Assembly: GCA_964016885.1 (NCBI GenBank)
Contig: OZ024743.1
Location: forward strand, 317,006,001-317,070,000
Length of the DNA: 64,000 nt
Source of the DNA: Eledone cirrhosa
Lineage: Eukaryota
Direction of reading: 5' to 3'
Under the pieces are notes generated by a model that did no database searches, had not been told where the DNA came from, and saw nothing but the letters and a program-made list of their open reading frames with translations. This document shows, one piece after another, positions 1 to 64,000 of this stretch (the first letter of the stretch is position 1; each line of letters opens with the position of its first letter). The translations under genes and the position numbers were made by a program.

Positions 1-64
1 CAATTAAATCAACCCTAGTACATTACTGGTACATATTTTATCAACAGCATATATCAAAACAGAC

Positions 65-1000
65 TTGGGAACTACACGCTGTGTAGACATTTTGAAGGGA
101 GTTAAGCAGGGGGATGTACTATCAGCACTTCTTTTCTGTATAGTTATAGCTGCACTTATCTACCAAACTGAAGAAGAATGTTCCTCTGGCTATCAAATAG
201 GTGGTAAAATCCTATCAAATCTTAGCTATGCAGACGATCTGGCCATCATGAGTTACTCTAGAACTGATCAGCAAGACTTTCTGAATATACTGGCCAAACA
301 TTCGCTGAAGGCTGGCTTAAACATCAACATCTCCAAAACAAAATGTATGACAACTGATAAAAACAATGCCAATCTCCAACTCACGATCTACAACCAGCAA
401 ATTGCTCAAGTTACGGAGTCTGTATATCTCGGTCACAAACTATCATCAAACAACAATGGAATGGTGGCTGCGCAATATCACATTCCTCTAGGTTGGACGG
501 CTTTCAACAAGAACAAGGAAGTACTAACATCAAAACGAGTTTCCTATCATTTGAAGGCTAAGATCTTTGATACTTACATCCTACCAGTTGTGTTATATGG
601 TCTTGACTGTGTTAATTAGATGACAAGGTCACTTCAGAAGCTCTCTACATTCCAGGACCACATCATGAGACTTATGACTGGCAAGCGGCTCAGCGATCGT
701 ATCTGTATCAGTGAGCTGCTCAACATTACCAAATTTAGACCAATTACATGAATTGTCAAGTCAAGAGTACTCAAACTATACGGTCATATAAAAAGATCAA
801 CTCGTGGTGTGAGTATGCCTGGAAGAAAGGTTGGCTGGTAAGAGAAGCAGCGGCCGGCAGCCAAAACGATGTCTTGACAATGTCAATGGACTGGACTTGA
901 TCTTTGCTCTTTGAACTCTGCTGCTGGTGATCAAACTTTGTGGAGAGAGATATCAAATGTTAATGTGCAGTCTGCAACTGGCGGCACTTAGCGTCACAAG
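65..1000 (+). mobile_element. Degenerate non-LTR retrotransposon (RTE-like) RT C-terminal fragment
   Basis: ORF 65-619 has KGVKQGDVLSALLF, YADDL, GLNINISKTK, YLG and LPVVLYG RT motifs; decayed continuation after the stop; sequence differs from the main RTE family in the window. Confidence 0.85.
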
Positions 1001-1160
1001 AAGGACGAAAAGCAAAGCTAACCTCGTTAGGAATTGAACTCTCAACATAAAGGGCCCTAACTATATGCTGCAAAGCATATTGTTCGATGCTCTACCAATA
1101 CTGCCATAAAATAATAAAATACAATACAACTTCCTTATGCAGTTTTCTCATTTACATATA

Positions 1161-1461
1161 CCGTATTTGATGGCTTATAAGAGCCAACTCAATTTGGACA
1201 GACATTAAAATAAATAGGTAAATAGGTTTAAACTACAAATGTCAGATGAAGAGTATAAAGTTCTACATTGTAATTCTAGTTGTAATATTTTAGTACATTT
1301 TTAAACATGAGGAAGTGTGAAAATTTAATTTAAGGGCCACTGCAGCACTAGAACTCTGCTAGCCAGTAACCAAAATTGACCTTTGACCTTATAAGAAACA
1401 GGGTGATTTTTCTGGGACATTTTGGGGGAAAAAAGTATGTCTTATAAGCCATCAAATACAG
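1161..1461. mobile_element. pogo/Tc2-type MITE
   Basis: TIRs CCGTATTTGATGGCTTATAAGA and TCTTATAAGCCATCAAATACAG flanked by TA on both sides. Confidence 0.8.
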
Positions 1462-1601
1462 TAATTATGTAATCTTAATGTTTATTTATTTTATGTTCTG
1501 CTTACTGATTTATTTATTCACTTACATTAATTTTAGTACATACCTTGGGTTGATGACAGGGTCATTATTAAGAGTTAATGGCAGGGTCATCTTTATTCAA
1601 G

Positions 1602-1730
1602 ATGATTATAATTGTCTAAATATTGTCATATTTTAATCTAGATCAGGGATCCCCCATGAAGGGGGTTGATTATCTATACTGATTCCTGATCTATACTACA
1701 ATATGACAATATTTAGCAAATTATAATCAT
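1602..1730. repeat. Imperfect foldback (about 45-bp arms)
   Basis: atgattataattgtctaaatattgtcatatt...tagatcagg is mirrored by cctgatcta...aatatgacaatatttagcaaattataatcat. Confidence 0.7.
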
Positions 1731-2792
1731 GGACAATGCTGAAGTAATAAAGAACCATGAGATTAAATGCTCTATAGTTGAGTCTGTGAGTATATCTAGT
1801 GATGGTGTCACAAAAATGCACCTGGTACACTCTGTAAGGATAGCTGGTGACAGCAAGTGCACCTCACAGTAGAAACCATGCCTAAAATGGTTGAGAGGCC
1901 TGTTAGTTGTGTCCAAGACACAATAACTTCTCTAGTGTTGATGATCTACACTATAAATGCACATAGTACACGCTGTAAAATGGTTGGTGATAAGTAGGGT
2001 ACCCAGCCATATAAATTTTGCCAAACAAAGGGTTAGGAGGACCCTTTAGTTGTGTCATAATCATGATGACTATATTTAGTATTTTCTTTCTGATTTCATA
2101 GCGGAAAATCTACGAGGATTAAGTTTATATAGAGCACAATGCCACAATAAATTTATAAAATACCAGTGATGGTTCAAGGATTCCATGGAGAGGTCAATAT
2201 TCTAAAAAGTTTGGGAATTCCTGATTTAGAATTTAAATGACATTCTGATCTTGTGAAGGCAGTGGCTTAGCATATAAGGTGTTCAGTTGTTGTTTGTGAG
2301 TTAGAATCCTGACTGGGCGTTTAGTCTTTGAGAAAATTACTATATTTCACATTGCTCCAGTATGCCATATTTCAAAGGACTAGCATTGTCACACATTATG
2401 TTATGCTAAATCTCCCTGAGAACTACATTCAGGGTGCATGTGTCTGAGGAATGTTCAGCCATGTGCAAGTTAATTTCATGAGCAGTCTGTTTTGTTGGTC
2501 AAACAACTGCTGCACACATTGTCATAATTGACTGAAGTCTAACACACACACTCTCTGATCTGATAACAGTTACAATTGGTACAGGTGTTCTGGTCTAGTT
2601 AATATACTTTGTATTAAAGATTATACTTCAGTTGTTGATAACTAGAACAAAATTAATTACCTATTCTTAATCTCTTTAGCCTGACTGAGAAATAAACAGA
2701 ATTCTACAACAAATCTGTATTAATCTCATTATTATCCTACAAAACAATCCCTAAGAAGAATGTTTGCAAACAGTCTACCATTTAATCCAATA

Positions 2793-4100
2793 TCATCATC
2801 ATCACCGTTTTACGTTCGTTCTTCCATGCTAGCATGGGTTAGACGGGTTGTCCTGTTGTGGGCAGTGTCTGGTTGGCTGACCATGCCTTGTTCATGCAGG
2901 AACTGATTTTGGCTTGATTTCTACAGCTGGATGCCCTTCCTAACACCAACCTCATTAACAGTGAGTGCTGGGTGCTTTTTCGTGGTGCCTACACGTCCAC
3001 TTTACAGTGTGGGCTGGGTGCTTTTTTGCCGTGGCACCTCCACGAAACACTTTGCAATGGAACGGTGTGGAGGCATATTGTCTGTATGCTTCAGCTTCGG
3101 GTTGTACCCATGAGAGGTCAGGTACTCTGTATTACTGCGTGACGCCAGAGGTCACGGTCGTGTGTCATCGCCTTTGAGAGGTGTAATTGGGTAAGGTCGG
3201 CTTTTATCACCTCATCCCAGGTCTTCTTGGGTCTCCCCACTCCGCGGTTTCCATTGACTTCTAGTGTTCTGCACCTTTTTATGCAGCTGTCATCCTTCAT
3301 ACGCATCACATGTCCATACCAACGCAACCACCTCTCCTGAACACAGCATTTGATTCCTCTTATGCTCAGTCTCTCTCTCAATTCATTTATGCTTTGCCGT
3401 TCGCGTATATTACTATTACACATCCATCAGAGCATGCAGGCTTTGTTTCTTTCTAATCTACGTAAGTCTTCCACCTTCAGCGCCCAGGTCTCACTACCAT
3501 GTAACATTGCTGTTCGGATACATGCATCATACAGTCTGCCTTTCATTTTGAGGGAAAAGCCTTTTGCAGCTAGCAGTGGCAGTAGCTCCCTGAACTTCTT
3601 CCATCCTGTTCTTACCCTAGTTATTGTACTTTCTGAACATCCACCTCTGCTGCTAATTCGGTCACCTAGGTAGCAGAAGCTGTCTACCGTTTCTACAGAG
3701 CCCTCCCAGAGATTGGTGGTACTTGTTTCCTGTGGCTGTTTGCTGCTTGCTGTCCCAGTACAGCTGCTACATGTGAAGCCTATATTCTTAATTAAGCTTC
3801 CTGAGATCCCACTACATCTCTTGTGTACCCATTGTTTGCATTTGGGGCAGAGAATGGAGTTCCTACCTACACCTTTCCTACATACTGAGCAAGGCCATTT
3901 TCCTGAGGAGATCTGGGTTCTGTTTTCTCGTCTACTTACAAGGACCTTAGTCTTTGTTAGGTTGACTTTGAGATCCTTTCTTTCTAGTCCCTGCTTCCAA
4001 GTTTGGAATTTCTTCTCTAGTTCTACCATAGATTCAGCTAGAAGTGCGAGGTCATCTGCATACAGGAGTTCCCATGGGCATCCGGTCTTAAACTCCTCCA
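2793..4100 (-). mobile_element. 5'-truncated RTE-clade LINE (RT C-terminus with PHD-type finger, 3' UTR, (GAT)n tail)
   Basis: ORFs 3427-4128 (ELLYADDLAL, FCYLGD, GWKKFRELLP, AMLHGSETW) and 3118-3423 (RWYGHVMRM, RGVGRPKKTW); (ATC)n at 2793-2803. Confidence 0.95.
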
Positions 4101-6239
4101 CACTATATATAGACATACACACACACATTTACAAAACAACAGAAGGCTGGACTCAAAATATTTTTTTTTTATGTTGCAAAAACACAATACGTATTTCAGA
4201 CGTTAATGTAAGACTAAGGCGACATCATCAGGTGTGGATTGCAAGGATTAGGTCATCAATAACAGGATTACAGTAAACACAAACAGAGAATAGAGAATAG
4301 ACTTGATTTGGAAATGTCCTGTTGCAGTAAACCAGGTCTACTCATTGGTAAACTATGCAACATAAATGGTATATATATATATATTAATATATATAACCCA
4401 TGGTAGCATGGAAAATGGACGTTAAATGATGATGATATATATGTATCTTCTTCTTCTCCCACTTTTTCCTGAGAAGGTTGTGGAGGTAGAGTCCTCAAAC
4501 ACTCCTCTCAGCAGGTCCTGTCAGAAGCAACCATCTCCAACTGATTTGGCTAGATCCCCAAGCAAGACCAGCCAAGCTCATGGATGTTATCCAACCATCT
4601 TTTTGTTCTATGAAACAAAATCAACCACTTTAAAAGATTCCTACTTAAATGAAAATGTTCCAACATAATTTTATATAAGAATCTTTTATGTTGCAAATGC
4701 TATCTTAATGAAATAATTAACCATTTTAGTAAATCATTTCAAATTCTTCATTAATTAATTCAAATAGAATGTAGAAGTATGACAACAAAAGAGTTAATCA
4801 ATCAACAAGATCCGATACCCCATTCCCTGACCGAGTGGGGTGGAACTCGTCAAATCAGACCAAGGAAACAATGTTTCCGTTGGTCTTTCCATTGCTGATA
4901 CTATCTACTGTCAGAAAGAGCAATGTGAAATTAAATCTTGCTCAAGGACATAACACATCGCCTGATTCAAGAATCAAACTTGCAACCTCACTACTGTGAT
5001 TCCAATTCTCTAATTACTCAACCTCAGCCTCATGCCTCCACAAAAAGGGTTAATGGGAGTAGCTTATAGTAAAACATTGAGAAGAGTAGCTTGTGTGAAT
5101 AGGATAATACTTAAGATACAGAAACACATGTAGTAGCTTTAACCCCATTTTTTTCATTTAATTAGAATAGCAGTAATTTAGGTGTAGAATTAAAGATGGG
5201 ACTGATGCTACCATTAAGGTCAACTAGGCATCTGTGTAGGGTACAGTCCTCAGAGAGGTGCATTACTGAACTTCAATGGATTGGAGTTTTATACAAATTT
5301 GTTTATTAAATTAAATATAGAATAATTTTCTGCTATCAATAAATACATTGTTAAACATTGTTGCTGTGTAGCAGCAATGTGAACATATTCAAATTAGTGT
5401 GGAGAGGGTTTTATAGTGTTATTACCTGTCATATGATCTGGCATGGGTGTGTAGGGACTATGTAGTAGTCCCAGGTGCACATTGAAGGGCTATCATAGGA
5501 TACTAGATACCTAGCTACACATTGTAGGGCTAGCCTAAGATACCAGATACTCATGTGCCTGCTCTACTTGCTGTAGCTATAGGCCTTTTTATTTCTTTTA
5601 TTTAATTAGAACAGCAGTATTTTATGTTAAGAATTATAGACATGTCTTTAAATGCTATCTTGAGGTATTTTTACTAACAAGCATTCATTAATAATTATCT
5701 AAGTGTCTACAAATGACTCAGTATCAGAGAAAATCACAAGAGTAAGCAATCTAAGCAAATAATTATGTTGAGGTCATTTTAGTAACTGTTTGTCTCACAA
5801 AGTCATTTATACACTGATTCAGCAGCTAATCAGCTTCACTTGATTACTTCTAGATCACAGTAAAAGCACCCATTTTTTCAAAGACTGTAGAGGTTAAGTG
5901 GACTTCCTACTTTGTTTACTACTTAGATGGCAAAACTGTTGCTTAAAAATCAGCTGCCTGGAATTAAAACACTGATAAATTTGGTGAATTTATACTCAAT
6001 GACTTACACAATTTTCTAAATGTCATTAATTAAAAAGCTCTGGGAAAAAAAAGGACAAAATCATCATCATTGTGATAATTATCATCATCATTATTATTAT
6101 TATTTTACTTCTTCTTTCAATGCAGATATAGGTTAGATGGGTTGCCACTTTCCCGAACTAGAGTGTTTGGAGAACTGTGTCTTACTCTTACATTCCATAT
6201 TTTGGCATGGTTTCTATAGCTGGATGTCCTTTTTACAGC

Positions 6240-6900
6240 TAAACACTTTACAAAGTGTACTGGGTGCATTATACTGTGGCACCAGCACTACCACTTTACA
6301 GTGAATACTGGGTATATTTCATTGTAATACCAACTCTACCGCATTAGCGAGTGCTGTGGGTGTATTTTATTGTGACACCAGCACTACCACCTTATAGAGT
6401 GTACTGGGTACATTTTTTCGTGGTACCAGTACTGCCTCTAAAAATCATTGACATATTTCACTCTCAAGTTAGAAATTGTTTCTGCATATATATATAATAT
6501 ATCATCATCACCATTTAACGTCCATTTTACATTCCAGCATAGGTTAGATAAGTGTCCCATTGTGAGACAAGTCACATCAGGTGACCATGTCTTACTCATA
6601 CAGAACTGTTTCTGTCTTGGTTTCTATGGTTAGATGCCCTTCCTAACACCAACCATATTTGCAGTGTGGTGTGGGGGCTTTTTATCGTGCACCAAAACGC
6701 CCAGATTACAGGGTGGTCTGGGTACTTTTTGTTGTGTCACTAACATGACCACTGTAGATAGTGGACTGGGTGTTTATATGTCATGTCACCAGCACGACTA
6801 CTTTACAAAGTGGGCTGGGTGTTCTTTTGTCATGTCACCAGCATGAGCACTTTACATGGTGGACCATTTGTTGTCACCAGCATGACTACCTTACAGAGAG
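6240..6900 (-). repeat. Degenerate ~39-bp tandem arrays derived from the RTE 3' UTR
   Basis: Repeated accactttacagtgt..ctgggtg..ttttt..tg.cacca units, as in 2940-3060; similar arrays at 12080-12290, 32200-32440 and 52280-52690. Confidence 0.7.
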
Positions 6901-7416
6901 CTTTTAGCCATTTCAGCAACATTATGGGAGAGCATGTCCAGGTTTCCATGCTAGTATGCATGGGTTGGACATGAGGATGGTTGGGGAAGGGTGTGGCGCA
7001 TCTATGCAGGATGAGGTGTAGGGTACTTAGCTGGTAATGGATGGAGTGTTAAGACGGAGGTGTATGGATAGAGGAGGGTGAGAGGAGAAAATTTGATGCA
7101 TATAAAACAAGACCAACTGATTTTCTCATACAACAATGTCAGAATCAACAGTTTTCCAAGAGATAGCGACTTGAATAGACCTGTTTTTTCTCTAAGAAAT
7201 TTCTTTTAGTTTCTGCCACCACTCACTCTTATCTATCTTTCAATTTCTTTAATTTCTCATTCTATTTTCTGATGGACTAAAATCTGAAATTTTCAAACAC
7301 TTTCCTACTATATCAAGCGTAAAACTAATATATTTTTTCATTGTACTGTGTTATTTGCTTCTTTATTTCTGTTTGCCTTTTGCATATATATATATATGAT
7401 GATTGATGATGATTTC

Positions 7417-7740
7417 ATTTTACGTCCACTTTTCCCTGCTTGCAAGGGTGGGACGGGAACTGATTCTGGCTTGATTTCTACAGCTGGATGCCCTTCCTAA
7501 CACCAACCTCATTTACAGTGAGTGCTGGGTGCTTTTTTGCCGTGACACCTCCACGACCACTTTGCAGTGGAATGATAGGGACCCCAGTCCCTATCATCTC
7601 ATTTCTACAGCTGAGTAAACTGGAGCAATGTGAAATAAAGTGCCTTGCTCAAGGAAACAACACATCGCCCGGTCTGAGAATTGAACTCACAACCTTTCGA
7701 TTGCAAGGCCAATGCTCTAACCACTAAGCCATGTGCCTCC
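7417..7740 (-). mobile_element. tRNA-derived CORE-type SINE with RTE-derived 3' tail
   Basis: Minus strand reads tRNA-like head (tggcttagtggttagagc...gagttcaattc), CORE-like ccttgagcaag..actttatttcacattgctccag, then a tail shared with the RTE 3' end and ATG repeats. Confidence 0.85.
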
Positions 7741-7817
7741 ATATATATATATATCATCATCATCATCATCATATATATATATATATCTCATCATCATCAT
7801 CATCCATCATCATCATC

Positions 7818-8070
7818 ATTTTACGTCCGCTTTTCCCTGCTTGCAAGGGTGGGACGGGAACTGATTCTGGCTTGATTTCTACAGCTGGATGCCCTTCCTA
7901 ACACCAACCTCATTTACAGTGAGTGCTGGGTGCTTTTTTGCCGTGGCACCTCCACGACCACTTTGCAGTGGAATGATAGGGACCCCAGTCCCTATCATCT
8001 CATTTCTACAGTTGAGTAAACTGGAGCAATGTGAAATAAAGTGTCTTGCTCAAGGAAACAACACATCACC
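7818..8070 (-). mobile_element. Second, head-truncated copy of the CORE/RTE-tail SINE
   Basis: Near-identical to 7417-7670. Confidence 0.85.
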
Positions 8071-8311
8071 TATATATATATAGCACCAAATAATTTCCCA
8101 ATGATTTCTTATGAATGAAACAATTTTAGTCCTGTAGAAGTCATTTCTATAATAAAATGAATATACCTTTACTCTACAAATGCATTCAGTACCTTTTTTT
8201 ACAGTAATCACCTCTTCATATATATTAAGGTCCTACATATGTTTATATATATTTCATCATCATTACATCCAACTTTTTGTACACTTGCATGGGTTGGACA
8301 ATATATGTATA

Positions 8312-8398
<87 letters not shown>

Positions 8399-8648
8399 CT
8401 AGAAAGAGATTATTTATTTTACAAGATGATGTCAATAAAATGCCTATTGTACAAAGTTTTCTCTATCACAAAATAACCTGTAACTTTAGTAAATGTCACA
8501 ATATTCCCATGTTTAATAGATTATAGTAGTAACAATAACTCATTTATGTTATTTGGCTTGGCTATAAAAACAATGTTCAATGTTTGTTATCGGCTCTGTT
8601 ATGGCTATGTGATTAAGGAGTTCACTTGGCAACTTTGCCTTTTGATTC

Positions 8649-8683
<35 letters not shown>

Positions 8684-9979
8684 AAATCGGCTGTGTTCCA
8701 TCATAAAGAGGGATAGATACTGCCAGGTTTTGAAAAAGAGGTCCTTACCTTAAAATATCATGAAATATAAGGTAAAAGTGTAAACTGCCTGTTTTAAAGT
8801 GTCCATACATTAAAACCTTCCAAGATAATTTTATGTAAGAATTTTTTGTTAAATAATGTTTCAAGACCAGCTTAATAATGAAAAACCTAGATATTTTACT
8901 AAATTTCTCCAAATTTTTTAATATTTTCCAAATTTAATGAAACCCTCCCCAAAATAAGATATACCCCATCTGTTTAATCCTTTTGATACCAGTGAGCCTG
9001 AAACTGCCTCTGGTTCGATAATACTAAGCTGTTTGTTTTTAACTTTGGGTACACCATACTTCCATATGGTTGAGGAACATACTGCACACAATGGCATGCA
9101 GTATTTCATTGTATGTGGTGCAGTGTTGTAGTCTTTCCACTGTCCAGTCTGTATCTTCTGGAGGTGACCGAAACAGATACACATAAATGTGTGTGTGTTG
9201 GGGGGGGGGGGGGGATGATCACCAGATTGGGCAAATGTTTCTATTAGTCTTTCTATTCCTGATACTGTATGTTATTTATTTGATTAATTTAAACGTCCAT
9301 ATAGTGCTAGTAAACCATGACAGATTAGGGGAAGTATCTAGTACTTTTTACGGTCGAGAAACAAAGAACAAGATATACAGAGATAAGTGGAAATAAAATA
9401 AAATTAAAAATCTAAATAGGGAAAGCTAACTGGAGGTATAATAAGTATAAAAATAGATAAAGAAAAAATGTGAAGCAAGGGAAGCTGTACAGCAGCTAGG
9501 AGGTTCTGTTGTCGAATCTTTTCATAACCTCCATGTACTCAAAGATTTTGTTTATGTTAGTTGCAATTCTCAGCAGAATGAGGTGAGACTTGAACTCAAA
9601 ATGAACAGAGCTGGATCAGATACTGCAAAGTATCCTACCCCCAACTCTTTAACAACTCTGCCAATCCACAGCCCCTGGATTGGTGCTATATTTATTGACA
9701 CTGAAAGGGTGACAGGCAACATTGACCTAGGCAGGATTTGAACTAGATTTGAGTATAGAGAGCTGGAACATATACCAAGACATTTAATCTGACATTCTAA
9801 TGACTCTACAATTTACCACCTATACAGAGCTGCTGTCTAGGTATTTAGCACCCTTGGTTAGCCCTACAAAATGTGCTCTCTTCTCCCTGATATGTGCCTC
9901 ATTCTTCCAGACAAAGTAATTTCAATGTGCAGTTTGCTAAGTTGACAAACTTAACTTTTGACATTTCTAGCCTGGAAAA

Positions 9980-10012
9980 TCTGTATATATATAAAATTAA
10001 GTATGTGTGTGC

Positions 10013-10057
<45 letters not shown>

Positions 10058-11207
10058 TGTGTCTGTGTATTACCTATAGGGGCCTAAATCTTACGACCGA
10101 TTTTCATGAAACTTTACAGGCTCATAGATTAGTCATCGGGGAGTGTTTTCTATATATCAGCGTATCGTTTTTTTTCGGGGTCATTCTGCAGATAAAAATC
10201 GATAGGGGGCGGGGGGGGGGTCACCTTTTTTTAGATATCGAAAAATAAGATTTTTGGCTCTAGCTCCCACATTTTGCCACCGATTTCGTTCAAATTTTAA
10301 AGCAAAATAGAATTTATCATTGCACATCCCGTAAAGGCTTTATATTTTACCTTTGTTTTTCAGGGACGGCGTAGCAGCCGCTTAAATATTCAAAAATACC
10401 ACTTTTAGACTCAAATTTCCACTTTTTCGGCTCGCGCATTAATCAACCTACTTTGTTCAAATTTTACACTACGCTAGATCTGATTATTTCACATCTTAAA
10501 GTGGCTTTACATTTTGTCTTTGTTGTTCAGGAACGGCGTGGCAGCCGCTTAAATATTCGAAAATACCACCTTTTCGCTCAAATTTCCGCCTATTCGGCTC
10601 TAACTCCCACATTTTTCAACTGATTTCATTCAAATTCGAAACTTCGGCTCCACCTCACACATAAATAAATTTATTTGGTTCAACTTTTATACTACGATAG
10701 AACCTATCATTGCACATCTTATAGTAGCTTTACACTTTGCATTTTTTGTTCAGGGACGGCGACCTATCATTAACTCCAACATTTTTCAACCGATTTCGTT
10801 CAAATTTGAATCTTTGGTTCCACCTCACACATAAATCAATTTATTTGGTTCAACTTTTATACTACGATAGAACCTATCATTGCACATCTTATAGATGGTC
10901 AAAGGCAAAACGATGGCCACTGACGTCATCTGAGCTTTTAGTTGTGTATTTGAGAATTCATCGGTTTCCAATCAAGTAGCGTGAGGAAATTTGGCTTAGT
11001 ATTAGAGGTCATTACCTCCCTCCCCCAGCATGCCTCTTAGTCAGTCTCCCGCGTTTCTTAGTGAGTGATAGAGGTCATCACCACCCTCCCCTGCATGGCC
11101 TGTGTGGCCATAGATGAGTCATCGAGAAGCAGTCGCTAAGATCAACACCTTTTCATCAAAGCAGATATTATTTTACCTACCCAGACAACGCTGGGTACTG
11201 CTGCTAG
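9980..11207 (+). mobile_element. Non-autonomous Helitron
   Basis: A|TC 5' end, (GT)n near the 5' end, internal repeats of about 180 bp (10240-10890), subterminal hairpin cccagacaacgctggg (11180-11195), CTAG|T 3' end. Confidence 0.85.
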
Positions 11208-11518
11208 TTACTAATAAAACTTAGAAAATTACTAACCCTACATTTACCACTACACAGTCCACACTCACTCAAACCAAGTGACAGGTCATAACACCATACA
11301 ACTTCTCCATCTCTTCAGATATTTCCTCAACACAACCTCACAGCAAAGATGTTTAGTGATTTATTTATTTATTGCAGAAAATTATTAAATATCTAATTTA
11401 ATTATACAAATTTGTATAAAACTGTGATCCTATAAGGTCCAGTAATGTATCCATCTGAGGTCTCCACCTGACACAGCTGTCTAGTTAGCCTTAATGGTAA
11501 CACTGGACCTTCTACATG

Positions 11519-11678
11519 CAGTGCCAGATTTAGGACAAATGAGGCCCTGAGCTAGTTAAGTTTTGAGGCCCCTTACTTGGACCTTGAAGGAGGAAAAAAT
11601 TGGGGGCAGGAAGATGCCCCCTGGCTAACGGGGCCCTATGCTTAAGCACACCTAAGCACAGTGGTAAATCTGGCACTG
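11519..11678. mobile_element. hAT-type MITE
   Basis: 14-bp TIR CAGTGCCAGATTTA/TAAATCTGGCACTG and perfect 8-bp TSD TCTACATG (11511-11518, 11679-11686). Confidence 0.92.
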
Positions 11679-13099
11679 TCTACATGGCTGTCTAGTTGGC
11701 CTTAATATAACATATACACATGTGACCTGTGTGTATATGTTATGTACACACAGTCAGTATTTCTTTTGCTCAGTATTTCTTTACACAAACTATAGGTGAT
11801 ACAACTATACATAATTATCTAAATATTTCACATTATTTAGATAAAAATAATTATATTTCAAGTATTTTATTTTGTGAGTACAGTGGACATAAATATAATT
11901 TATTTAATAAAAGTGTATATGAACCCATATAATCATCATCATCATCATCACCATTTAATGTTCACTTTTCACACTTGGATTAGATAAGTTGTCCTGTTGT
12001 GAGACAAATAAGATAAGATGACTGTCTTGCTCATACAGAACTGTTTCTGGTTTGGTTTGTATGGCTGGACGCCCTTCCTAATGCTAACCACATTTACAGC
12101 ATGGACTGGGACCTTTTTATTGTGGCACCAAAATGACCAACTGACAGGTTGGACTGGGTGCTTTTTGTCATGTCACCAACACGACCACTTTACAGGGTAA
12201 CTGGATACTCTTTCACCATCATGAGCACCTTATATGGTGGATTAGGGGCTTTTATTGTGTCACCAGCATGACTACCTTACAGGGTAGACTGAGAGCTGAA
12301 AGCCATTTCAGCAGCATTGTAGGGGAACATGTCCAACTTTCCATGCTTGTATGCATGGGTTGGACAAGAAAGGTGTATCAGATGTATAAGGTGGGGGATG
12401 TTTATAAAACATTTTGTACCTATAAACACAATTTATATAATAAATATGATTTGCAAAAGAAACAAATTAATAAAAATTATGTGGCTATCTAATTAGGTGG
12501 CTGCCTAATTAGGTTGTTGCCTAGTTGGCCTTAATGTTAGCACTGACCCTGCACCTATGCAGTATAAACAATTAAAGTGAACTTTGTCCAAACATGACAT
12601 TTACTATTTCCTTTGCATTTATTGTTACTATGCTAACATGCATTGTTTAAAGTTAATCACTGTATTACTTTTGCTGCTGTTGTCATTTTATTCTTTTACT
12701 GGTTTTGGTCATTAGACTGTAGCCATGTTAGGACACCACCTTGAGCCAAGTATTTATGTACTTAGCTTATCAATCTCTTTTTTTTATCAAACTCCTAAGT
12801 TACAGGACATAAACACAAATACACACACACACATATATATATGTGTGTGTGTACATATATATATATATATATATATGTGTGTATATATATCATCAGCATT
12901 ACAATCATCGTCATCATTTTTGCTTCTGTTTTTCCACATTTGTATGGGTTGAACAGGTCCTTTTCAGCACATCATCTCTTCACTCATTGCATTCTTTCAT
13001 CACCTCCTCTGTGAGTCTCAGCAATTTGAAATCAGCTCTCACCACCTCTGCTCGTGTCTTCCTTGGCCTACCTCTACTGCAGATTCCTTCCACTATACA

Positions 13100-14640
13100 T
13101 GTGTATATAAGCCATGAGGATCAAAGGTGTAAGGTATTCCAGATTGCATGGCAGTGTGCTAGAGAAAAACAAGATATTGTTGGGGGGGGAAGTGCATTTG
13201 AAATGACAGTGGCACACTTGCTCTCATTAATTCTGAGAAGAAGGAAACATGGAAGTGCATTATGAGAGATTGTTAAATAAAGAAAATGCATGGGAGGGGT
13301 TACCCCAAGTAGATCCCTATGTGGGACCAACCATCCATGTAAGTAGCAGTGTGGTAGATAAGGTTATAAAGGATATAAAAATGAGCAAGTTAGCTTGATT
13401 GCTAGGCAGAGTTGCTGAGATGCTGAAACTGTCAGGGATAGTAAACCACACGCTTGTTACAGATAGTAATTCAGGTATTACAGGATGGAGTCATACCCAA
13501 TGACAGGCATAGAAGTATAATTATCAACTGTTACAAGAGCAAAAATTCACTGGACAGAGGAAACTAGAGAAATCAAGTTGATGGACTAGGTGATGAAAAT
13601 TACTGAAAGAGTTATAACACAACTGACTAGAAATAGAATTAACATAGATGAAATGCAGTTTGGCTTTGTCTTTGGAAGAAGTACTACCAATGCCATCTTC
13701 CCCGTGAGACAGCTATAGAAGTACTTAGCTAAGAGCAAGCCACTTTACCTAGCATTTGTTGACCCAGAGAAAGCTTTCAACAGGATACCCCACTTGGTAA
13801 TCTGGTGGGATCTTTGAAAACTAGGGGTATATGAATGGCTTGTGAGGACTATGTACAAAGATGCAGTTAGCAAAATTAGAGTTAACCAATGCATACATCA
13901 ATGAATTTAGTGTGCATGTAGGGGTTCACCAAGACTCAGTCCTCAGCCCCGCCTGTTTAGTATAGTCCTCAAGGCTATATCAGAGGAGTTTAAGACTTGG
14001 TGCCCATGGGAACTCCTATATGTAAATGACCTAGTTCTCATAGCGGAATTGGAGAAGAATTGGAAGCAAAACCTGGAATCAAAAGGGCTCAAATTGAATT
14101 TAGCTATGACTAAAGTCCTTGTAGTAAGAAAGAAAGAAGACAGTGCACTGATCCCATGAGGAAAACGGCCATGCTAAGGGGTTGGTAGGAATTCAATGCT
14201 GTGTAATAAATATAAACTATGGATACACAAGATGTAGTGGAATCTCAGGCAGGGGCAAACAAAGAATATAGACTTCAAGTGTGGTAGATGTACAAGAACA
14301 GTAAGCAGCAAGAATGCACATAAAAAAGCATTAATAGGCCAAGAGAAAAACTGGACATAAGAGGGATCAGATGCAGTAGTACAAAAGAGAAGACTGTGTT
14401 GGTATGAACATGTGATGTGTATGAAGTATGAGAGCTGCATAAAGAGGTGTAGGGCACTCAAAATTGAGGGGCCCTATGGAAGAAAACCTAGGAAAACATG
14501 AAATGAAGTGATAAAGGCTGACCTTAAAGAGTTAGACCTCACAGAGGAAATGACACAGGATCAAGTTAGCTGATGATTATACCATACCACAGTAGACTTG
14601 TATCCCTACACAGGTGGGATGAAACAAGGATGGAGAGGAT
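13100..14640 (+). mobile_element. Highly degenerate RTE LINE
   Basis: DNA encodes broken DEMQFGF, LYLAFVD.EKAF, GVHQ.SVLSP and EEFKT.CPWELLY motifs with many frameshifts; same family as 2793-4100. Confidence 0.85.
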
Positions 14641-15218
14641 GGCTGTAAAAAGCCAAAAGATATAACACCCTTTAGGCTGCCCCGTCTACCATCCCCTCCC
14701 CCTCACCAGATTATCTGCCTTTGGATTTGGGGCTCTTCTCTCTTTCCCTATTCTGTATTTTCCTTTTTGAGAAAACATTTTCAGACTCATTTTCATCGGC
14801 ACAGGATGAACAAGTTGGTCTGCAGGGCTAACAAAATGTATGTACCTGGTATGGTGCTGTTGTAGTAACTAGCCTTAATAATTATATATATATATATATA
14901 TATATATGATGGGCTTCTACATAGTTTCCACCTGCTAAATTTCCTTCACAAAGCATTGGTCAACCCATGGCTATAGTAGGAGACACTTGCCTAAGGTATC
15001 ATGCAGTGGGAGTTAATCATGTAGCAAACTCCTTAAACACACAGCCATGCCTGCTACTATTTATTTACAAGTATTTTTTTATGTTTGTCTGAACTAAATT
15101 ATAATAATAATTTCTTTATCCATAAATGTCTGTGAGCAGTAGAGTTTTCTTGCTGAAAAGTATTAAAAATATTTCAAATGCAACCAAATCCTTCCTAGCT
15201 GTACACTTAGTATTTTGC

Positions 15219-17330
15219 TCATGCAAATTCTAAGTGTGGCCGCACCATAGCTATATACAACTTTAAATAGATAGTTGGAGAGCGGCTGACAAAGGTCTTG
15301 CTAAGTGATGCTAAGACACCCTCAGCCTTCTTGACAATTTTAGAGATGTGCTTTGTCCAACGCAAATCGCTGCTGACAATAATGCCCACGTCACATTCAC
15401 AAGAAAACTTCTTGATATTAGTGTTGTGCAGAGAGTATGTGGACGCTGGGTTTTTACTCCCAGAATGCATGGTGGTACACTTGTCCACAGCCAGCTTGAG
15501 TTGCCAGTCTGCGATCCATTGCTGCATTGTGTCCAGGTCTGATTGCAGGAAAGATCTATAGCATTCAGGATCTGTCCTTTTTATCTCAAGGTAGAGCTTG
15601 ATGTCATCTGCATATTTCAGCAGTGGCATTCTTTAAGTTGGCATCTATGTCATTAATGTGTGCAACAAACAAAAGGGGACCAAGAACAGATCCCTGCGAT
15701 ATACCAGATGGCATCTCTTAGGGTGAAGAATGCTGTCCTAGAACCGTGACTACCTCTTTTCAGCTGAGAATGAAGGACTTCAACCAGTTGTAAAGATCAT
15801 CCTTCACACCCATTGCTGCCATCAGTGATCCGGGTAATGTCTTCAAGAAACTTGATAAGTTGATCACAGCAGCTTGAGTAAGAGATAATTCCAAATGCAA
15901 GGACCAGATAAAGCTGAGAATTCCAGAAGTACCAGAGTGTTTCTCTGACACAGGATCCATCAGCTTGGTGATGCAGCTAGTAAGACTGACTAGACGATAG
16001 TTGACAGGCAACGTGCAATCACCCTTTTTGAACAGAGGAATGACACTGGCAGTTTTCCACTGCTCTGGAGTAACACCGTTGTTAGGATAGAATTGAAAGA
16101 AGAGTGAAAGCTGGTGCAGAAGAAAGTACCCATGTTTATGAAGCAGGTACGTAACACCATCAAGACCAGGAGAGGCATAGTTGCGCTTATTCTTAATGTG
16201 CCATCGCAGCATTGCAGGTGTAAATTCCATAGTTGTTATAGAATTTGATGTCAGAGGTGGTGGAGATGGTACGTTTTGGTTTTCAACAGAAAAAATGTCT
16301 GCATAGTTTTCAGCAATGAGTTCTGCGCATTCTTTGGGGTCGTCAGTAATCTGGCTTGCTGTTCAAATTCAAGCACTGCCTTTTTTGTCACCTGCTTGAG
16401 ATGGTTGGATGATCTATTGCGCTTTTTTTCTATTAACCTCTGATCTATGTAGTTTGTATTCCCATTCAGCATTACAACATTTTTTCCTGGCTAGTCGGAC
16501 TGCTGAAATCTCCCAAATTGTACTTTTGGGATGTTTTTTGTGCTTACGTGGTACTGATGCTGCACATGCTTTCCATATTGAGTTCAGGATGTTCTGAAGT
16601 ATAGTGTTCACATCTCCAGAGTCGTAAAATTCAAGCCAGTTTGGGCATTGTAGCTCAGTAGGAGTTCCAGTCTGCTTTCTTCCAGCCAAAGCAAGCAGTT
16701 TGGAGATGGTTGTGGTTTTTGTTACTGCCCATAAGAGACAGATTGGCAATGATCATAGCATGATCAGGGTCACCTAAAGGTTCCTCAGTATTGACTCTAA
16801 TAACTGTTTCAGGAGTAGTGGTAAAGAGCAGATCCAAAGTGTTGTCACCTCTTGTTGGGGAGGTGACTACTTGGGACCAGCTCGAATCCAGCACTAGCTC
16901 AAGGAAATCATTTGCACTTTGCAGCCAACGAAAGGTGATTGAAGTCGCTTGCAATTAAAACATAAGTGGCTATTTTCCTGGCAGCACTTCTGAGGATATC
17001 AAAAAGCTTGTGTCCTGATGGTAATTTGGTGAGGCTATAAACAACTCCAAGTAGAAGTGTTGACATGGTCATACGTATATCACAGAAAAATACTTGTTGT
17101 GATTGGTTCAAATCATCGCAAGGAATTGTTGAAAAGTTTGAACGAACGTAGACCATCACGACAATTGATGCAGTCTTTGCAAAAACCCCATCACATACTA
17201 AAGAATGTGCCCAGGTTTCTGTGACAATAATGAATTCGGGGTCGAAACTTTTGACGTAAGAATCAAAAAGATGTATCTTGTTGCATAAATAATGAGTATT
17301 TAAGGACAACAATTTGTATCTCGCTTTCAG
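15219..17330 (-). mobile_element. CR1-type LINE ORF2 pseudogene (APE endonuclease plus RT), frameshifted
   Basis: IIVTETW, PTRGDNTLDLLFT, GDPDHAMI (APE); SPGLDG, WKTASVIPLFKKGD, NYRLVSLTS, KYADDIKL, VRPHLEFA (RT). Confidence 0.92.
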
Positions 17331-17459
17331 TTTATGATAATGTATAGGGGATGGCAGGTTGTTCTTTTTTGGTTTCAGCTATAAAGACCAAACCATCTGC
17401 ATAGAAAAGTTCTCATGACTGTATTACATTCAAAATTGAACTCTTTTCTACATGTGGTT

Positions 17460-17700
17460 CAAATGTCTCAGGAAAGAATCACTTGATAGATTTTACGGGC
17501 GAGACCAACTGGCAGGAACCCCAGGAGTAGATCCTGAATAAGATGATCGGATAACATCCATAAGCTTGGCTGGTCTTGGTTAGAGATCCAGCTGGATCAA
17601 TTGGAGATGGTTGCTTCTGACAGGACCTGCTGGAAGGAGTATTTGAGGACTCTGTCCCCCTCCTCACGACTATCTCAGGAATAAGAGGGTGAAGAAGGGG
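17460..17700. repeat. Dispersed unclassified repeat
   Basis: Homologous to 55880-56100 (same strand) and 4460-4600 (opposite strand). Confidence 0.7.
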
Positions 17701-18396
17701 AAGAGAAGAAAATAATAATAATTGTTTCTACTTTTGGCACAAGGCCAGCAATTATCCCAGTGTATTACTGGTACTTTATTTTATCGACCCTGTAAGGATG
17801 AAAGGCAAAGTTAATAATAGTAAGAAGAAAAGTAACTCAGGATGTTTTTCAATATAACATTTTATTACAAAATATTTTAATATAGAAATATCAAAACAGA
17901 AAACTGTATTAATAGATAACACACTTTAAACTCCATGGTTTATACTTTCAATGACATGTTGAGATAAATGAATTATTTGTGGAGTTGTTTAGCCAAGATC
18001 AACCTTGATTGAGCAAACATACAACCAAAAATATTCCAGTCATAACCATCCTGTCTTATATTTCAGACATAGTGTATCTTGAAGGTGTGAGGCTTAGTGG
18101 TTCAGGTGTTTTGTCTTACAGGCTAATGCACAAGACGCTTTATTTCATGTTGCTCTAGTCCACTCTACTGGGAAATAAATTGCAACGACACTGATGCTTA
18201 ACTGTTTTAGTCTTCACCATTTTCTCCAACATCATATATAATGTGTATATATATAGTAGGTGGATTTCCAATGTTTATCGGGAGGTAACCACAATTAAAA
18301 AAGGTACTCAATACGTTAGTAGAGTATAAGCATAGTATATAGGAATAGTATCTTATAGAAATTCAGTTCAAGTCCTATAGAAGTCACTTCTATAAT

Positions 18397-18570
18397 AATT
18401 GTTTCTACGTTTGGCACAAGGCCAGCAATTACCCAGTGCATTACTGGTACTTTATTTTATCCCCGTAAGGATGAAAGGCAAAGTTAACCTCGGCGGGATT
18501 TGAACTCAGAATGGCAAGGGCCGTAACTCTATGCATCAAACCATGGCGTCCGACCCTCGATACTGCCACC
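18397..18570 (-). mobile_element. tRNA-derived SINE with Meta-like central domain (abundant family)
   Basis: Element strand has B box gagttcaaatccc then gcctttcatccttacggggtcgataaaataaagtacc (family consensus). Full or partial copies near 17720, 20225, 25490, 43560, 44887, 45035, 46675, 47945, 49495, 51810, 56650, 59595 and 63190. Meta assignment is from recall. Confidence 0.8.
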
Positions 18571-18660
18571 CTTATAATAATAATAATAATAATAATATAT
18601 GCATTTATGTATTTGTTTTGTAAGATTTTTGATTTTAAATTTTGTCTTGAAACTGCTATT

Positions 18661-18842
18661 GTTATATTTGGGGATGGTCATGTTGCCAGTAAAAAGAAAC
18701 ACATACACCATATGAATTTAACTTTATCTTTATTGCTAGTTATTGGTTGACAAACCAATAACTAGCAATAAAGATGTGAAAATCATATTGTGCCTGTCTT
18801 TTTATTGGCAATACTGGCCCCATAACCATCCCCAAATAAAAC
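18661..18842. repeat. Foldback element with perfect 23-bp central hairpin
   Basis: atctttattgctagttattggtt-gaca-aaccaataactagcaataaagat (18726-18775), extended by ttgccagtaaaaaga/tctttttattggcaa and atttggggatggt/accatccccaaat. Confidence 0.85.
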
Positions 18843-19199
18843 TATATATGATGATATATATATATAACAACAGCACTGGTACCAAACTGTATAAAAACTT
18901 GGATAATATTAGTGGTGTGGAGAGGGGAGAGTAGCATGCATGGGCAACTGTCTTCCACATATCTAGAACTAAATTATCTAATGTATCCTTCCTTTTTTAA
19001 GATGAGATTTCATTTGATAGAGATTTGGGTACTATTTTTACTGAGTAAAATGCCCCACATAGAAACCTCCTTGCACACCCTCAGGGGCCTCATTTTTTAA
19101 AATACATTTTTGTTTTATCATTAGGTTTTTAATTCTTTAACACTAAATCATAAAAAATTATATATGTATAATATATATATATATCATCATCATCATCAT

Positions 19200-19528
19200 T
19201 TCATTTTACGTCCGCTTTTTCCCTGCTAGCAAGGGTGGGATGGGAACTGATTCTGGCTTGATTTCTACAGCTGGATGCCCTTCCTAACACCAACCTCATT
19301 TACAGTGAGTGCTGGGTGCTTTTTTGCCGTGGCACCTGCACGACCACTTTGCAGTGGAATGATATGGACCCCAGTCCCTATCATCTCATTTCTACAGCTG
19401 AGTAAACTGGAGCAATGTGAAATAAAGTGTCTTGCTCAAGGAAACAACACATCACCCGGTCTGAGAATTGAACTCACAACCTTTTGATTGCAAGGCCAAT
19501 GCTCTAACCACTAAGCCATGTGCCTCCA
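19200..19528 (-). mobile_element. CORE-type SINE with RTE tail (third copy)
   Basis: Near-identical to 7417-7740. Confidence 0.85.
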
Positions 19529-19579
19529 TATACACAATGATATTAAATAAATGGAAACTATATCTATAAAACCATATTT

Positions 19580-19638
19580 ATTCTATTATATATATTTCAA
19601 TGGCACCAAAACTTTGGTACGCTCTCATCAGATAAAAT
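19580..19638 (-). ncRNA. Type I hammerhead ribozyme (minus-strand arm)
   Basis: Reverse complement reads attttat CTGATGA gagcgtaccaaagttttggtgccatt GAAA tatata TA atagaat. Confidence 0.7.
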
Positions 19639-19767
19639 ACAAAGTTTGTTTTATAAATATTGACATATCCAGGAAAGAGATGTTAACGGTTCAAGTTTTT
19701 CCTGGATAGTTAAGAACCGTTAAGATCTCCTTCCCGGTTATGTCAATATTTATAAAACAAACTTTGT

Positions 19768-19826
19768 ATTTTATCTGATGAGAGCGTACCAAAGTTTTGG
19801 TACCCTTGAAATATAAATAATAGAAT
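19768..19826 (+). ncRNA. Type I hammerhead ribozyme (minimal, PLE-type)
   Basis: Stem I attttat/atagaat; CTGATGA 19775-19781; stem II gagcgtacca..tggtaccctt; GAAA 19808-19811; short stem III; predicted cleavage after AUA at 19819. Confidence 0.78.
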
Positions 19827-19962
19827 TAATATGGTTTTATAAATATAGTTTCCATTTATTTAATATCATTGAATATTATACTCCAGAAAACTGTTGAGTG
19901 CTTCAAATCAGTTACAAACATTTATATTTGTTGAATTACCAACAAATTAAATATCCCTTTTG

Positions 19963-19997
<35 letters not shown>

Positions 19998-20105
19998 GAT
20001 TCCAGTTCCTTAGAGGACTAACAACACACCCAGGAGCTGGACATATCGATGAATTAACAGGGTAGAACCCATTACAACACCATGTTTTCCTGTTTTTTCT
20101 GCCTA

Positions 20106-20172
20106 AATTCTTACTGCCTGATGAGGTCACAGCCAATAATGGCTGTCACTGAAATATGTATAGCAGCGAATT
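20106..20172 (+). ncRNA. Type I hammerhead ribozyme (stand-alone)
   Basis: aattc-tta-ctgc CTGATGA ggtcacagcca-ataa-tggctgtcact GAAA tatgta TA gcag-c-gaatt, followed by AATAAA at 20175. Confidence 0.85.
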
Positions 20173-20271
20173 GGAATAAACGAAGCTAACTTTAACATGT
20201 TTGACTTACACTTATTATTTTTAATGCACTGGGTAATTGCTGGCCTTGTGCCTAACGTAGAAACAATTATT

Positions 20272-20304
<33 letters not shown>

Positions 20305-22125
20305 TTTATCATTAACATTAATATAAAAAAATAATAATTATATTTTTTTAGAGAAGGGCCTTAAATTTCACACAGCTTAGGGCATCAGCAGATGAAAGTT
20401 CGACCCTGCTCGCTTGAGTTCTTGGGGTGGACGGAAGGTCCTGTACCACATTAGCAAGACATTTTTGAAAAGTACTACAACTAGATCTCATTAAACTGAA
20501 AGTCCTTAGCCTAATACTGCAAATTTTCATGATAATCTGTCCACTAGTAAAGACACTATAAACATTTAAATTAAGAAATCTTTATTTAGATATTTTCTGC
20601 TAAATCATTACAGGATCATCATCATCATTTAACATCCATTTTCCACACTAGCATGGGTTGCTCATATAGAATTGTTAAAAGTTATAGATATGACAGATTT
20701 CTGATTAATTTCATACAACATTTTCTAAGTACGTGTAAATTATTCTAAGTGTACAGAGACAGTATAGGATTTAACCAAAGTTCTGTTACTGCTACATTTT
20801 GGGATCAATATAATTGATTTTAAGGTGATGCCCCAGCATGGCCACTGTCTAATGACTGGAACCAAGTAAAAGAATAACCACAAAACGAAAATAGTTTGAA
20901 GCAGTACCAATGCCATATAAAATGAAAATGGTAGCTGACAAAAGTGTATTCTGTATGTATCCACTTTAACCATTTACATTTCTCTATATTTACTCTTGTA
21001 TTTTCACCATAAACACTCACATAATATTGAATCTTTGAGATTTTGATATTATTTATTTTGAGAACAATACCTTAACATAAGTATGAGTGGCCAGTTACAG
21101 CCGGTTTGAACAGAAAGAGGTGAGAGAATTCTGGCTGGATATGGCCGGTTTAAATGTACACAGGTCCATTGCTACCATTAAGGTCAACTAAGCAGCAGCC
21201 TAGGGTGAACACCTCAAAGGGAGAGGGGGGGGGATTACTAAACCTTAAAGTATTACAGTTTTTACAAATTTGTATAATTAAATGAAATATATTATAATTT
21301 CTTGCAATTAAAACTAAATCACTAAACATCTTTGTCACATAGTAGCTTTCATAAAATATCTTAAGTGACAAAGGGGGGTCATATAGTATTATGATCTCTC
21401 ACACAATTTAGCATGAAGCAGTGTGGACTGTGTAGTGGAAAATGCAGGCTTAATAATTTTCTTAGTGAGGTCAAAACAAGAAGTATCTAATATCAGGCTT
21501 GTCAGTTTATCAAACTATAATTTGAAATTATTTCATTTGGGAGAAGGGGTACACATTGTAGGGGTAGCCTAAGGCATTGAATACCTAGGCGTCGGTCTTA
21601 TGTACACATCTACATTTACACATATATTCAACTGTATGAAATTTATCAAATATGACATATGGTGCTTAATGAATCAATGAGTAATTTAACATTACTGTTT
21701 CACTAATTAGTTCTAGAAACCAGTAAAGTAGATTCTTTCTTTTCAAGAATTTAATTTCAACAAATAAGCCTTTTTTCCCCAAGGAGATTATGGGTTATAT
21801 AATTGTATGCATAAATCTGAAATTACTTGACTTTTGCACTATCTGACTTAAAAGTTAAAATCATAATTTGATAATTTGTAAGCCAGTACATGCATGGTGT
21901 GAAATATATAATATGTTCTCTATATCAGACCAATTTATTCTCAGTTTCAAATGACATACATATATAGGCACAGGCATGGCAATGTAATAAAGAAGTTTGC
22001 TTCATAATGACCATGTGACTTTAGGTTCACTCCCACTGTGTGACATCTTGAGCATGTGTGTTCTACTGTAACCTCAAGTTGACCAATGCCTTGTGAGCGT
22101 AAGTTGGTAAATGGAAACTGCAGAA

Positions 22126-22163
<38 letters not shown>

Positions 22164-22559
22164 ACAGTTAATTAAACAGAATGACAAGTTCTATCCACTG
22201 GTGAACCACAAAACATAAATGAATATATATATATTTCCAAACAGTGGTGGTACACAGGACGAGACAACGGAAAAAAAAACAAAAAATAGACGGTCCAATC
22301 TCCTCAGTCAACTTTGGAGATCAATACAGTTTTGAAGCTTTATACATATATATATATACATTTTTCAGTGCAGACAATTTTAATTTTTTTTTTTTTTTCT
22401 CATCATATTTTGACATTAAAAAAATGTCTTTTACGAATTATTATTTGTTTGAGATGAGAACTGTCTCACTCATGCAAGCATGGAAAATAGATGTAAAAGG
22501 TGATTATGGCGATGATCATCATTATCATCATCATCATCAACATCATTATCATCATCATC

Positions 22560-22758
22560 ATCAACATTTTACGTCTGCTTTTCCCTACTTGCAAGGGTGG
22601 GACAGGTCTTATTAAGCACGGCATCTCTCCATTCATCACCTTTGTCATCTCCTCTGTGAGCTTCAGCAATCTGAGGTCTGCTCTCATCACCTCCCCCCAT
22701 ATTTTTTGTGGTCTTCCTCGACTGCTTCTTCCTTCTACTGGGATTTCTTGGCACTTTT

Positions 22759-22760
<2 letters not shown>
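22560..22760 (-). mobile_element. Short RTE 3' fragment
   Basis: Encodes VEGRSSRGRPQKIWGEVMRADL; ATG-repeat tail. Confidence 0.75.
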
Positions 22761-22793
<33 letters not shown>

Positions 22794-23612
22794 GTGTATG
22801 TATATACATTATATATATACACACACACACACGTGTGTGTGTATGTATGACCAACCCTTGCTTGCAGGGAAAATAGACATTAAATGATGACAATGATTTA
22901 TATATATATAAACAAAATTTATTTTCGCTCTTATGAGGCTGTTTGCTTGTAAACAAACTGAATATTATTATTCACTCATGAATATATTCATAATCCTAAT
23001 CATTTTACATCTTGCTCATACATTCCATATTTGGCTTGGCTTCTATAGCAAGATGCCTTTTCTCCCTCACACCAATCACTTTATATTCGTGTCTATGTTT
23101 ATGTCCCATATGTTATGGGTTTAACAAAATAGACATCGATTATATAAGTAACAGATTTGAAAAATATGTACTAAGCACAATATGATTGACTCAATCTATT
23201 TGAAGCAATGCTCCACTACAGCCAAACCCTAATGACTGAAACTGGGAAAAGAATAAAAACATAGTTTGACATTACGTAAACCCAGAACATATATGATGTG
23301 GAATGAATATGTCTATCTGATCAATTTGTTTTTAGTTTCAAATGACATACATACATGCATCCATGGGTTTTTAACTCTTGATTGTGTCATAGGGACGTCA
23401 CAGTGAGATATATTAGACACAGGCCTTGCTGAGCCAATCCTTCTCCATGTCAGAACACAGCTGATTACTTCCACGGAGAGAGGATCGACCCCAATATTGG
23501 ACTGGTACTTTATCATCCTCAAAAGAATGAAAGGCAAAGTTGACCCCAGCAGGATTTGAATTCAGAGTGCCCAGAGCCGGAACAAATACCATAAAGCATT
23601 TCTATCTGACAA

Positions 23613-23930
23613 TCTAAAGACTGCCACTTTGCCCCCTTTCAAATGACACATACACCCATACTCCATCTAAAGACTGCCACTTCAGTCCATTTCAAATGAC
23701 ATTCATACAGCCATACTCCATCTAAAGACTGCCACTTTTCCCCCTTTCAAATGACACATACACCCATACTCCATCTAAAGACTGCCACTTTGCCCCCTTT
23801 CAAATGACACATACACCCATACTCCATCTAAAGACTGCCACTTCGGTCCATTTCAAATGACACATACACCCATACTCCATCTAAAGACTGCCACTTTTCC
23901 CCCTTTCAAATGACATACCTACAACCATAC
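23613..23930. repeat. 53-bp minisatellite, about 6 units, ABCABC pattern
   Basis: Units start at 23613, 23666, 23721, 23774, 23827 and 23880 (tctaaagactgccactt...tttcaaatgacacatacacccatactcca). Confidence 0.95.
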
Positions 23931-24598
23931 CCAAATCTGTTTTCAGTTATTATTTATAAGTTAATGTCATATGAAAACCAATATTGTTTTCTTAATGTCT
24001 CTGTGATGTAAGACTGTTTGTATTTGTATCTCCAACTCAGTAGGAGAGTGAGTCTTTTTTACACCAGTTGAGAACAAAAACAAAAAAAAAGGGGGAAGGA
24101 TCACAACTCCTGGTAGAGTTGCAGGGGCGCATGCTGTACTGACACACACGGTGGTGTGTCTAGGGCATTTCAACCTTGCAGAACCCATCCTTCTCTAGGT
24201 CTGAACACAGCCAACGATTTCTTCCAAAGAAAGAGAGAGAGACAGACAGAGACAGAGAGAGACAGAGACGCACAGAGACAGACAGACAGAGAGAGAGAAA
24301 GTGAGAGATATAAAGAGGAAGAATCGACCCCAATATCTGACTGGTACTTTATCAACCTTGAAAGGATGAGAGGCAAAGTTAACTTCGGAATTTGAACTCA
24401 GAACACAATGAGCTGGAACAAATAGTAAGGCATTAAATCTGATGCCCCTTTATAATTCTGTCAATTCACTGCCTTAGTAGGGAACAAAGGAATACTAAAA
24501 TATGTAAACATGATGTGTTTCCAGTATTCTTCCATTCCATTTTGTCTGAAAAATGAGGCCATTTTTATTGTGAAGAGAATCCAGATCCATTCTTTGCA

Positions 24599-25387
24599 TC
24601 AAACAGGTGAGGAAATATTTTGTCTGTGTTCTTTTGGTCCCAAAACAACATGGGCCTCGTTTATCTCTATATTTTGTTGGTATAAAAAATCTAAAACTGG
24701 AACCAGTAGAAGACAAATTGTGGCATTTAGTAACATAAGTGGGCCTGCAAAATATCGATAGTTTGTGTAAATAGAACTAACACCCATATTTATGTCACTG
24801 ACACATGGCTCAATGTTTGTGGACTCATTAAATTGTGTGAAATAAAGATCGTATCCTTGCATACAATCCCTCCTGATAAAATTTCTGTAGAGAAAACAGT
24901 AAGGATACAATTGTGTGATACCATGCCAGCATTTTATAAGGTTAATGTCTGTGGTGGAAGAATTTTGTTGGCATATTTGGTCTGAATTGAATATACGAAA
25001 GTAGTCAGTGAATAGAATTGGTTCGGCATAGATTGACATTAAACCAAAATATATTTCTGCAGTCATAGCAATAGCCAATAAGATAGCAGAAGCTCGGCGT
25101 CCAAGAAATCCAAATCCAAATACTGCAATACAAATAACCAAGCAACCAAGATAAGCTGGCACCACTAACCCACTACAAGGGTGTGACTTTAAAGAGAAGG
25201 CACAAGATATGTTTTCTAGATTACTGCGACAAGAGAGCAACAGCCCTATTCCAAGACCAACTTGTGATAATCCAGCAAAGAGGATAAAGAAGAAAATTAT
25301 CCGAGTTGTGAGTTGGTTACATTTAGCTAAACTGTTATTCTCAGAGACAGGAATTAGCTTTTTATCGTGGAAATTTCCAAGCTTCAT
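24599..25387 (-). CDS. Divergent tetraspanin-like four-TM protein (262 aa, single coding exon)
   Basis: Long non-repetitive open frame from the ATG at 25387 (MKLGNF). Three clustered hydrophobic helices, an ~85-aa Cys-containing loop with N-glycosylation sequons (NSS, NES), a fourth helix and a short tail. Polar residues in TM1/3/4 (Q, E, N) as in tetraspanins. Confidence 0.75.
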   Translation of the reverse strand: MKLGNFHDKKLIPVSENNSLAKCNQLTTRIIFFFILFAGLSQVGLGIGLLLSCRSNLENISCAFSLKSHPCSGLVVPAYLGCLVICIAVFGFGFLGRRASAILLAIAMTAEIYFGLMSIYAEPILFTDYFRIFNSDQICQQNSSTTDINLIKCWHGITQLYPYCFLYRNFIRRDCMQGYDLYFTQFNESTNIEPCVSDINMGVSSIYTNYRYFAGPLMLLNATICLLLVPVLDFLYQQNIEINEAHVVLGPKEHRQNISSPV

Positions 25388-25411
25388 TGTGATATTTTTT
25401 CTACAGCAGAT

Positions 25412-25440
25412 CTGTTGAAAAAAAAAACAACAAAAAATCA
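25412..25440 (-). other. Probable 3' splice acceptor upstream of the tetraspanin-like ATG
   Basis: Minus strand ttttttgttgttttttttttcaacAG|atctgctg; exon would begin at 25411, 24 nt before the ATG, implying an upstream exon. Confidence 0.65.
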
Positions 25441-26080
25441 ATCAAAATTTGTACATCTTTACAAATCAATTAACAAATTATTATTAATCATAATTGTTTC
25501 TACTTTAGGCACAAGGCCAGCAATTACCCAGTGCATTACTGGTACTTTATTTTATCGACCCCGTAAGGATGAAAGGCAAAGTCAACCTCGGCGGGATTTG
25601 AACTCATAATAATGCTTTTATAGCCCTGGTACCCATAAATAATTCTTCAAATGAGATGTCTGTTTACAGTGTGTATGTGATCAGTGTTTACTACTCACTG
25701 TTTAAGGATTAGTTCACCTTGTGGTTGATGTTAGGACAGGTATCCGGCCATAGAAACCAAGTCAAAATACAGATCCATATGAGCAAAACATCGTTACCTG
25801 ACCTGAATTGTCACATGACGAGGCAAACCTTCTAACCCATGCAAGTGTGGAAAATGTATGTTAAATGATGATGATGATAAACACTAATATAAACAGTTTC
25901 AGTGGTTTCAGGTGATTTGGCATTAAAAAGGTTAAACAGAGCATTTATTTATTTTAAAAATTATAGATCAAGATTATTTTAATATAATTTTCTGAACATC
26001 TTGTTCATACGAAGATACTGAGTTAAATCATAGCTAAAAGATTTGTGTGTGTGTGTAATATATATATATATATATATATA

Positions 26081-26525
26081 TATAAACGTTTGAATATGTG
26101 TAATAAGGCCAAAACAATGCAGTTATGGACATAGAAAAAGGAATGCAATAGTGAAAGATATTGATGAGAATTCGTCTTTCACCTTGAATTTATTTAAATG
26201 TCCTTAATTTTCGAGATAATATCTCTTCTTCGGAGGGAAGTAAAGGTCTCAAACCAGCGTCTTTAAATCTCTAGCCAAGCCATGGCTTGGCTAGAGATTT
26301 AAAGACGCTGGTTTGAGACCTTTACTTCCCTCCGAAGAAGAGATATTATCTCGAAAATTAAGGACATTTAAATAAATTCAAGGTGAAAGACGAATTCTCA
26401 TCAATATCTTTCACTATTGCATTCCTTTTTCTATGTCCATAACTGCATTGTTTTGGCCTTATTACACATATTCAAACGTTTATACCTCATTACACAATGC
26501 TTCAAGTGAACTATAACCTCCTCCT

Positions 26526-26530
<5 letters not shown>
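26081..26530 (+). mobile_element. Perfect 404-bp palindrome with hammerhead-like core and tail, family B
   Basis: 26081-26484 is self-complementary about gcca|tggc (26282/26283) with no mismatch found by eye; tail has TGCTTCA (26498-26504); (TA)n on both sides. Confidence 0.75.
26327..26364 (+). ncRNA. Variant or degenerate hammerhead-like motif
   Basis: tccct CCGAAGA a gagat-att-atctc GAAA at TA agga, then AATAAA; U4C core change, an extra A, and very short stems I and III. Confidence 0.4.
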
Positions 26531-26566
<36 letters not shown>

Positions 26567-26569
<3 letters not shown>

Positions 26570-27482
26570 TCATCATCATCATCACCGTTTTACGTCCGTT
26601 CTTCCACGCTAGCATGGGTTAGACGGGTTGTCCTGTTGTGGGCAGTGTCTGGTCGGCTGACCATGCCTTGCTCATACAGGAACTGATCTGGCTTGATTTC
26701 TACAGCTGGATGCCCTTCCTAACACCAACCTCATTTACAGTGAGTGCTGGGTGCTTTTTCGTGGCGCCTACACGTCCACTTTACAGTGTGGGCTGGGTGC
26801 TTTTTTGCCGTGGCACCTCCACGACCACCTTGCGGTGGGGGGGGGGGGGGGGGCATATTGTTTATATGCTTCAGCATGTACCCATGGGAGGTCGGGTACC
26901 CTGTATTACTGCGTGACGCCAGAAGTCACGGTCGTGTGTCATTGACTTTGAGAGGTGTAGTTGGGTAAGGTCGGCTTTTATCACCTCATCCCAAGTCATC
27001 TTGGGTCTCCCCACTCCGCGGTTTCCATCAACTTCTAGTGCTCTGCACCTTTTTATGCAGCTGTCATCCTTCATACGCATCACATGTCCATACCAGCGTA
27101 ACCGCCTCTCCTGCACGCAGCATTTGATTCCTCTTATGCTCAGTCTCTCTCTCAATTCATTTATGCTTTGTCGTTCACGTATATTACTGTTACACATCCA
27201 TCGGAGCATGCAGGCTTCGTTTCTCTCTAATCTACGTAAGTCTTCCACCTTCAGCGCCCAGGTCTCACTACCATGCAACATCGCTGTTCGGATACACGCA
27301 TCATACAGTCTGCCTTTCATTCTGAGGGAGAAGCCTTTTGCAGCTAGCAGTGGTAGTAGTTCCCTAAACTTCTTCCATCCCGTTCTTACCCTAGTTATTG
27401 TACTTTCTGAGCACCCACCTCCGTTGCTAATTCGGTCACCTAGGTAGCAGAAGCTGTCTACTGTTTCTACAGGGCCCTCCCT
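26567..27482 (-). mobile_element. 5'-truncated RTE LINE, intact reading frame
   Basis: ORF 26871-27548: FCYLGD, AMLHGSETW, RRLRWYGHVMRM, GRPKMTW; (ATC)n tail; very similar to 2793-3705. Confidence 0.95.
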
Positions 27483-30247
27483 ATATAATGTCAAAATATA
27501 GCAGACAAAAATAAAGTATAAGCAGATTAAAAATTTGCATAAGCACAAAAGATAAGGTTAATAGTCCAGCCAACACACTGTTTTAATCTTATGCCTATAT
27601 AAAAGTTTAGACCAAAATCACGCAAGTGAAGTTGTTGGTGTGTGCATGTGATCACATACATATAGTCTTTATGAGATTTTGCATAGGTTTTGTTTACCTA
27701 ATTTCACTCATAAGGTTTGGAAGGATAACCTAACTCAATGGTAGAAGATCCTTGGTGAAGATACCAGGTATCTAGCAGTATTTTACATACAACTATGATT
27801 GGAAAGTAAACTTTTAAGCTATTCATGTGCTTGGAATTCTTAACTACACAGTCACATCTGCCACTTTTATCTAATTTAAAAATCCTATTTTATATTTTTA
27901 AAAAAATTGCATAGACTTCATTAGGCAATTGTTATAGAATCAGAAAAAATACAGCAACAGCTGTTTTAAGATCATTTTTTCCTTGCTAAAGCTGGGTTTA
28001 GCCTTGCTGGCCCAATGACAAGCTTACTCCATTTTGACCTATCATCCACATCCCATCTTCATTAACCCCTTCACTTTCATTTCCTCCTTCATCATCTTTA
28101 GTCATGTCTTTCTTGGTTTTCCCCTACCTCTACTTCAGTCATGGGCAAACTGTGGCCTGTTTTGGCTTTCTGAATGGCACACCTAATTTCAAAATTGCCT
28201 TGAATTTTTTTAGTAGTGCGGCCCACTTCATGATGAGCCACATCATATGAAGCCCACTGCCTTTTTTGGCTGCCTATGTTGCTCTACTTCCTTCCACATT
28301 CATTTCAATCACTCCTCTTACCCAGTCACATATCATCAATATACTTTATACTCTGATTTCAAATCCTGCTGAGGTTAACTTTACCTTTCATTCTTCCAGT
28401 GTTAGTTGATAAAATGAGGTACTAGACCAGGGTGGTAGATTCACTAGAGGGATGAGCAAAATGCTTTGCAGTATTTATTCCAGTTCTTTACATTTTGAGT
28501 TTATTTGCAATGACCCTGATGCCAAGCTGTGTCAGCCTTGCCTTTCCCTAAGGACAAAATCAGTGGTACAGAGAGGGGGGGGGGGTTGTCTTACTTTTAA
28601 ATATATATTCACCATAGTCACATCTCATAAATATCTATTCACCATAGTCACATAAAAATATTTTCTCTAAAAAAAAGTCTAAAGTTTGTCTCAAGCCCAG
28701 AGACTCATCAGATTGGTGCTTATCTCAGTTTCCATGGCATAAAGCAGCTCGGAGTACAAGATTTCCCCCATTGCAGGGTTAAAACCTCCAGCTATTGCTT
28801 GTACTCATTTTCAGCTGAGTATACTGGAGCAATGTGAAAGGAATCAAACCCACAATATCTTGATCGTAAGTCATACATCCTTACCACTAGGCCATGTGCC
28901 TCCACATCATTTTCTCTAGGAGTAAAGTATTTGTAGAATCAACTCACTCAACCTTAATACACACTTCTTTCTTTAAATCGATCAACAAGATCCTGGACCT
29001 CATTCACTTACCAAGTGCGGTGGAACTTGTCACATCAGATCAAGGAAACAATGTTTCCATAGGTCTTTTCATTGCTGACTATCTACCAGTTGCAACTCCT
29101 GGCAGAAAGAGCAATGAGAAATAAAGTGTCTTGCTCAAGGACCTAATGCATCACCCGGTCTGGGAATCAAACTCACAACTGGGAATCCAATTCTCTAACA
29201 ACTAAACCATGTGCCTTCACACTAAAAAAAATGAAATTGCCTCATCTATCAATACACCCTCTCTTTCTGGATGTTACCTTGAGTTACGTTCTTTTGTTGG
29301 ATACAATTAGCTTGTCACATAGCACATTAAATTTTGGGTACACCCCTTGACTATATTAAGAATATTCTTGAAGCTTTTGATCACATGACAGCAGATTATA
29401 GAAATAGACAAAAACTATAAGCTAGCAGAGGGGTCTTAAAAATCTTTCCCAAATCCATATCAGTCAGATTCCTATGCATCCCTTTTTATTCCTGCCAACT
29501 AGATATCTCATTTTGATTTCTCTTCAAGACATGAAGTAATGTGTCTTCTTTAGAAACAACAATTATATTTTCATAAAGGTATTTATTCATTTGGCTCAGC
29601 ATTCATTAATACTCAATCCACATTTTCATTGTAATTCTAAAAAGGTCTAAGGCTCATCAGGCTGGTGCTTATCTCAGTTTCCATGGCATTAAGTGACTGA
29701 GAGTACAAGACTGGACAGGACACCAGTCCATCGCAGGGTTTTAACCCTATTGATGCTGGTACTCATTTTCAGCTGAGTAAACTGGAGCAACATGAAATGA
29801 AGTGTTTTGCTCCAGAACACAACACAAAACCCAGTCTAGGAATTGAACCCACAACATTATGATCCTAAGTCCCATGCCCTTATCACTAAGTCACATAATT
29901 AATGTTGGATATTTTCTGTTTATAACTTTTAGAACATAGTAATGTTATATTAACCTTTAACATCATCATTGTTTAACATCCATTTTTCCTGCTAGCAAGG
30001 GTTGGACTTGTCACATATCAATCAGTACTCTAACTCCTAGGTGGACCAGTGACCCGACATATAAGGAGACACTCTACCAAGTGTGTTTTATCACGGGACC
30101 AATAATATCCTTGGCATAGCTAAAGAGTGTTCCTGGCCCTTTATGTGTCAGGTGTTCTAAGCTGGATGCCCTACTTATAACCAACCACTTTACAGCAGTG
30201 TACTGTGTGATTGTTTATCATATAGATCACCAACACTGTATATAGTA

Positions 30248-30249
<2 letters not shown>

Positions 30250-30285
<36 letters not shown>

Positions 30286-31876
30286 AATTATTGTGTACAG
30301 TGCTCAGGTGCACTACAACTCATCAAAGGTGCATGTATAGTACATAGAATAATGTACAAATGTCAGGAAAATAAACAGTGTATGAGTCATGATATAATAA
30401 CAATAACAAAATATTGTGCACAGTGCCCAGGTGCACCACAACTCATCAAAAAAGTGCATGTACAGTACATAGGGCAATGCACAAACATCAGTAAAATGAA
30501 CAGTGCACGAGTCATGATACACACATGTGTGCATGTGTATGGAAGGGGTACATCAGGTGTAGTTTTGGCGTATTTTGGGAAGCATGAGTGTCTTAAAGGA
30601 TGCAGTGTCTCGGCAGCTAACAATTGACGCAGGCAGTTTGTTCCATGCTTCAGCAACTCTGAGCGTGAAAAAATGTCTGCGAAAGTCATGGGAGCTGTGC
30701 TGTTTTCTTATCTTGTAGGCATGTCCACGTGTGTTAGACACATGGAGATCAAAGAGGCGCTCAGGGTTGCAGTTGGCGAGATGGTTAAAAACTTTGTGGG
30801 TATTCACCAAGTCCATTGCCAGACGTCGGAGCTTCAATGAATCCATGCCCAGGGAAGCAAGGCGTTCAGAGTATGGTAGGTGTCTGATGGAGGGTATGCG
30901 CTTGGTTGCACGTCTCTGAACAGTTTCCAGGAGGTCAATATTCCGAGCAAGATAGGGGTTCCAGACTGATGATGCGAATTCCAAGTGTGGTCGCACCATA
31001 GCTGTATACAGTTTTAAATAGATGGCTGGAGAGCGGCTAACAAAGGTCTTGCTGAGTGATGCCAAGACACCCTCGGCCTTCTTGACAATCTTAGAGACAT
31101 GCTTTGTCCAACGCAAATCGTTGCTGACAGTAATGCCCAGGTCACGTTCACAAGAGGACTTTTTGATGTCAGTGTTGTGGAGGGAGTATGTGGACGCTGG
31201 ATTTTTCCTTCCAAAATGCATGGTGGTACACTTGTCCACAGCCAGCTTCAGTTGCCAGTCTGTGATCCATTGCTGCATTGTGTCCAGGTCTGATTGTAGG
31301 AAAGAGTTGTAAATTTCAGGATCAGTCCTTTTGATTTTAAGGTACAGCTTGATGTCATCTGCATATTTTAGTACCGTGGCATTCTGTAAGTTGGCATCTA
31401 TGTCATTAATATATGCCACAAACAAAAGAGGACCAAGAACAGATCCCTGTGGTACACCAGATGACATCTCATATGGTGAAGAATGCTGTCCTAGAACCGT
31501 GACTACTTCCTTTCGGCTGAGAATGAAGGATTTCAGCCAGTCGAAAAGATCATCCCTCACACCCATTGCAGAGAGTTTTGCCATAAGTCTTTTGTGTGGC
31601 ACAGAATTAAAAGCCTTAGCAAAGTCAAGGTAAACAACATCCACCCATGAGCCACTGTCAGTGATCCGGGTGATGTCCTCAAGAAACTCGATAAGCTGAT
31701 CACAGCAGCTGGAGTTAGGGATAAATCCAAACTGTGAGGGCCGGATGAGGCTGTGAGAGCTCCAGAAGTTCCAAAGTGTTTCTCTGACACAGGATTCCAT
31801 CAGTTTGGCCATACAGCTAGTAAGACTGACTGGACGATAGTTGACAGGTGACATGCGGTTGCCCTTTTTGAACAGG
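30250..31876 (-). mobile_element. 5'-truncated CR1-type LINE with (TTA)n tail
   Basis: 433-aa intact RT ORF; 3' UTR with a duplicated ~126-bp unit; (AAT)n at 30250-30282 on the plus strand. Confidence 0.95.
30553..31854 (-). CDS. CR1-type reverse transcriptase (truncated ORF2)
   Basis: NYRPVSLTS, QFGF, VVYLDFAKAFNSVPH, SGVPQGSVLGPLLF, YADD, ERDLG, LETVQRRATK, NTRGH, RVAEAWNKLP. Confidence 0.93.
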   Translation of the reverse strand: MSPVNYRPVSLTSCMAKLMESCVRETLWNFWSSHSLIRPSQFGFIPNSSCCDQLIEFLEDITRITDSGSWVDVVYLDFAKAFNSVPHKRLMAKLSAMGVRDDLFDWLKSFILSRKEVVTVLGQHSSPYEMSSGVPQGSVLGPLLFVAYINDIDANLQNATVLKYADDIKLYLKIKRTDPEIYNSFLQSDLDTMQQWITDWQLKLAVDKCTTMHFGRKNPASTYSLHNTDIKKSSCERDLGITVSNDLRWTKHVSKIVKKAEGVLASLSKTFVSRSPAIYLKLYTAMVRPHLEFASSVWNPYLARNIDLLETVQRRATKRIPSIRHLPYSERLASLGMDSLKLRRLAMDLVNTHKVFNHLANCNPERLFDLHVSNTRGHAYKIRKQHSSHDFRRHFFTLRVAEAWNKLPASIVSCRDTASFKTLMLPKIRQNYT

Positions 31877-32678
31877 TGATAAGAGGTTTCTATTTATACA
31901 GTTTTCCTTGCTTGTTATTTAAGAAACTGTTTTGCTGATTTTCCACTCTCAAACAGTTTTGCTACATACATATGAGTAAGATGTAGTCTCCTGACCTGAA
32001 TTGTCTCATAATGTGACAAGCCGTCTAAACCATGCAAGCATGGAAAATGGTCGTTAAACGATGATGATTTATATACACACATACGTATATCTTCACCACT
32101 GTTGGACAGGTTACTATGTTGAGACAAATCAGATCAAGTGACTATGTCTAGCTCATACGGATCTGTATTTTAGTTTGGTTTCTATGGCTGGATGCCCTTC
32201 CTAACACCAATCATGATACAGTCTGGACTGGGTGCTTTATATTGTAGCACCAAAACAACCACCTAATAAAGTGTACTGGGTGCATTTTCATCATGGTACC
32301 AGCACAACCACCTAACAGAGTAGACTGAGTACTTTTTTGTTGAGTCACCAACACAACTGCCTTACAAGGTAGATTGGTGCTTTTGTTGTTGAGTTACCAA
32401 CACAACCACCTAACAGGGTGGACTAGATGCTCTTTATTGTGGCAGGCCCCTAGGAGGGCAGGTGTGGACCATATCCAGCTTTCCATGCACATAAATGTGT
32501 TGGACTGGAAATATATAGCAGGTGTGTGGTGGAGTACATCATCATCAGTTAAACATCTAATTCACACACTCCCAGGGCAGATAGGCTGTCATGCTCTGAG
32601 ACTAGACCAGACAGGAGACCATGTCTAGTTCATACACTTTGTTTTTGTTTCTCTATGTTGGCATAGACTGGATGGAAT

Positions 32679-32720
<42 letters not shown>

Positions 32721-32819
32721 ATTCCATCCAGCCCATTATATATATATATATATATATATATCTTATATATAATAAATAAGAGAGACGGTTTTATTCATAC
32801 ATCTTCATTTTATTATCTA

Positions 32820-32892
32820 ATTCATTATATGTATTTCAAAGATACAAAGGTAGTTATATAATAACCACCTTACACGTTTTCTTCAGATGAAT
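32820..32892 (-). ncRNA. Type I hammerhead ribozyme (minus-strand arm)
   Basis: Reverse complement reads attcat CTGAAGA ...aaggtggtta-ttata-taactacctt... GAAA tacata TA atgaat. Confidence 0.75.
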
Positions 32893-32984
32893 CAAGTTGT
32901 GTTTTTCTATTCATTGATATGTTACTGGTTTAACGTGTCATTAACCTTGCAGTAGCATATCAATGAATAGAAAAACACATCTCG

Positions 32985-33057
32985 ATTCATCTGAAGAAAA
33001 CGTGTAAGGTGGTTATTATATAGCTACCTTTGTATCTTTGAAATACGTATAATGAAT
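32985..33057 (+). ncRNA. Type I hammerhead ribozyme with palindromic stem III
   Basis: Stem I attcat/atgaat (6 bp perfect); CTGAAGA 32991-32997; stem II aaggtggtta/tagctacctt; GAAA 33040-33043; ATACGTAT palindrome; predicted cleavage after 33051; AATAAA at 33063. Confidence 0.85.
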
Positions 33058-34049
33058 TAGATAATAAAATGAAGATGTATGAATAAAACCGTCTCTCTTA
33101 TTTATTTTACTAAAACTCCAGGCAATACTTTACAAAGAACATCCTAAGGAATACAAATGGTAGAGTGCTTCACATCTGTTTATGAAAAGGTCGGCAGATG
33201 TTTGATCAACCAACTTTCATCAACTAAATAATATATATATATTGTGAGAACTGATTTCAAATTGCTGAGACTCACAGAGGAGATGACGAAGGAATGCAAT
33301 GAATGGAGAGATGCTGTACTGAAAAGAACCCATCTAACCCATGCAAGCATGGAAAAGTGGACATAAAAACGATGATGATGATGTGTATTATGAAGTGGTA
33401 TTTAGTTAAACACAAACTATTTTCAGATATGTTTAGAGCAGGGACCCCAAAGGGAATCAATTGGATTTTTGAGTCAAAACCTGACATTTGTATAAGAAAT
33501 GAAAATAGATAAAATAATGGTTTCTGATTTAGGCACAAGGCCAACAATTTAGGTGGAGAAGGAAAGTTGATTAAATTAATGCCAGTGCATTACTCATATG
33601 TGAAAATGTTGATGACGATATATATATGTGTGTGTGTGTGTGCGCACACACACAAATGCATATGTGTAGTTATATTAATAAACACAAAAATGCATACATG
33701 TGTATTAGATCCATAGATGTGGTTGATAGATTCTGCTACCTAGTTGATATAATTAATAGTGAAGGAGGGTGAGGGTGCTCCGAGACCATAGTAACTAGAA
33801 TAAGGATAGGATGGAAGAAGTTTAGTGAAACACTCCCTCTATTGACAACAATTATATATATATCTATAAACATATATATATACATACACACGCATATATA
33901 TATATATATATGACTATATACATATATACACCCCACATACATATATATACACACATACATGCACATATACATATGTATATACATACACATATACATGTAT
34001 ATATATATAAATACACATTTATATATATATATTTGTATATATATATATA

Positions 34050-34335
34050 TCATCATCATCATCATCACCGTTTTACGTCCGTTTTCCACGCTAGCATGGG
34101 TTAGACAGGTTGTCCTGTTGTGGGCAGTGTCTGGTCGGCTAACCTTGTCTTTCTCATACAGGAACTGATTTTGGTTTGGTTTCTACAGCTGGGTGCCCTT
34201 CCTAACACCAACCTCATTTACAGTGAGTGCTGGGTGCTTTTTTTCCGTGGCACCTACACGTCCACTTTACAGTGTGGGCTGGCTTTTTTTTTTTGCAGTG
34301 GGAGGGTGTGGGGGCATATTGTCTATATGCTTCAA
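34050..34335 (-). mobile_element. RTE 3' UTR-only copy
   Basis: Matches 2793-3090. Confidence 0.85.
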
Positions 34336-35143
34336 TTATATTTTATATATATACTTATATATACTTATATATATATATATAAGTATATATATAAAATATA
34401 AAATATAAGTGACATAGTCACTACTTTAAAATTGATAGCAAATAGTCTTCTAAATGTTTTTAATTAAACATATGGTATATTGCCAAATATACTATACATA
34501 CATGTATATATATAACCAACATATTTCCTATTAACCCAAAAAAGGCTACCACTTTACCACTTTGTATATATAATTTAGCAAGATATTTCTGTGTCAACTT
34601 CCACTTGATGGCACCATCCATCTGATATTAGATATGATGAGACGATGAAAGGAGGAAAGAACTGCTAATATTATTGTAATCAGTGAAACAACCAACCAGA
34701 GACGAGAGGGAAAAATCTGTTGTTAGTCTCTTGGGAGCAGAGTGGTGGAGGGGTGGGAGATTGCAAACATTCACACATTGACGTAAGCATGGCTGTGTGG
34801 TTAAGGTGTTTTCTTCGTAACTATGTAACGCTGAGTTAAACTAATGCGTGACATTTTGAAGACGCGTGACCTGGTGGTAAAGGTGTTGAACATACGATGA
34901 TAATGTCGTGGGTTCGATTCTTGGACTGGGTTGTGTGTTGCAGGGGCCTCATTTGTCTTATTGCCTTAAAAATGTGAGGGGGACAAACCAATATTTGTTG
35001 ATTCTTAAAGGAGCATAAATTGTTTATGGTGCCTTTCCCAGACCCTATCACATAAGTAAAATTTTATGCTAATTAAATTTTATATAATCAAATGAAGTTC
35101 AGATATAAAAAAAATAAGCTTAAAAAGAATTTATTATATCAAA

Positions 35144-35943
35144 CTAGCATTAAAGCCTGGCGTTGCTCGGGGTCATTAAGTTACCAAAGTTAGGTTGCAC
35201 CACCCATTTTATGGCAGCACTTTTTTGTCTGCCAGGCACTGGGTGAATGAATTGCAGACCTGGAAGCATGAGCTGCGCCAGCAGTGACAATTGTAGTTTC
35301 GCCTATGGATATTATCTCTGTGCAAAAAAGTGTTGAAATTTATTGTTTCACAGTACTTGCGCAACACACGCGTAGACGATGCCAGCCGAACAACAGAGCT
35401 GCGATGGAGTTGTTCTGCATGGTTGTCTGTGTGATTTCTAAATTTAAGACAGTAGGGAGGGTTGTGATATGAGGGAGAGTTAGCTGTTGTTTCTAGCAGG
35501 TTTAGTGACCTCATAGAGGATATGTGTTTTTTAAATTTAAGACAGTAGGGAGTGGTGTGATATGAGGGAGAGTTAGCTGCTGTTTCTAGCAGGTTTAGTA
35601 ACCTCATAGAGGATATGTGTTTTCTAAATTTAAGACAGTAGGGAGTGGTGTGAACGGACAGTATCACCATCAAGCTTGGAAAGAGAAAGTAGCAGAAAGT
35701 ATGAAGTTGTATAGATTTTGAATGGTAGTAGAAAGAGTTCAGCAGTTTAAATGAGAGAGAAAAATAGTAAAATATTGAGTTTTATCTATTTTTTGCGTAA
35801 TTGTGGGTGAAATTGAAAAAATTATCTGCGTCAAGACGCAATCGAAACTATTTTGAATACTGAATTGTAAATTTCAATTGAAGAAATTCTATATCGTAGA
35901 TTTCTATAACGAAGGAGCATGACCACACACTGAGCTTTATAGA
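35144..35943 (-). mobile_element. Non-autonomous Helitron
   Basis: Minus strand 5' A|TCTATAAAGC; 3' hairpin ccgagcaacgccagg then CTAG|T; internal ~96-bp tandem duplication at 35435-35650. Confidence 0.75.
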
Positions 35944-36321
35944 TTATGATAAACAAAAAATAAAATATGGACGTTTGAAAAGGTGTGTGTGGGGGGGGGG
36001 GGGTGTCCCCTGGTACCCCCTAAAACAAGGCCGTTGGTGTGTTGTGTTCTTGAGCAAAATACTTAATTTCACGTTGCTCCAGGATACTCAGCTGAAAATG
36101 AGTACCAGCAATAGTAGAGGGTTTAACCATGCGATGGACTGGGATAAGCACTGGTCCGATAAGCTTCAGAGCTGAGACAGACTTAGACCTTTTTAGATGT
36201 GACACTTTGAGTGTCTTTTACAATAACTTCCAGTTGACCAATGTCATGTTGGTGGAATTTCGTACACACACAGGCAGAAGCCCATCGTATTTATACATAA
36301 ACACGTGCAAACACATACATA

Positions 36322-36766
36322 TGTAGAGAGATCTATCCACGCATTGAACCCCGGGTGACACCTAAAAGTCAAATTTTAGGGCACCATCCTTTTCGGTGCG
36401 GACAGGTTCATGCGTGGGCGATCCCTCGAGGTGGGGGAGACAGAAAGCGACAGGTATATAAAGCCTGTATCATCCAACGTTTGACACAGAAAGATCGGAG
36501 CAGTACGCTATAGACAAGCTTTGTAAAGATTCACCGCTACCAACGTCGAGGTCTACAGACAACCACAGACCATTACTCTCTCTCTCTCTCCTGGTCTCAG
36601 ACTACACCAGCCTCATGAACCTACAACAAAATAACATCAACCTTCGCGACTCGTGGTAATTTATTTATTGTTCTTTTTGACTGAAGTGAAGTAAACCTTT
36701 TTATATATAAAGTAAATCAGCTATTCTTGTTATTTCATCTACCTTCATATAATACTCTTCGTTACA
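36322..36766 (+). mobile_element. Probable solo LTR
   Basis: TGTA...TACA termini, TATA-like ggtatataaag near 36453, raised GC/CpG content, located between CA/TA microsatellites; TSD not resolvable. Confidence 0.45.
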
Positions 36767-37576
36767 CACACACACACACGTGTGTGTGTATTTACGTGCG
36801 TCCGTATCTGTGTTTACGTTTGTGTCTCGACAAAAAAAGAAATCGATAAAACAAATACCAGGCTTGAAAAAAATTAGTAGTGGGGCTGAGGATCGATCGA
36901 TATGATCGACTCAAACACCTCTAAGTCGGCGGGTGTCCCAGCACGGCGAAGGTTTAATGACTGAAAACCGTAAAAGAATAAATTCTCACATTTAACGGAA
37001 AAACAACCAATCGTAGTGGGAGAAATCTCTTGTTAGTCTTGATAACTTTATTTATTGTATTTTGTAGTGTTACCGAACTGGCTCTTTGATTTTTCTTATA
37101 AACACATTATAGACGGCGAAATGTCATGGGAACGTCAGAGAGAATGTTTAGTAGGATGAGTTCTGACTGTGTGTTCTAAGTTCAAATAAAAGTCTTTATA
37201 GGCAAAAAAAAAAAAGAAATTATAGAATATTTTCTTAATATAATTACACTGCATTATCTATATATATTTGCATTTTCTTAAAGTGTAAATAATGTTTTCC
37301 GAACAAATACTCCTTTTTGAATAAAAACGCAATTTATGTAATGAATATGGTTTCCAAAATAAACAAAATTTTAGAAATTACTCAGAGTAATAAAAACAGA
37401 CTTAGACTTGCACATTCAAGAATGTTCGTGTTTTCCTCTAAATATTTTTAAAGCAAGACAAGTACCAAGAGCATCACCCGATACTTCAGTAAAGTGAGCT
37501 GCCAACCGATAAGGTCAGAACCCTTGTTTTTAGTGACCCTGCTCCCTGAATTTTTTAAATGTCATAGACCGAAAAG

Positions 37577-37638
<62 letters not shown>

Positions 37639-37938
37639 AAGGCGTGTAAAATTCCCGAGATCCATGGACGAGTTCTCTCCAGCGGTCTCTGTCCCTCATT
37701 ATCGCTGCCATGTCCTGCGTCTCCAACAGACCAGTGTCTGTCCTTAGGGCATCAACATACGTTAACCTTGGTCTTCCTCTTCTAGTGTGTCCATGTATAT
37801 ATGACAGAGAGAGAGAGGGGGGAGTATAAACTCAACCGCGACGCCAAGAAAGGTGTACACTTACCTCTATTCTCACTCCGCCTCTTCCCATTCATAAAGT
37901 ACTCTCCTATTTTGTGGTCTCCCCGATCTCAGCAGACT

Positions 37939-38044
<106 letters not shown>

Positions 38045-39027
38045 TATATATATATATATATGTGTGTGTATATATATAGTTTACCGATAATTCACGGTAT
38101 TTCAGAATTACATCCGTTTCGGCTAAGAATGCAATGACCCACCACCACCTTCACATCAACATCCAAGACGTGTGATGTTCCATATGAGAGATCTGCCTGT
38201 GATGTTCCATATGAGAGATCTGCCTCTGATGATTCGTATGCGGGATGTACAATATACCGTGAATCCTCTAACAGACTCTGGAAAGAAACGAGTCCCTCGA
38301 GTAGTTTAGTTAAATAAGAGAATACAGCTGTTTTGTTGTTTACTGCATGTGTGAACTGATAAACCTCACCTGCGTTGGACCTTTGTTGATTCTGACGACG
38401 AACGATCCAGTTGTCTAACTAACGGAACAGCCTGCTCGTGAATTAAACGTGCAAGTGGCTAAGCATTCTACAGACACGTGTACTAAAAAGTCTAAAGCTT
38501 GTCTTGAGCCTTGAGGCTCATCAGGCCGATACTTATCTCGGTTTCCGTAGCGTTAAGTGACTCAGAGTACAAGACACCCCACTGGACAGGGCGCCAGACC
38601 ATCGCAGTCCATGAGTACCATTGCTGGTACTCATTTTCAACTGAGTATACTGGAGCAACATGAAATGAAGTGTTTTACTCAAGATCACAACACGCAACCC
38701 AGTCCAGGAATCGAACCCACAACATTATGATCCTTAGTCCAACACGCTAACCAACAGGCCACGTGTGCCCTTAATGTAATTCTCGGGGAGATTCAGTGTG
38801 ACACAGTGTGCGACAAAACTGGGTCCTTTGAAATATAGGTACAGCTCATTTTTGCTAGCTGAGTGGACTGAGCAATATGAAATAAAGTATCTCCTGGCCA
38901 TGAATTGAATGCACAACCTTGTGATCGTGGGCCCAACATCCTAACCACTAAGCCACATACCTTCACTCTAACTAATCAATCCTCTGTTTATATTTTATGG
39001 CTAGATTGTGATTCTGGAGGCGGGGAG

Positions 39028-39332
39028 CAGCGTTAGCTTTAGACCTTGGGGACCCCGGGGCACTTCAGGTTTGGGGGATTGGGGGGGGGGTCATACACAA
39101 AACAAATTAGAATACACAGTAAAACCTCCAATTTTACATATCAAAGGTAGCTTGGTGCAAGTAATTGGAATTGATAAGTTATACATATAGTATTGAATTC
39201 AAAAATTCTAACCATCCTAAAACTAAATAGCCCAGTTGAGGGCACAAATAAATTGCTACGGCCGTCGCTGGTGGGGCTCCTCACTGCAGGGGGCCTAGGG
39301 TAACCTCCCCCCCCCCATTAGATCTGACCCTG
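39028..39332. mobile_element. hAT-type MITE (degenerate)
   Basis: CAG...CTG ends with imperfect TIR; 8-bp TSD gcggggag/gtggggag. Confidence 0.65.
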
Positions 39333-40905
39333 GTGGGGAGCACTCATCTCCCTGAGAAGAAAACAATAGAGTATATTGATCAACTGTGCATAACAGGGAA
39401 TTTAGAAAAAACATTTAAATAATGAAAATAAAGGGAAGGCGGAGGTAGGGACAGACTCTATACCCCTGTCAATTCAGTATATTCCAGCTGCGCTCGGCGG
39501 ACATCATGATGAAAGGATTGCCGCGGAGAACAGCCAGCGACACCCGCTACCTGACGGGGAGGGGACTTCTTTGTCGGGCGGGATGCACTCTACATATCCA
39601 AATATAAGAGTGGTCAAGGATTAAATAAATAAAATCGGATGAATCCATAAATAAATAATTTCTATCCCAGACTTAATCTCTTTCGAGACTATAGAATTAC
39701 TGAAGTTTGAAAAGCTTAGTCATTTTAAACCTTTCATTACAACGTTTCTGATGAAATACGCTATTTAGCGTTTTTCAAATCATTTCTAAAACAATCAGGA
39801 ATTTGGAAGGATATAGTATAACTTGGAGAATATTTAATTGTTACTTCTAGTAGCTCCTATGACCAAGAATTCCCCGGAGCAGGAGGAATGTGACCTGGGT
39901 GTCTTAGAACCACTGATAACATGGAGAAGATTTGGCTGTTATTTTTAGCAGGTCGTATGACCAGGTATTCACGAAGGAGGGAAGGAGGAATGTGACCTGG
40001 GTGTCTTAAGAACCACCGAGCTTCACTTAACATCTTCACCTATCTGATGAGTGCAAAAACATTTCCAAGACTTTGTAAACGAAGCCAGATGAAATGATAA
40101 GATTATTGAAATATCCGTGAATCACAGTTTATGTAAATATTTACATCCACCAACAGGTCACCAGGTCATACACCGAATAACGCGCCCGGATTTTTTGGTT
40201 TTAATATCGTAAACACGTTTCTAAATCAAAACAAAACAATACGAGACGCACTGATGTGTGTGTAGATAGATATACATATATTTAAGTAAATATAGATACA
40301 CACACATTCACGTATGAATGTAGAAAAATTATATATACAGTATTTATGTAAATATGAATACACACCCACATATGTATGTAGCTAGAAATATAATACACAC
40401 ATACATTTACGTATGTATATATGAGTGTGTATAGCTAGAAAGATTACACATAATGTATGTATGGTTGTATGTATGAGGATATTTATGTATGAATGTGTGT
40501 GTGTGTATGAATATATACACACACATTATAACCACATTTATTTTCCATAGTGGAAGCTTGCCAAAGAAAATAGAGGTATGATCCGAATAAACTAAGTTCA
40601 CAGAGTGGTTTCGGTACCGACTAATAGTTAACCCACTTCGGTAAAAACGATGGGACAGGCATGGATGTCAAAACATCCTCAATCTCAACCTCCATTTTAA
40701 TAAATCTGTGGCATAATGAATGGAGTAAATTATGTGTGTGTGTGTGTGTGCAGATAAGAGACATATAGACGTAGGCATGGTTCCGTGGTTAAAGTTTCCT
40801 TCGCAACCACGTGGTTTCAAGTTCAGTTCCACAGCGTGGTACCCTGAGCAAGTCCCTTCTATAGCCTTGTGAGTGAAATTGGGTAGAAGTCCTTCGTGTG
40901 TAAAT

Positions 40906-40940
<35 letters not shown>

Positions 40941-41791
40941 GAGAGAGAGATAGGTAGGTAGGTAGATATGTTTACGTTTGTCTCTCTATGTCTATATTCC
41001 GTAATCTAGCGGTTCGACAAAACACAGATCTATAAAATAAGTACGAGACTTGAAAAATGTGAGAGATGGCTAGATAAATGTGTGTTTACGTTTGTCTCTC
41101 ATTGTTTATATTCCGGAACCTAGTAGTTCAACAAAAGACAGATCGATAAAATAAATACCAGGCTTGAAAAATATAAAAGTACTAGAGTCGATATGATTGA
41201 CTAAAATCCATTTTAGGGATGCCACAGCATGACCACAGTCTAATGAATGAAACCAGTATAATCATATATATATACAAATATATACTCACTCAGATTCTTT
41301 ACAGCAAAGAAAACAACCGCTTGTTGCTGCCTAGCAGCTGTCGGTAGAATTAATAATAAACAGTTGTGAGAGAGAGGTTTATATATGCATATATATCTCT
41401 ATATATATACCTGCTCTGTCAGTAGTAGATTCGATCACGTGACCTGCTTAATATTCATGTTGCGTTTGGTTGCTCTACCGATTTGTATGGGTGTGCCTGA
41501 TTTAGCAAGGGCGTTGATGGGAATTCCGCCAACCAAATTAACTTTCTGCCACTTTATTATAATAGTAATAATTCTTTTATTCGTGTTTCTTATATTCTAT
41601 TTTATTTTATTTTATACTGGTTTTTATCATTAGACTGCGGCCATGCTGGTCCACCACCTGGAAATCGATCATATTGTCACCAGTATTTATAGTTTTCAAA
41701 TCTGGTGCTTATTTTAGCAATCATTTTTTGCCGAACTATTAAATTACAGGACATAAACGCAGACAAAAAACAAACAAACACTGTATATATA

Positions 41792-42090
41792 CAGTGTACC
41801 CCCGGCATTCGCTGTCCCGGTTATTTGTGGAATTTTCCTTAGGGTCTAACTAATAATTATTCGTGGAAACCACCGCATATTAACGGAATCCTAAATATCT
41901 TCCGTGATATTTATGGATATTTTCGTGGCAATATATATTTTTTCACGCTAAATTATTAATAACAATATACCGTATTTGCCGGTCTATATTTTACGTTATA
42001 TTTTGACGTTTATAGCCATTTTTATGGACCCCGTCCAATTTTCGCGGGTGCTCTAGGAACGTAACCCCTGTGAATACCGGGGTAAAACTA
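41792..42090. mobile_element. Tigger/pogo-type MITE
   Basis: TA-CAGTGTACCCCCGGCATTCGC ... GTGAATACCGGGGTAAAACTA imperfect TIR. Confidence 0.7.
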
Positions 42091-42168
42091 CATATATATA
42101 TATTGTTACAAATTCGTTGATGAAAGATCGAGGAAAACAGTATTCAATCTGTTGTAAGAGAGCTTATT

Positions 42169-42338
42169 TAGTATAAACAAAGTTTCATACTTAACATGTG
42201 TCAAGTATTCTTGTCCACGTGCCCGAATGAAGGGCCAGTTTAAAAGTGCCTTCTCCAATATACAGTGGTGGCCATGACTGGACCCAGAAACCAATGGTAG
42301 AACATACATGTTAAGTGTATGAAACTTTGTTTATACTA
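42169..42338. repeat. Inverted repeat (about 31-bp arms) next to (TA)n
   Basis: tagtataaacaaagtttcatacttaacatgt versus acatgttaagtgtatgaaactttgtttatacta. Confidence 0.85.
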
Positions 42339-42414
42339 TATATATATATATGAAGTATTTCCGTAGGAAAGGTAAAGGAACAGAGAGTGCTCTATGTAGG
42401 CTACAGAGCTTTTT

Positions 42415-42532
42415 AGTTATGTAATAAATAACATAAGATAATTATTTCATTTACCAGTGGTTTCTTAGATATCTGTCCTCAAAAAACCATTGGTAAATGA
42501 AATAATTATCTTATGTTGTTTATTACATAACT
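42415..42532. repeat. Foldback with 49-bp arms
   Basis: agttatgtaataaataacataagataattatttcatttaccagtggttt / aaaccattggtaaatgaaataattatcttatgttgtttattacataact. Confidence 0.9.
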
Positions 42533-42660
42533 GTATATATATATATGTGTGTGTGTGTGTAAAAGGTAAACAGAAATAACAACACAATCGGTACAGTATA
42601 TGGAAGGGATATATTAGGTTAACGCTTGATATAGCAGGACACGCACACACACACATACAT

Positions 42661-42836
42661 GTGGATTCCCGACGTATATCGGGAGGTGGCCACAGTTAAA
42701 AAAGGTACTCAATACGTTATTATAGAAATGACTTTTACAGGACTAAAACTGTTTCATTCGTAAGAAATCATTAGTACTTTCCTGGTGATTTCTTACGAAT
42801 GATACAGTTCTAGTCCTGCAAAAGTCATTTCTATAA
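42661..42836 (-). mobile_element. Foldback plus tail element, family D (3 copies in window)
   Basis: 51-bp arms 42720-42770 and 42786-42836; tail and arm homologous to 18260-18396 and, in opposite orientation, 8095-8230. Confidence 0.75.
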
Positions 42837-43162
42837 AATAAATATTTATATATTGAAGAGGCAGAATCCTGATGGTGAGCCCTACAGATTGAGCATGTTT
42901 TCTCAAATGTTCTGGTTCTTAGAAGCTAAAACGGCAAGGCTCGCAGTCGGGATTCTGTCTTTCATCATGCATCGAGTACTAAATTGTCTTCCTGGTCTTC
43001 ATACGGCGAACACTCCTTATACGTACGTACATACATATGTAACGGGTGTCACTTGGGTTTCAATGTGTCGCTACACATACACACACACATACATCATCGC
43101 CGTTTTACGACCGTTTCTCTATGCTCGCATTCCTCCCATATGTCGCGGTGCTTGTGTGTATG

Positions 43163-43247
<85 letters not shown>

Positions 43248-43687
43248 AAACTTGAGGCTATAGCAAAAGACACTTGCCCAAGGTGCCATGCAGTGGGAGT
43301 GAACTATAACCATACCTTAAAATATTATTTTTATATTTATTTTGATATATAAGTATGACATAGAACGAACGACAACCACGTGTATTTAAACAAACATCTC
43401 ATGTAACACAGAATATGTTTACTAATAAGCAAGTACAATATTAATCACATACGGATGTAAAAAGTTGTATGTGTGTGTGTGTATACAGAACTGTCAACTC
43501 TCCCCGATCCACATTGGGGTGGGTGAGAGATGTCTTCTCTTGTAAAAATTGGTATAGCTTTCATTAACTTTGCCTTTCATCCTTATGGGGTCGATAAAAT
43601 AAAGTACCAGTAATACACTGGGTAATTGCTGGCCTTGTGCCAAAAGTAGAAACAATTATGTAAAATCTCCCCAATTTGCCCAATTTC

Positions 43688-43795
43688 TCCCCGTTTTGGG
43701 TTCACTTTATTTCGTGGTACTCCCCGTTTTGGGTTCACTTTTTTTCGTGGTACTCCCCGTTTTGGGTTCACTTTATTTCGTGGTACTCCCCGTTT
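43688..43795. repeat. 33-bp tandem repeat, 3 copies, inside a MITE
   Basis: ccccgttttgggttcactttatttcgtggtact x3; a single unit is present in the homologous element at 45588-45774. Confidence 0.9.
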
Positions 43796-44455
43796 GTGTT
43801 TTAGAGGTTGGCAGGTGTGGCATATGTATTTATGTATGTATAGGTGTTTGTGTGTGTGTGGGGGGGGGGGGGGTGTATATATGTGTGCGTATGTATGCAT
43901 GTGTCTAGGGTTAATTGGAAGAGACCAGATGGTATTATCCTTTGCCTCAGGATAAGAAATAAGTATCTTATTTGGGGCACCACAGTCAGTGACTCTTTTG
44001 CTTCACCCCACACCCTGGATGTTGCGGTAAAGATGAGTATCACTACATCCGTAACCGAATGAAATAAAATTCTAAAATACCTGGAATTATCAATAAACTA
44101 TACTTTTTTTCAGCTTTGTGGCAATTTGAGACGTTTAGAAAGTTGGGCTCCCTTTACAGTTGTGTCAGGTGATAGAGATGGTTTTCAGCGGTGTATGGGT
44201 GGGTGGGGGTATTTATTTTACCACCAAAGCGAGACATGAACATAGTTTATATGTTTTTACTTGTCTCAGTCATTAGCCTGAGACCATGTGAAGACACCGC
44301 TTTCAAGGTATTTTTAGTCGAGAATATCGACTCCCAGACATATTTTTAAAAGTCTGATGCTCATTTTATCGATATCTTTTCGTCGAACCGCTAAGTTATA
44401 GGTCATCAACACAAATCCAAATGTAAACATGTAAACACACATGCACATACATACT

Positions 44456-44487
<32 letters not shown>

Positions 44488-45587
44488 TTGACCAGTTCAG
44501 TGAGAATGTTGTACATGGATACTTGAGGTGCAAAACACAGACCATGGATGTGGATGAACCGCACTAAAAACCTGACATGGAATTCTAACAAGTTCATAAC
44601 ATCCCACCTTGCAGCATTTCTGAATTGGAGGATGGGAAGCAAATTTGGTCAATTTAACATAAACTGTAGCGTACATAAACAGATGGGCGTTTTGGTGGTT
44701 TGGGGAGAAAATATATAATTATTAGGGATGGGTGCCCCCCCCCCCCTCGTTCTACTGCTACTGCCTCGAAGGAACAAGAAATCCCCATCAGGTGCCTACT
44801 GCACAAAAGAGAAAAGTCATCAGTTGACAATAAATGTAGGCTGTACAAAGATTGAAGATGTAGCCACGTTATTGCCAACTGTGAAATAATTGTTTCTACT
44901 TTTGGCACAAGGCCAGCAATTATACAGTACATTACTGGTACTTTATTTTATCGACCCCGTAAGGATGAAAGGGAAAGTTAACTTCGGCGGGATTTGAACT
45001 CATAACGTAAAGGGCCGCAAGTCTATGCCGCTGTGAAATAATTGTTTCTATTTTTGGCACAAGGCCAGCTATTTCCCAGTGTATTACTAGTACTTTATTT
45101 TATCGACCCCGTAAGGATGAAAGGCAAAGTTAACCTTGGCGGTGTGAAATAATGTCTTCTCGTTACATACATAGTGAGGAAAAAATAATCGTAACAGAAT
45201 ATTCATTCTAATGGCAATGATGATATTCATGTCGTTATTACTTATTCTTTTAAGTCCGCCGTCTCTCCAAAGCTTGCATTATTTCTACTAAACTACACTT
45301 ATGGGAATGTATTACGTGGGAATATTGTCAACTGTCATATGTGAAGACACGTGTATATAGAGATATATATAAATACATAGATAAGTAGATAGATAGGTGT
45401 ACGGTTTGTGTAAATACCCTACACACACACACACACACAGAATCAGCCTTTTACAAGCCTCACCTCGTTTAACCCTTTTCATAATAAACCGCGAAACCAA
45501 ACCAAACTGTTTGTTCTAAAGTGTTGTATATATATATATATATATATAAATGAAGGTATAGAAAGTATTGTAGCAAGATATATATAT

Positions 45588-45771
45588 CAGACCTGTCAAC
45601 TCGCTGGGGAGATTTGCAATAGCCTTTGGGGTGGGTGAGAGATGTCTTCTCTTGTGAAAATGGGTATAGCTTTCATTATGTAAAATCTCCCCATTTTTAT
45701 CCCCATTTCTCCCCGTTTTGGGGTACTTTGTTTCATGGTATTCCTCGTTTGGGTTTTTAGAAGTTGTCAGG

Positions 45772-45774
<3 letters not shown>
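45588..45774. mobile_element. Small TIR element (MITE)
   Basis: agacctgtcaact ... agttgtcaggtct; homologue at 43486-43818 is interrupted by a SINE. Confidence 0.65.
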
Positions 45775-45808
<34 letters not shown>

Positions 45809-46489
45809 CACACACACACATAAGTTAAGGTTTCATAACATATATGTATGATAACTGGGTTTCTCAGTAGAAAACCTCAATGGATGTTTGATCAGAGTAT
45901 CAATAATTCAAATTATAAGATATATATATACAGAGAGAGAGACATATATCATTAGACAAACACATAGTATTCTGTACATATATATAAAGCATATAATATT
46001 TAGGAAAAAGTACATACTTTAAGGTGGAAAATAACTTCCTATCATACTTTTATGTAAGAACCTATGTTAAGTTATGTTCCAAACACCAGCTTAATTATAA
46101 GAAAGTTAATTACATTACTAAACCCATTCAAATAAATATTTTGATTATTATGTATTTCGTTAGAGATATTGTAACGAAGTGATAGGTTATTCAGTTTTGT
46201 ATTGTGTTTTCTCTGTGATACCCTAAGTTATATAAAGCTTGGAGACCCCTCCTTTAAAAATATTACGCCATTGTCTTTGATCAGCATCAGGATTATGTGG
46301 CTCATGTTGTCCAGAGTCAGTGTTTGATGAAGATCTGGTCCTTTTATTAAGATGTTTTGTCTTATGATTGTCTGTCCTCTTCATATGCTTATGCCCACGA
46401 GAAGATTTCCGCTCAGTAGCCATTAGGTTTCACAAATATTGTAAGGCCAGTAGCGTCGGATAGCATGCTTCGCGGCATACAGTTATGTC

Positions 46490-46665
46490 CAGGGCCTGTG
46501 AGAACGGGGGGGGGGGGGGGGGTCCAGTTGGTACTTTGTTTCGGGGCCCAGGAGCTAAGAAGGCTCCACAGCAACCATGCAACATTCATTTTGAGAAAAA
46601 TCTTTGCCTACTTCGAGCCCCAAAGGGGTTATGTACCGTCTTGAAAATTTCTCTCGGAGGCACTG
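46490..46665. mobile_element. hAT-type MITE nested in a SINE head
   Basis: CAGGGCCTGTGAGA ... TCTCGGAGGCACTG; 8-bp TSD gttatgtc/gttatgcc. Confidence 0.8.
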
Positions 46666-47412
46666 GTTATGCCTCTACGTTCTGATTTCAAACCTTGCCG
46701 AAGTTAGCTTTGATTTTCATCCTTACGGGGTCGATAAAATAAAGTACCAGTCAAGTACTGAGGTCGATTTAATCGATTTTCTCGTCCCCAAAAACTGTTG
46801 GTCTTGTGTCTAAATCAAAATCCAGCCCGTAGGTTATATCTAAACCGGTCACTACGCTTTCTACTTGAATATATTTCTATTAAGCAATAGAAAAAAAAAA
46901 ACCCCACGAAAAAGAAAAGATGAAATCAAAATGAAAAATAACGGGTCAGCTTATGATCGAGGAGACCTATAATCAAAGAAAGACGTTCCAGTTATGGCCA
47001 TCTCATCTCCTTGGTCGTACATTATCCAGTCTATTCTCTCTAGTACATTTCACGAAGTGTACGTTCTATTAGTTTCTCATTTATTTTAGAAGGAAAACAC
47101 CACTAATCCCTGTTGTCGTGAGTGTATAATTGAGTGGACTTATCTTTTCCCATTCCTCCCTCTCATACCTCAGTCATTTCTTTTGTAAATCATGGCCAGT
47201 GTAAAACATACATGAGTGTAAACGATATATGACAGGATATATCACTTGAGAAACAGCTAGTATATATACACAACAAATGATAGGTAAATAAATATACAAC
47301 TTCAAGATGGTATAAAGGCCTACAATCTCCCCCCTCCCTCTCTCTTTGTTTACATACAATGGCTGGTGATATCTGAAAGCTGTTATTCGGTTATTTAATT
47401 TAAGACGGTAGA

Positions 47413-47486
47413 GTTGCCATTGCCTCTTGGCTTAAAAGCGCCCAGCCGGTATCTGGGAGATATGGAGTTCAATTCCCCATAGAAGC
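47413..47486 (+). pseudogene. tRNA-like sequence (SINE head or tRNA pseudogene)
   Basis: Anticodon-like arm cccag-ccggtat-ctggg and B-box-like gagttcaattcc; acceptor stem does not pair. Confidence 0.45.
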
Positions 47487-47639
47487 CGATGTCAACTTCT
47501 CTTTCCATCTTTTAAATGTTTTCACCTTATTTTATAAGCCATTTTATAGCATCTCCGTGCATGAGTACATCATTCTAAATGATATACATGAAGGTCGTCT
47601 GCTCAAATGTTTTTTTTGTTGTTTTTTTTTTGCCTAAAT

Positions 47640-47930
47640 GGCTTTTGAGTCCTGAAAGCCTGTGAAGGACCTGTCCACAAATAATAAAATGATGTCTCAT
47701 TTCGTTCTTGTTTCCATTTTGGGTTATTATGTATGTTCAGATGTCGCTTCAGTCCACCACCTGATTTGCAAATTTTCTGACAAACATGGCACTGGAACTG
47801 ATTCTCTGCAACGAAGTTTGAATAGTCAACTTGGACTTTACCATCATGTGCTCGTTGGTGTGACTTCAACGTTCAAAAGGCACACCTTAGGGTACACACG
47901 GCATTTGAAAACGAACGCTGTATAAGATTC
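47640..47930 (-). mobile_element. C2H2 zinc-finger remnant, probably a LINE ORF C-terminus
   Basis: FQCHVCQKICKSGGGLKRHLNIH preceded by a frameshifted finger (FKCRV.PKVC...KSHQRAH); no start or splice context seen. Confidence 0.55.
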
Positions 47931-48311
47931 ATCATTATTATTGTTAGTTCAAATCCCGCCGAGGTTAACTTTGCCTTTCATCCTTACGGAGTCGATAAAA
48001 TAAAGTACCAGTAATGCACTGGGTAATTGCTGGCCTTGTGCCAAAAAGTAGAAACAATTATTGTTGGTCCCATTCTTCTGCACTTTCTTTTTCGGTTTTG
48101 CATGTTTTTACTCTCTCCATTTCAAATACTTTGATTCCATACCAAATGGCATTCCCCCTACCTCATGCCACTCTATCTATTGCACATGATTCAAGATGTT
48201 TGTAGGATAGGTTAAGGCATTTTAAGTTCGTCACCAATATGGAGCACCCGGCCATAATTAAAGAAAAATGTTGTGAGTTAATTATAATAATAAGGGTTTA
48301 GACCAATATCC

Positions 48312-48403
<92 letters not shown>

Positions 48404-49042
48404 AATTCAATATATGTCTAAATATATACATATATCCCTATGAATTTAATATATACTCCCGTTCGGTAGAGTAAAACTTTAGGCGGTATCTGGCTGCTCT
48501 TTCTAGCAGCCAGCCTACCTGCCACCTGGCCACCATTCACAACCTTCTACTTTGAGCACTCACCACGTGATGATTCTTAGCCATTTTTTAATTCATTTCT
48601 GGTGGCGATCACTGTAGAAACTTTAGTCCAAACCTGAGGGGGGGGGGTGTCCCTTGATAAGCTCTAAGCCTCATGGATAATACCAAGATCGGACATATCC
48701 ACAAAGTACAAGTGAAACTACCGATAGTCAAGACTAGAGGAATTTTGGTAAAGTTTATATGCATTTTTTCTTTTAACTTATATTTTAGACTTAGCTCCAT
48801 TTAATTGATTATTTGTCTAGTTAATTTCTACGGGCTAAGAGCAAAGACTGGATAAATTTTATCTGACTGTTCCTTGCGGAAAATAATCTGTATCATTAAT
48901 CTATTATTTCTTCAAAGTTACATTTTTAACTTATAGCTCCGTTTAAATGATTATTTATCTAGTTGATTTCTACAGACTAGGGTGAAGAAAGAATGGATAT
49001 ATTTTATCTAATAATTCTTCAAACTTGCAATTTCATATATAT

Positions 49043-49122
49043 ATACCAAAGTTTTGGTACCCTTGAAATATATATAATAGAATAAATATGGTTTTATAAA
49101 TATAGTTTCCATTTATTTAATA
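49043..49122 (+). mobile_element. Truncated copy of family A (3' half of hammerhead plus AATAAA)
   Basis: taccaaagttttggtacccttgaaatatatataatagaataaatatggttttataaatatagtttccatttatttaata matches 19787-19865; between TA tracts. Confidence 0.9.
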
Positions 49123-49959
49123 AATATATATATATATATATACAGGCCGAAACAAATGAGATCGTGTAGGTATCACGACAAAAAAACACACAGTCCACGC
49201 TGTAATGTGGCCGTGTAGGCAACACGGTAAAAACCTCCCAGCCCCACACTGTAAATGTGGTTGGTGTTAGGAAGGGCATCCAGCTGTAGAAAACCCGCCA
49301 GACAGTCCTATGCGAGCAAGACAATCACTCTTGCCTCAAGTGGGAAAACCCCCGTCCAAACCCATGCAAGCGTGGAACACGGACGTTAAACGTTGATGAT
49401 GATGATGATGATGATGATGATATATATTTGGGAAATTTTGATGTTTTTAATCAGAAAATTAATTTCTATAATGAGGCCTTACATAGATCAAGATATAATT
49501 GTTTCTACTTTTTGGCACAAGGCCAGCAATTATCCAGTGCATTACTGGTACTTTATTTTATCGACCCCGTAAGGATGAAAGGCAAAGTTAACCTCGGCAG
49601 GATTTGAACTCAGATCATAAAGGGAGGTAACTCTATGCTTCAAAGCATGGCGCCCGACCCTCTACCGATACTGCCACAAGATATAATAAAAAATAAAATA
49701 TAACACTACTGATAAAAAATCTTATAATAAGGTCTATACTTTAAATGTACATCTCCAAAGAATGGCAATAAATCTACATATGGTTTTTATAATAATAGGA
49801 AGAAAAATAAGAAGAAGAATGATACGACTAAAACTGACATTTCGTCTAAACCAAATATTAACCTTAAAAATGACAACTTTAAACCAAATTTAGTTGACAA
49901 AGTTGTTAGTAATATAGATGATACACTAATTAACGCCTGTAATTATAAGGTAAGGCATA

Positions 49960-50095
49960 AATTAAGAAGGAAAAAAATGTATTTGGTATAATCCTCCTTT
50001 TGGTATCCAGGTCGCTTCTAATTTACCTAAGTTCTTTGATATAGTGGATAAGAATTTTCCTCCCAACCATAGATATTAGAAGATATTAAATAAAT
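49960..50095 (+). pseudogene. Penelope-like element ORF remnant, part 1
   Basis: Hand translation from 49978: CIWYNPPFGIQVASNLPKFFDIVDKNFPPNHRY*KILNK, preceded by RRKK; matches the recalled PLE motif RKRxIIWFNPP...IDKHFP..H...KIFN. Confidence 0.75.
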
Positions 50096-50096
50096 A

Positions 50097-51356
50097 ATGG
50101 CTGAACTAGAGAAGAAATTCCAAATATGGAAGCATGGTCTAGAATCAAAAGGCCTTAAAGTTAACTTGTCTAAGACTAAAGTTCTAGTTTGTAGAAAGGA
50201 AAATAGGGCACAGGTGCCCCAGGAAATGGCCATGCTCAGTGTGTGGGAAAGGAGTAGGCAGAAATTCCATTTTATGTCCCAAATGCAAACTATGGGTATA
50301 TAAAAAATGTAGTGGGATCACAGGTAAACTATCTAAGAACATAGATTTTATATGTGGCCGATGCTCAGGTGCAATAAGTAGCAAGTGCCCACAAGATACT
50401 AGCTCCTTCTGTTGCCCAGATGGTTCTATAGAAATAGTGGACACTTTCCGTTACCAGAACAGGATGGAAAAAGTTCAGAGAGCTTATACCGCTGTTGGCC
50501 ACAAAGGCAGATTGTATGATGCCTGTATACAAACAGAAATGCTACATGGGCATTGCGTGCAGAGGACCTGTGCAGACTGGAAAGGAACGAAGCATGCATG
50601 CTCCGTTGGATGTGTAATAGTAATATACGTGAATGGCAAAGAATAAATGAACTAAGTGAGAAATTAGGAATAAGAGGGATCAGATGCTGTTTACTTGAGA
50701 GAAGACTACGTTGGTATGGTCACGTGATGCGCATGGAAGACAACAGCTGCATAAAAACGTGCAGGGCGATCAAAATTGATGGTAGTTACGGAGTAGGTAG
50801 ACCCAGAAAAACCTGGGACGATTTTATAAATTCCGGCCTTACACACTTGCACCTCTCTAAGACAATGTCACTGGACTGAGATCTTTGGCGCTACGCAGTA
50901 ATACAGAAGACCTGCCTTGCCTATGTACAAAGCGAAACCTACAGTCAGTAGGCACCTCTTAACCAAATATACACCCCAATCTACTACCCTATCCTCCCAC
51001 TCCCACTAACACCACCCTCTCTCTGTAAAGCTGGTACCACAACATCCAGTCCAAATAAATGAGATAATGAGATCGAGATCGAGATCGTGTAGGTGACACG
51101 ACAAAAAAAATACAAAAAAAAACACACACAGTCCACGCTGTAATGTGGCCATGTAGGTAACACGGTAAAAAGTTCCCAGTTCCACACTGTAAATGTGGTT
51201 GGTGTTAGAAAGGGCATCCAGCCGTAGAAAACCTGCTAGATAGTCCTATATGAGACACGGTCACCCGACCAACCTTGCCTCAAGTGGGACAACTCCTGCC
51301 TAACCCATGCTAGCGTGGAAGATAGACGTTAAACGAAGATGATGATGATGATGATG
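50097..51356 (+). mobile_element. 5'-truncated RTE LINE inserted into the PLE remnant
   Basis: ORFs 50097-50303, 50239-50646 and 50553-50879 (PHD-type Cys/His, RRLRWYGHVMRM, GRPRKTW); (GAT)n tail at 51338-51356. Confidence 0.93.
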
Positions 51357-51690
51357 AATGTGAAATTATCCTTTTCTACAACCCCTAATTTGGTGGACTA
51401 CATAGCAAAGAACAATAAAATGAAACTTAATTCCTTTAGAATAAATGGTAGATTTTTAACTAATACTTGACCCTCTAGAACTAGTATAGGTATTATTACC
51501 ACTAATAATACTAATAGCAATAATATTCTCGTTGACAATAATACTGTTAACGAATGTATTTCTACTCTTAACATCACAAATGAAACACTCACTAATCTTG
51601 GTAATAATTACAACCTCATTGGTAGTAATACTGATACTTGGAATAATGATAATATTGTTAACAATAATGTAAACACCCTTCTAGAATCGA
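51357..51690 (+). pseudogene. Penelope-like element ORF remnant, part 2
   Basis: Resumes directly after the RTE tail: NVKLSFSTTPNLVDYIAKNNKMKLN, then an Asn/Thr-rich linker with one in-frame TGA. Confidence 0.7.
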
Positions 51691-53344
51691 TACTGATTTT
51701 AGGGATAAAGTACCAGTTGCCCTGGCATCAATTCAATCAATTTCTCCTCCCCAAAATTACTGGACTTGTCCCTAAATCAGAAACCATTATTACTAAATCA
51801 GAAACCATTATAAAGTACCAGTAATGCACTGGGTAATTGCTGGCCTTGTGTCTAAAAGTAGAAACAATTATTACTGTAGTAACACACTGGGTCGATTCAA
51901 TTGACTTTCCCTTCCTCCAAAATTGTTGGCCTTGTGCCTAAATCAGAAACCATTATACATAAACATATCATATAAGACTTCATATACACCTCTATACGAT
52001 ATACTTAAAATCTGATTCAGTCAAGTTTTACTAAGAATTTAAGTGGAGACTCTTGTACAGGAAATAGGTTATTTGGTGCAAATTGCCGACTGTATCTCTA
52101 CTACTATTACTACTACTACTACTACTAGTAGTAGTAGTAATAGTCTTCTGAGAAACTATTAGCAATACAAGTCATGTAATTCTTGTATTTAACAATTCTC
52201 ATCCTCCTCTATTAAAATAATTAGTAGTTGTTATCACACAAACCTCTAATATTAATAATTCTTACAATTCTTTATTCTTTTTGTTGTGTCACCAACTTAC
52301 CACTTTACAGTGTAGGCTTGGCGTTTTTTGTCATGTCACCAACTTGACCACTTTACAGTGTAGGCTTGGCACTTTTTGTCATGTCACCAACTTGACCACT
52401 TTACAGTGTAGGCTTGGCACTTTTTGTTGTGTCACCAATAGAACTTCTTTACAATGTGGACTGGGAGCTTTTTGTCATAGTTCCAAGACAACCACTTTAA
52501 AGTGTAGACTAGGTGCTTTTGTCATGGCTCAAAATGACCATTTTACAGTATGAACCAGGTGCCTTTTTTCATGGCATCAAAACGGCCACTTTACAGTGTG
52601 GATTGGGTACCTTTGTCATGAGGGTTAGGTGCTCTTTTGTCATGTTACTTTGGGCGATTATGTGCTCTTTTATCATGGCACCAACATGGAGGATTTTAAT
52701 TTAAATAGGAACCTTTTAAAATGGGTAGTTTTCTTTCATAGAGCTTCAGCCGAAATTGGCCAAGTTGGTATCAAAAGGGTTAATCTTATTTAACTTTGAT
52801 TTTAATCTCAGCTAGAGCCACTCTATCAAGTAAATGAAACAAATCCTTTAACCCTTCTGTTACCATATTTCTAATGAAAGACACTCTTTTACCAGTGGTG
52901 TTTGGAACATAACAAATTTTCTTAAATAAAATTATGATGGATGGTTTCTTGATAAATATTAATATATTAACACTTTTATTACTATATTTCCAATGAAAGA
53001 CACTGTTTTACTCTTTTAATCTTTTAGCTGTAGTGTTTAGAACAACAAAGTTGAAATTATGAAGGAAGGTTTTTAGATAAATACAAACAATTTATAACAA
53101 ACAGTTTTGTATCATAGAACCAAGTTCAGTTTCAGGCAGTTTGTAGGCAAAAAGGTTCACTTCTATCATTCCACCTCCTCTCATTTCTCTAGTCTAAATT
53201 CTTTTATTCTTTTACTAGTTTCAATCCTTAGACTGAACATTGGTCGAAAATCAATTAATTTTTTTTTCAATCTAGAAGAAAATACGTAAATTTGACGTGT
53301 TTATATGCCTATATAATCAATGTATATATATATATACACTCCTA

Positions 53345-53805
53345 CAAACGAAATGTTGGCTGCATGATGCCTGTGTGCGAAGTGCTATGCTGCATGGTTA
53401 TGATATACGGGCAATGACTGCAGAGGACATGCGTAGACTGGAAAGAAATGAGGCAAGCATGCTTTGATGAATGTTCAATGTTAATGTGAAAGAAAGACGA
53501 AGCATGGATGAACTGAAAGAGAGACTGAGCATAAGAGGAATCAGAAGAGAGAAGACTACATTGGTTTGGATGTATGATGTGCATGGATGATAATCGCTGG
53601 GTGAAGAAGTGCCAGGAAATCCCTGTGGAAGGAAGCCACAGCAGAAGAAAACCAAAGAAGACCTGGGCAGAGGTGATCTTCGATTGCTAAAGCTCATAGA
53701 GGAGATGACAAAGGAACATGACAAGTGGAGAGATGCTGTACTGAGAAAGGCCCATCTATCCCATGCAAATGTGAAACAATGGATGTAAAATGATGAGGAT
53801 TATGA
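53345..53805 (+). mobile_element. Degenerate RTE 3' fragment
   Basis: DNA similarity to the RLYDAC, RLERNEA and RLRW.G regions and to the acccatgcaag tail. Confidence 0.8.
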
Positions 53806-54313
53806 TTCATGCAGTCTTCATTATCTCTGTATCTTAGTGTAGTTGTAGCTTTTAATTCTATTTAACTGGGTAACTATATTTTATGTGGTGTGTTTAGGCT
53901 TGTATTTTATTGTTGGGTAGTGTTGTATAAGAAGAAGTTATGTATACATATATATAATGACCCAGCACTTCCTCTCCCATGATGGGATGTCTCACACACC
54001 ACACTCCACAAAACAGCATATATAGCCTGGACCCCTCTCAATTTGTTTCACTCACCTTACACTCAGCAATACCTCCCTGGCCTGACAAAGAACACACCAA
54101 GTACCCTAGTGTTGCAATGAAGTGACAAAACACATCACTGTAAAGGGATTGATGTTAGGAAAGGCTTCCAAGTGTAGTAACCAAGCCCAAAACAGGGTGT
54201 ACAAGCAAGACATGGTCTCCTGACCTATCTAGCCTCATAACACAACAAACCGTTCTAACCCATGCATGCAAGCATGGATCATAGACATTAAATAGTGATG
54301 ATATATATATATT

Positions 54314-55168
54314 TCATCATCATCATCATCACCGTTTTACGTCCATTCTTCCACGCTAGCATGGGTTAGGCGGGTTGTCCAGTTGTGGGCAATGCCAGGT
54401 CGGGTGTCCTTGTCTTGCTCATATGGGATCTGATTTTGGCTTGATTTCTACAGCTGGAGGCCCTTCCTAACACCAACCTCATTTACAGTGAGTGCTGGGT
54501 GCTTTTTTACCATGGCGCCTACATGTCCACTTCACAGTGTGGGCTGGGTGCTTTTTTGTTGTGACACTTCCATGACCACTTTGCAGTGGAGGAGGTGGGG
54601 GCATATTGTCTATATGCTTCAGCTTCGGCTTGTACCAGTGGGAAGTTGGGTCTTCTGTATTACTGCATGATGCCAGAGGTCATGGCCATATGTCATCGCC
54701 TTTGAGAGGTGCAATTGGGCAAGGTCAGCTTTTCTCACCTCATCCCAGGTCTTCTTGGGTCTCCCCACTCCAAGGCTTCCATCGACTTTTAGTGCTCTGC
54801 ACCTTTTTATGCAGATGTCATCCTTCATATGCATCACATGTCCATACTAACACAACCTCCTCTCCTGCACACAGCATTTGATTCCTCTTATGCTCAGCCT
54901 CTCTCTCTCAATTCGTTTATGCTTTGCCATTCGCGTATATTACTATTGCACATCCATTGCAGCATGCAAGTTTCATTTCTTCCTAATCTACGCAAGTCTT
55001 CTACACACAGTGCCCAGGTCTCACTACCATGTAACATTGCTGTTTGTATGCATGCATCATACAGCCTGCCTTTCATTTTGAGGGAAAAGCCTTTTGCAGC
55101 TAGCAGTAGTAGTAGATCCCTGAACTTCTTCCATCCCATTCCTACCCTGGTTACTGTACTTTCAGAAC

Positions 55169-55170
<2 letters not shown>
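54314..55170 (-). mobile_element. 5'-truncated RTE LINE
   Basis: GWKKFRDLL, AMLHGSETW, GRPKKTW; (ATC)n tail. Confidence 0.93.
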
Positions 55171-55199
<29 letters not shown>

Positions 55200-55244
55200 T
55201 ATATATACATACACTCACACAAGAAAAAGCAGTGGTTGGGTGCA

Positions 55245-55283
<39 letters not shown>

Positions 55284-56824
55284 GTGTATGTATATATATA
55301 TGTGCATATATATATATATGTGTGTGTGTGTATGTATATATATATGTATGTGTATATACTGTATATATATGTGTGTGTGTATATGTATATATATATTTAT
55401 TTATTTATTAAACAATCTGTGACATTTTAAGCTGTTAATATATATGTGTGAATGTGTGTTTGACTCTGTGTGTATTTGTGTCAGTTTGCATTAATGTATA
55501 GATTATATTTAAATGCATTTATATTGCTTTTTTTTAATCATTACTGTTAGAAAATTCAGATCAACTTACCCTTTCATCTCAGCAGAGTTATTAAAATTTA
55601 TCCTACCAGCTATAAATACTAGTTTGACAGATAGGTAACTAACTAGCATGCAACAATTTTTGTCAACACTTCTTACATTTCACATTTACACCAGATTTAA
55701 CTCTTATTTCTTATGAATGACCAAAAGAATATGATACAAGCAGCCGAAATGTGGTTCCTCCTCAGGTTTCTTGGAGTAATGTTATTTGATAGAGTGCATA
55801 GCTTGGGGACTAGAGAGGCACTCTAGGTAGAGCTGCTAATTCTCTGAATTAAGAGATCACACTATGATATTACTGACATGTGGTTAGAATGTCTCAGGAA
55901 AGAATCGTTGGATAGATTTTACGGGCAAAACCAGCCTGCAGGAGACCCAGTGGTAAACTCTGTGCAAGATGGGTGTATAACATCCATGAGCTTGGTTGGT
56001 CTCACTTGGGGATCCAGCCAGATCAATTGGAGACAGTTGCTTCTGACAGGACCCACTGGAAGGAGTGTTTGAGGAATATGTTCCCACAATTCTCCCAGGA
56101 ATAATTGGACAAAGAAGTGAAAGTCAAATAGTATATGTATTTTTATTGGCAAATATAACTATCTGTTTCAACTCATGATTTCACATCGGGGGTCTTGCAA
56201 AACATATACATAAACATTAAATAAACTGTTATATGTATCTGGAGATACTTCTATTTTATTATTTTAGGCTTTTTGATACCAAACAGCTTGTAGCCATCCC
56301 TGGTTTATGATATAAAACTAAATATATTTTCTATATTTATCTAAAATAATGTCTATATTGATCTAAAAACTTTCCACCATAATTCAATGTAAGAACCATT
56401 GTTTTCCAAAAATCTGCTCACTAATGAGAAAGTTAATTATATTACTTAATATCTTCAAATTCTTGATGATTTTAAATATTATTTGAAAATCATAGGCAGT
56501 GTATTTTATTATAAATAAAATTTATAACAAAAGGGTTAAAGCATCTCAACATTTTGAAAATATAATGAATTGTCTTTTTCCTCCTCTTGTTCTTTCTCGA
56601 TAGGATTGGGGTCATCCTAAGTCAGCGATCCCAGAGGATCATGAATGAATAATTGTTTCTATTTTTGGCACAAGACCAGCAATTAGTCCAGTGCATTACT
56701 GGTACTTTATTTTATTGGCCCCGTAAGGATGAAAGACAAAGCTAATCTCGGCGGGATTTGAACTCAGAACGTAAAGAGCCATAACTCTATGCTGCAAAGC
56801 ATGGTGTCTGATCTAATCAAAACA

Positions 56825-57257
56825 TAGGAAAATAGCTGTTAAAACAGCTCTAGAAAATTGGGCAAAATACCCCTATAGACAGGGAAAATGGCCACTTTCC
56901 ATCTATAGGGATATTTTACCTCATTTTCTAGGGCTGTTTTCACAGCTATTCTCCTAAATTCGAGATTTTCTACTTTTCTAAACATTTCAACTCACTCAAC
57001 ACTCTATATTTATGAGTCAATCTTTATTTACAGAATTTTGTCACATTGAAAAGCTGATATTTAGTGCTATTTAAGACAGGAATTATCATCATGTGTAGCT
57101 TAGCTCAATGGTACAGAGCGCTCAGATGGATTTGAGAGGCTCAGAGTTTGTAGCGACAGCTGGCCATCTTTTCTGTCTATAGGGGTATTTTACTCGATTT
57201 TCTAAAGCTGTGTTCATAGCTATCTTCTTGCATTAGAGATTTTCTACATTTCTAAAC
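56825..57257 (+). mobile_element. Foldback plus tandem partial copy with tRNA-like segment
   Basis: Palindrome 56825-56956 centred on tggcca; 56889-56983 is repeated at 57161-57257, preceded by tagctcaatggtacagagcgc (A-box-like). Confidence 0.65.
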
Positions 57258-57259
57258 TA

Positions 57260-57473
57260 TGACAGTCAGCTGAAAAGTTCATAGGCTGACTATGATGGAG
57301 TGATGCTAGTACTGTGAAATCTTGCATGCATTAATTTCAACTCTTCATATCAATAAATGCATTGTTTCTTTCTAGGGGCTATGTTGAAAAATAAACCTCA
57401 TTTGGTTGTTCTATGAGAGTATCTTGGTCAGCCTATGAACTTTTCAGCTTATGAACTTTTCAGCCGACCCTCA
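57260..57473. mobile_element. mariner-type MITE
   Basis: TA-TGACAGTCAGCTGAAAAGTTCATAGGCTGAC ... GTCAGCCTATGAACTTTTCAGC..GACCCTCA-TA, with a small duplication in the right TIR. Confidence 0.85.
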
Positions 57474-57759
57474 TATAACAAATACTTTCAATGTTGTTAC
57501 TAATCTTAAATTAAGTAACCCAGAAAGTTGGCAATATTAGAGAGAAAATAGTTTCTAGAAAGGATTTTCAGTTATGGAGAACAATTTCTAAAAAATGTAG
57601 ACTAACAATATGTGTAGGTGTACAAACATAACTTCTCCATCAAATTCACTACTTCGAGGTATTTCAAAGAATTTTGTCTTTATATACAAAACAAATAATT
57701 GTTTGGATTTCCTGCAATAATTGAAGAGAAGAATATGAGTGGGTTTAAGAATTTATTTA

Positions 57760-58180
57760 CTGACCAATACATAACATGGTCGTTAAGTGAGAAGTTTGTT
57801 TTAGTGACCAGTTCACTTTATGACCAAGGCAGTGAAACATGACATGGTCATTAAGGACTTTGTTTATTGACCAATATATAACCTGGTTGTTAAATGAGGA
57901 GTTTGTTTATGAGCCAATTCACATATGACTAAGCCAGTGGAACATAACATGAGGGGTTTTTTACTGACCAATTACTTCATGACCAAGTTCGCAGAATATA
58001 ACACATTTGTTAAGTAAGGAGTTTGTTTATCAACCAATTCACTTTATGATCAAAACTGGAACATAACATGGTCGTTAAGTGAGGACTCCATTTACTTTAT
58101 GACCAAGCCGGTGAAACATAGTATGGCCATTAAGTGAAGATTTTGTCTACTGACCAATTTACTTCAGGACCGAGTCATTA
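57760..58180. repeat. Degenerate ~60-bp tandem array bracketed by ~48-bp direct repeats
   Basis: aacataacatggtcgttaagtgag..gtttgtttactgaccaattcact units; atttcctgcaataat...gagtgggtttaagaa at about 57708 and 58218. Confidence 0.7.
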
Positions 58181-58875
58181 AGTTGCAGATTCAAAAGCAA
58201 ACTTTCTTTATATCTGTATTTCCTGCAATAATGGAACAAGGGATTGAGTGGGTTTAAGAAATTATGAAAGTTCTTCACAGGAGGTAGTAAATTATACACT
58301 TCCTGGTAGCTCACCTTCCCAAATTGGTTAGATAAGATAATTCAGAATACCTAGATTGACTTTAAAAATTAATCTCACAAAATATATCATTGAATTTATA
58401 CCTCTCACTTAGCATCTTTAAATGGATTTAAAAATATATTTATTAAACTTAATCTGAAATGCCTGAAAAAATCATTAACTTCATATTTTCTGGCATGTTT
58501 ACATGTCTACATATTAAATATGTGTATATTTATATATCCACTCTGTGTATATACAGATATAACTTTAGCGTACCTTCAGCTGCTAGCATACCTCTTACAA
58601 TATATCTTAATTAATTACTAACACGAGCACTAATTACATGCAAATTAGTATGTCCATTTCAGGATAATACTAAGAGCAAATGGGTATACATACCCATTTA
58701 GATAATATACATACCTTATGATGTGGGTCCACTGAGATCTGAAAATTGGGGAAATTCGTATTTTCAGGCATGTTTACCTGCCTACATATTAAAAATGTGT
58801 ATATTTATATACACATTGGTGCAGTCTTGGTTACACACTCTGTATTTATACAGATATAATTTTATCATATATATA

Positions 58876-59437
58876 CAGTAATCCCCCCACTATATCACGG
58901 TTCACTTTTCGTGGTCCCGCTACACCACAGGGTTTTCTTTGAAACGTATTTAATTTCTTATCGCGGTAACCCCGCTACATTGCGTATTTTTTGTTAGAAC
59001 ATCTATTTTCTTATCACAGTATGTACATCTGAATAAAAAGTGTTTAAAATTTAAACTTATTAAATAAGTTTCTTGTGGTTGAAGTGTATAGCGTAAGGAA
59101 GAGGCATGTTTTTAATTTTTATTCCATTACTGTTTTACTGATTGTGTTTTTCTCTAATCTACTATAAACCCTTCATAGATTGAAGGGAAATGTACAGTGT
59201 ATTACCAAGCGGCTAACGTGGCTGGTAATGGTTGTCATTGGTAACTAGTGGTGCAATCGTTAATGACAGTTTTGGGTGTTTATATACAAAAGTGCGTTTT
59301 AATGAGTTTATATGTACTTAAAGCATGTAGGAGAGGTATTTTAAGACTTAAACTGTGGAAACAACGGTTGTCTTTACGGTCTCGCTATATCACAGTTGGT
59401 TCTGGAACATATCCTCCAAATTGAACGGGAATTATTG
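58876..59437. mobile_element. Tigger-type non-autonomous DNA transposon
   Basis: TA-CAGTAATCCC ... GGGAATTATTG-TA, with the subterminal ctatatcac.g motif at both ends. Confidence 0.75.
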
Positions 59438-61141
59438 TATATATATATATATTATATATATATATATTATATATATATATATTATATATATATATATATT
59501 ATATATATATATATATTATATATATATATATTATATATATATATATTATATATATATATATATTATATATATATATATATATTATATATATATAATAATT
59601 GTTTCTACTTTTGGCACAAGGCCAGCAATTACCCAGTGTATTACTGGTACTTTATTTTATTGACCCCGTAAGGATGAAAGGTAAAGTTAACCTTGGCGGG
59701 ATTTGAACTCAGAATGGCAAGGGCCGTAACTCTATGCGTCAAAGCATGGCATCCGACCCTCTACCAATACTATATATAATAATGAAATACAAAGTAGTTT
59801 CAGATGTTAAAGTCCTGTATTAATAAGGCCATGATACATATTTCGATGACGACAGTGGCCACGCTATTCCACGTACCAGTGCCATGATCTCATAAGACAG
59901 CATCTTACATAATAAGGTTATGTTCTCGAAGCAATCTAAATTGAAGCGACAAGGGAACGGGCAAAAATGATATTCTTGAAGCAAACACCCATTTCCTTGT
60001 GAGCCCCAATCAACCTCCAGAACTTGCGCAGGTGCAAATGTGAAGGAAGCTGTCCAGCCAACTAACTATTTACCTCAAAACACAGTAAACTAGCCTAGGC
60101 AGATTCCCCCCCCCCCCCATCCAAGCCGACAATGTGACACAGTCGCAGATGCCAGCCAACTAAGTTGTAGTCCATTGCTAGTCTAGTGGCAGCCAACCAA
60201 AATTCTGTGGTAGTGGCAGGCTATGATTTTCAATCTGTTTCAATACTACCCCCAAACTATGCATGGACAATAGAATTGACCATCACCCACGAACAGAAAA
60301 TGAACTTAATTCAGGGGTCTAGATATTATGGTTTCACAATGGAAATTAAAATTGGTAATCAGATTGAGAATTAGACATTAAAAGTTAAAATCTAGATTGA
60401 AGTAAGTAAGGAATATAGTAAACAGGAAGTTGAGTAAATTATAGTTAGAAATTATGAAAGGGGATCATTAATGGATGTTACAGATGTATTATCCGTATAC
60501 TGAACGATAGTACCGTGCAGAAGAACGGAAGATAAATTTAAGGTATAGAATGTGATAATTTAACAAAAAGTTAGTTAATATCTTCTTCTATCACATGAAA
60601 CAAAAGCGAAAAATATATAAGGCGAAAAATATAAGAGGAAAAAATAAATATATATGAGAAAATAAACATATGGGATGCCAAGGTGTATACTTATAGACAC
60701 ATGTAAATCAAGATGGAAATGAAGGTAGACGTGGTGGAAATAGTGATTTCAATTACATTCACAATCCAGTGCGAAAACCGGTTAATTTTGTCCATGTAAT
60801 GTGCACATAAAAATTCCATGTCTGTCCGTTATCGGATGAAGTGAGGGGGGGGGGGGGTGCAGGAAAATAAAGGGTTTTATGTTGTGTGTGTGTTTATGCT
60901 TATTGTATGTAACTTAGCAGTTTAACAAAAACAAAGATCAATACATTAAATACTAGACTGGAAAAAAATAAGTAATGGGGTTGATGTGATTGACTAAAAT
61001 CTCAATAAGGCAGTGCCCAGTATGGGCGCAGTCTAATGACTGAAAAAAGTAAAAGAGTTTTTTAATTTGAAAGTTAGAATCGTCAACATTGTTTTGACTA
61101 CGAAAAATAGTCTAATAAATTGGGCTTATAAACCCTGGAGA

Positions 61142-61690
61142 CAGGCATATCTAGGGTATGGCAAGCATGGCACATACCATGGGTATCAATTGAAAGGGGG
61201 CACTACCTGGACTAGGATCACTTTCTATTAAAGTCAGATAAGCTATTGTCAGAGAGTGAAAAAAGAAACTTCTTCAGATGTATGATCTGTCTTTGATTAT
61301 CATGGGTGAGTAACATTATGGTGGCTGGATCAGTAAACCATTTTATATAAATTATTAGGCCCATAGTTAAAAATACAGTGCTGGGAACTACATGATCTCA
61401 GAAGCATACCTCATAATATGACATGTTAAATATCTTAATAAGGTTTTAATATTTGTCAAAGATCAGTATTACACAGATCATTCCCTTTAAATACACTAAC
61501 ACTTTTGCCAACACTTTACATGTACTTAAGTGTAAAGGTAGAACAAATGAAAATGCAGTTTAATACTTTAAACCCTCATTTATTTAAACTGCACTGTCAA
61601 TCCCATTGTCTAACAACTACTATATAGCTTTCTGCATGGGCAGGGGTGCAATTTCAATGTTTGCCATAGGTGCTATTTTCCCTCCGCCGT
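61142..61690. mobile_element. hAT-like insertion interrupting a foldback
   Basis: Starts CAGGCATATCTAGGG; tggagacag is duplicated at both ends; exact boundaries are ambiguous. Confidence 0.6.
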
Positions 61691-62918
61691 GGAGACAGAA
61701 ACATTTGTAGTGCTGCCCATGCGATATGCTGTACAAATTTTTCTGTCTCCAAGGTTTATATGCCCAACTTAGACTATTTTACATAGTCAAAATGACTTTT
61801 AACTTTCAAATTTAAAACTTCCTATTGCTCAATGGTTCTAAAAATAGATTGTTTAAGTAAAAGAATATCAGGAAAATACATTGACTAATAAATTTATGAA
61901 ATAATACTAAAACTGATGGTAAAAGAAGAGAAAAATATATGAAAAATGTGGCTTGTAGTTTTAGTTTTAGCAAGATATATTCTTCAGAAATGCTAGAATA
62001 TTATCTTATAATAACTGGTTAAAATAAGATTAACAAAATGTATTTTACATCTGTAATTCAGATCTTACATGATTTCAGTACGTACAAATGTGTAAAAACA
62101 TAGTACCTGTAAAAACACAGTAAAAATATAGTATGATGGGATCGTAGGAACACTGTATTGACATATGGTGTTTCATAGGGCATTTTTATACCTGGCAGAG
62201 GCCAGGGCTGAGTACAGTAGATTTCTTCTAGAAAGTGAGAGACAGGAAGTAAGAAAGAGATATAGAGGAAGAATCAACTGGTACTTTTTTTTAGTGATCT
62301 CAAATAGATGAAATGCAAAGTTGGCCTCAGTGGGATTTGAACTGAGAAAGCAGAGAGCCAGAATGAATGCAGCAAAACATTCTACTTGACATTCTAACAA
62401 CTTGGCCAATTTGCCACCTAAAAGCATAGAACCTGTGAAAAATTTACAGGGTTTATTTGAGTATGGGATAAATTATACCAACATAAATATGAATAGTTTT
62501 ACCTGTCTCAAGACATCATGTAATGTAATGTTATGAATAATAGTACTGTTACTTCCTAAGTTTTCAACATGTTCGTAATCTCTCATTCATTCTTCAATCT
62601 CTCACTGTATCATTCATGTCATCTGTCACTAGATACATTCTTTAACTCTTTCTCACATCTTTCTTAGTCATCAATACAGTCTTACTCTGTCTCACTGCAT
62701 TTTCCTTAGTCATCAATACAGCCTTACTCTTTCTCACTAAATCTTCCTTACTCATCTCATATTCAATACAGTCTTATGCTTTCTCTCTTTTTCTTTTTTT
62801 TTCACCTAATCTGTAGTACAATTAATTAAATAAGAATTTTGAATGATTTACTAAAATATTTTATTATTATGATAGTACTAGTAATATGGTTCTAAAATTA
62901 TTTTTGAAGATTTTAATT

Positions 62919-63174
62919 TTACTCCTTTGATACCAAACCACCTCAGACTACTGCTGATTTATTTTACAATACAAAACTGTTTATTCTAAAGTGTTTATAT
63001 TTATCTAAAAAACTTCAATCATAATTTTATGTAAGAACGTTTTTTAAGTTATGTTCCAGCTTAATAATGCGAAAGTTGTATTAATAAATCCCTTCAAATT
63101 CTTGATTATTTTCAAAATTATTTGAAAATCATAGGCAATGTCTTTCATTTGAAATATGTTCACAAAAGGGTTAA
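62919..63174. mobile_element. piggyBac-like MITE family member
   Basis: tta.tccttt ... aaagggTTAA ends; related AT-rich copies near 4600-4800, 8770-8990, 52848-53158, 56270-56478 and 63305-63435. Confidence 0.55.
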
Positions 63175-64000
63175 AGTGTTTATATCTACCAGAGTTCAAA
63201 TCCCGCCGAGGTTAACTTTGCCTTTCATCCTTACAGGGTTGATAAAATAAAGTACCAGTAATGTACTGGGGTAATTGCTGGCCTTGTGCCAAAGGTAGAA
63301 ACAATTATAATTTAATGTAAGAACCTTTGTTAAGTTATGTTCCAAACCAGCTTAATAATGACTTTTGGTAATTTAAAAAAAATTATTTTAAAATTCTAAG
63401 CTATTTTTATTAGAAATATGGCAAAGAAAGGGTTATATAGGTTCCTTATTGTTGGTGTTTTATTGTTTCAGAAAACAAGAGTCGGTTTAGGCCAGATTGG
63501 TATCAGAAGAATTAAACTGTATTCTACACTGTCTCCTAATACATTCTAAAATCCTCTCACTCTCTCTCTCTATCTATCTATCCCCCCCCCTCCTCTCTCT
63601 CTATCTATCTATCTCCTCCCTCTCTCTCTCTCTCTTTCCATTAAACTACAACCATGCTTGGGAACCAACTTAAAATGTATTAGTCAGTCATATCAAACTC
63701 CAGTACATATTTCAAATACTGGTCTTACAACAGAAAACCTTTTATATTTTACTTGTTTATATTTATCTAAAAACCTTCCAGCATAATTTTGTGTAAGAAC
63801 AACTAAAACACTCAACAGAGGTCCAACAATAATATTACATTACTTAGTGATTCATTAATTTATTTTTAAATTATTTTAAATATTGATTTTGGAATTTATG
63901 CCATTCAGGATTAGTGATGTATAATTAATACACCCAGATCAGACTTATGTTTTAATCCTTTTGTTTTGCATTTATTTCCATTTCAAAAATATAAATAAAA

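Follow-up and report, generated by a model that had tools for sequence, protein, structure and literature searches.

Hammerhead-bearing hairpins of Eledone cirrhosa as apparent end pieces of Penelope-like elements, probably inserted as head-to-head cDNA pairs

Background

The hairpins described below find their closest counterparts among the Penelope-like elements (PLEs). As far as the accessible text of the sources goes, inverted 5' copies, a tail on one side only, (TA)n targets and pairs of hammerheads on opposite strands are all published PLE traits (PMC8557442, PMC4209133), such pairs having been noted 100-700 bp apart in Schistosoma (PMC4209133), and the way in which PLEs form tandem and inverted structures is treated as unresolved (PMC8557442). 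For an anole PLE, the accessible part of the source describes cutting and extension of both strands, reverse transcriptase (RT) starts at two internal sites bounding the tail, and a hammerhead that is not needed in vitro (PMC11167929).

The window analysed here, a 64-kb stretch of Eledone cirrhosa DNA, holds three hairpins, at 19.5 kb (E1), 26 kb (E2) and 32.8 kb (E3). Comparison with coding elements of the same genome suggests that they are end pieces (pseudo-LTR, or pLTR, plus tail) of protein-coding PLEs and not a new class of ribozyme element; each of these PLE end repeats was probably inserted as two head-to-head cDNAs of one short stretch of RNA.

Layout of the hairpins and their targets

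The three inverted-arm hairpins of the original prediction were recovered with arms of 160-202 nt and spacers of 0-22 nt, and the (TA)n tracts proposed to lie beside them are indeed adjacent. The inverted repeat of E1 (19530-19692 / 19714-19876; 163 nt, 93% identity, 21-nt spacer) comprises a tail-less arm on the minus strand (19530/19535..19692), an inverted Hydra-type pLTR that would represent cDNA from an internal RT start, and a tail-bearing arm on the plus strand (19714..19871/19876). At the head-to-head junction between them (19693..19713; copy L001), counting from the hammerhead core, the tail-less arm reaches -79 and the tail arm -61. The single-copy tail (19872..19965, plus strand), which corresponds to 5' UTR in ORF-bearing relatives, carries a bulged hairpin motif at 19880-19905 and is followed by the (TA)n target (19965..19994). 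E2 (26081-26282 / 26283-26484; 202 nt, 100%, 0-nt spacer) is a perfect 404-bp palindrome, its minus-strand tail-less arm (26081..26282) being a 100% mirror of the plus-strand tail-bearing arm (26283..26484); its plus-strand tail (26485..26528) is the start of the parent ORF, with an ATG at 26497 (MLQVNY...), and (TA)n targets lie to the left (26058..26084) and right (26529..26567). In E3 (32768-32927 / 32950-33109; 160 nt, 96%, 22-nt spacer) the minus-strand tail-less arm (32768..32927) and the plus-strand tail-bearing arm (32950..33109) are followed by a single-copy tail (33110..33230, plus strand), in which the two halves of the motif, at 33115 and 33163, flank a longer loop. Additionally, a short tail-less stub of the E1 family lies in (TA)n at 49044..49122 (plus strand); it begins inside stem II of the hammerhead and is devoid of the CUGAUGA half.

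Target-site duplications are not readable inside (TA)n, and every copy viewed was without a poly(A) tail. The AATAAA said to follow the fold does so more commonly than the 2-5% expected by chance per 30 nt. A tail motif, TGCTTCA, was held to be common to all three elements; it stands for E1 and E3 only, since TGCTTCA alone occurs 17 times in the 64-kb window and the E2 instance reads ATG-CTT-CAA, the start codon region of the parent ORF.

A palindrome as perfect as that of E2 could be taken for an assembly or amplification fold-back artefact, or the hairpins for foldback (MITE-like) DNA transposons with terminal inverted repeats. In contigs assembled from three runs of one sample, depth over E2 is high and none of the contigs spans the whole stretch. 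An artefact is argued against by the fixed outer end and one-sided tail at dozens of loci and by the separate decay of the E1 and E3 arms to 93-96%; a foldback transposon, by a one-sided tail that lies outside the repeat and by arms that map to RT-encoding PLEs and not to transposase elements. Both readings are vanishingly improbable.

Hammerhead folds

A hammerhead descriptor found four motifs in the 64 kb, where 100 block shuffles gave 0.04 per window, with cores at 19775 and 32991 on the plus strand and 19631 and 32886 on the minus strand. The plus-strand hammerhead of E1 (19768..19826) has its GAAA at 19808, one mismatch in stem III and a predicted cut after 19819, and is mirrored on the minus strand by a minimal type I hammerhead (19579..19639) with a palindromic TATATA stem III. 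The plus-strand hammerhead of E3 (32984..33058), with a TACGTA stem III and a predicted cut after 33051, is mirrored at 32817-32895. These predicted cuts give the same cleavage 5' ends, 19820 and 33052, as had been proposed. E1 and E3 display all the features of the minimal type I form, namely a CUGANGA/GAAA/UH core, stems I and II and a palindromic stem III. E2 departs from it: its variant minimal hammerhead (26329..26363 on the plus strand, mirrored at 26202-26236 on the minus strand) has a CCGAAGA core (U4C; at 26332+ and 26233-), a 3-bp stem I and an AATT stem III. Hence, the proposal of hammerheads on both strands of the arms holds for E1 and E3, and for E2 as a variant core.

The Rfam hammerhead models, named in the original prediction as a check, returned no match at E<=10 in the 64-kb window or in the right arms of E1 and E3 alone; the Rfam matches obtained were AT-repeat microRNA look-alikes. 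A search pattern for Hydra-type hammerheads matches the genome 54,366 times. Stem I pairing was scored over 160 distinct motifs, whose relatedness makes them non-independent: 606 of 640 cells are paired as against 569 +/- 3 in shuffles, the pairs being counted from anchored motifs. Stem II has a conserved pyrimidine mismatch at position 4, and stem III is a six-base palindrome. The covariation of the stems across families implies that the fold is under selection somewhere, and this selection is explained by the parent PLE. The hammerheads of E1-E3 are candidate ribozymes, their self-cleavage being predicted from the fold.

Parent elements

For every arm, the same genome holds an ORF-bearing PLE whose end repeat it matches. 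This is at odds with the proposed class of non-coding palindromic replicating units; the original prediction was right about the link to PLEs, about minimal type I hammerheads and about a microsatellite target. Over 242 nt the E2 arm and tail share 99.2% identity with the pLTR end of copy L241, and the parent ORF has RVT_1 and GIY-YIG domains. The E1 arm shows 90.6-94.0% identity to the ends of two copies with Hydra-type ORFs (L270 and L272). For E3, the best match of arm and tail is 85%, to a repeat lying 3' of what remains of a Hydra-type ORF (L277), no closer ORF-bearing parent was found in the genome, and an exact motif specific to E3 matches nowhere beyond the window. The arms are thus terminal repeats of elements with an RT and GIY-YIG ORF, to the extent of an 85% match to an ORF remnant in E3; and since E1 and E3 both match the ends of Hydra-clade PLEs, they are not unrelated in sequence as had been supposed. 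Further, the inverted 5'-truncated copy and the tail at one end only are those of PLEs, and in tandem copies of the E2, F4 and F6 families the tails run on into the 5' UTR or ORF; for E1 and E3 this continuation follows from homology of the tail motif. Long copies of the same families have the same head-to-head structure, with arms of up to several kb (for instance 3.1 kb at 99.8% identity in L234 and 3.3 kb at 99.7% in L113). Upstream of several long E1 arms the copies are too truncated to show an ORF.

Motif reading places the parents in two lineages. A protein of family F4 (P0002, 800 aa), inspected by eye against the accessible description of the Hydra clade (PMC8557442), has the DKT, the CxCx5C linker, and CxxC and CxH without CCHH, in an ORF of <3 kb; its RWK reads RWT. 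The E1 parent is 52% identical to it over residues 199-551, and the parents of E1 and E3 would accordingly be read as Hydra-clade PLEs. The protein of the E2-parent type (P0003) has GPKF, DKG and a CxxC..H..H endonuclease, differing from the Hydra clade in its DKT and endonuclease motifs, and is only 22% identical to P0002; hence, the E2 parent appears to belong to another PLE lineage. An atlas look-up returned HTH_animal/GIY-YIG clusters at 0.96-0.98. Neptune-type PLEs, found via GIY-YIG, share the architecture yet are not the parents.

Centres and 5' ceiling among the copies

Copies were sampled in genome order (42 E1 arms and 28 E2 arms), and the sets used for hairpin ends and mirroring (28-29 E1 and 22 E2 copies) were chosen by likeness to the window copies. 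The top-scoring whole-element matches had looked like a fixed replicating unit, a product of score selection that the genome-order samples overturned: full hairpins account for only 6 of 42 E1 and 2 of 28 E2 arms, and an arm facing an inverted tail end without the mirrored hammerhead for 9 and 3, respectively. The gap between cores varies by copy (127-157 nt in E1, 83-113 in E2), and a junction that differs among copies is not inherited. This bears on the original prediction, in which the palindrome would replicate as a whole and the ribozyme would be gated in the rod transcript through pairing with its antisense. Read-through RNA is indeed predicted to form a rod of -221 to -352 kcal/mol, as against -40 to -50 for one arm and tail, and the stem covariation would also suit such a unit; the non-inherited junctions, the scarcity of full hairpins and a parent PLE that explains the selection on the fold have already largely refuted it, and we regard it as highly improbable.

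The centres nevertheless vary in a restrained manner. Among the E1 hairpins, 27 of 28 have an arm ending at -75 to -83, with none further; in the genome-order sample, the ends of 26 of the 42 E1 arms lie between -37 and -91 while the interval from -92 to -140 is empty; for E2, 7 of the 28 arms end between -39 and -69, with an empty interval from -70 to -212. The centre shifts from copy to copy without being random, so that the proviso that random centres would reduce the elements to ordinary 5'-inversion debris applies by half only. An origin of the E1 ceiling at a splice acceptor was rejected, as the AG is 9 nt downstream of the ends. The two arms of a hairpin end independently: the tail-less arm is longer by at least 5 nt in 13/28 E1 and 5/22 E2 copies, and the tail arm in 9/28 and 8/22. 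Variants of the E2 arms are mirrored in 46 cases and confined to one arm in 23, with the copy's own left arm nearest in 19/22; for E1 the mirroring is weak, the figures being 23, 88 and 10/29. Mirrored variants could also arise by conversion inside a hairpin.

These ends might instead be those of ordinary 5'-truncated insertions, with centres set near the 5' end of the pLTR by pausing of the RT or by a palindrome that primes itself. Such a reading draws on the 21 of 28 E2 arms in the genome-order sample that run through the ceiling site, on the lack of any pile-up of ORF-bearing copies there (16/30 E2 copies end at +172 to -33, two at -97 and -124, and 12 at -220 or beyond; 12, 3 and 15 of 30 F4 copies fall in the corresponding classes), and on a proposal, in the accessible text of PMC3846280, that head-to-head junctions of PLEs arise by self-priming on an antisense template. 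However, the E1 ceiling is sharp to nearly a single base with the stretch just upstream almost empty, and a single fold-back predicts that one arm should always be the longer, whereas both polarities and tail-only partners are seen. This makes ordinary truncation decidedly unlikely, and the copies are better fitted by the two-start, two-strand chemistry demonstrated in vitro with the anole element than by a single fold-back.

Alternatively, the short hairpins could derive from PLE ends but now propagate themselves as non-autonomous elements, SINE-like or retrozyme-like, with transcription from the short copies and mobilisation in trans. Short forms dominate E1 (the 26 of 42 arms above), for several short E2 copies the closest sequences are themselves short and not among the long copies sampled, and some are identical to one another while differing by 0.5-1% from the closest long copy in the sample; in a tree of 64 rows, for E2 only, the short and long labels are clustered (11 changes as against 20 when shuffled). 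A 344-bp hammerhead tandem array also exists (L379), starting at about -60 and running about 100 nt into the ORF, and the accessible text of the sources reports that pLTR sequences suffice for mobilisation in trans in a rotifer (PMC3846280) and proposes retrozymes as PLE derivatives (bioRxiv 10.64898/2026.07.22.740005). Against this, short copies are without everything upstream of the ceiling and downstream of the tail, the latter stretch being where the protein-binding region of the anole element lies in the available description (PMC11167929). Further, short E2 copies occur in both major subfamilies interspersed with long ones, with at least five label changes forced by well-supported branches, and the array junction is confined to one locus (18/18 matches). 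Self-propagation is thus rather unlikely. An E1 triple at L101, considered as a rolling-circle product, was instead read as a local duplication or assembly repeat because the copies are identical including their decay. The E1 repeats at 111.9 Mb of contig C1 are larger segmental repeats.

Proposed origin and the bulged tail hairpin

In the head-to-head cDNA origin preferred here, the RT-endonuclease would make a nick in each strand of a (TA)n tract; priming would occur at the outer end of the tail from one nick and internally, immediately 5' of the tail, from the other. Both cDNAs would run toward the RNA 5' end and be joined there, often via a few shared bases. Priming at the first tail of the mRNA, about 250 nt from its start, would yield a hairpin of 430-470 bp whose outer end is fixed, whose tail lies on one side only and whose centre is nearly constant; the long copies with variable truncation would come from priming at a tail further downstream. 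The presence of a hammerhead on both strands would be a consequence of the head-to-head geometry. The hairpins are likely twin cDNAs of the mRNA 5' leader. The RNA 5' end in this model is itself inferred, and an RT pause would give a similar ceiling.

A covarying bulged hairpin motif in the tail has 41,503 matches as against 174 in the control and sits 0-11 nt from the internal start. In the Hydra-type families this RNA hairpin would likely position the internal start and is a candidate cis-element for Hydra-clade RT initiation. A literature search, with subscription papers, Repbase/Dfam entries and supplements outside its scope, found the sharp 5' ceiling, the independent arm ends and a bulged hairpin beside the internal start nowhere in print, and on the short hairpin class and cephalopod hammerheads it brought up the sources cited here and no others; such entries or supplements may already hold these families.

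Implications and comparison with known systems

The genome offers thousands of young insertions with two separately readable arms, and a very large Hydra-type expansion. For annotation, the hairpins belong under PLE families and not under MITEs, microRNA precursors or a new ribozyme class. A speculative, on balance improbable extension is that PLE proteins routinely act on the 5' leader of the mRNA that encodes them, at the bulged-hairpin start, and seed thousands of promoter-less perfect 160-200-bp hairpins, which would be a major source of long dsRNA for A-to-I editing or for siRNA feeding back on the parent. Now and then such hairpins would escape as circular retrozymes, of which the 344-bp array would be an instance.

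Hydra-clade PLEs, as described in the accessible text of PMC8557442, share with the families seen here the C-terminal endonuclease, the DKT, the CxCx5C linker, the CxxC and CxH, the pLTR hammerhead, (TA)n insertion, the inverted 5' copy and the one-sided tail. They differ in being few families, as against the tens of thousands of hammerhead matches here, and in tails of 30-40 nt as against about 90-120 nt; that text describes neither a conserved tail hairpin nor a discrete short class. Canonical C-terminal EN+ PLEs have, in the available portions of PMC3846280 and PMC11167929, a pLTR and a tail covering the first ORF codons, head-to-head junctions, solo pLTRs and two RT starts bounding the tail, a description that E2 fits with its 44-nt tail holding the ATG. 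Their solo pLTRs are ascribed there to recombination or deletion and their junctions to self-priming; in contrast, ORF-less two-armed inserts are frequent here, their 5' ceiling is sharp and their two arms end independently. The minimal hammerheads of metazoan PLEs (PMC4209133, accessible text) likewise have a type I core, a long stem II, a palindromic stem III and thousands of dispersed copies; those of the present families differ in the six-base length of that palindrome and the stem II pyrimidine mismatch, and their activity is predicted. Finally, non-LTR retrozymes, as far as the accessible texts describe them (PMC7761336; bioRxiv 10.64898/2026.07.22.740005), are also short, non-coding, hammerhead-bearing and derived from PLE pLTRs, but form head-to-tail arrays with at least two hammerheads on the same strand. 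The window elements carry one hammerhead per strand, head to head; the head-to-tail, same-strand arrangement is seen only in the single 344-bp E2-family array, which resembles a non-LTR retrozyme.

Palindromic insertions in the window

The hairpins at 19.5, 26 and 32.8 kb (E1, E2 and E3), each with a tail-less left and a tail-bearing right arm, are real, abundant and largely explained by the published biology of Penelope-like elements (PLEs). What they add to it is a sharp 5' limit of the arms (the ceiling), evidence from the genome that an insertion holds two independent cDNAs, a hairpin that is a candidate start signal in Hydra-type families, and the size reached by the Hydra-type expansion; a search of openly available main texts found none of these four points in print.

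All three inverted repeats of the original prediction were recovered, with arms of 163 nt in E1 (93% identity, 21-nt spacer), 202 nt in E2 (100%, 0 nt) and 160 nt in E3 (96%, 22 nt). So were its hammerhead folds: a type I descriptor finds four motifs in the window, in both arms of E1 and of E3 (shuffled windows average 0.04), and the motif of E2 is a variant in which the core reads CCGAAGA and stem I has 3 bp. An Rfam search returned no hammerhead match.

The repeats of the window seem cephalopod-like in type. E1 lies in a TA run next to a tRNA-like stretch on its left, at 19461-19518 (-), likely a SINE head (Rfam 28.5 bits, cut-off 29). Immediately left of E3, at 32668-32731, 15 bp of unique flank are duplicated in inverted orientation on either side of (TA)n, possibly target DNA that folded back on insertion. 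Further palindromes of 118-190 nt (70-87%) at 42415-42532, 42720-42836, 18657-18846 and 1602-1730 probably represent shorter stubs from other PLE families; that at 42.7 kb resembles a repeat carrying CTGATGA...GAAA at other sites. The non-LTR reverse-transcriptase fragments at 30553-31893 (-), 26871-27557 (-), 3427-4128 (-) and 8-619 (+), which we take to be CR1-like and RTE-like, are unrelated to the hairpins. A single open frame at 24599-25441 (-), hydrophobic, cysteine-containing and 262 aa long from its ATG, had no match in a Pfam search and could be a host membrane-protein exon.

Parent elements and abundance

The view of the hairpins as a distinct non-coding class is not supported: their arms match the ends of ORF-bearing PLEs. 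Over 242 nt, the E2 right arm and tail share 99.2% identity with the end of L241, a locus whose family has an 859-aa ORF with RVT_1 and GIY-YIG domains. In tandem copies the E2 tail continues directly into the ORF, and the predicted TGCTTCA tail motif, present in E2, is there the ORF start (ATG CTT CAA). E1 matches a repeat 3' of broken ORFs at L270 (90.6%), L272 (94.0%) and L248, which are up to 52% identical to P0002, the intact 800-aa protein of the Hydra-type family F4. P0002 has DKT, CxCx5C, CxxC and CxH (read by eye, not from a tree), which Craig et al. (PMC8557442) list as Hydra-clade marks. E3 is 85% identical to a repeat behind a Hydra-type ORF remnant at L277. P0002 and the E2-family protein share just 22% identity, and one layout therefore stems from two PLE lineages; Neptune-type PLE copies show it too. 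One Neptune-type family (L102, L103, L107, L109, L115) has a hammerhead whose core is of the U3-A8 kind (TTGAAAA...GAAA CCGG TA), a covariant already reported in the Cercyon elements of Schistosoma.

Across the 3.0 Gb searched, exact 28-mer/32-mer patterns of the arms matched 1,414 times for E1 and 2,463 times for E2. A tight pattern for E1/E3-type hammerheads gave 54,366 matches (0 with the reversed control), the tail pattern ACTCC(R)..GAGTGCTT 41,503 (174 in the control), and a GIY-YIG search 10,595 first-look candidates. E3 is old, since its best relative is 85% identical and its exact motif is confined to the window. Whole-element queries return look-alikes by construction, and the frequency of full hairpins was therefore taken from genome-order samples: with one member of each double-counted hairpin removed, a mirrored hammerhead lies within 330 nt of 6/42 E1 arms and 2/28 E2 arms. 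Many of the E2 arms are part of larger head-to-head insertions, which span 0.9-4.4 kb and enclose ORFs. At L101 (C11:42912536-42913971) three identical E1 copies, with (TA)n between them and decay mutations in common, are best read as a local duplication or an assembly repeat.

In a tree of E2 arms (64 rows; 22 of the short ones picked because they resemble the window copies; L036 and L217 one locus, L236_3 actually a 5' PLE end repeat, or pLTR), short copies lie among long ones in both main subfamilies, three short rows match a long row exactly, and starred branches force at least five short/long changes. This mixing counts against self-propagation of the short hairpins, which may nonetheless occur to a limited extent, as the labels are clustered (11 changes versus 20 when shuffled). 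That the short hairpins are a PLE by-product is the simpler reading; the few ORF bases past the usual tail end in short copies L043 and L050 would be expected had the template run on into the ORF. Tandem 80-bp repeats at L382 (C1:195537000-195538600), made up of the E2 tail and ~35 nt of the ORF, and a second copy at L380 (C2:180287500-180289000) with its jump at the matching ORF position, suggest repeated template jumps at the tail.

Putative ribozyme and predicted rod transcript

Stems I and II of the hammerhead covary across 160 distinct but related motifs (stem I: 606/640 cells paired, versus 569 ± 3 in shuffles). The stem II pyrimidine mismatch is kept, and stem III is self-complementary, its R/Y alternation being imposed by the search pattern. 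The rod transcript proposed to gate self-cleavage survives as a predicted structure: a read-through transcript of a hairpin would fold at -221 to -352 kcal/mol and sequester the ribozyme. The whole palindrome, however, is very unlikely to be the replicating unit, and because its head-to-head junction is not inherited, such sequestration would be consequence rather than design. Judged by sequence, E1/E3-type motifs fit the dimer-dependent minimal hammerheads of PMC4209133, which already reports that their activity is low and that pairs on opposite strands occur at distances of 100-700 bp.

The 5' ceiling

Of the score-selected E1 hairpins, 27/28 contain an arm that extends to between -75 and -83 relative to the hammerhead core, and none extends beyond. 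In genome order, 26/42 E1 arms have their ends between -37 and -91 and none at -92 to -140; for E2 arms, 7/28 have theirs between -39 and -69 and none at -70 to -212. The centres differ from copy to copy but are not random; they cluster below a sharp ceiling and so match 5'-inversion debris only in part. We infer that an RNA begins at the ceiling, which is probably the start site of the pLTR. In most long copies checked, a ATTTGCAT octamer, presumably a promoter element, precedes the E1-type ceiling by 51-65 nt. PMC3846280 notes an Inr-like site in a rotifer PLE pLTR. Of 30 ORF-bearing E2 copies, 16 end at +172 to -33, two at -97/-124 and 12 at -220 or beyond, the corresponding classes holding 12, 3 and 15 of 30 F4 copies; the lack of a pile-up at the ceiling counts against an RNA 5' end, and the thinning beyond it is compatible with one, if not decisive.

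An E2-family array has 344-bp units that start at ~-60 and end ~100 nt inside the ORF. All 18 genome matches to its junction fall at L379 (C4:15418300-15426500), where about 16 + 3 head-to-tail units stand head to head in (TA)n and only one side bears the tail. This insertion resembles a retrozyme-type array or a product of rolling reverse transcription.

Proposed reverse-transcription starts and two-cDNA origin

E1, E3 and sister Hydra-type families have a tail hairpin, ACTC-CAG..CTG-NN-GAGT-GCTT, energetically weak in E1 (predicted -2.5 kcal/mol). Its inner pairs covary (among 64 distinct variants, AT 50 and GC 9 at position 2, and GC 28, GT 15 and AT 10 at position 3), the outer ACTC/GAGT being fixed by the search pattern and so uninformative. 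This covariation, the tail-less arm ends lying mostly 0-11 nt 5' of the hairpin, and its position within the 5' UTR in tandem copies make it a candidate signal for internal reverse-transcription start.

In E2, 46 variants are mirrored on both arms versus 23 on one, arm identity is 99.4% within versus 97.5% between copies, and the nearest relative of the right arm is its own left arm in 19/22; both arms of an insertion thus appear, from these patterns, to be copied from one template. These patterns are less marked in the older E1 (23 variants mirrored versus 88 on a single arm; own arm nearest in 10/29) and in E3 (87% within versus 81% between copies; 8 copies). The arms nevertheless end independently. 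With L028 removed as a duplicate and L027 left out, the tail-less arm is at least 5 nt longer at its 5' end in 13/28 E1 and 5/22 E2 hairpins, and the tail arm in 9/28 and 8/22. In addition, 9/42 E1 and 3/28 E2 arms stand opposite an inverted tail end lacking a mirrored hammerhead. Since either arm can be the longer, two separately primed cDNAs fit, as they can yield both polarities; a single strand folding back cannot. In Frangieh et al. 2024 (PMC11167929), the protein of an anole PLE acts on both strands, cutting and extending each, and reverse transcription begins at two internal sites, one on either side of the tail; the protein is predicted to form a dimer, and mutation of the hammerhead does not prevent insertion. 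The E1/E2 arm geometry, from genomic data, agrees with this two-strand, two-start chemistry.

Follow-up and report, generated by a model that had tools for sequence, protein, structure and literature searches.

The hairpin at positions 32768-33230 is very probably a 5'-truncated fold-back insertion of an endonuclease-bearing Penelope-like element (PLE), in which two copies of the element's terminal repeat face each other head to head within a (TA)n microsatellite; the parent element probably belonged to the Hydra clade. Each arm hosts a hammerhead motif, and the resulting two-strand ribozyme is likely a by-product of fold-back insertion. The inverted head-to-head arms, the hammerhead in each of them, the one-sided tail, the (TA)n flanks, the existence of a multi-copy family and the variability of the inner ends all support this notion. 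The element, hereafter family C, is best read as a decaying PLE fold-back stub, one more of a known sort. Hammerheads placed on opposite strands by fold-back have been in print since 2014, and the present case may serve as a caution for scans which flag "ambisense ribozymes" in animal DNA.

The hairpin and its hammerhead motifs

Two arms of 160 nt, 96% complementary, are joined head to head by a 22-nt spacer (32928-32949), the pivot of the structure, which is rare among related contigs. The right arm (32950-33109, plus strand) is a 5'-truncated element 3' end, part of a pseudo-LTR. The left arm (32768-32927, minus strand) is an inverted, 5'-truncated copy of the same 3' end, which faces outward. 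A tail of about 120 nt (33110-33230, plus strand) extends on the right-arm side only. It starts with a hairpin of the form RCTC-[stem-loop]-TW-GAGY-RCT (33115-33169, plus strand), common to three other PLE-like stubs in the window, that is the whole stretch of 64,000 nucleotides analysed. On the left the hairpin is flanked by a (TA)n microsatellite (32737-32767), which from its sequence is the likely insertion target, and within which a target-site duplication is unreadable; on the right a short (TA)n run spans 33230-33241. An earlier note had described an ambisense hairpin at 32771-33228. The inverted arms and the presence of one hammerhead motif per arm have been confirmed, and the hairpin stands, but 33228 corresponds to the end of the one-sided tail, which had been left undescribed, as had the (TA)n sequences at both flanks. 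Six-frame translation of arms and tail revealed no recognisable coding sequence. Searching the hairpin region against Rfam produced no hammerhead match at the gathering threshold or up to E=10; up to E=10 generic hairpin miRNA models alone were returned, all below threshold. The tail is adjoined on the right by a repeat of very high copy number (33244-33385; depth up to roughly 187,000 in X1) that has no relation to the hairpin family.

The plus-strand motif is a type I minimal hammerhead motif (32984-33058), identified by descriptor scan and folding. Six Watson-Crick pairs form stem I (32985-32990 with 33052-33057), exactly as first described, and a seventh pair, G-U, is added by 32984 and 33058. 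The core, intact as claimed, is made of CUGAAGA (32991-32997) and GAA(A) (from 33040), separated by a stem II region of 42 nt (32998-33039). Stem III (33043-33050) reads ATACGTAT and corresponds to an 8-nt palindrome, AUACGUAU, mostly A-U. Position H17 is A33051, and cleavage is predicted to occur at 33051|33052. The mirror motif on the minus strand, also type I (32819-32893), features CTGAAGA from 32886, H17 at 32826 and a predicted cut 3' of 32826; its core is intact, but the palindrome is broken, stem III reading AUACAUAU, which is non-palindromic. A self-complementary stem III is therefore a property of the plus arm (AUACGUAU) and not of the minus arm (AUACAUAU): the predicted self-duplex is worth -6.5 kcal/mol in the former versus +1.0 in the latter. 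Both arms share CUGAAGA, GAAA, the AUA cut triplet and a stem I of 6-7 bp, the core set of a type I hammerhead. A strict hammerhead descriptor run on the whole window yielded four matches, two in family C and two in a sister element at 19530-19876; by chance, 100 dinucleotide shuffles gave 0.03 on average and never more than 1. The G10.1-C11.1 pair which closes stem II is absent, and A-U pairs adjoin the core instead. The "long stem II" originally proposed is well predicted in its 11-bp upper helix (P 0.77-1.0) and poorly in its lower part, where the three core-adjacent A-U pairs have a P of about 0.01 and G10.1-C11.1 is missing. Reading the motif as a minimal hammerhead proved appropriate, since type I topology and a palindromic stem III mark the kind described as dimer-only in PMC4209133.

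Folding models, which are predictions that leave out tertiary contacts, point to misfolding of the monomer. In the construct suggested for cleavage assays (32975-33070), stem I and upper stem II form, and the core-proximal pairs and stem III have a P of about 0.01 or less; the monomer hammerhead fold lies 6.2 kcal/mol above the minimum. A double hammerhead of plus arms (-34.7 kcal/mol) beats two monomers (-31.2), but loses to a misfolded dimer (-40.3). For the minus arm, the double hammerhead (-25.6 kcal/mol) is worse than two monomers (-29.8). When the RNA of the whole element is folded, the P of every hammerhead stem is 0.0 on both strands (about -259 and -257 kcal/mol). Read-through RNA is thus predicted to form a 160-bp duplex silencing both motifs. 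The view of the two-strand layout as a functional design is unsupported. A hammerhead-like motif resides in a real hairpin, and its activity in this copy is a matter of prediction; according to the models the copy is likely inert as a ribozyme. A small stem noticed by eye within the spacer is absent from the predicted minimum-energy fold.

The arms differ at 6 of 160 positions, and 5 differences fall within the 157 positions (32771-32927) for which about 5 had been counted before, a figure that holds. Three differences generate G-U pairs on the plus strand, one generates a G-U pair on the minus strand, and two are T-T mismatches. The plus-strand wobbles had been pointed out before, and a functional meaning of them is unsupported. 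Any transition within an inverted repeat yields a G-U pair on one of the two strands, and the skew is for this reason uninformative. The three-to-one split between strands in family C is non-significant (3 of 4 transitions, p = 0.625), and the transitions in the sister element, family B, go the opposite way, none giving G-U on the plus strand versus five on the minus strand. RNA-level selection as the source of the asymmetry was consequently rejected. Two of the four family C transitions face a CpG in the opposite arm.

Related copies in the window and in public sequence

Sister elements in the window support the notion that the inverted arrangement is one outcome among several. Family B is present as a fold-back (19530-19876, with a tail to 19969) with 163-nt arms, a 21-nt spacer and a CTGATGA hammerhead motif in each arm; the palindromic stem III is kept in the minus arm only, the tail, about 90 nt long, opens with a bulged hairpin, and (TA)n is found on the right. 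By eye, the spacer (19693-19713) includes a short stretch which is complementary to the left arm close by, a feature that a local template switch would leave. A solo fragment of the same family (49044-49122), cut inside stem II, has (TA)n on either side, and neither inverted arm nor tail. Element D (42350-42532, minus strand) has 52-nt arms, (TA)n on both sides and a pivot which by eye falls inside a degenerate hammerhead motif; the motif is found in one arm only, and the tail opens with an exact Hydra-type hairpin, GCTC-stem-TA-GAGC-ACT. Family F includes three copies, one solo with tail (8091-8200), one short-armed (18250-18400) and one 51-nt-armed (42640-42836), in which the 3' half of a hammerhead-like motif is accompanied by a variant of the tail hairpin. 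The occurrence of solo and short-armed sister copies implies that doubling of the ribozyme depends only on the position of the pivot. An additional inverted repeat (1602-1730), with 50-nt arms placed 29 nt apart and 88% complementary, gave no hammerhead or tail motif in the scans.

Four of the seven public runs listed were aligned to 32762-33420 at 80% identity. No RNA run was among those listed as containing the element, which speaks neither for nor against transcription. Related contigs, 80-95% identical, were found under two species labels, denoting a diverged multi-copy family. Depth summed over contigs does not measure copy number, and loose matches at 80% identity may gather at AT-rich ends; with this proviso, mirrored depth decreases toward the spacer, starting close to the outer end of the arm, from 6423 to 430 in X1 and from 8566 to 256 in X4 (Spearman -0.98, 8 mirrored bins). 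At 32948-32949, in the spacer, depth is just 17-18, versus thousands near the outer arm end. At least three X1 joints (32803>33083, 32806>33075 and 32810>33082) denote shorter hairpins with other pivots, near 33067-33083. The depth gradient and the differing pivots depict a dispersed, multi-copy family with variable 5' truncation, as PLEs are. Among the matches listed, 7 of 16 pieces traverse the tail and end at 33224-33243, where related contigs often terminate. Two stem II wobbles are replaced by Watson-Crick pairs in alleles of the relatives, through G>A at 33023 (83-84% of depth) and T>C at 33033 (32% of depth in X1, 79% in X4), and the stem III CpG exhibits decay-type variants at the positions mirroring 33046 and 33047. 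A 220-nt contig from X4 (record 10), about 90% identical with 22 other letters and 2 gaps, runs from the left arm through the spacer into the right arm; it may be an orthologue or a paralogue of the family C locus.

Origin of the hairpin

The structure closely resembles the insertion unit of EN+ PLEs (Craig et al. 2021, PMC8557442; Arkhipova et al. 2013, PMC3846280), which likewise features head-to-head arms, a one-sided tail, variable 5' ends, a microsatellite target and a hammerhead within the terminal repeat. According to PMC8557442, PLE insertions are 5'-truncated, frequently adjoin an inverted copy of the element and end on one side in a tail of 30-40 bp; inverted pLTRs may or may not have tails, and head-to-head is the usual arrangement (PMC3846280). 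As an example, an inverted 5'-truncated copy places a hammerhead on each strand of Penelope-13_HM (File S1/S2 of PMC8557442). In Octopus vulgaris, 31 recently active Penelope-like families are reported (PMC13282606). Among the literature listed on hammerheads in octopuses, the relevant items were the preprint of PMC8557442 and the giant squid genome. Family C differs from the EN+ unit in having no ORF and a tail of about 120 nt, which exceeds the usual 30-40 nt; both points weigh against the proposed origin. No PLE open reading frame, which would encode a PLE-type RT and a GIY-YIG endonuclease, was linked to family C. Also, the near-equal arms (163 and 160 nt) and spacers (21 and 22 nt) of B and C look more regular than random truncation would predict.

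The process can be envisaged as follows. The protein of an autonomous partner would nick the AT-rich (TA)n DNA, and reverse transcription would initiate internally on the element RNA. Initiation around 33230 would give rise to the tailed arm, initiation around 33109 to the tail-less one, by analogy with the two starts of the anole PAc element; two internal start sites account for the tail in PMC11167929, where AT-rich cleavage is also described. Copying would then run past the ribozyme, halting about 40 nt upstream of it, and the product would be joined head to head to an inverted copy, which self-priming or template switching may have produced. The presence of a hammerhead on both strands would be due solely to a pivot located upstream of the motif. 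The ribozyme of the parent element may act weakly, either as a dimer via the 8-nt palindrome or with the help of a protein; according to PMC11167929, the hammerhead is protein-assisted, and dispensable for insertion in vitro.

The dimer route is the one documented for the minimal hammerheads of metazoan PLEs (Cervera and De la Pena 2014, PMC4209133). These have a palindromic helix III, single motifs remain uncleaved, and dimers are cleaved at a low level (PMC4209133; the dimer model is summarised in PMC6765202); in Schistosoma mansoni, minimal hammerheads lie on opposite strands about 100-700 bp apart (PMC4209133). The family C hammerhead fits in this group, being type I, with a large helix II, a short palindromic helix III and no evident loop I-loop II partner, but lacks the conserved G10.1-C11.1 pair, and the palindrome is 8 nt long and mostly A-U.

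The regularity of families B and C could be explained by hypothesizing that a non-autonomous PLE derivative amplifies as a fixed arm-spacer-arm-tail hairpin, mobilized by PLE proteins in trans and double-armed by design. The almost equal arms and spacers fit this scheme, as does the constant position of the ribozyme (57 and 58 nt from H17 to the arm end), and the roughly 90% identical X4 contig, possibly a paralogue, spans the family C spacer. Amplification of a fixed unit is hard to reconcile, however, with a spacer depth of 17-18 set against thousands at the outer arm, with the occurrence of other pivots, with the 5' depth gradient, and with the solo and short-armed copies in the window; it appears improbable. 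Along another line, the stub may have been retained by the host, its hairpin transcript being processed into endo-siRNAs that target the family, or acted upon by ADAR. A 160-bp duplex, 96% paired, would be suited to both roles, and PLE copies yield small RNAs in Adineta vaga (PMC3846280). Yet, the arm differences resemble neutral decay, featuring CpG-type changes and T-T mismatches. Retention by the host is unlikely, and would in any case be a side effect which does not compete with a PLE origin.

In viroid-like ambisense circles, the circular monomer holds two different ribozymes, one for each polarity. The hammerhead motifs on both strands of family C and its long rod fold might suggest an RNA replicon of this sort, or a retrozyme-like one, a circular rod cut on both polarities which became integrated in the genome. 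In contrast to such circles, the family C motifs are not distinct ribozymes but inverted duplicates found in linear genomic DNA. Self-BLAST revealed neither a head-to-tail repeat of the unit in the window nor a monomer junction, the palindrome of the minus arm is disrupted, and read-through RNA is predicted to sequester both motifs. The family pattern had no matches in viral contigs, and two in metagenome contigs; the latter, prokaryote-like DNA which fails both hammerhead and tail tests, were discarded as chance hits. An integrated ambisense replicon is extremely improbable. Family C has features of non-LTR retrozymes, being non-coding, PLE-related and provided with a type I hammerhead (PMC7229834; bioRxiv 10.64898/2026.07.22.740005), but retrozymes are defined as tandem units (bioRxiv 10.64898/2026.07.22.740005), organized head to tail, and family C is head to head, self-BLAST detecting no tandem copy in the window.

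Assembly or read inversion can generate inverted repeats artificially. The window also holds a loopless perfect palindrome, which lends some weight to this explanation. But the six arm differences and the unique spacer of family C speak against it, and the contig crossing the spacer with both arms (X4 record 10) derives from an independent run with another species label, meaning that the hairpin is not a private artefact. The earlier note had set aside a simple read-inversion artefact, and was right in doing so; the chance that the hairpin arose in this way is minimal. The palindrome itself (202 nt, within 26081-26530) contains a hammerhead-like variant core, CCGAAGA (at 26332), on either arm; it is accompanied by a tail of about 45 nt, lies between (TA)n runs, and may be either a very young insertion or an assembly artefact.

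Tail hairpin, clade placement and 5' junctions

The sequence RCTC-[stem-loop]-TW-GAGY-RCT opens the tails of families C and B and of element D, and a near variant is present in family F. Copies map at 33115-33169, 19880-19902, 42409 (minus strand), 18325 (minus strand) and about 8170. Across the five window copies, 4 of 8 predicted pairs are kept with two-sided changes. The pattern was defined after seeing the sequences, post hoc, and its likeness was compared with Hydra ends only. Searched without a stem requirement, it gave four real matches, shuffles giving 0.81 on average and at most 4, a modest excess; with a 2-bp inner stem, four real matches were obtained versus a mean of 0.26 and a maximum of 2 in 200 shuffles. 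In this stricter form family C drops out, and one match, at 814, is devoid of PLE context. A covarying tail hairpin shared by several families is a candidate for the signal which fixes the internal start of reverse transcription.

Among the Hydra consensi of File S7 of PMC8557442, inspected by eye, the hairpin is exact in 3 of 6 and variant in 1 of 6. Hydra-2_Amil and Hydra-2_Ajap have the exact form at the 3' end, Hydra-1_Ajap has it at the 5' start, and Hydra-1_Crog has the variant (PMC8557442). The hairpin was not seen by eye at the ends of Hydra-1_Amil and Hydra-1_Obim, which terminate about 47 and 36 nt past the cut (PMC8557442). Compared to Hydra ends, the match is degenerate in C and B, and exact in D, and the hairpin lies farther from the cut, 64 nt in C and 61 in B versus about 39-48 nt, by eye, in three Hydra consensi. 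The exact 9-mers of families B and C are absent from the Hydra ends in that file, and four B/C motifs had no matches in its Naiad, Chlamys and Hydra consensi, Hydra-1_Obim included.

Other features point to the Hydra clade to different degrees. At the protein level the clade is marked by RWK and DKT motifs, a CxCX5C linker and an endonuclease devoid of CCHH. In family C a U precedes GAAA, as by eye in 18 of 26 Hydra hammerhead rows of PMC8557442. C and B have U15.2-A16.2, in contrast to C15.2-G16.2 in 26 of 26 Hydra rows of the same source, and thus do not conform to the listed Hydra form. Of 27 Hydra families, 26 are recorded as preferring (TA)n (PMC8557442), and (TA)n occurs at both flanks of family C; the trait is non-specific, being shared by many Naiads. 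On the whole, family C is like Hydra-clade PLEs (Penelope-13_HM, Hydra-2_Amil, Hydra-1/2_Ajap, Hydra-1_Crog) in its (TA)n flanks, in the type I hammerhead near the 3' end, in the U before GAAA, frequent in the clade, and possibly in the RCTC-stem-TW-GAGY-RCT-like hairpin past the cut. It is unlike them in the U15.2-A16.2 pair, the AUA triplet, the 42-nt stem II region and the lack of nucleotide matches of the four motifs. The PLE origin of family C can be held with considerable confidence; membership in the Hydra clade is favored with more reserve.

An assignment to the Naiads, the octopus members of which are (TA)n inserters with an "HHR_half_core" (PMC8557442), was rejected, because a full three-stem hammerhead is present in family C, no canonical hammerhead being described for the Naiad pLTR in PMC8557442, and because the four motifs had no matches in the Naiad consensi. 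By eye, the 3' ends of Naiad_Obim, Naiad_Ovul and Naiad_Omin in that source are unlike family C.

The position of 5' junctions relative to the predicted cut deserves comment. Eight of 16 listed pieces (14,187 in all) have at least 19 unaligned letters past the 5' end, and were regarded as real 5' junctions. Among the matches listed, 3 of these 8 start at 33054-33059, that is 2-7 nt past 33051|33052 (p of about 0.006 under a uniform model applied post hoc). Depth roughly halves, or drops further, across the predicted cut site. RAD reads from two runs stop at the positions mirroring 33055 (50 of 52 and 38 of 38 reads) and 33058, the pile-up at the former probably representing one locus. These data could fit an undescribed Hydra-type PLE family in which 5' junctions pile up 3' of the cut because the self-cleaved RNA is the template, and the bulged tail hairpin is a signal for protein binding or for the start of reverse transcription; such a combination appears doubtful. 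Arrest of the reverse transcriptase at the foot of stem I fits the cluster too, and so does divergence among subfamilies. The function of PLE hammerheads is called unclear in PMC8557442, and PMC11167929 reports no RNA-seq reads ending at the hammerhead cut site. Neither the tail hairpin signal nor the clustering of junctions at the cut site was found in print by the literature searches; the supplements of Cervera 2014 and Frangieh 2024, and Lunse 2017, may bear on both. If true genome-wide at single-base resolution, the clustering would represent indirect evidence of PLE hammerhead cleavage in vivo.

Overall, the window consists of AT-rich animal DNA that contains microsatellites and interrupted frames resembling reverse transcriptase; its repeat landscape would fit an octopus host. 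A frame of 446 aa (30553-31893, plus strand), encoding a non-LTR retrotransposon reverse transcriptase, is located about 0.9 kb to the left of the hairpin, and no link between the two was seen. A stop-free frame of 280 aa (24599-25441, minus strand), tetraspanin-like by eye for its several hydrophobic stretches and a cysteine-rich loop, is possibly an intronless host gene or a retrogene.
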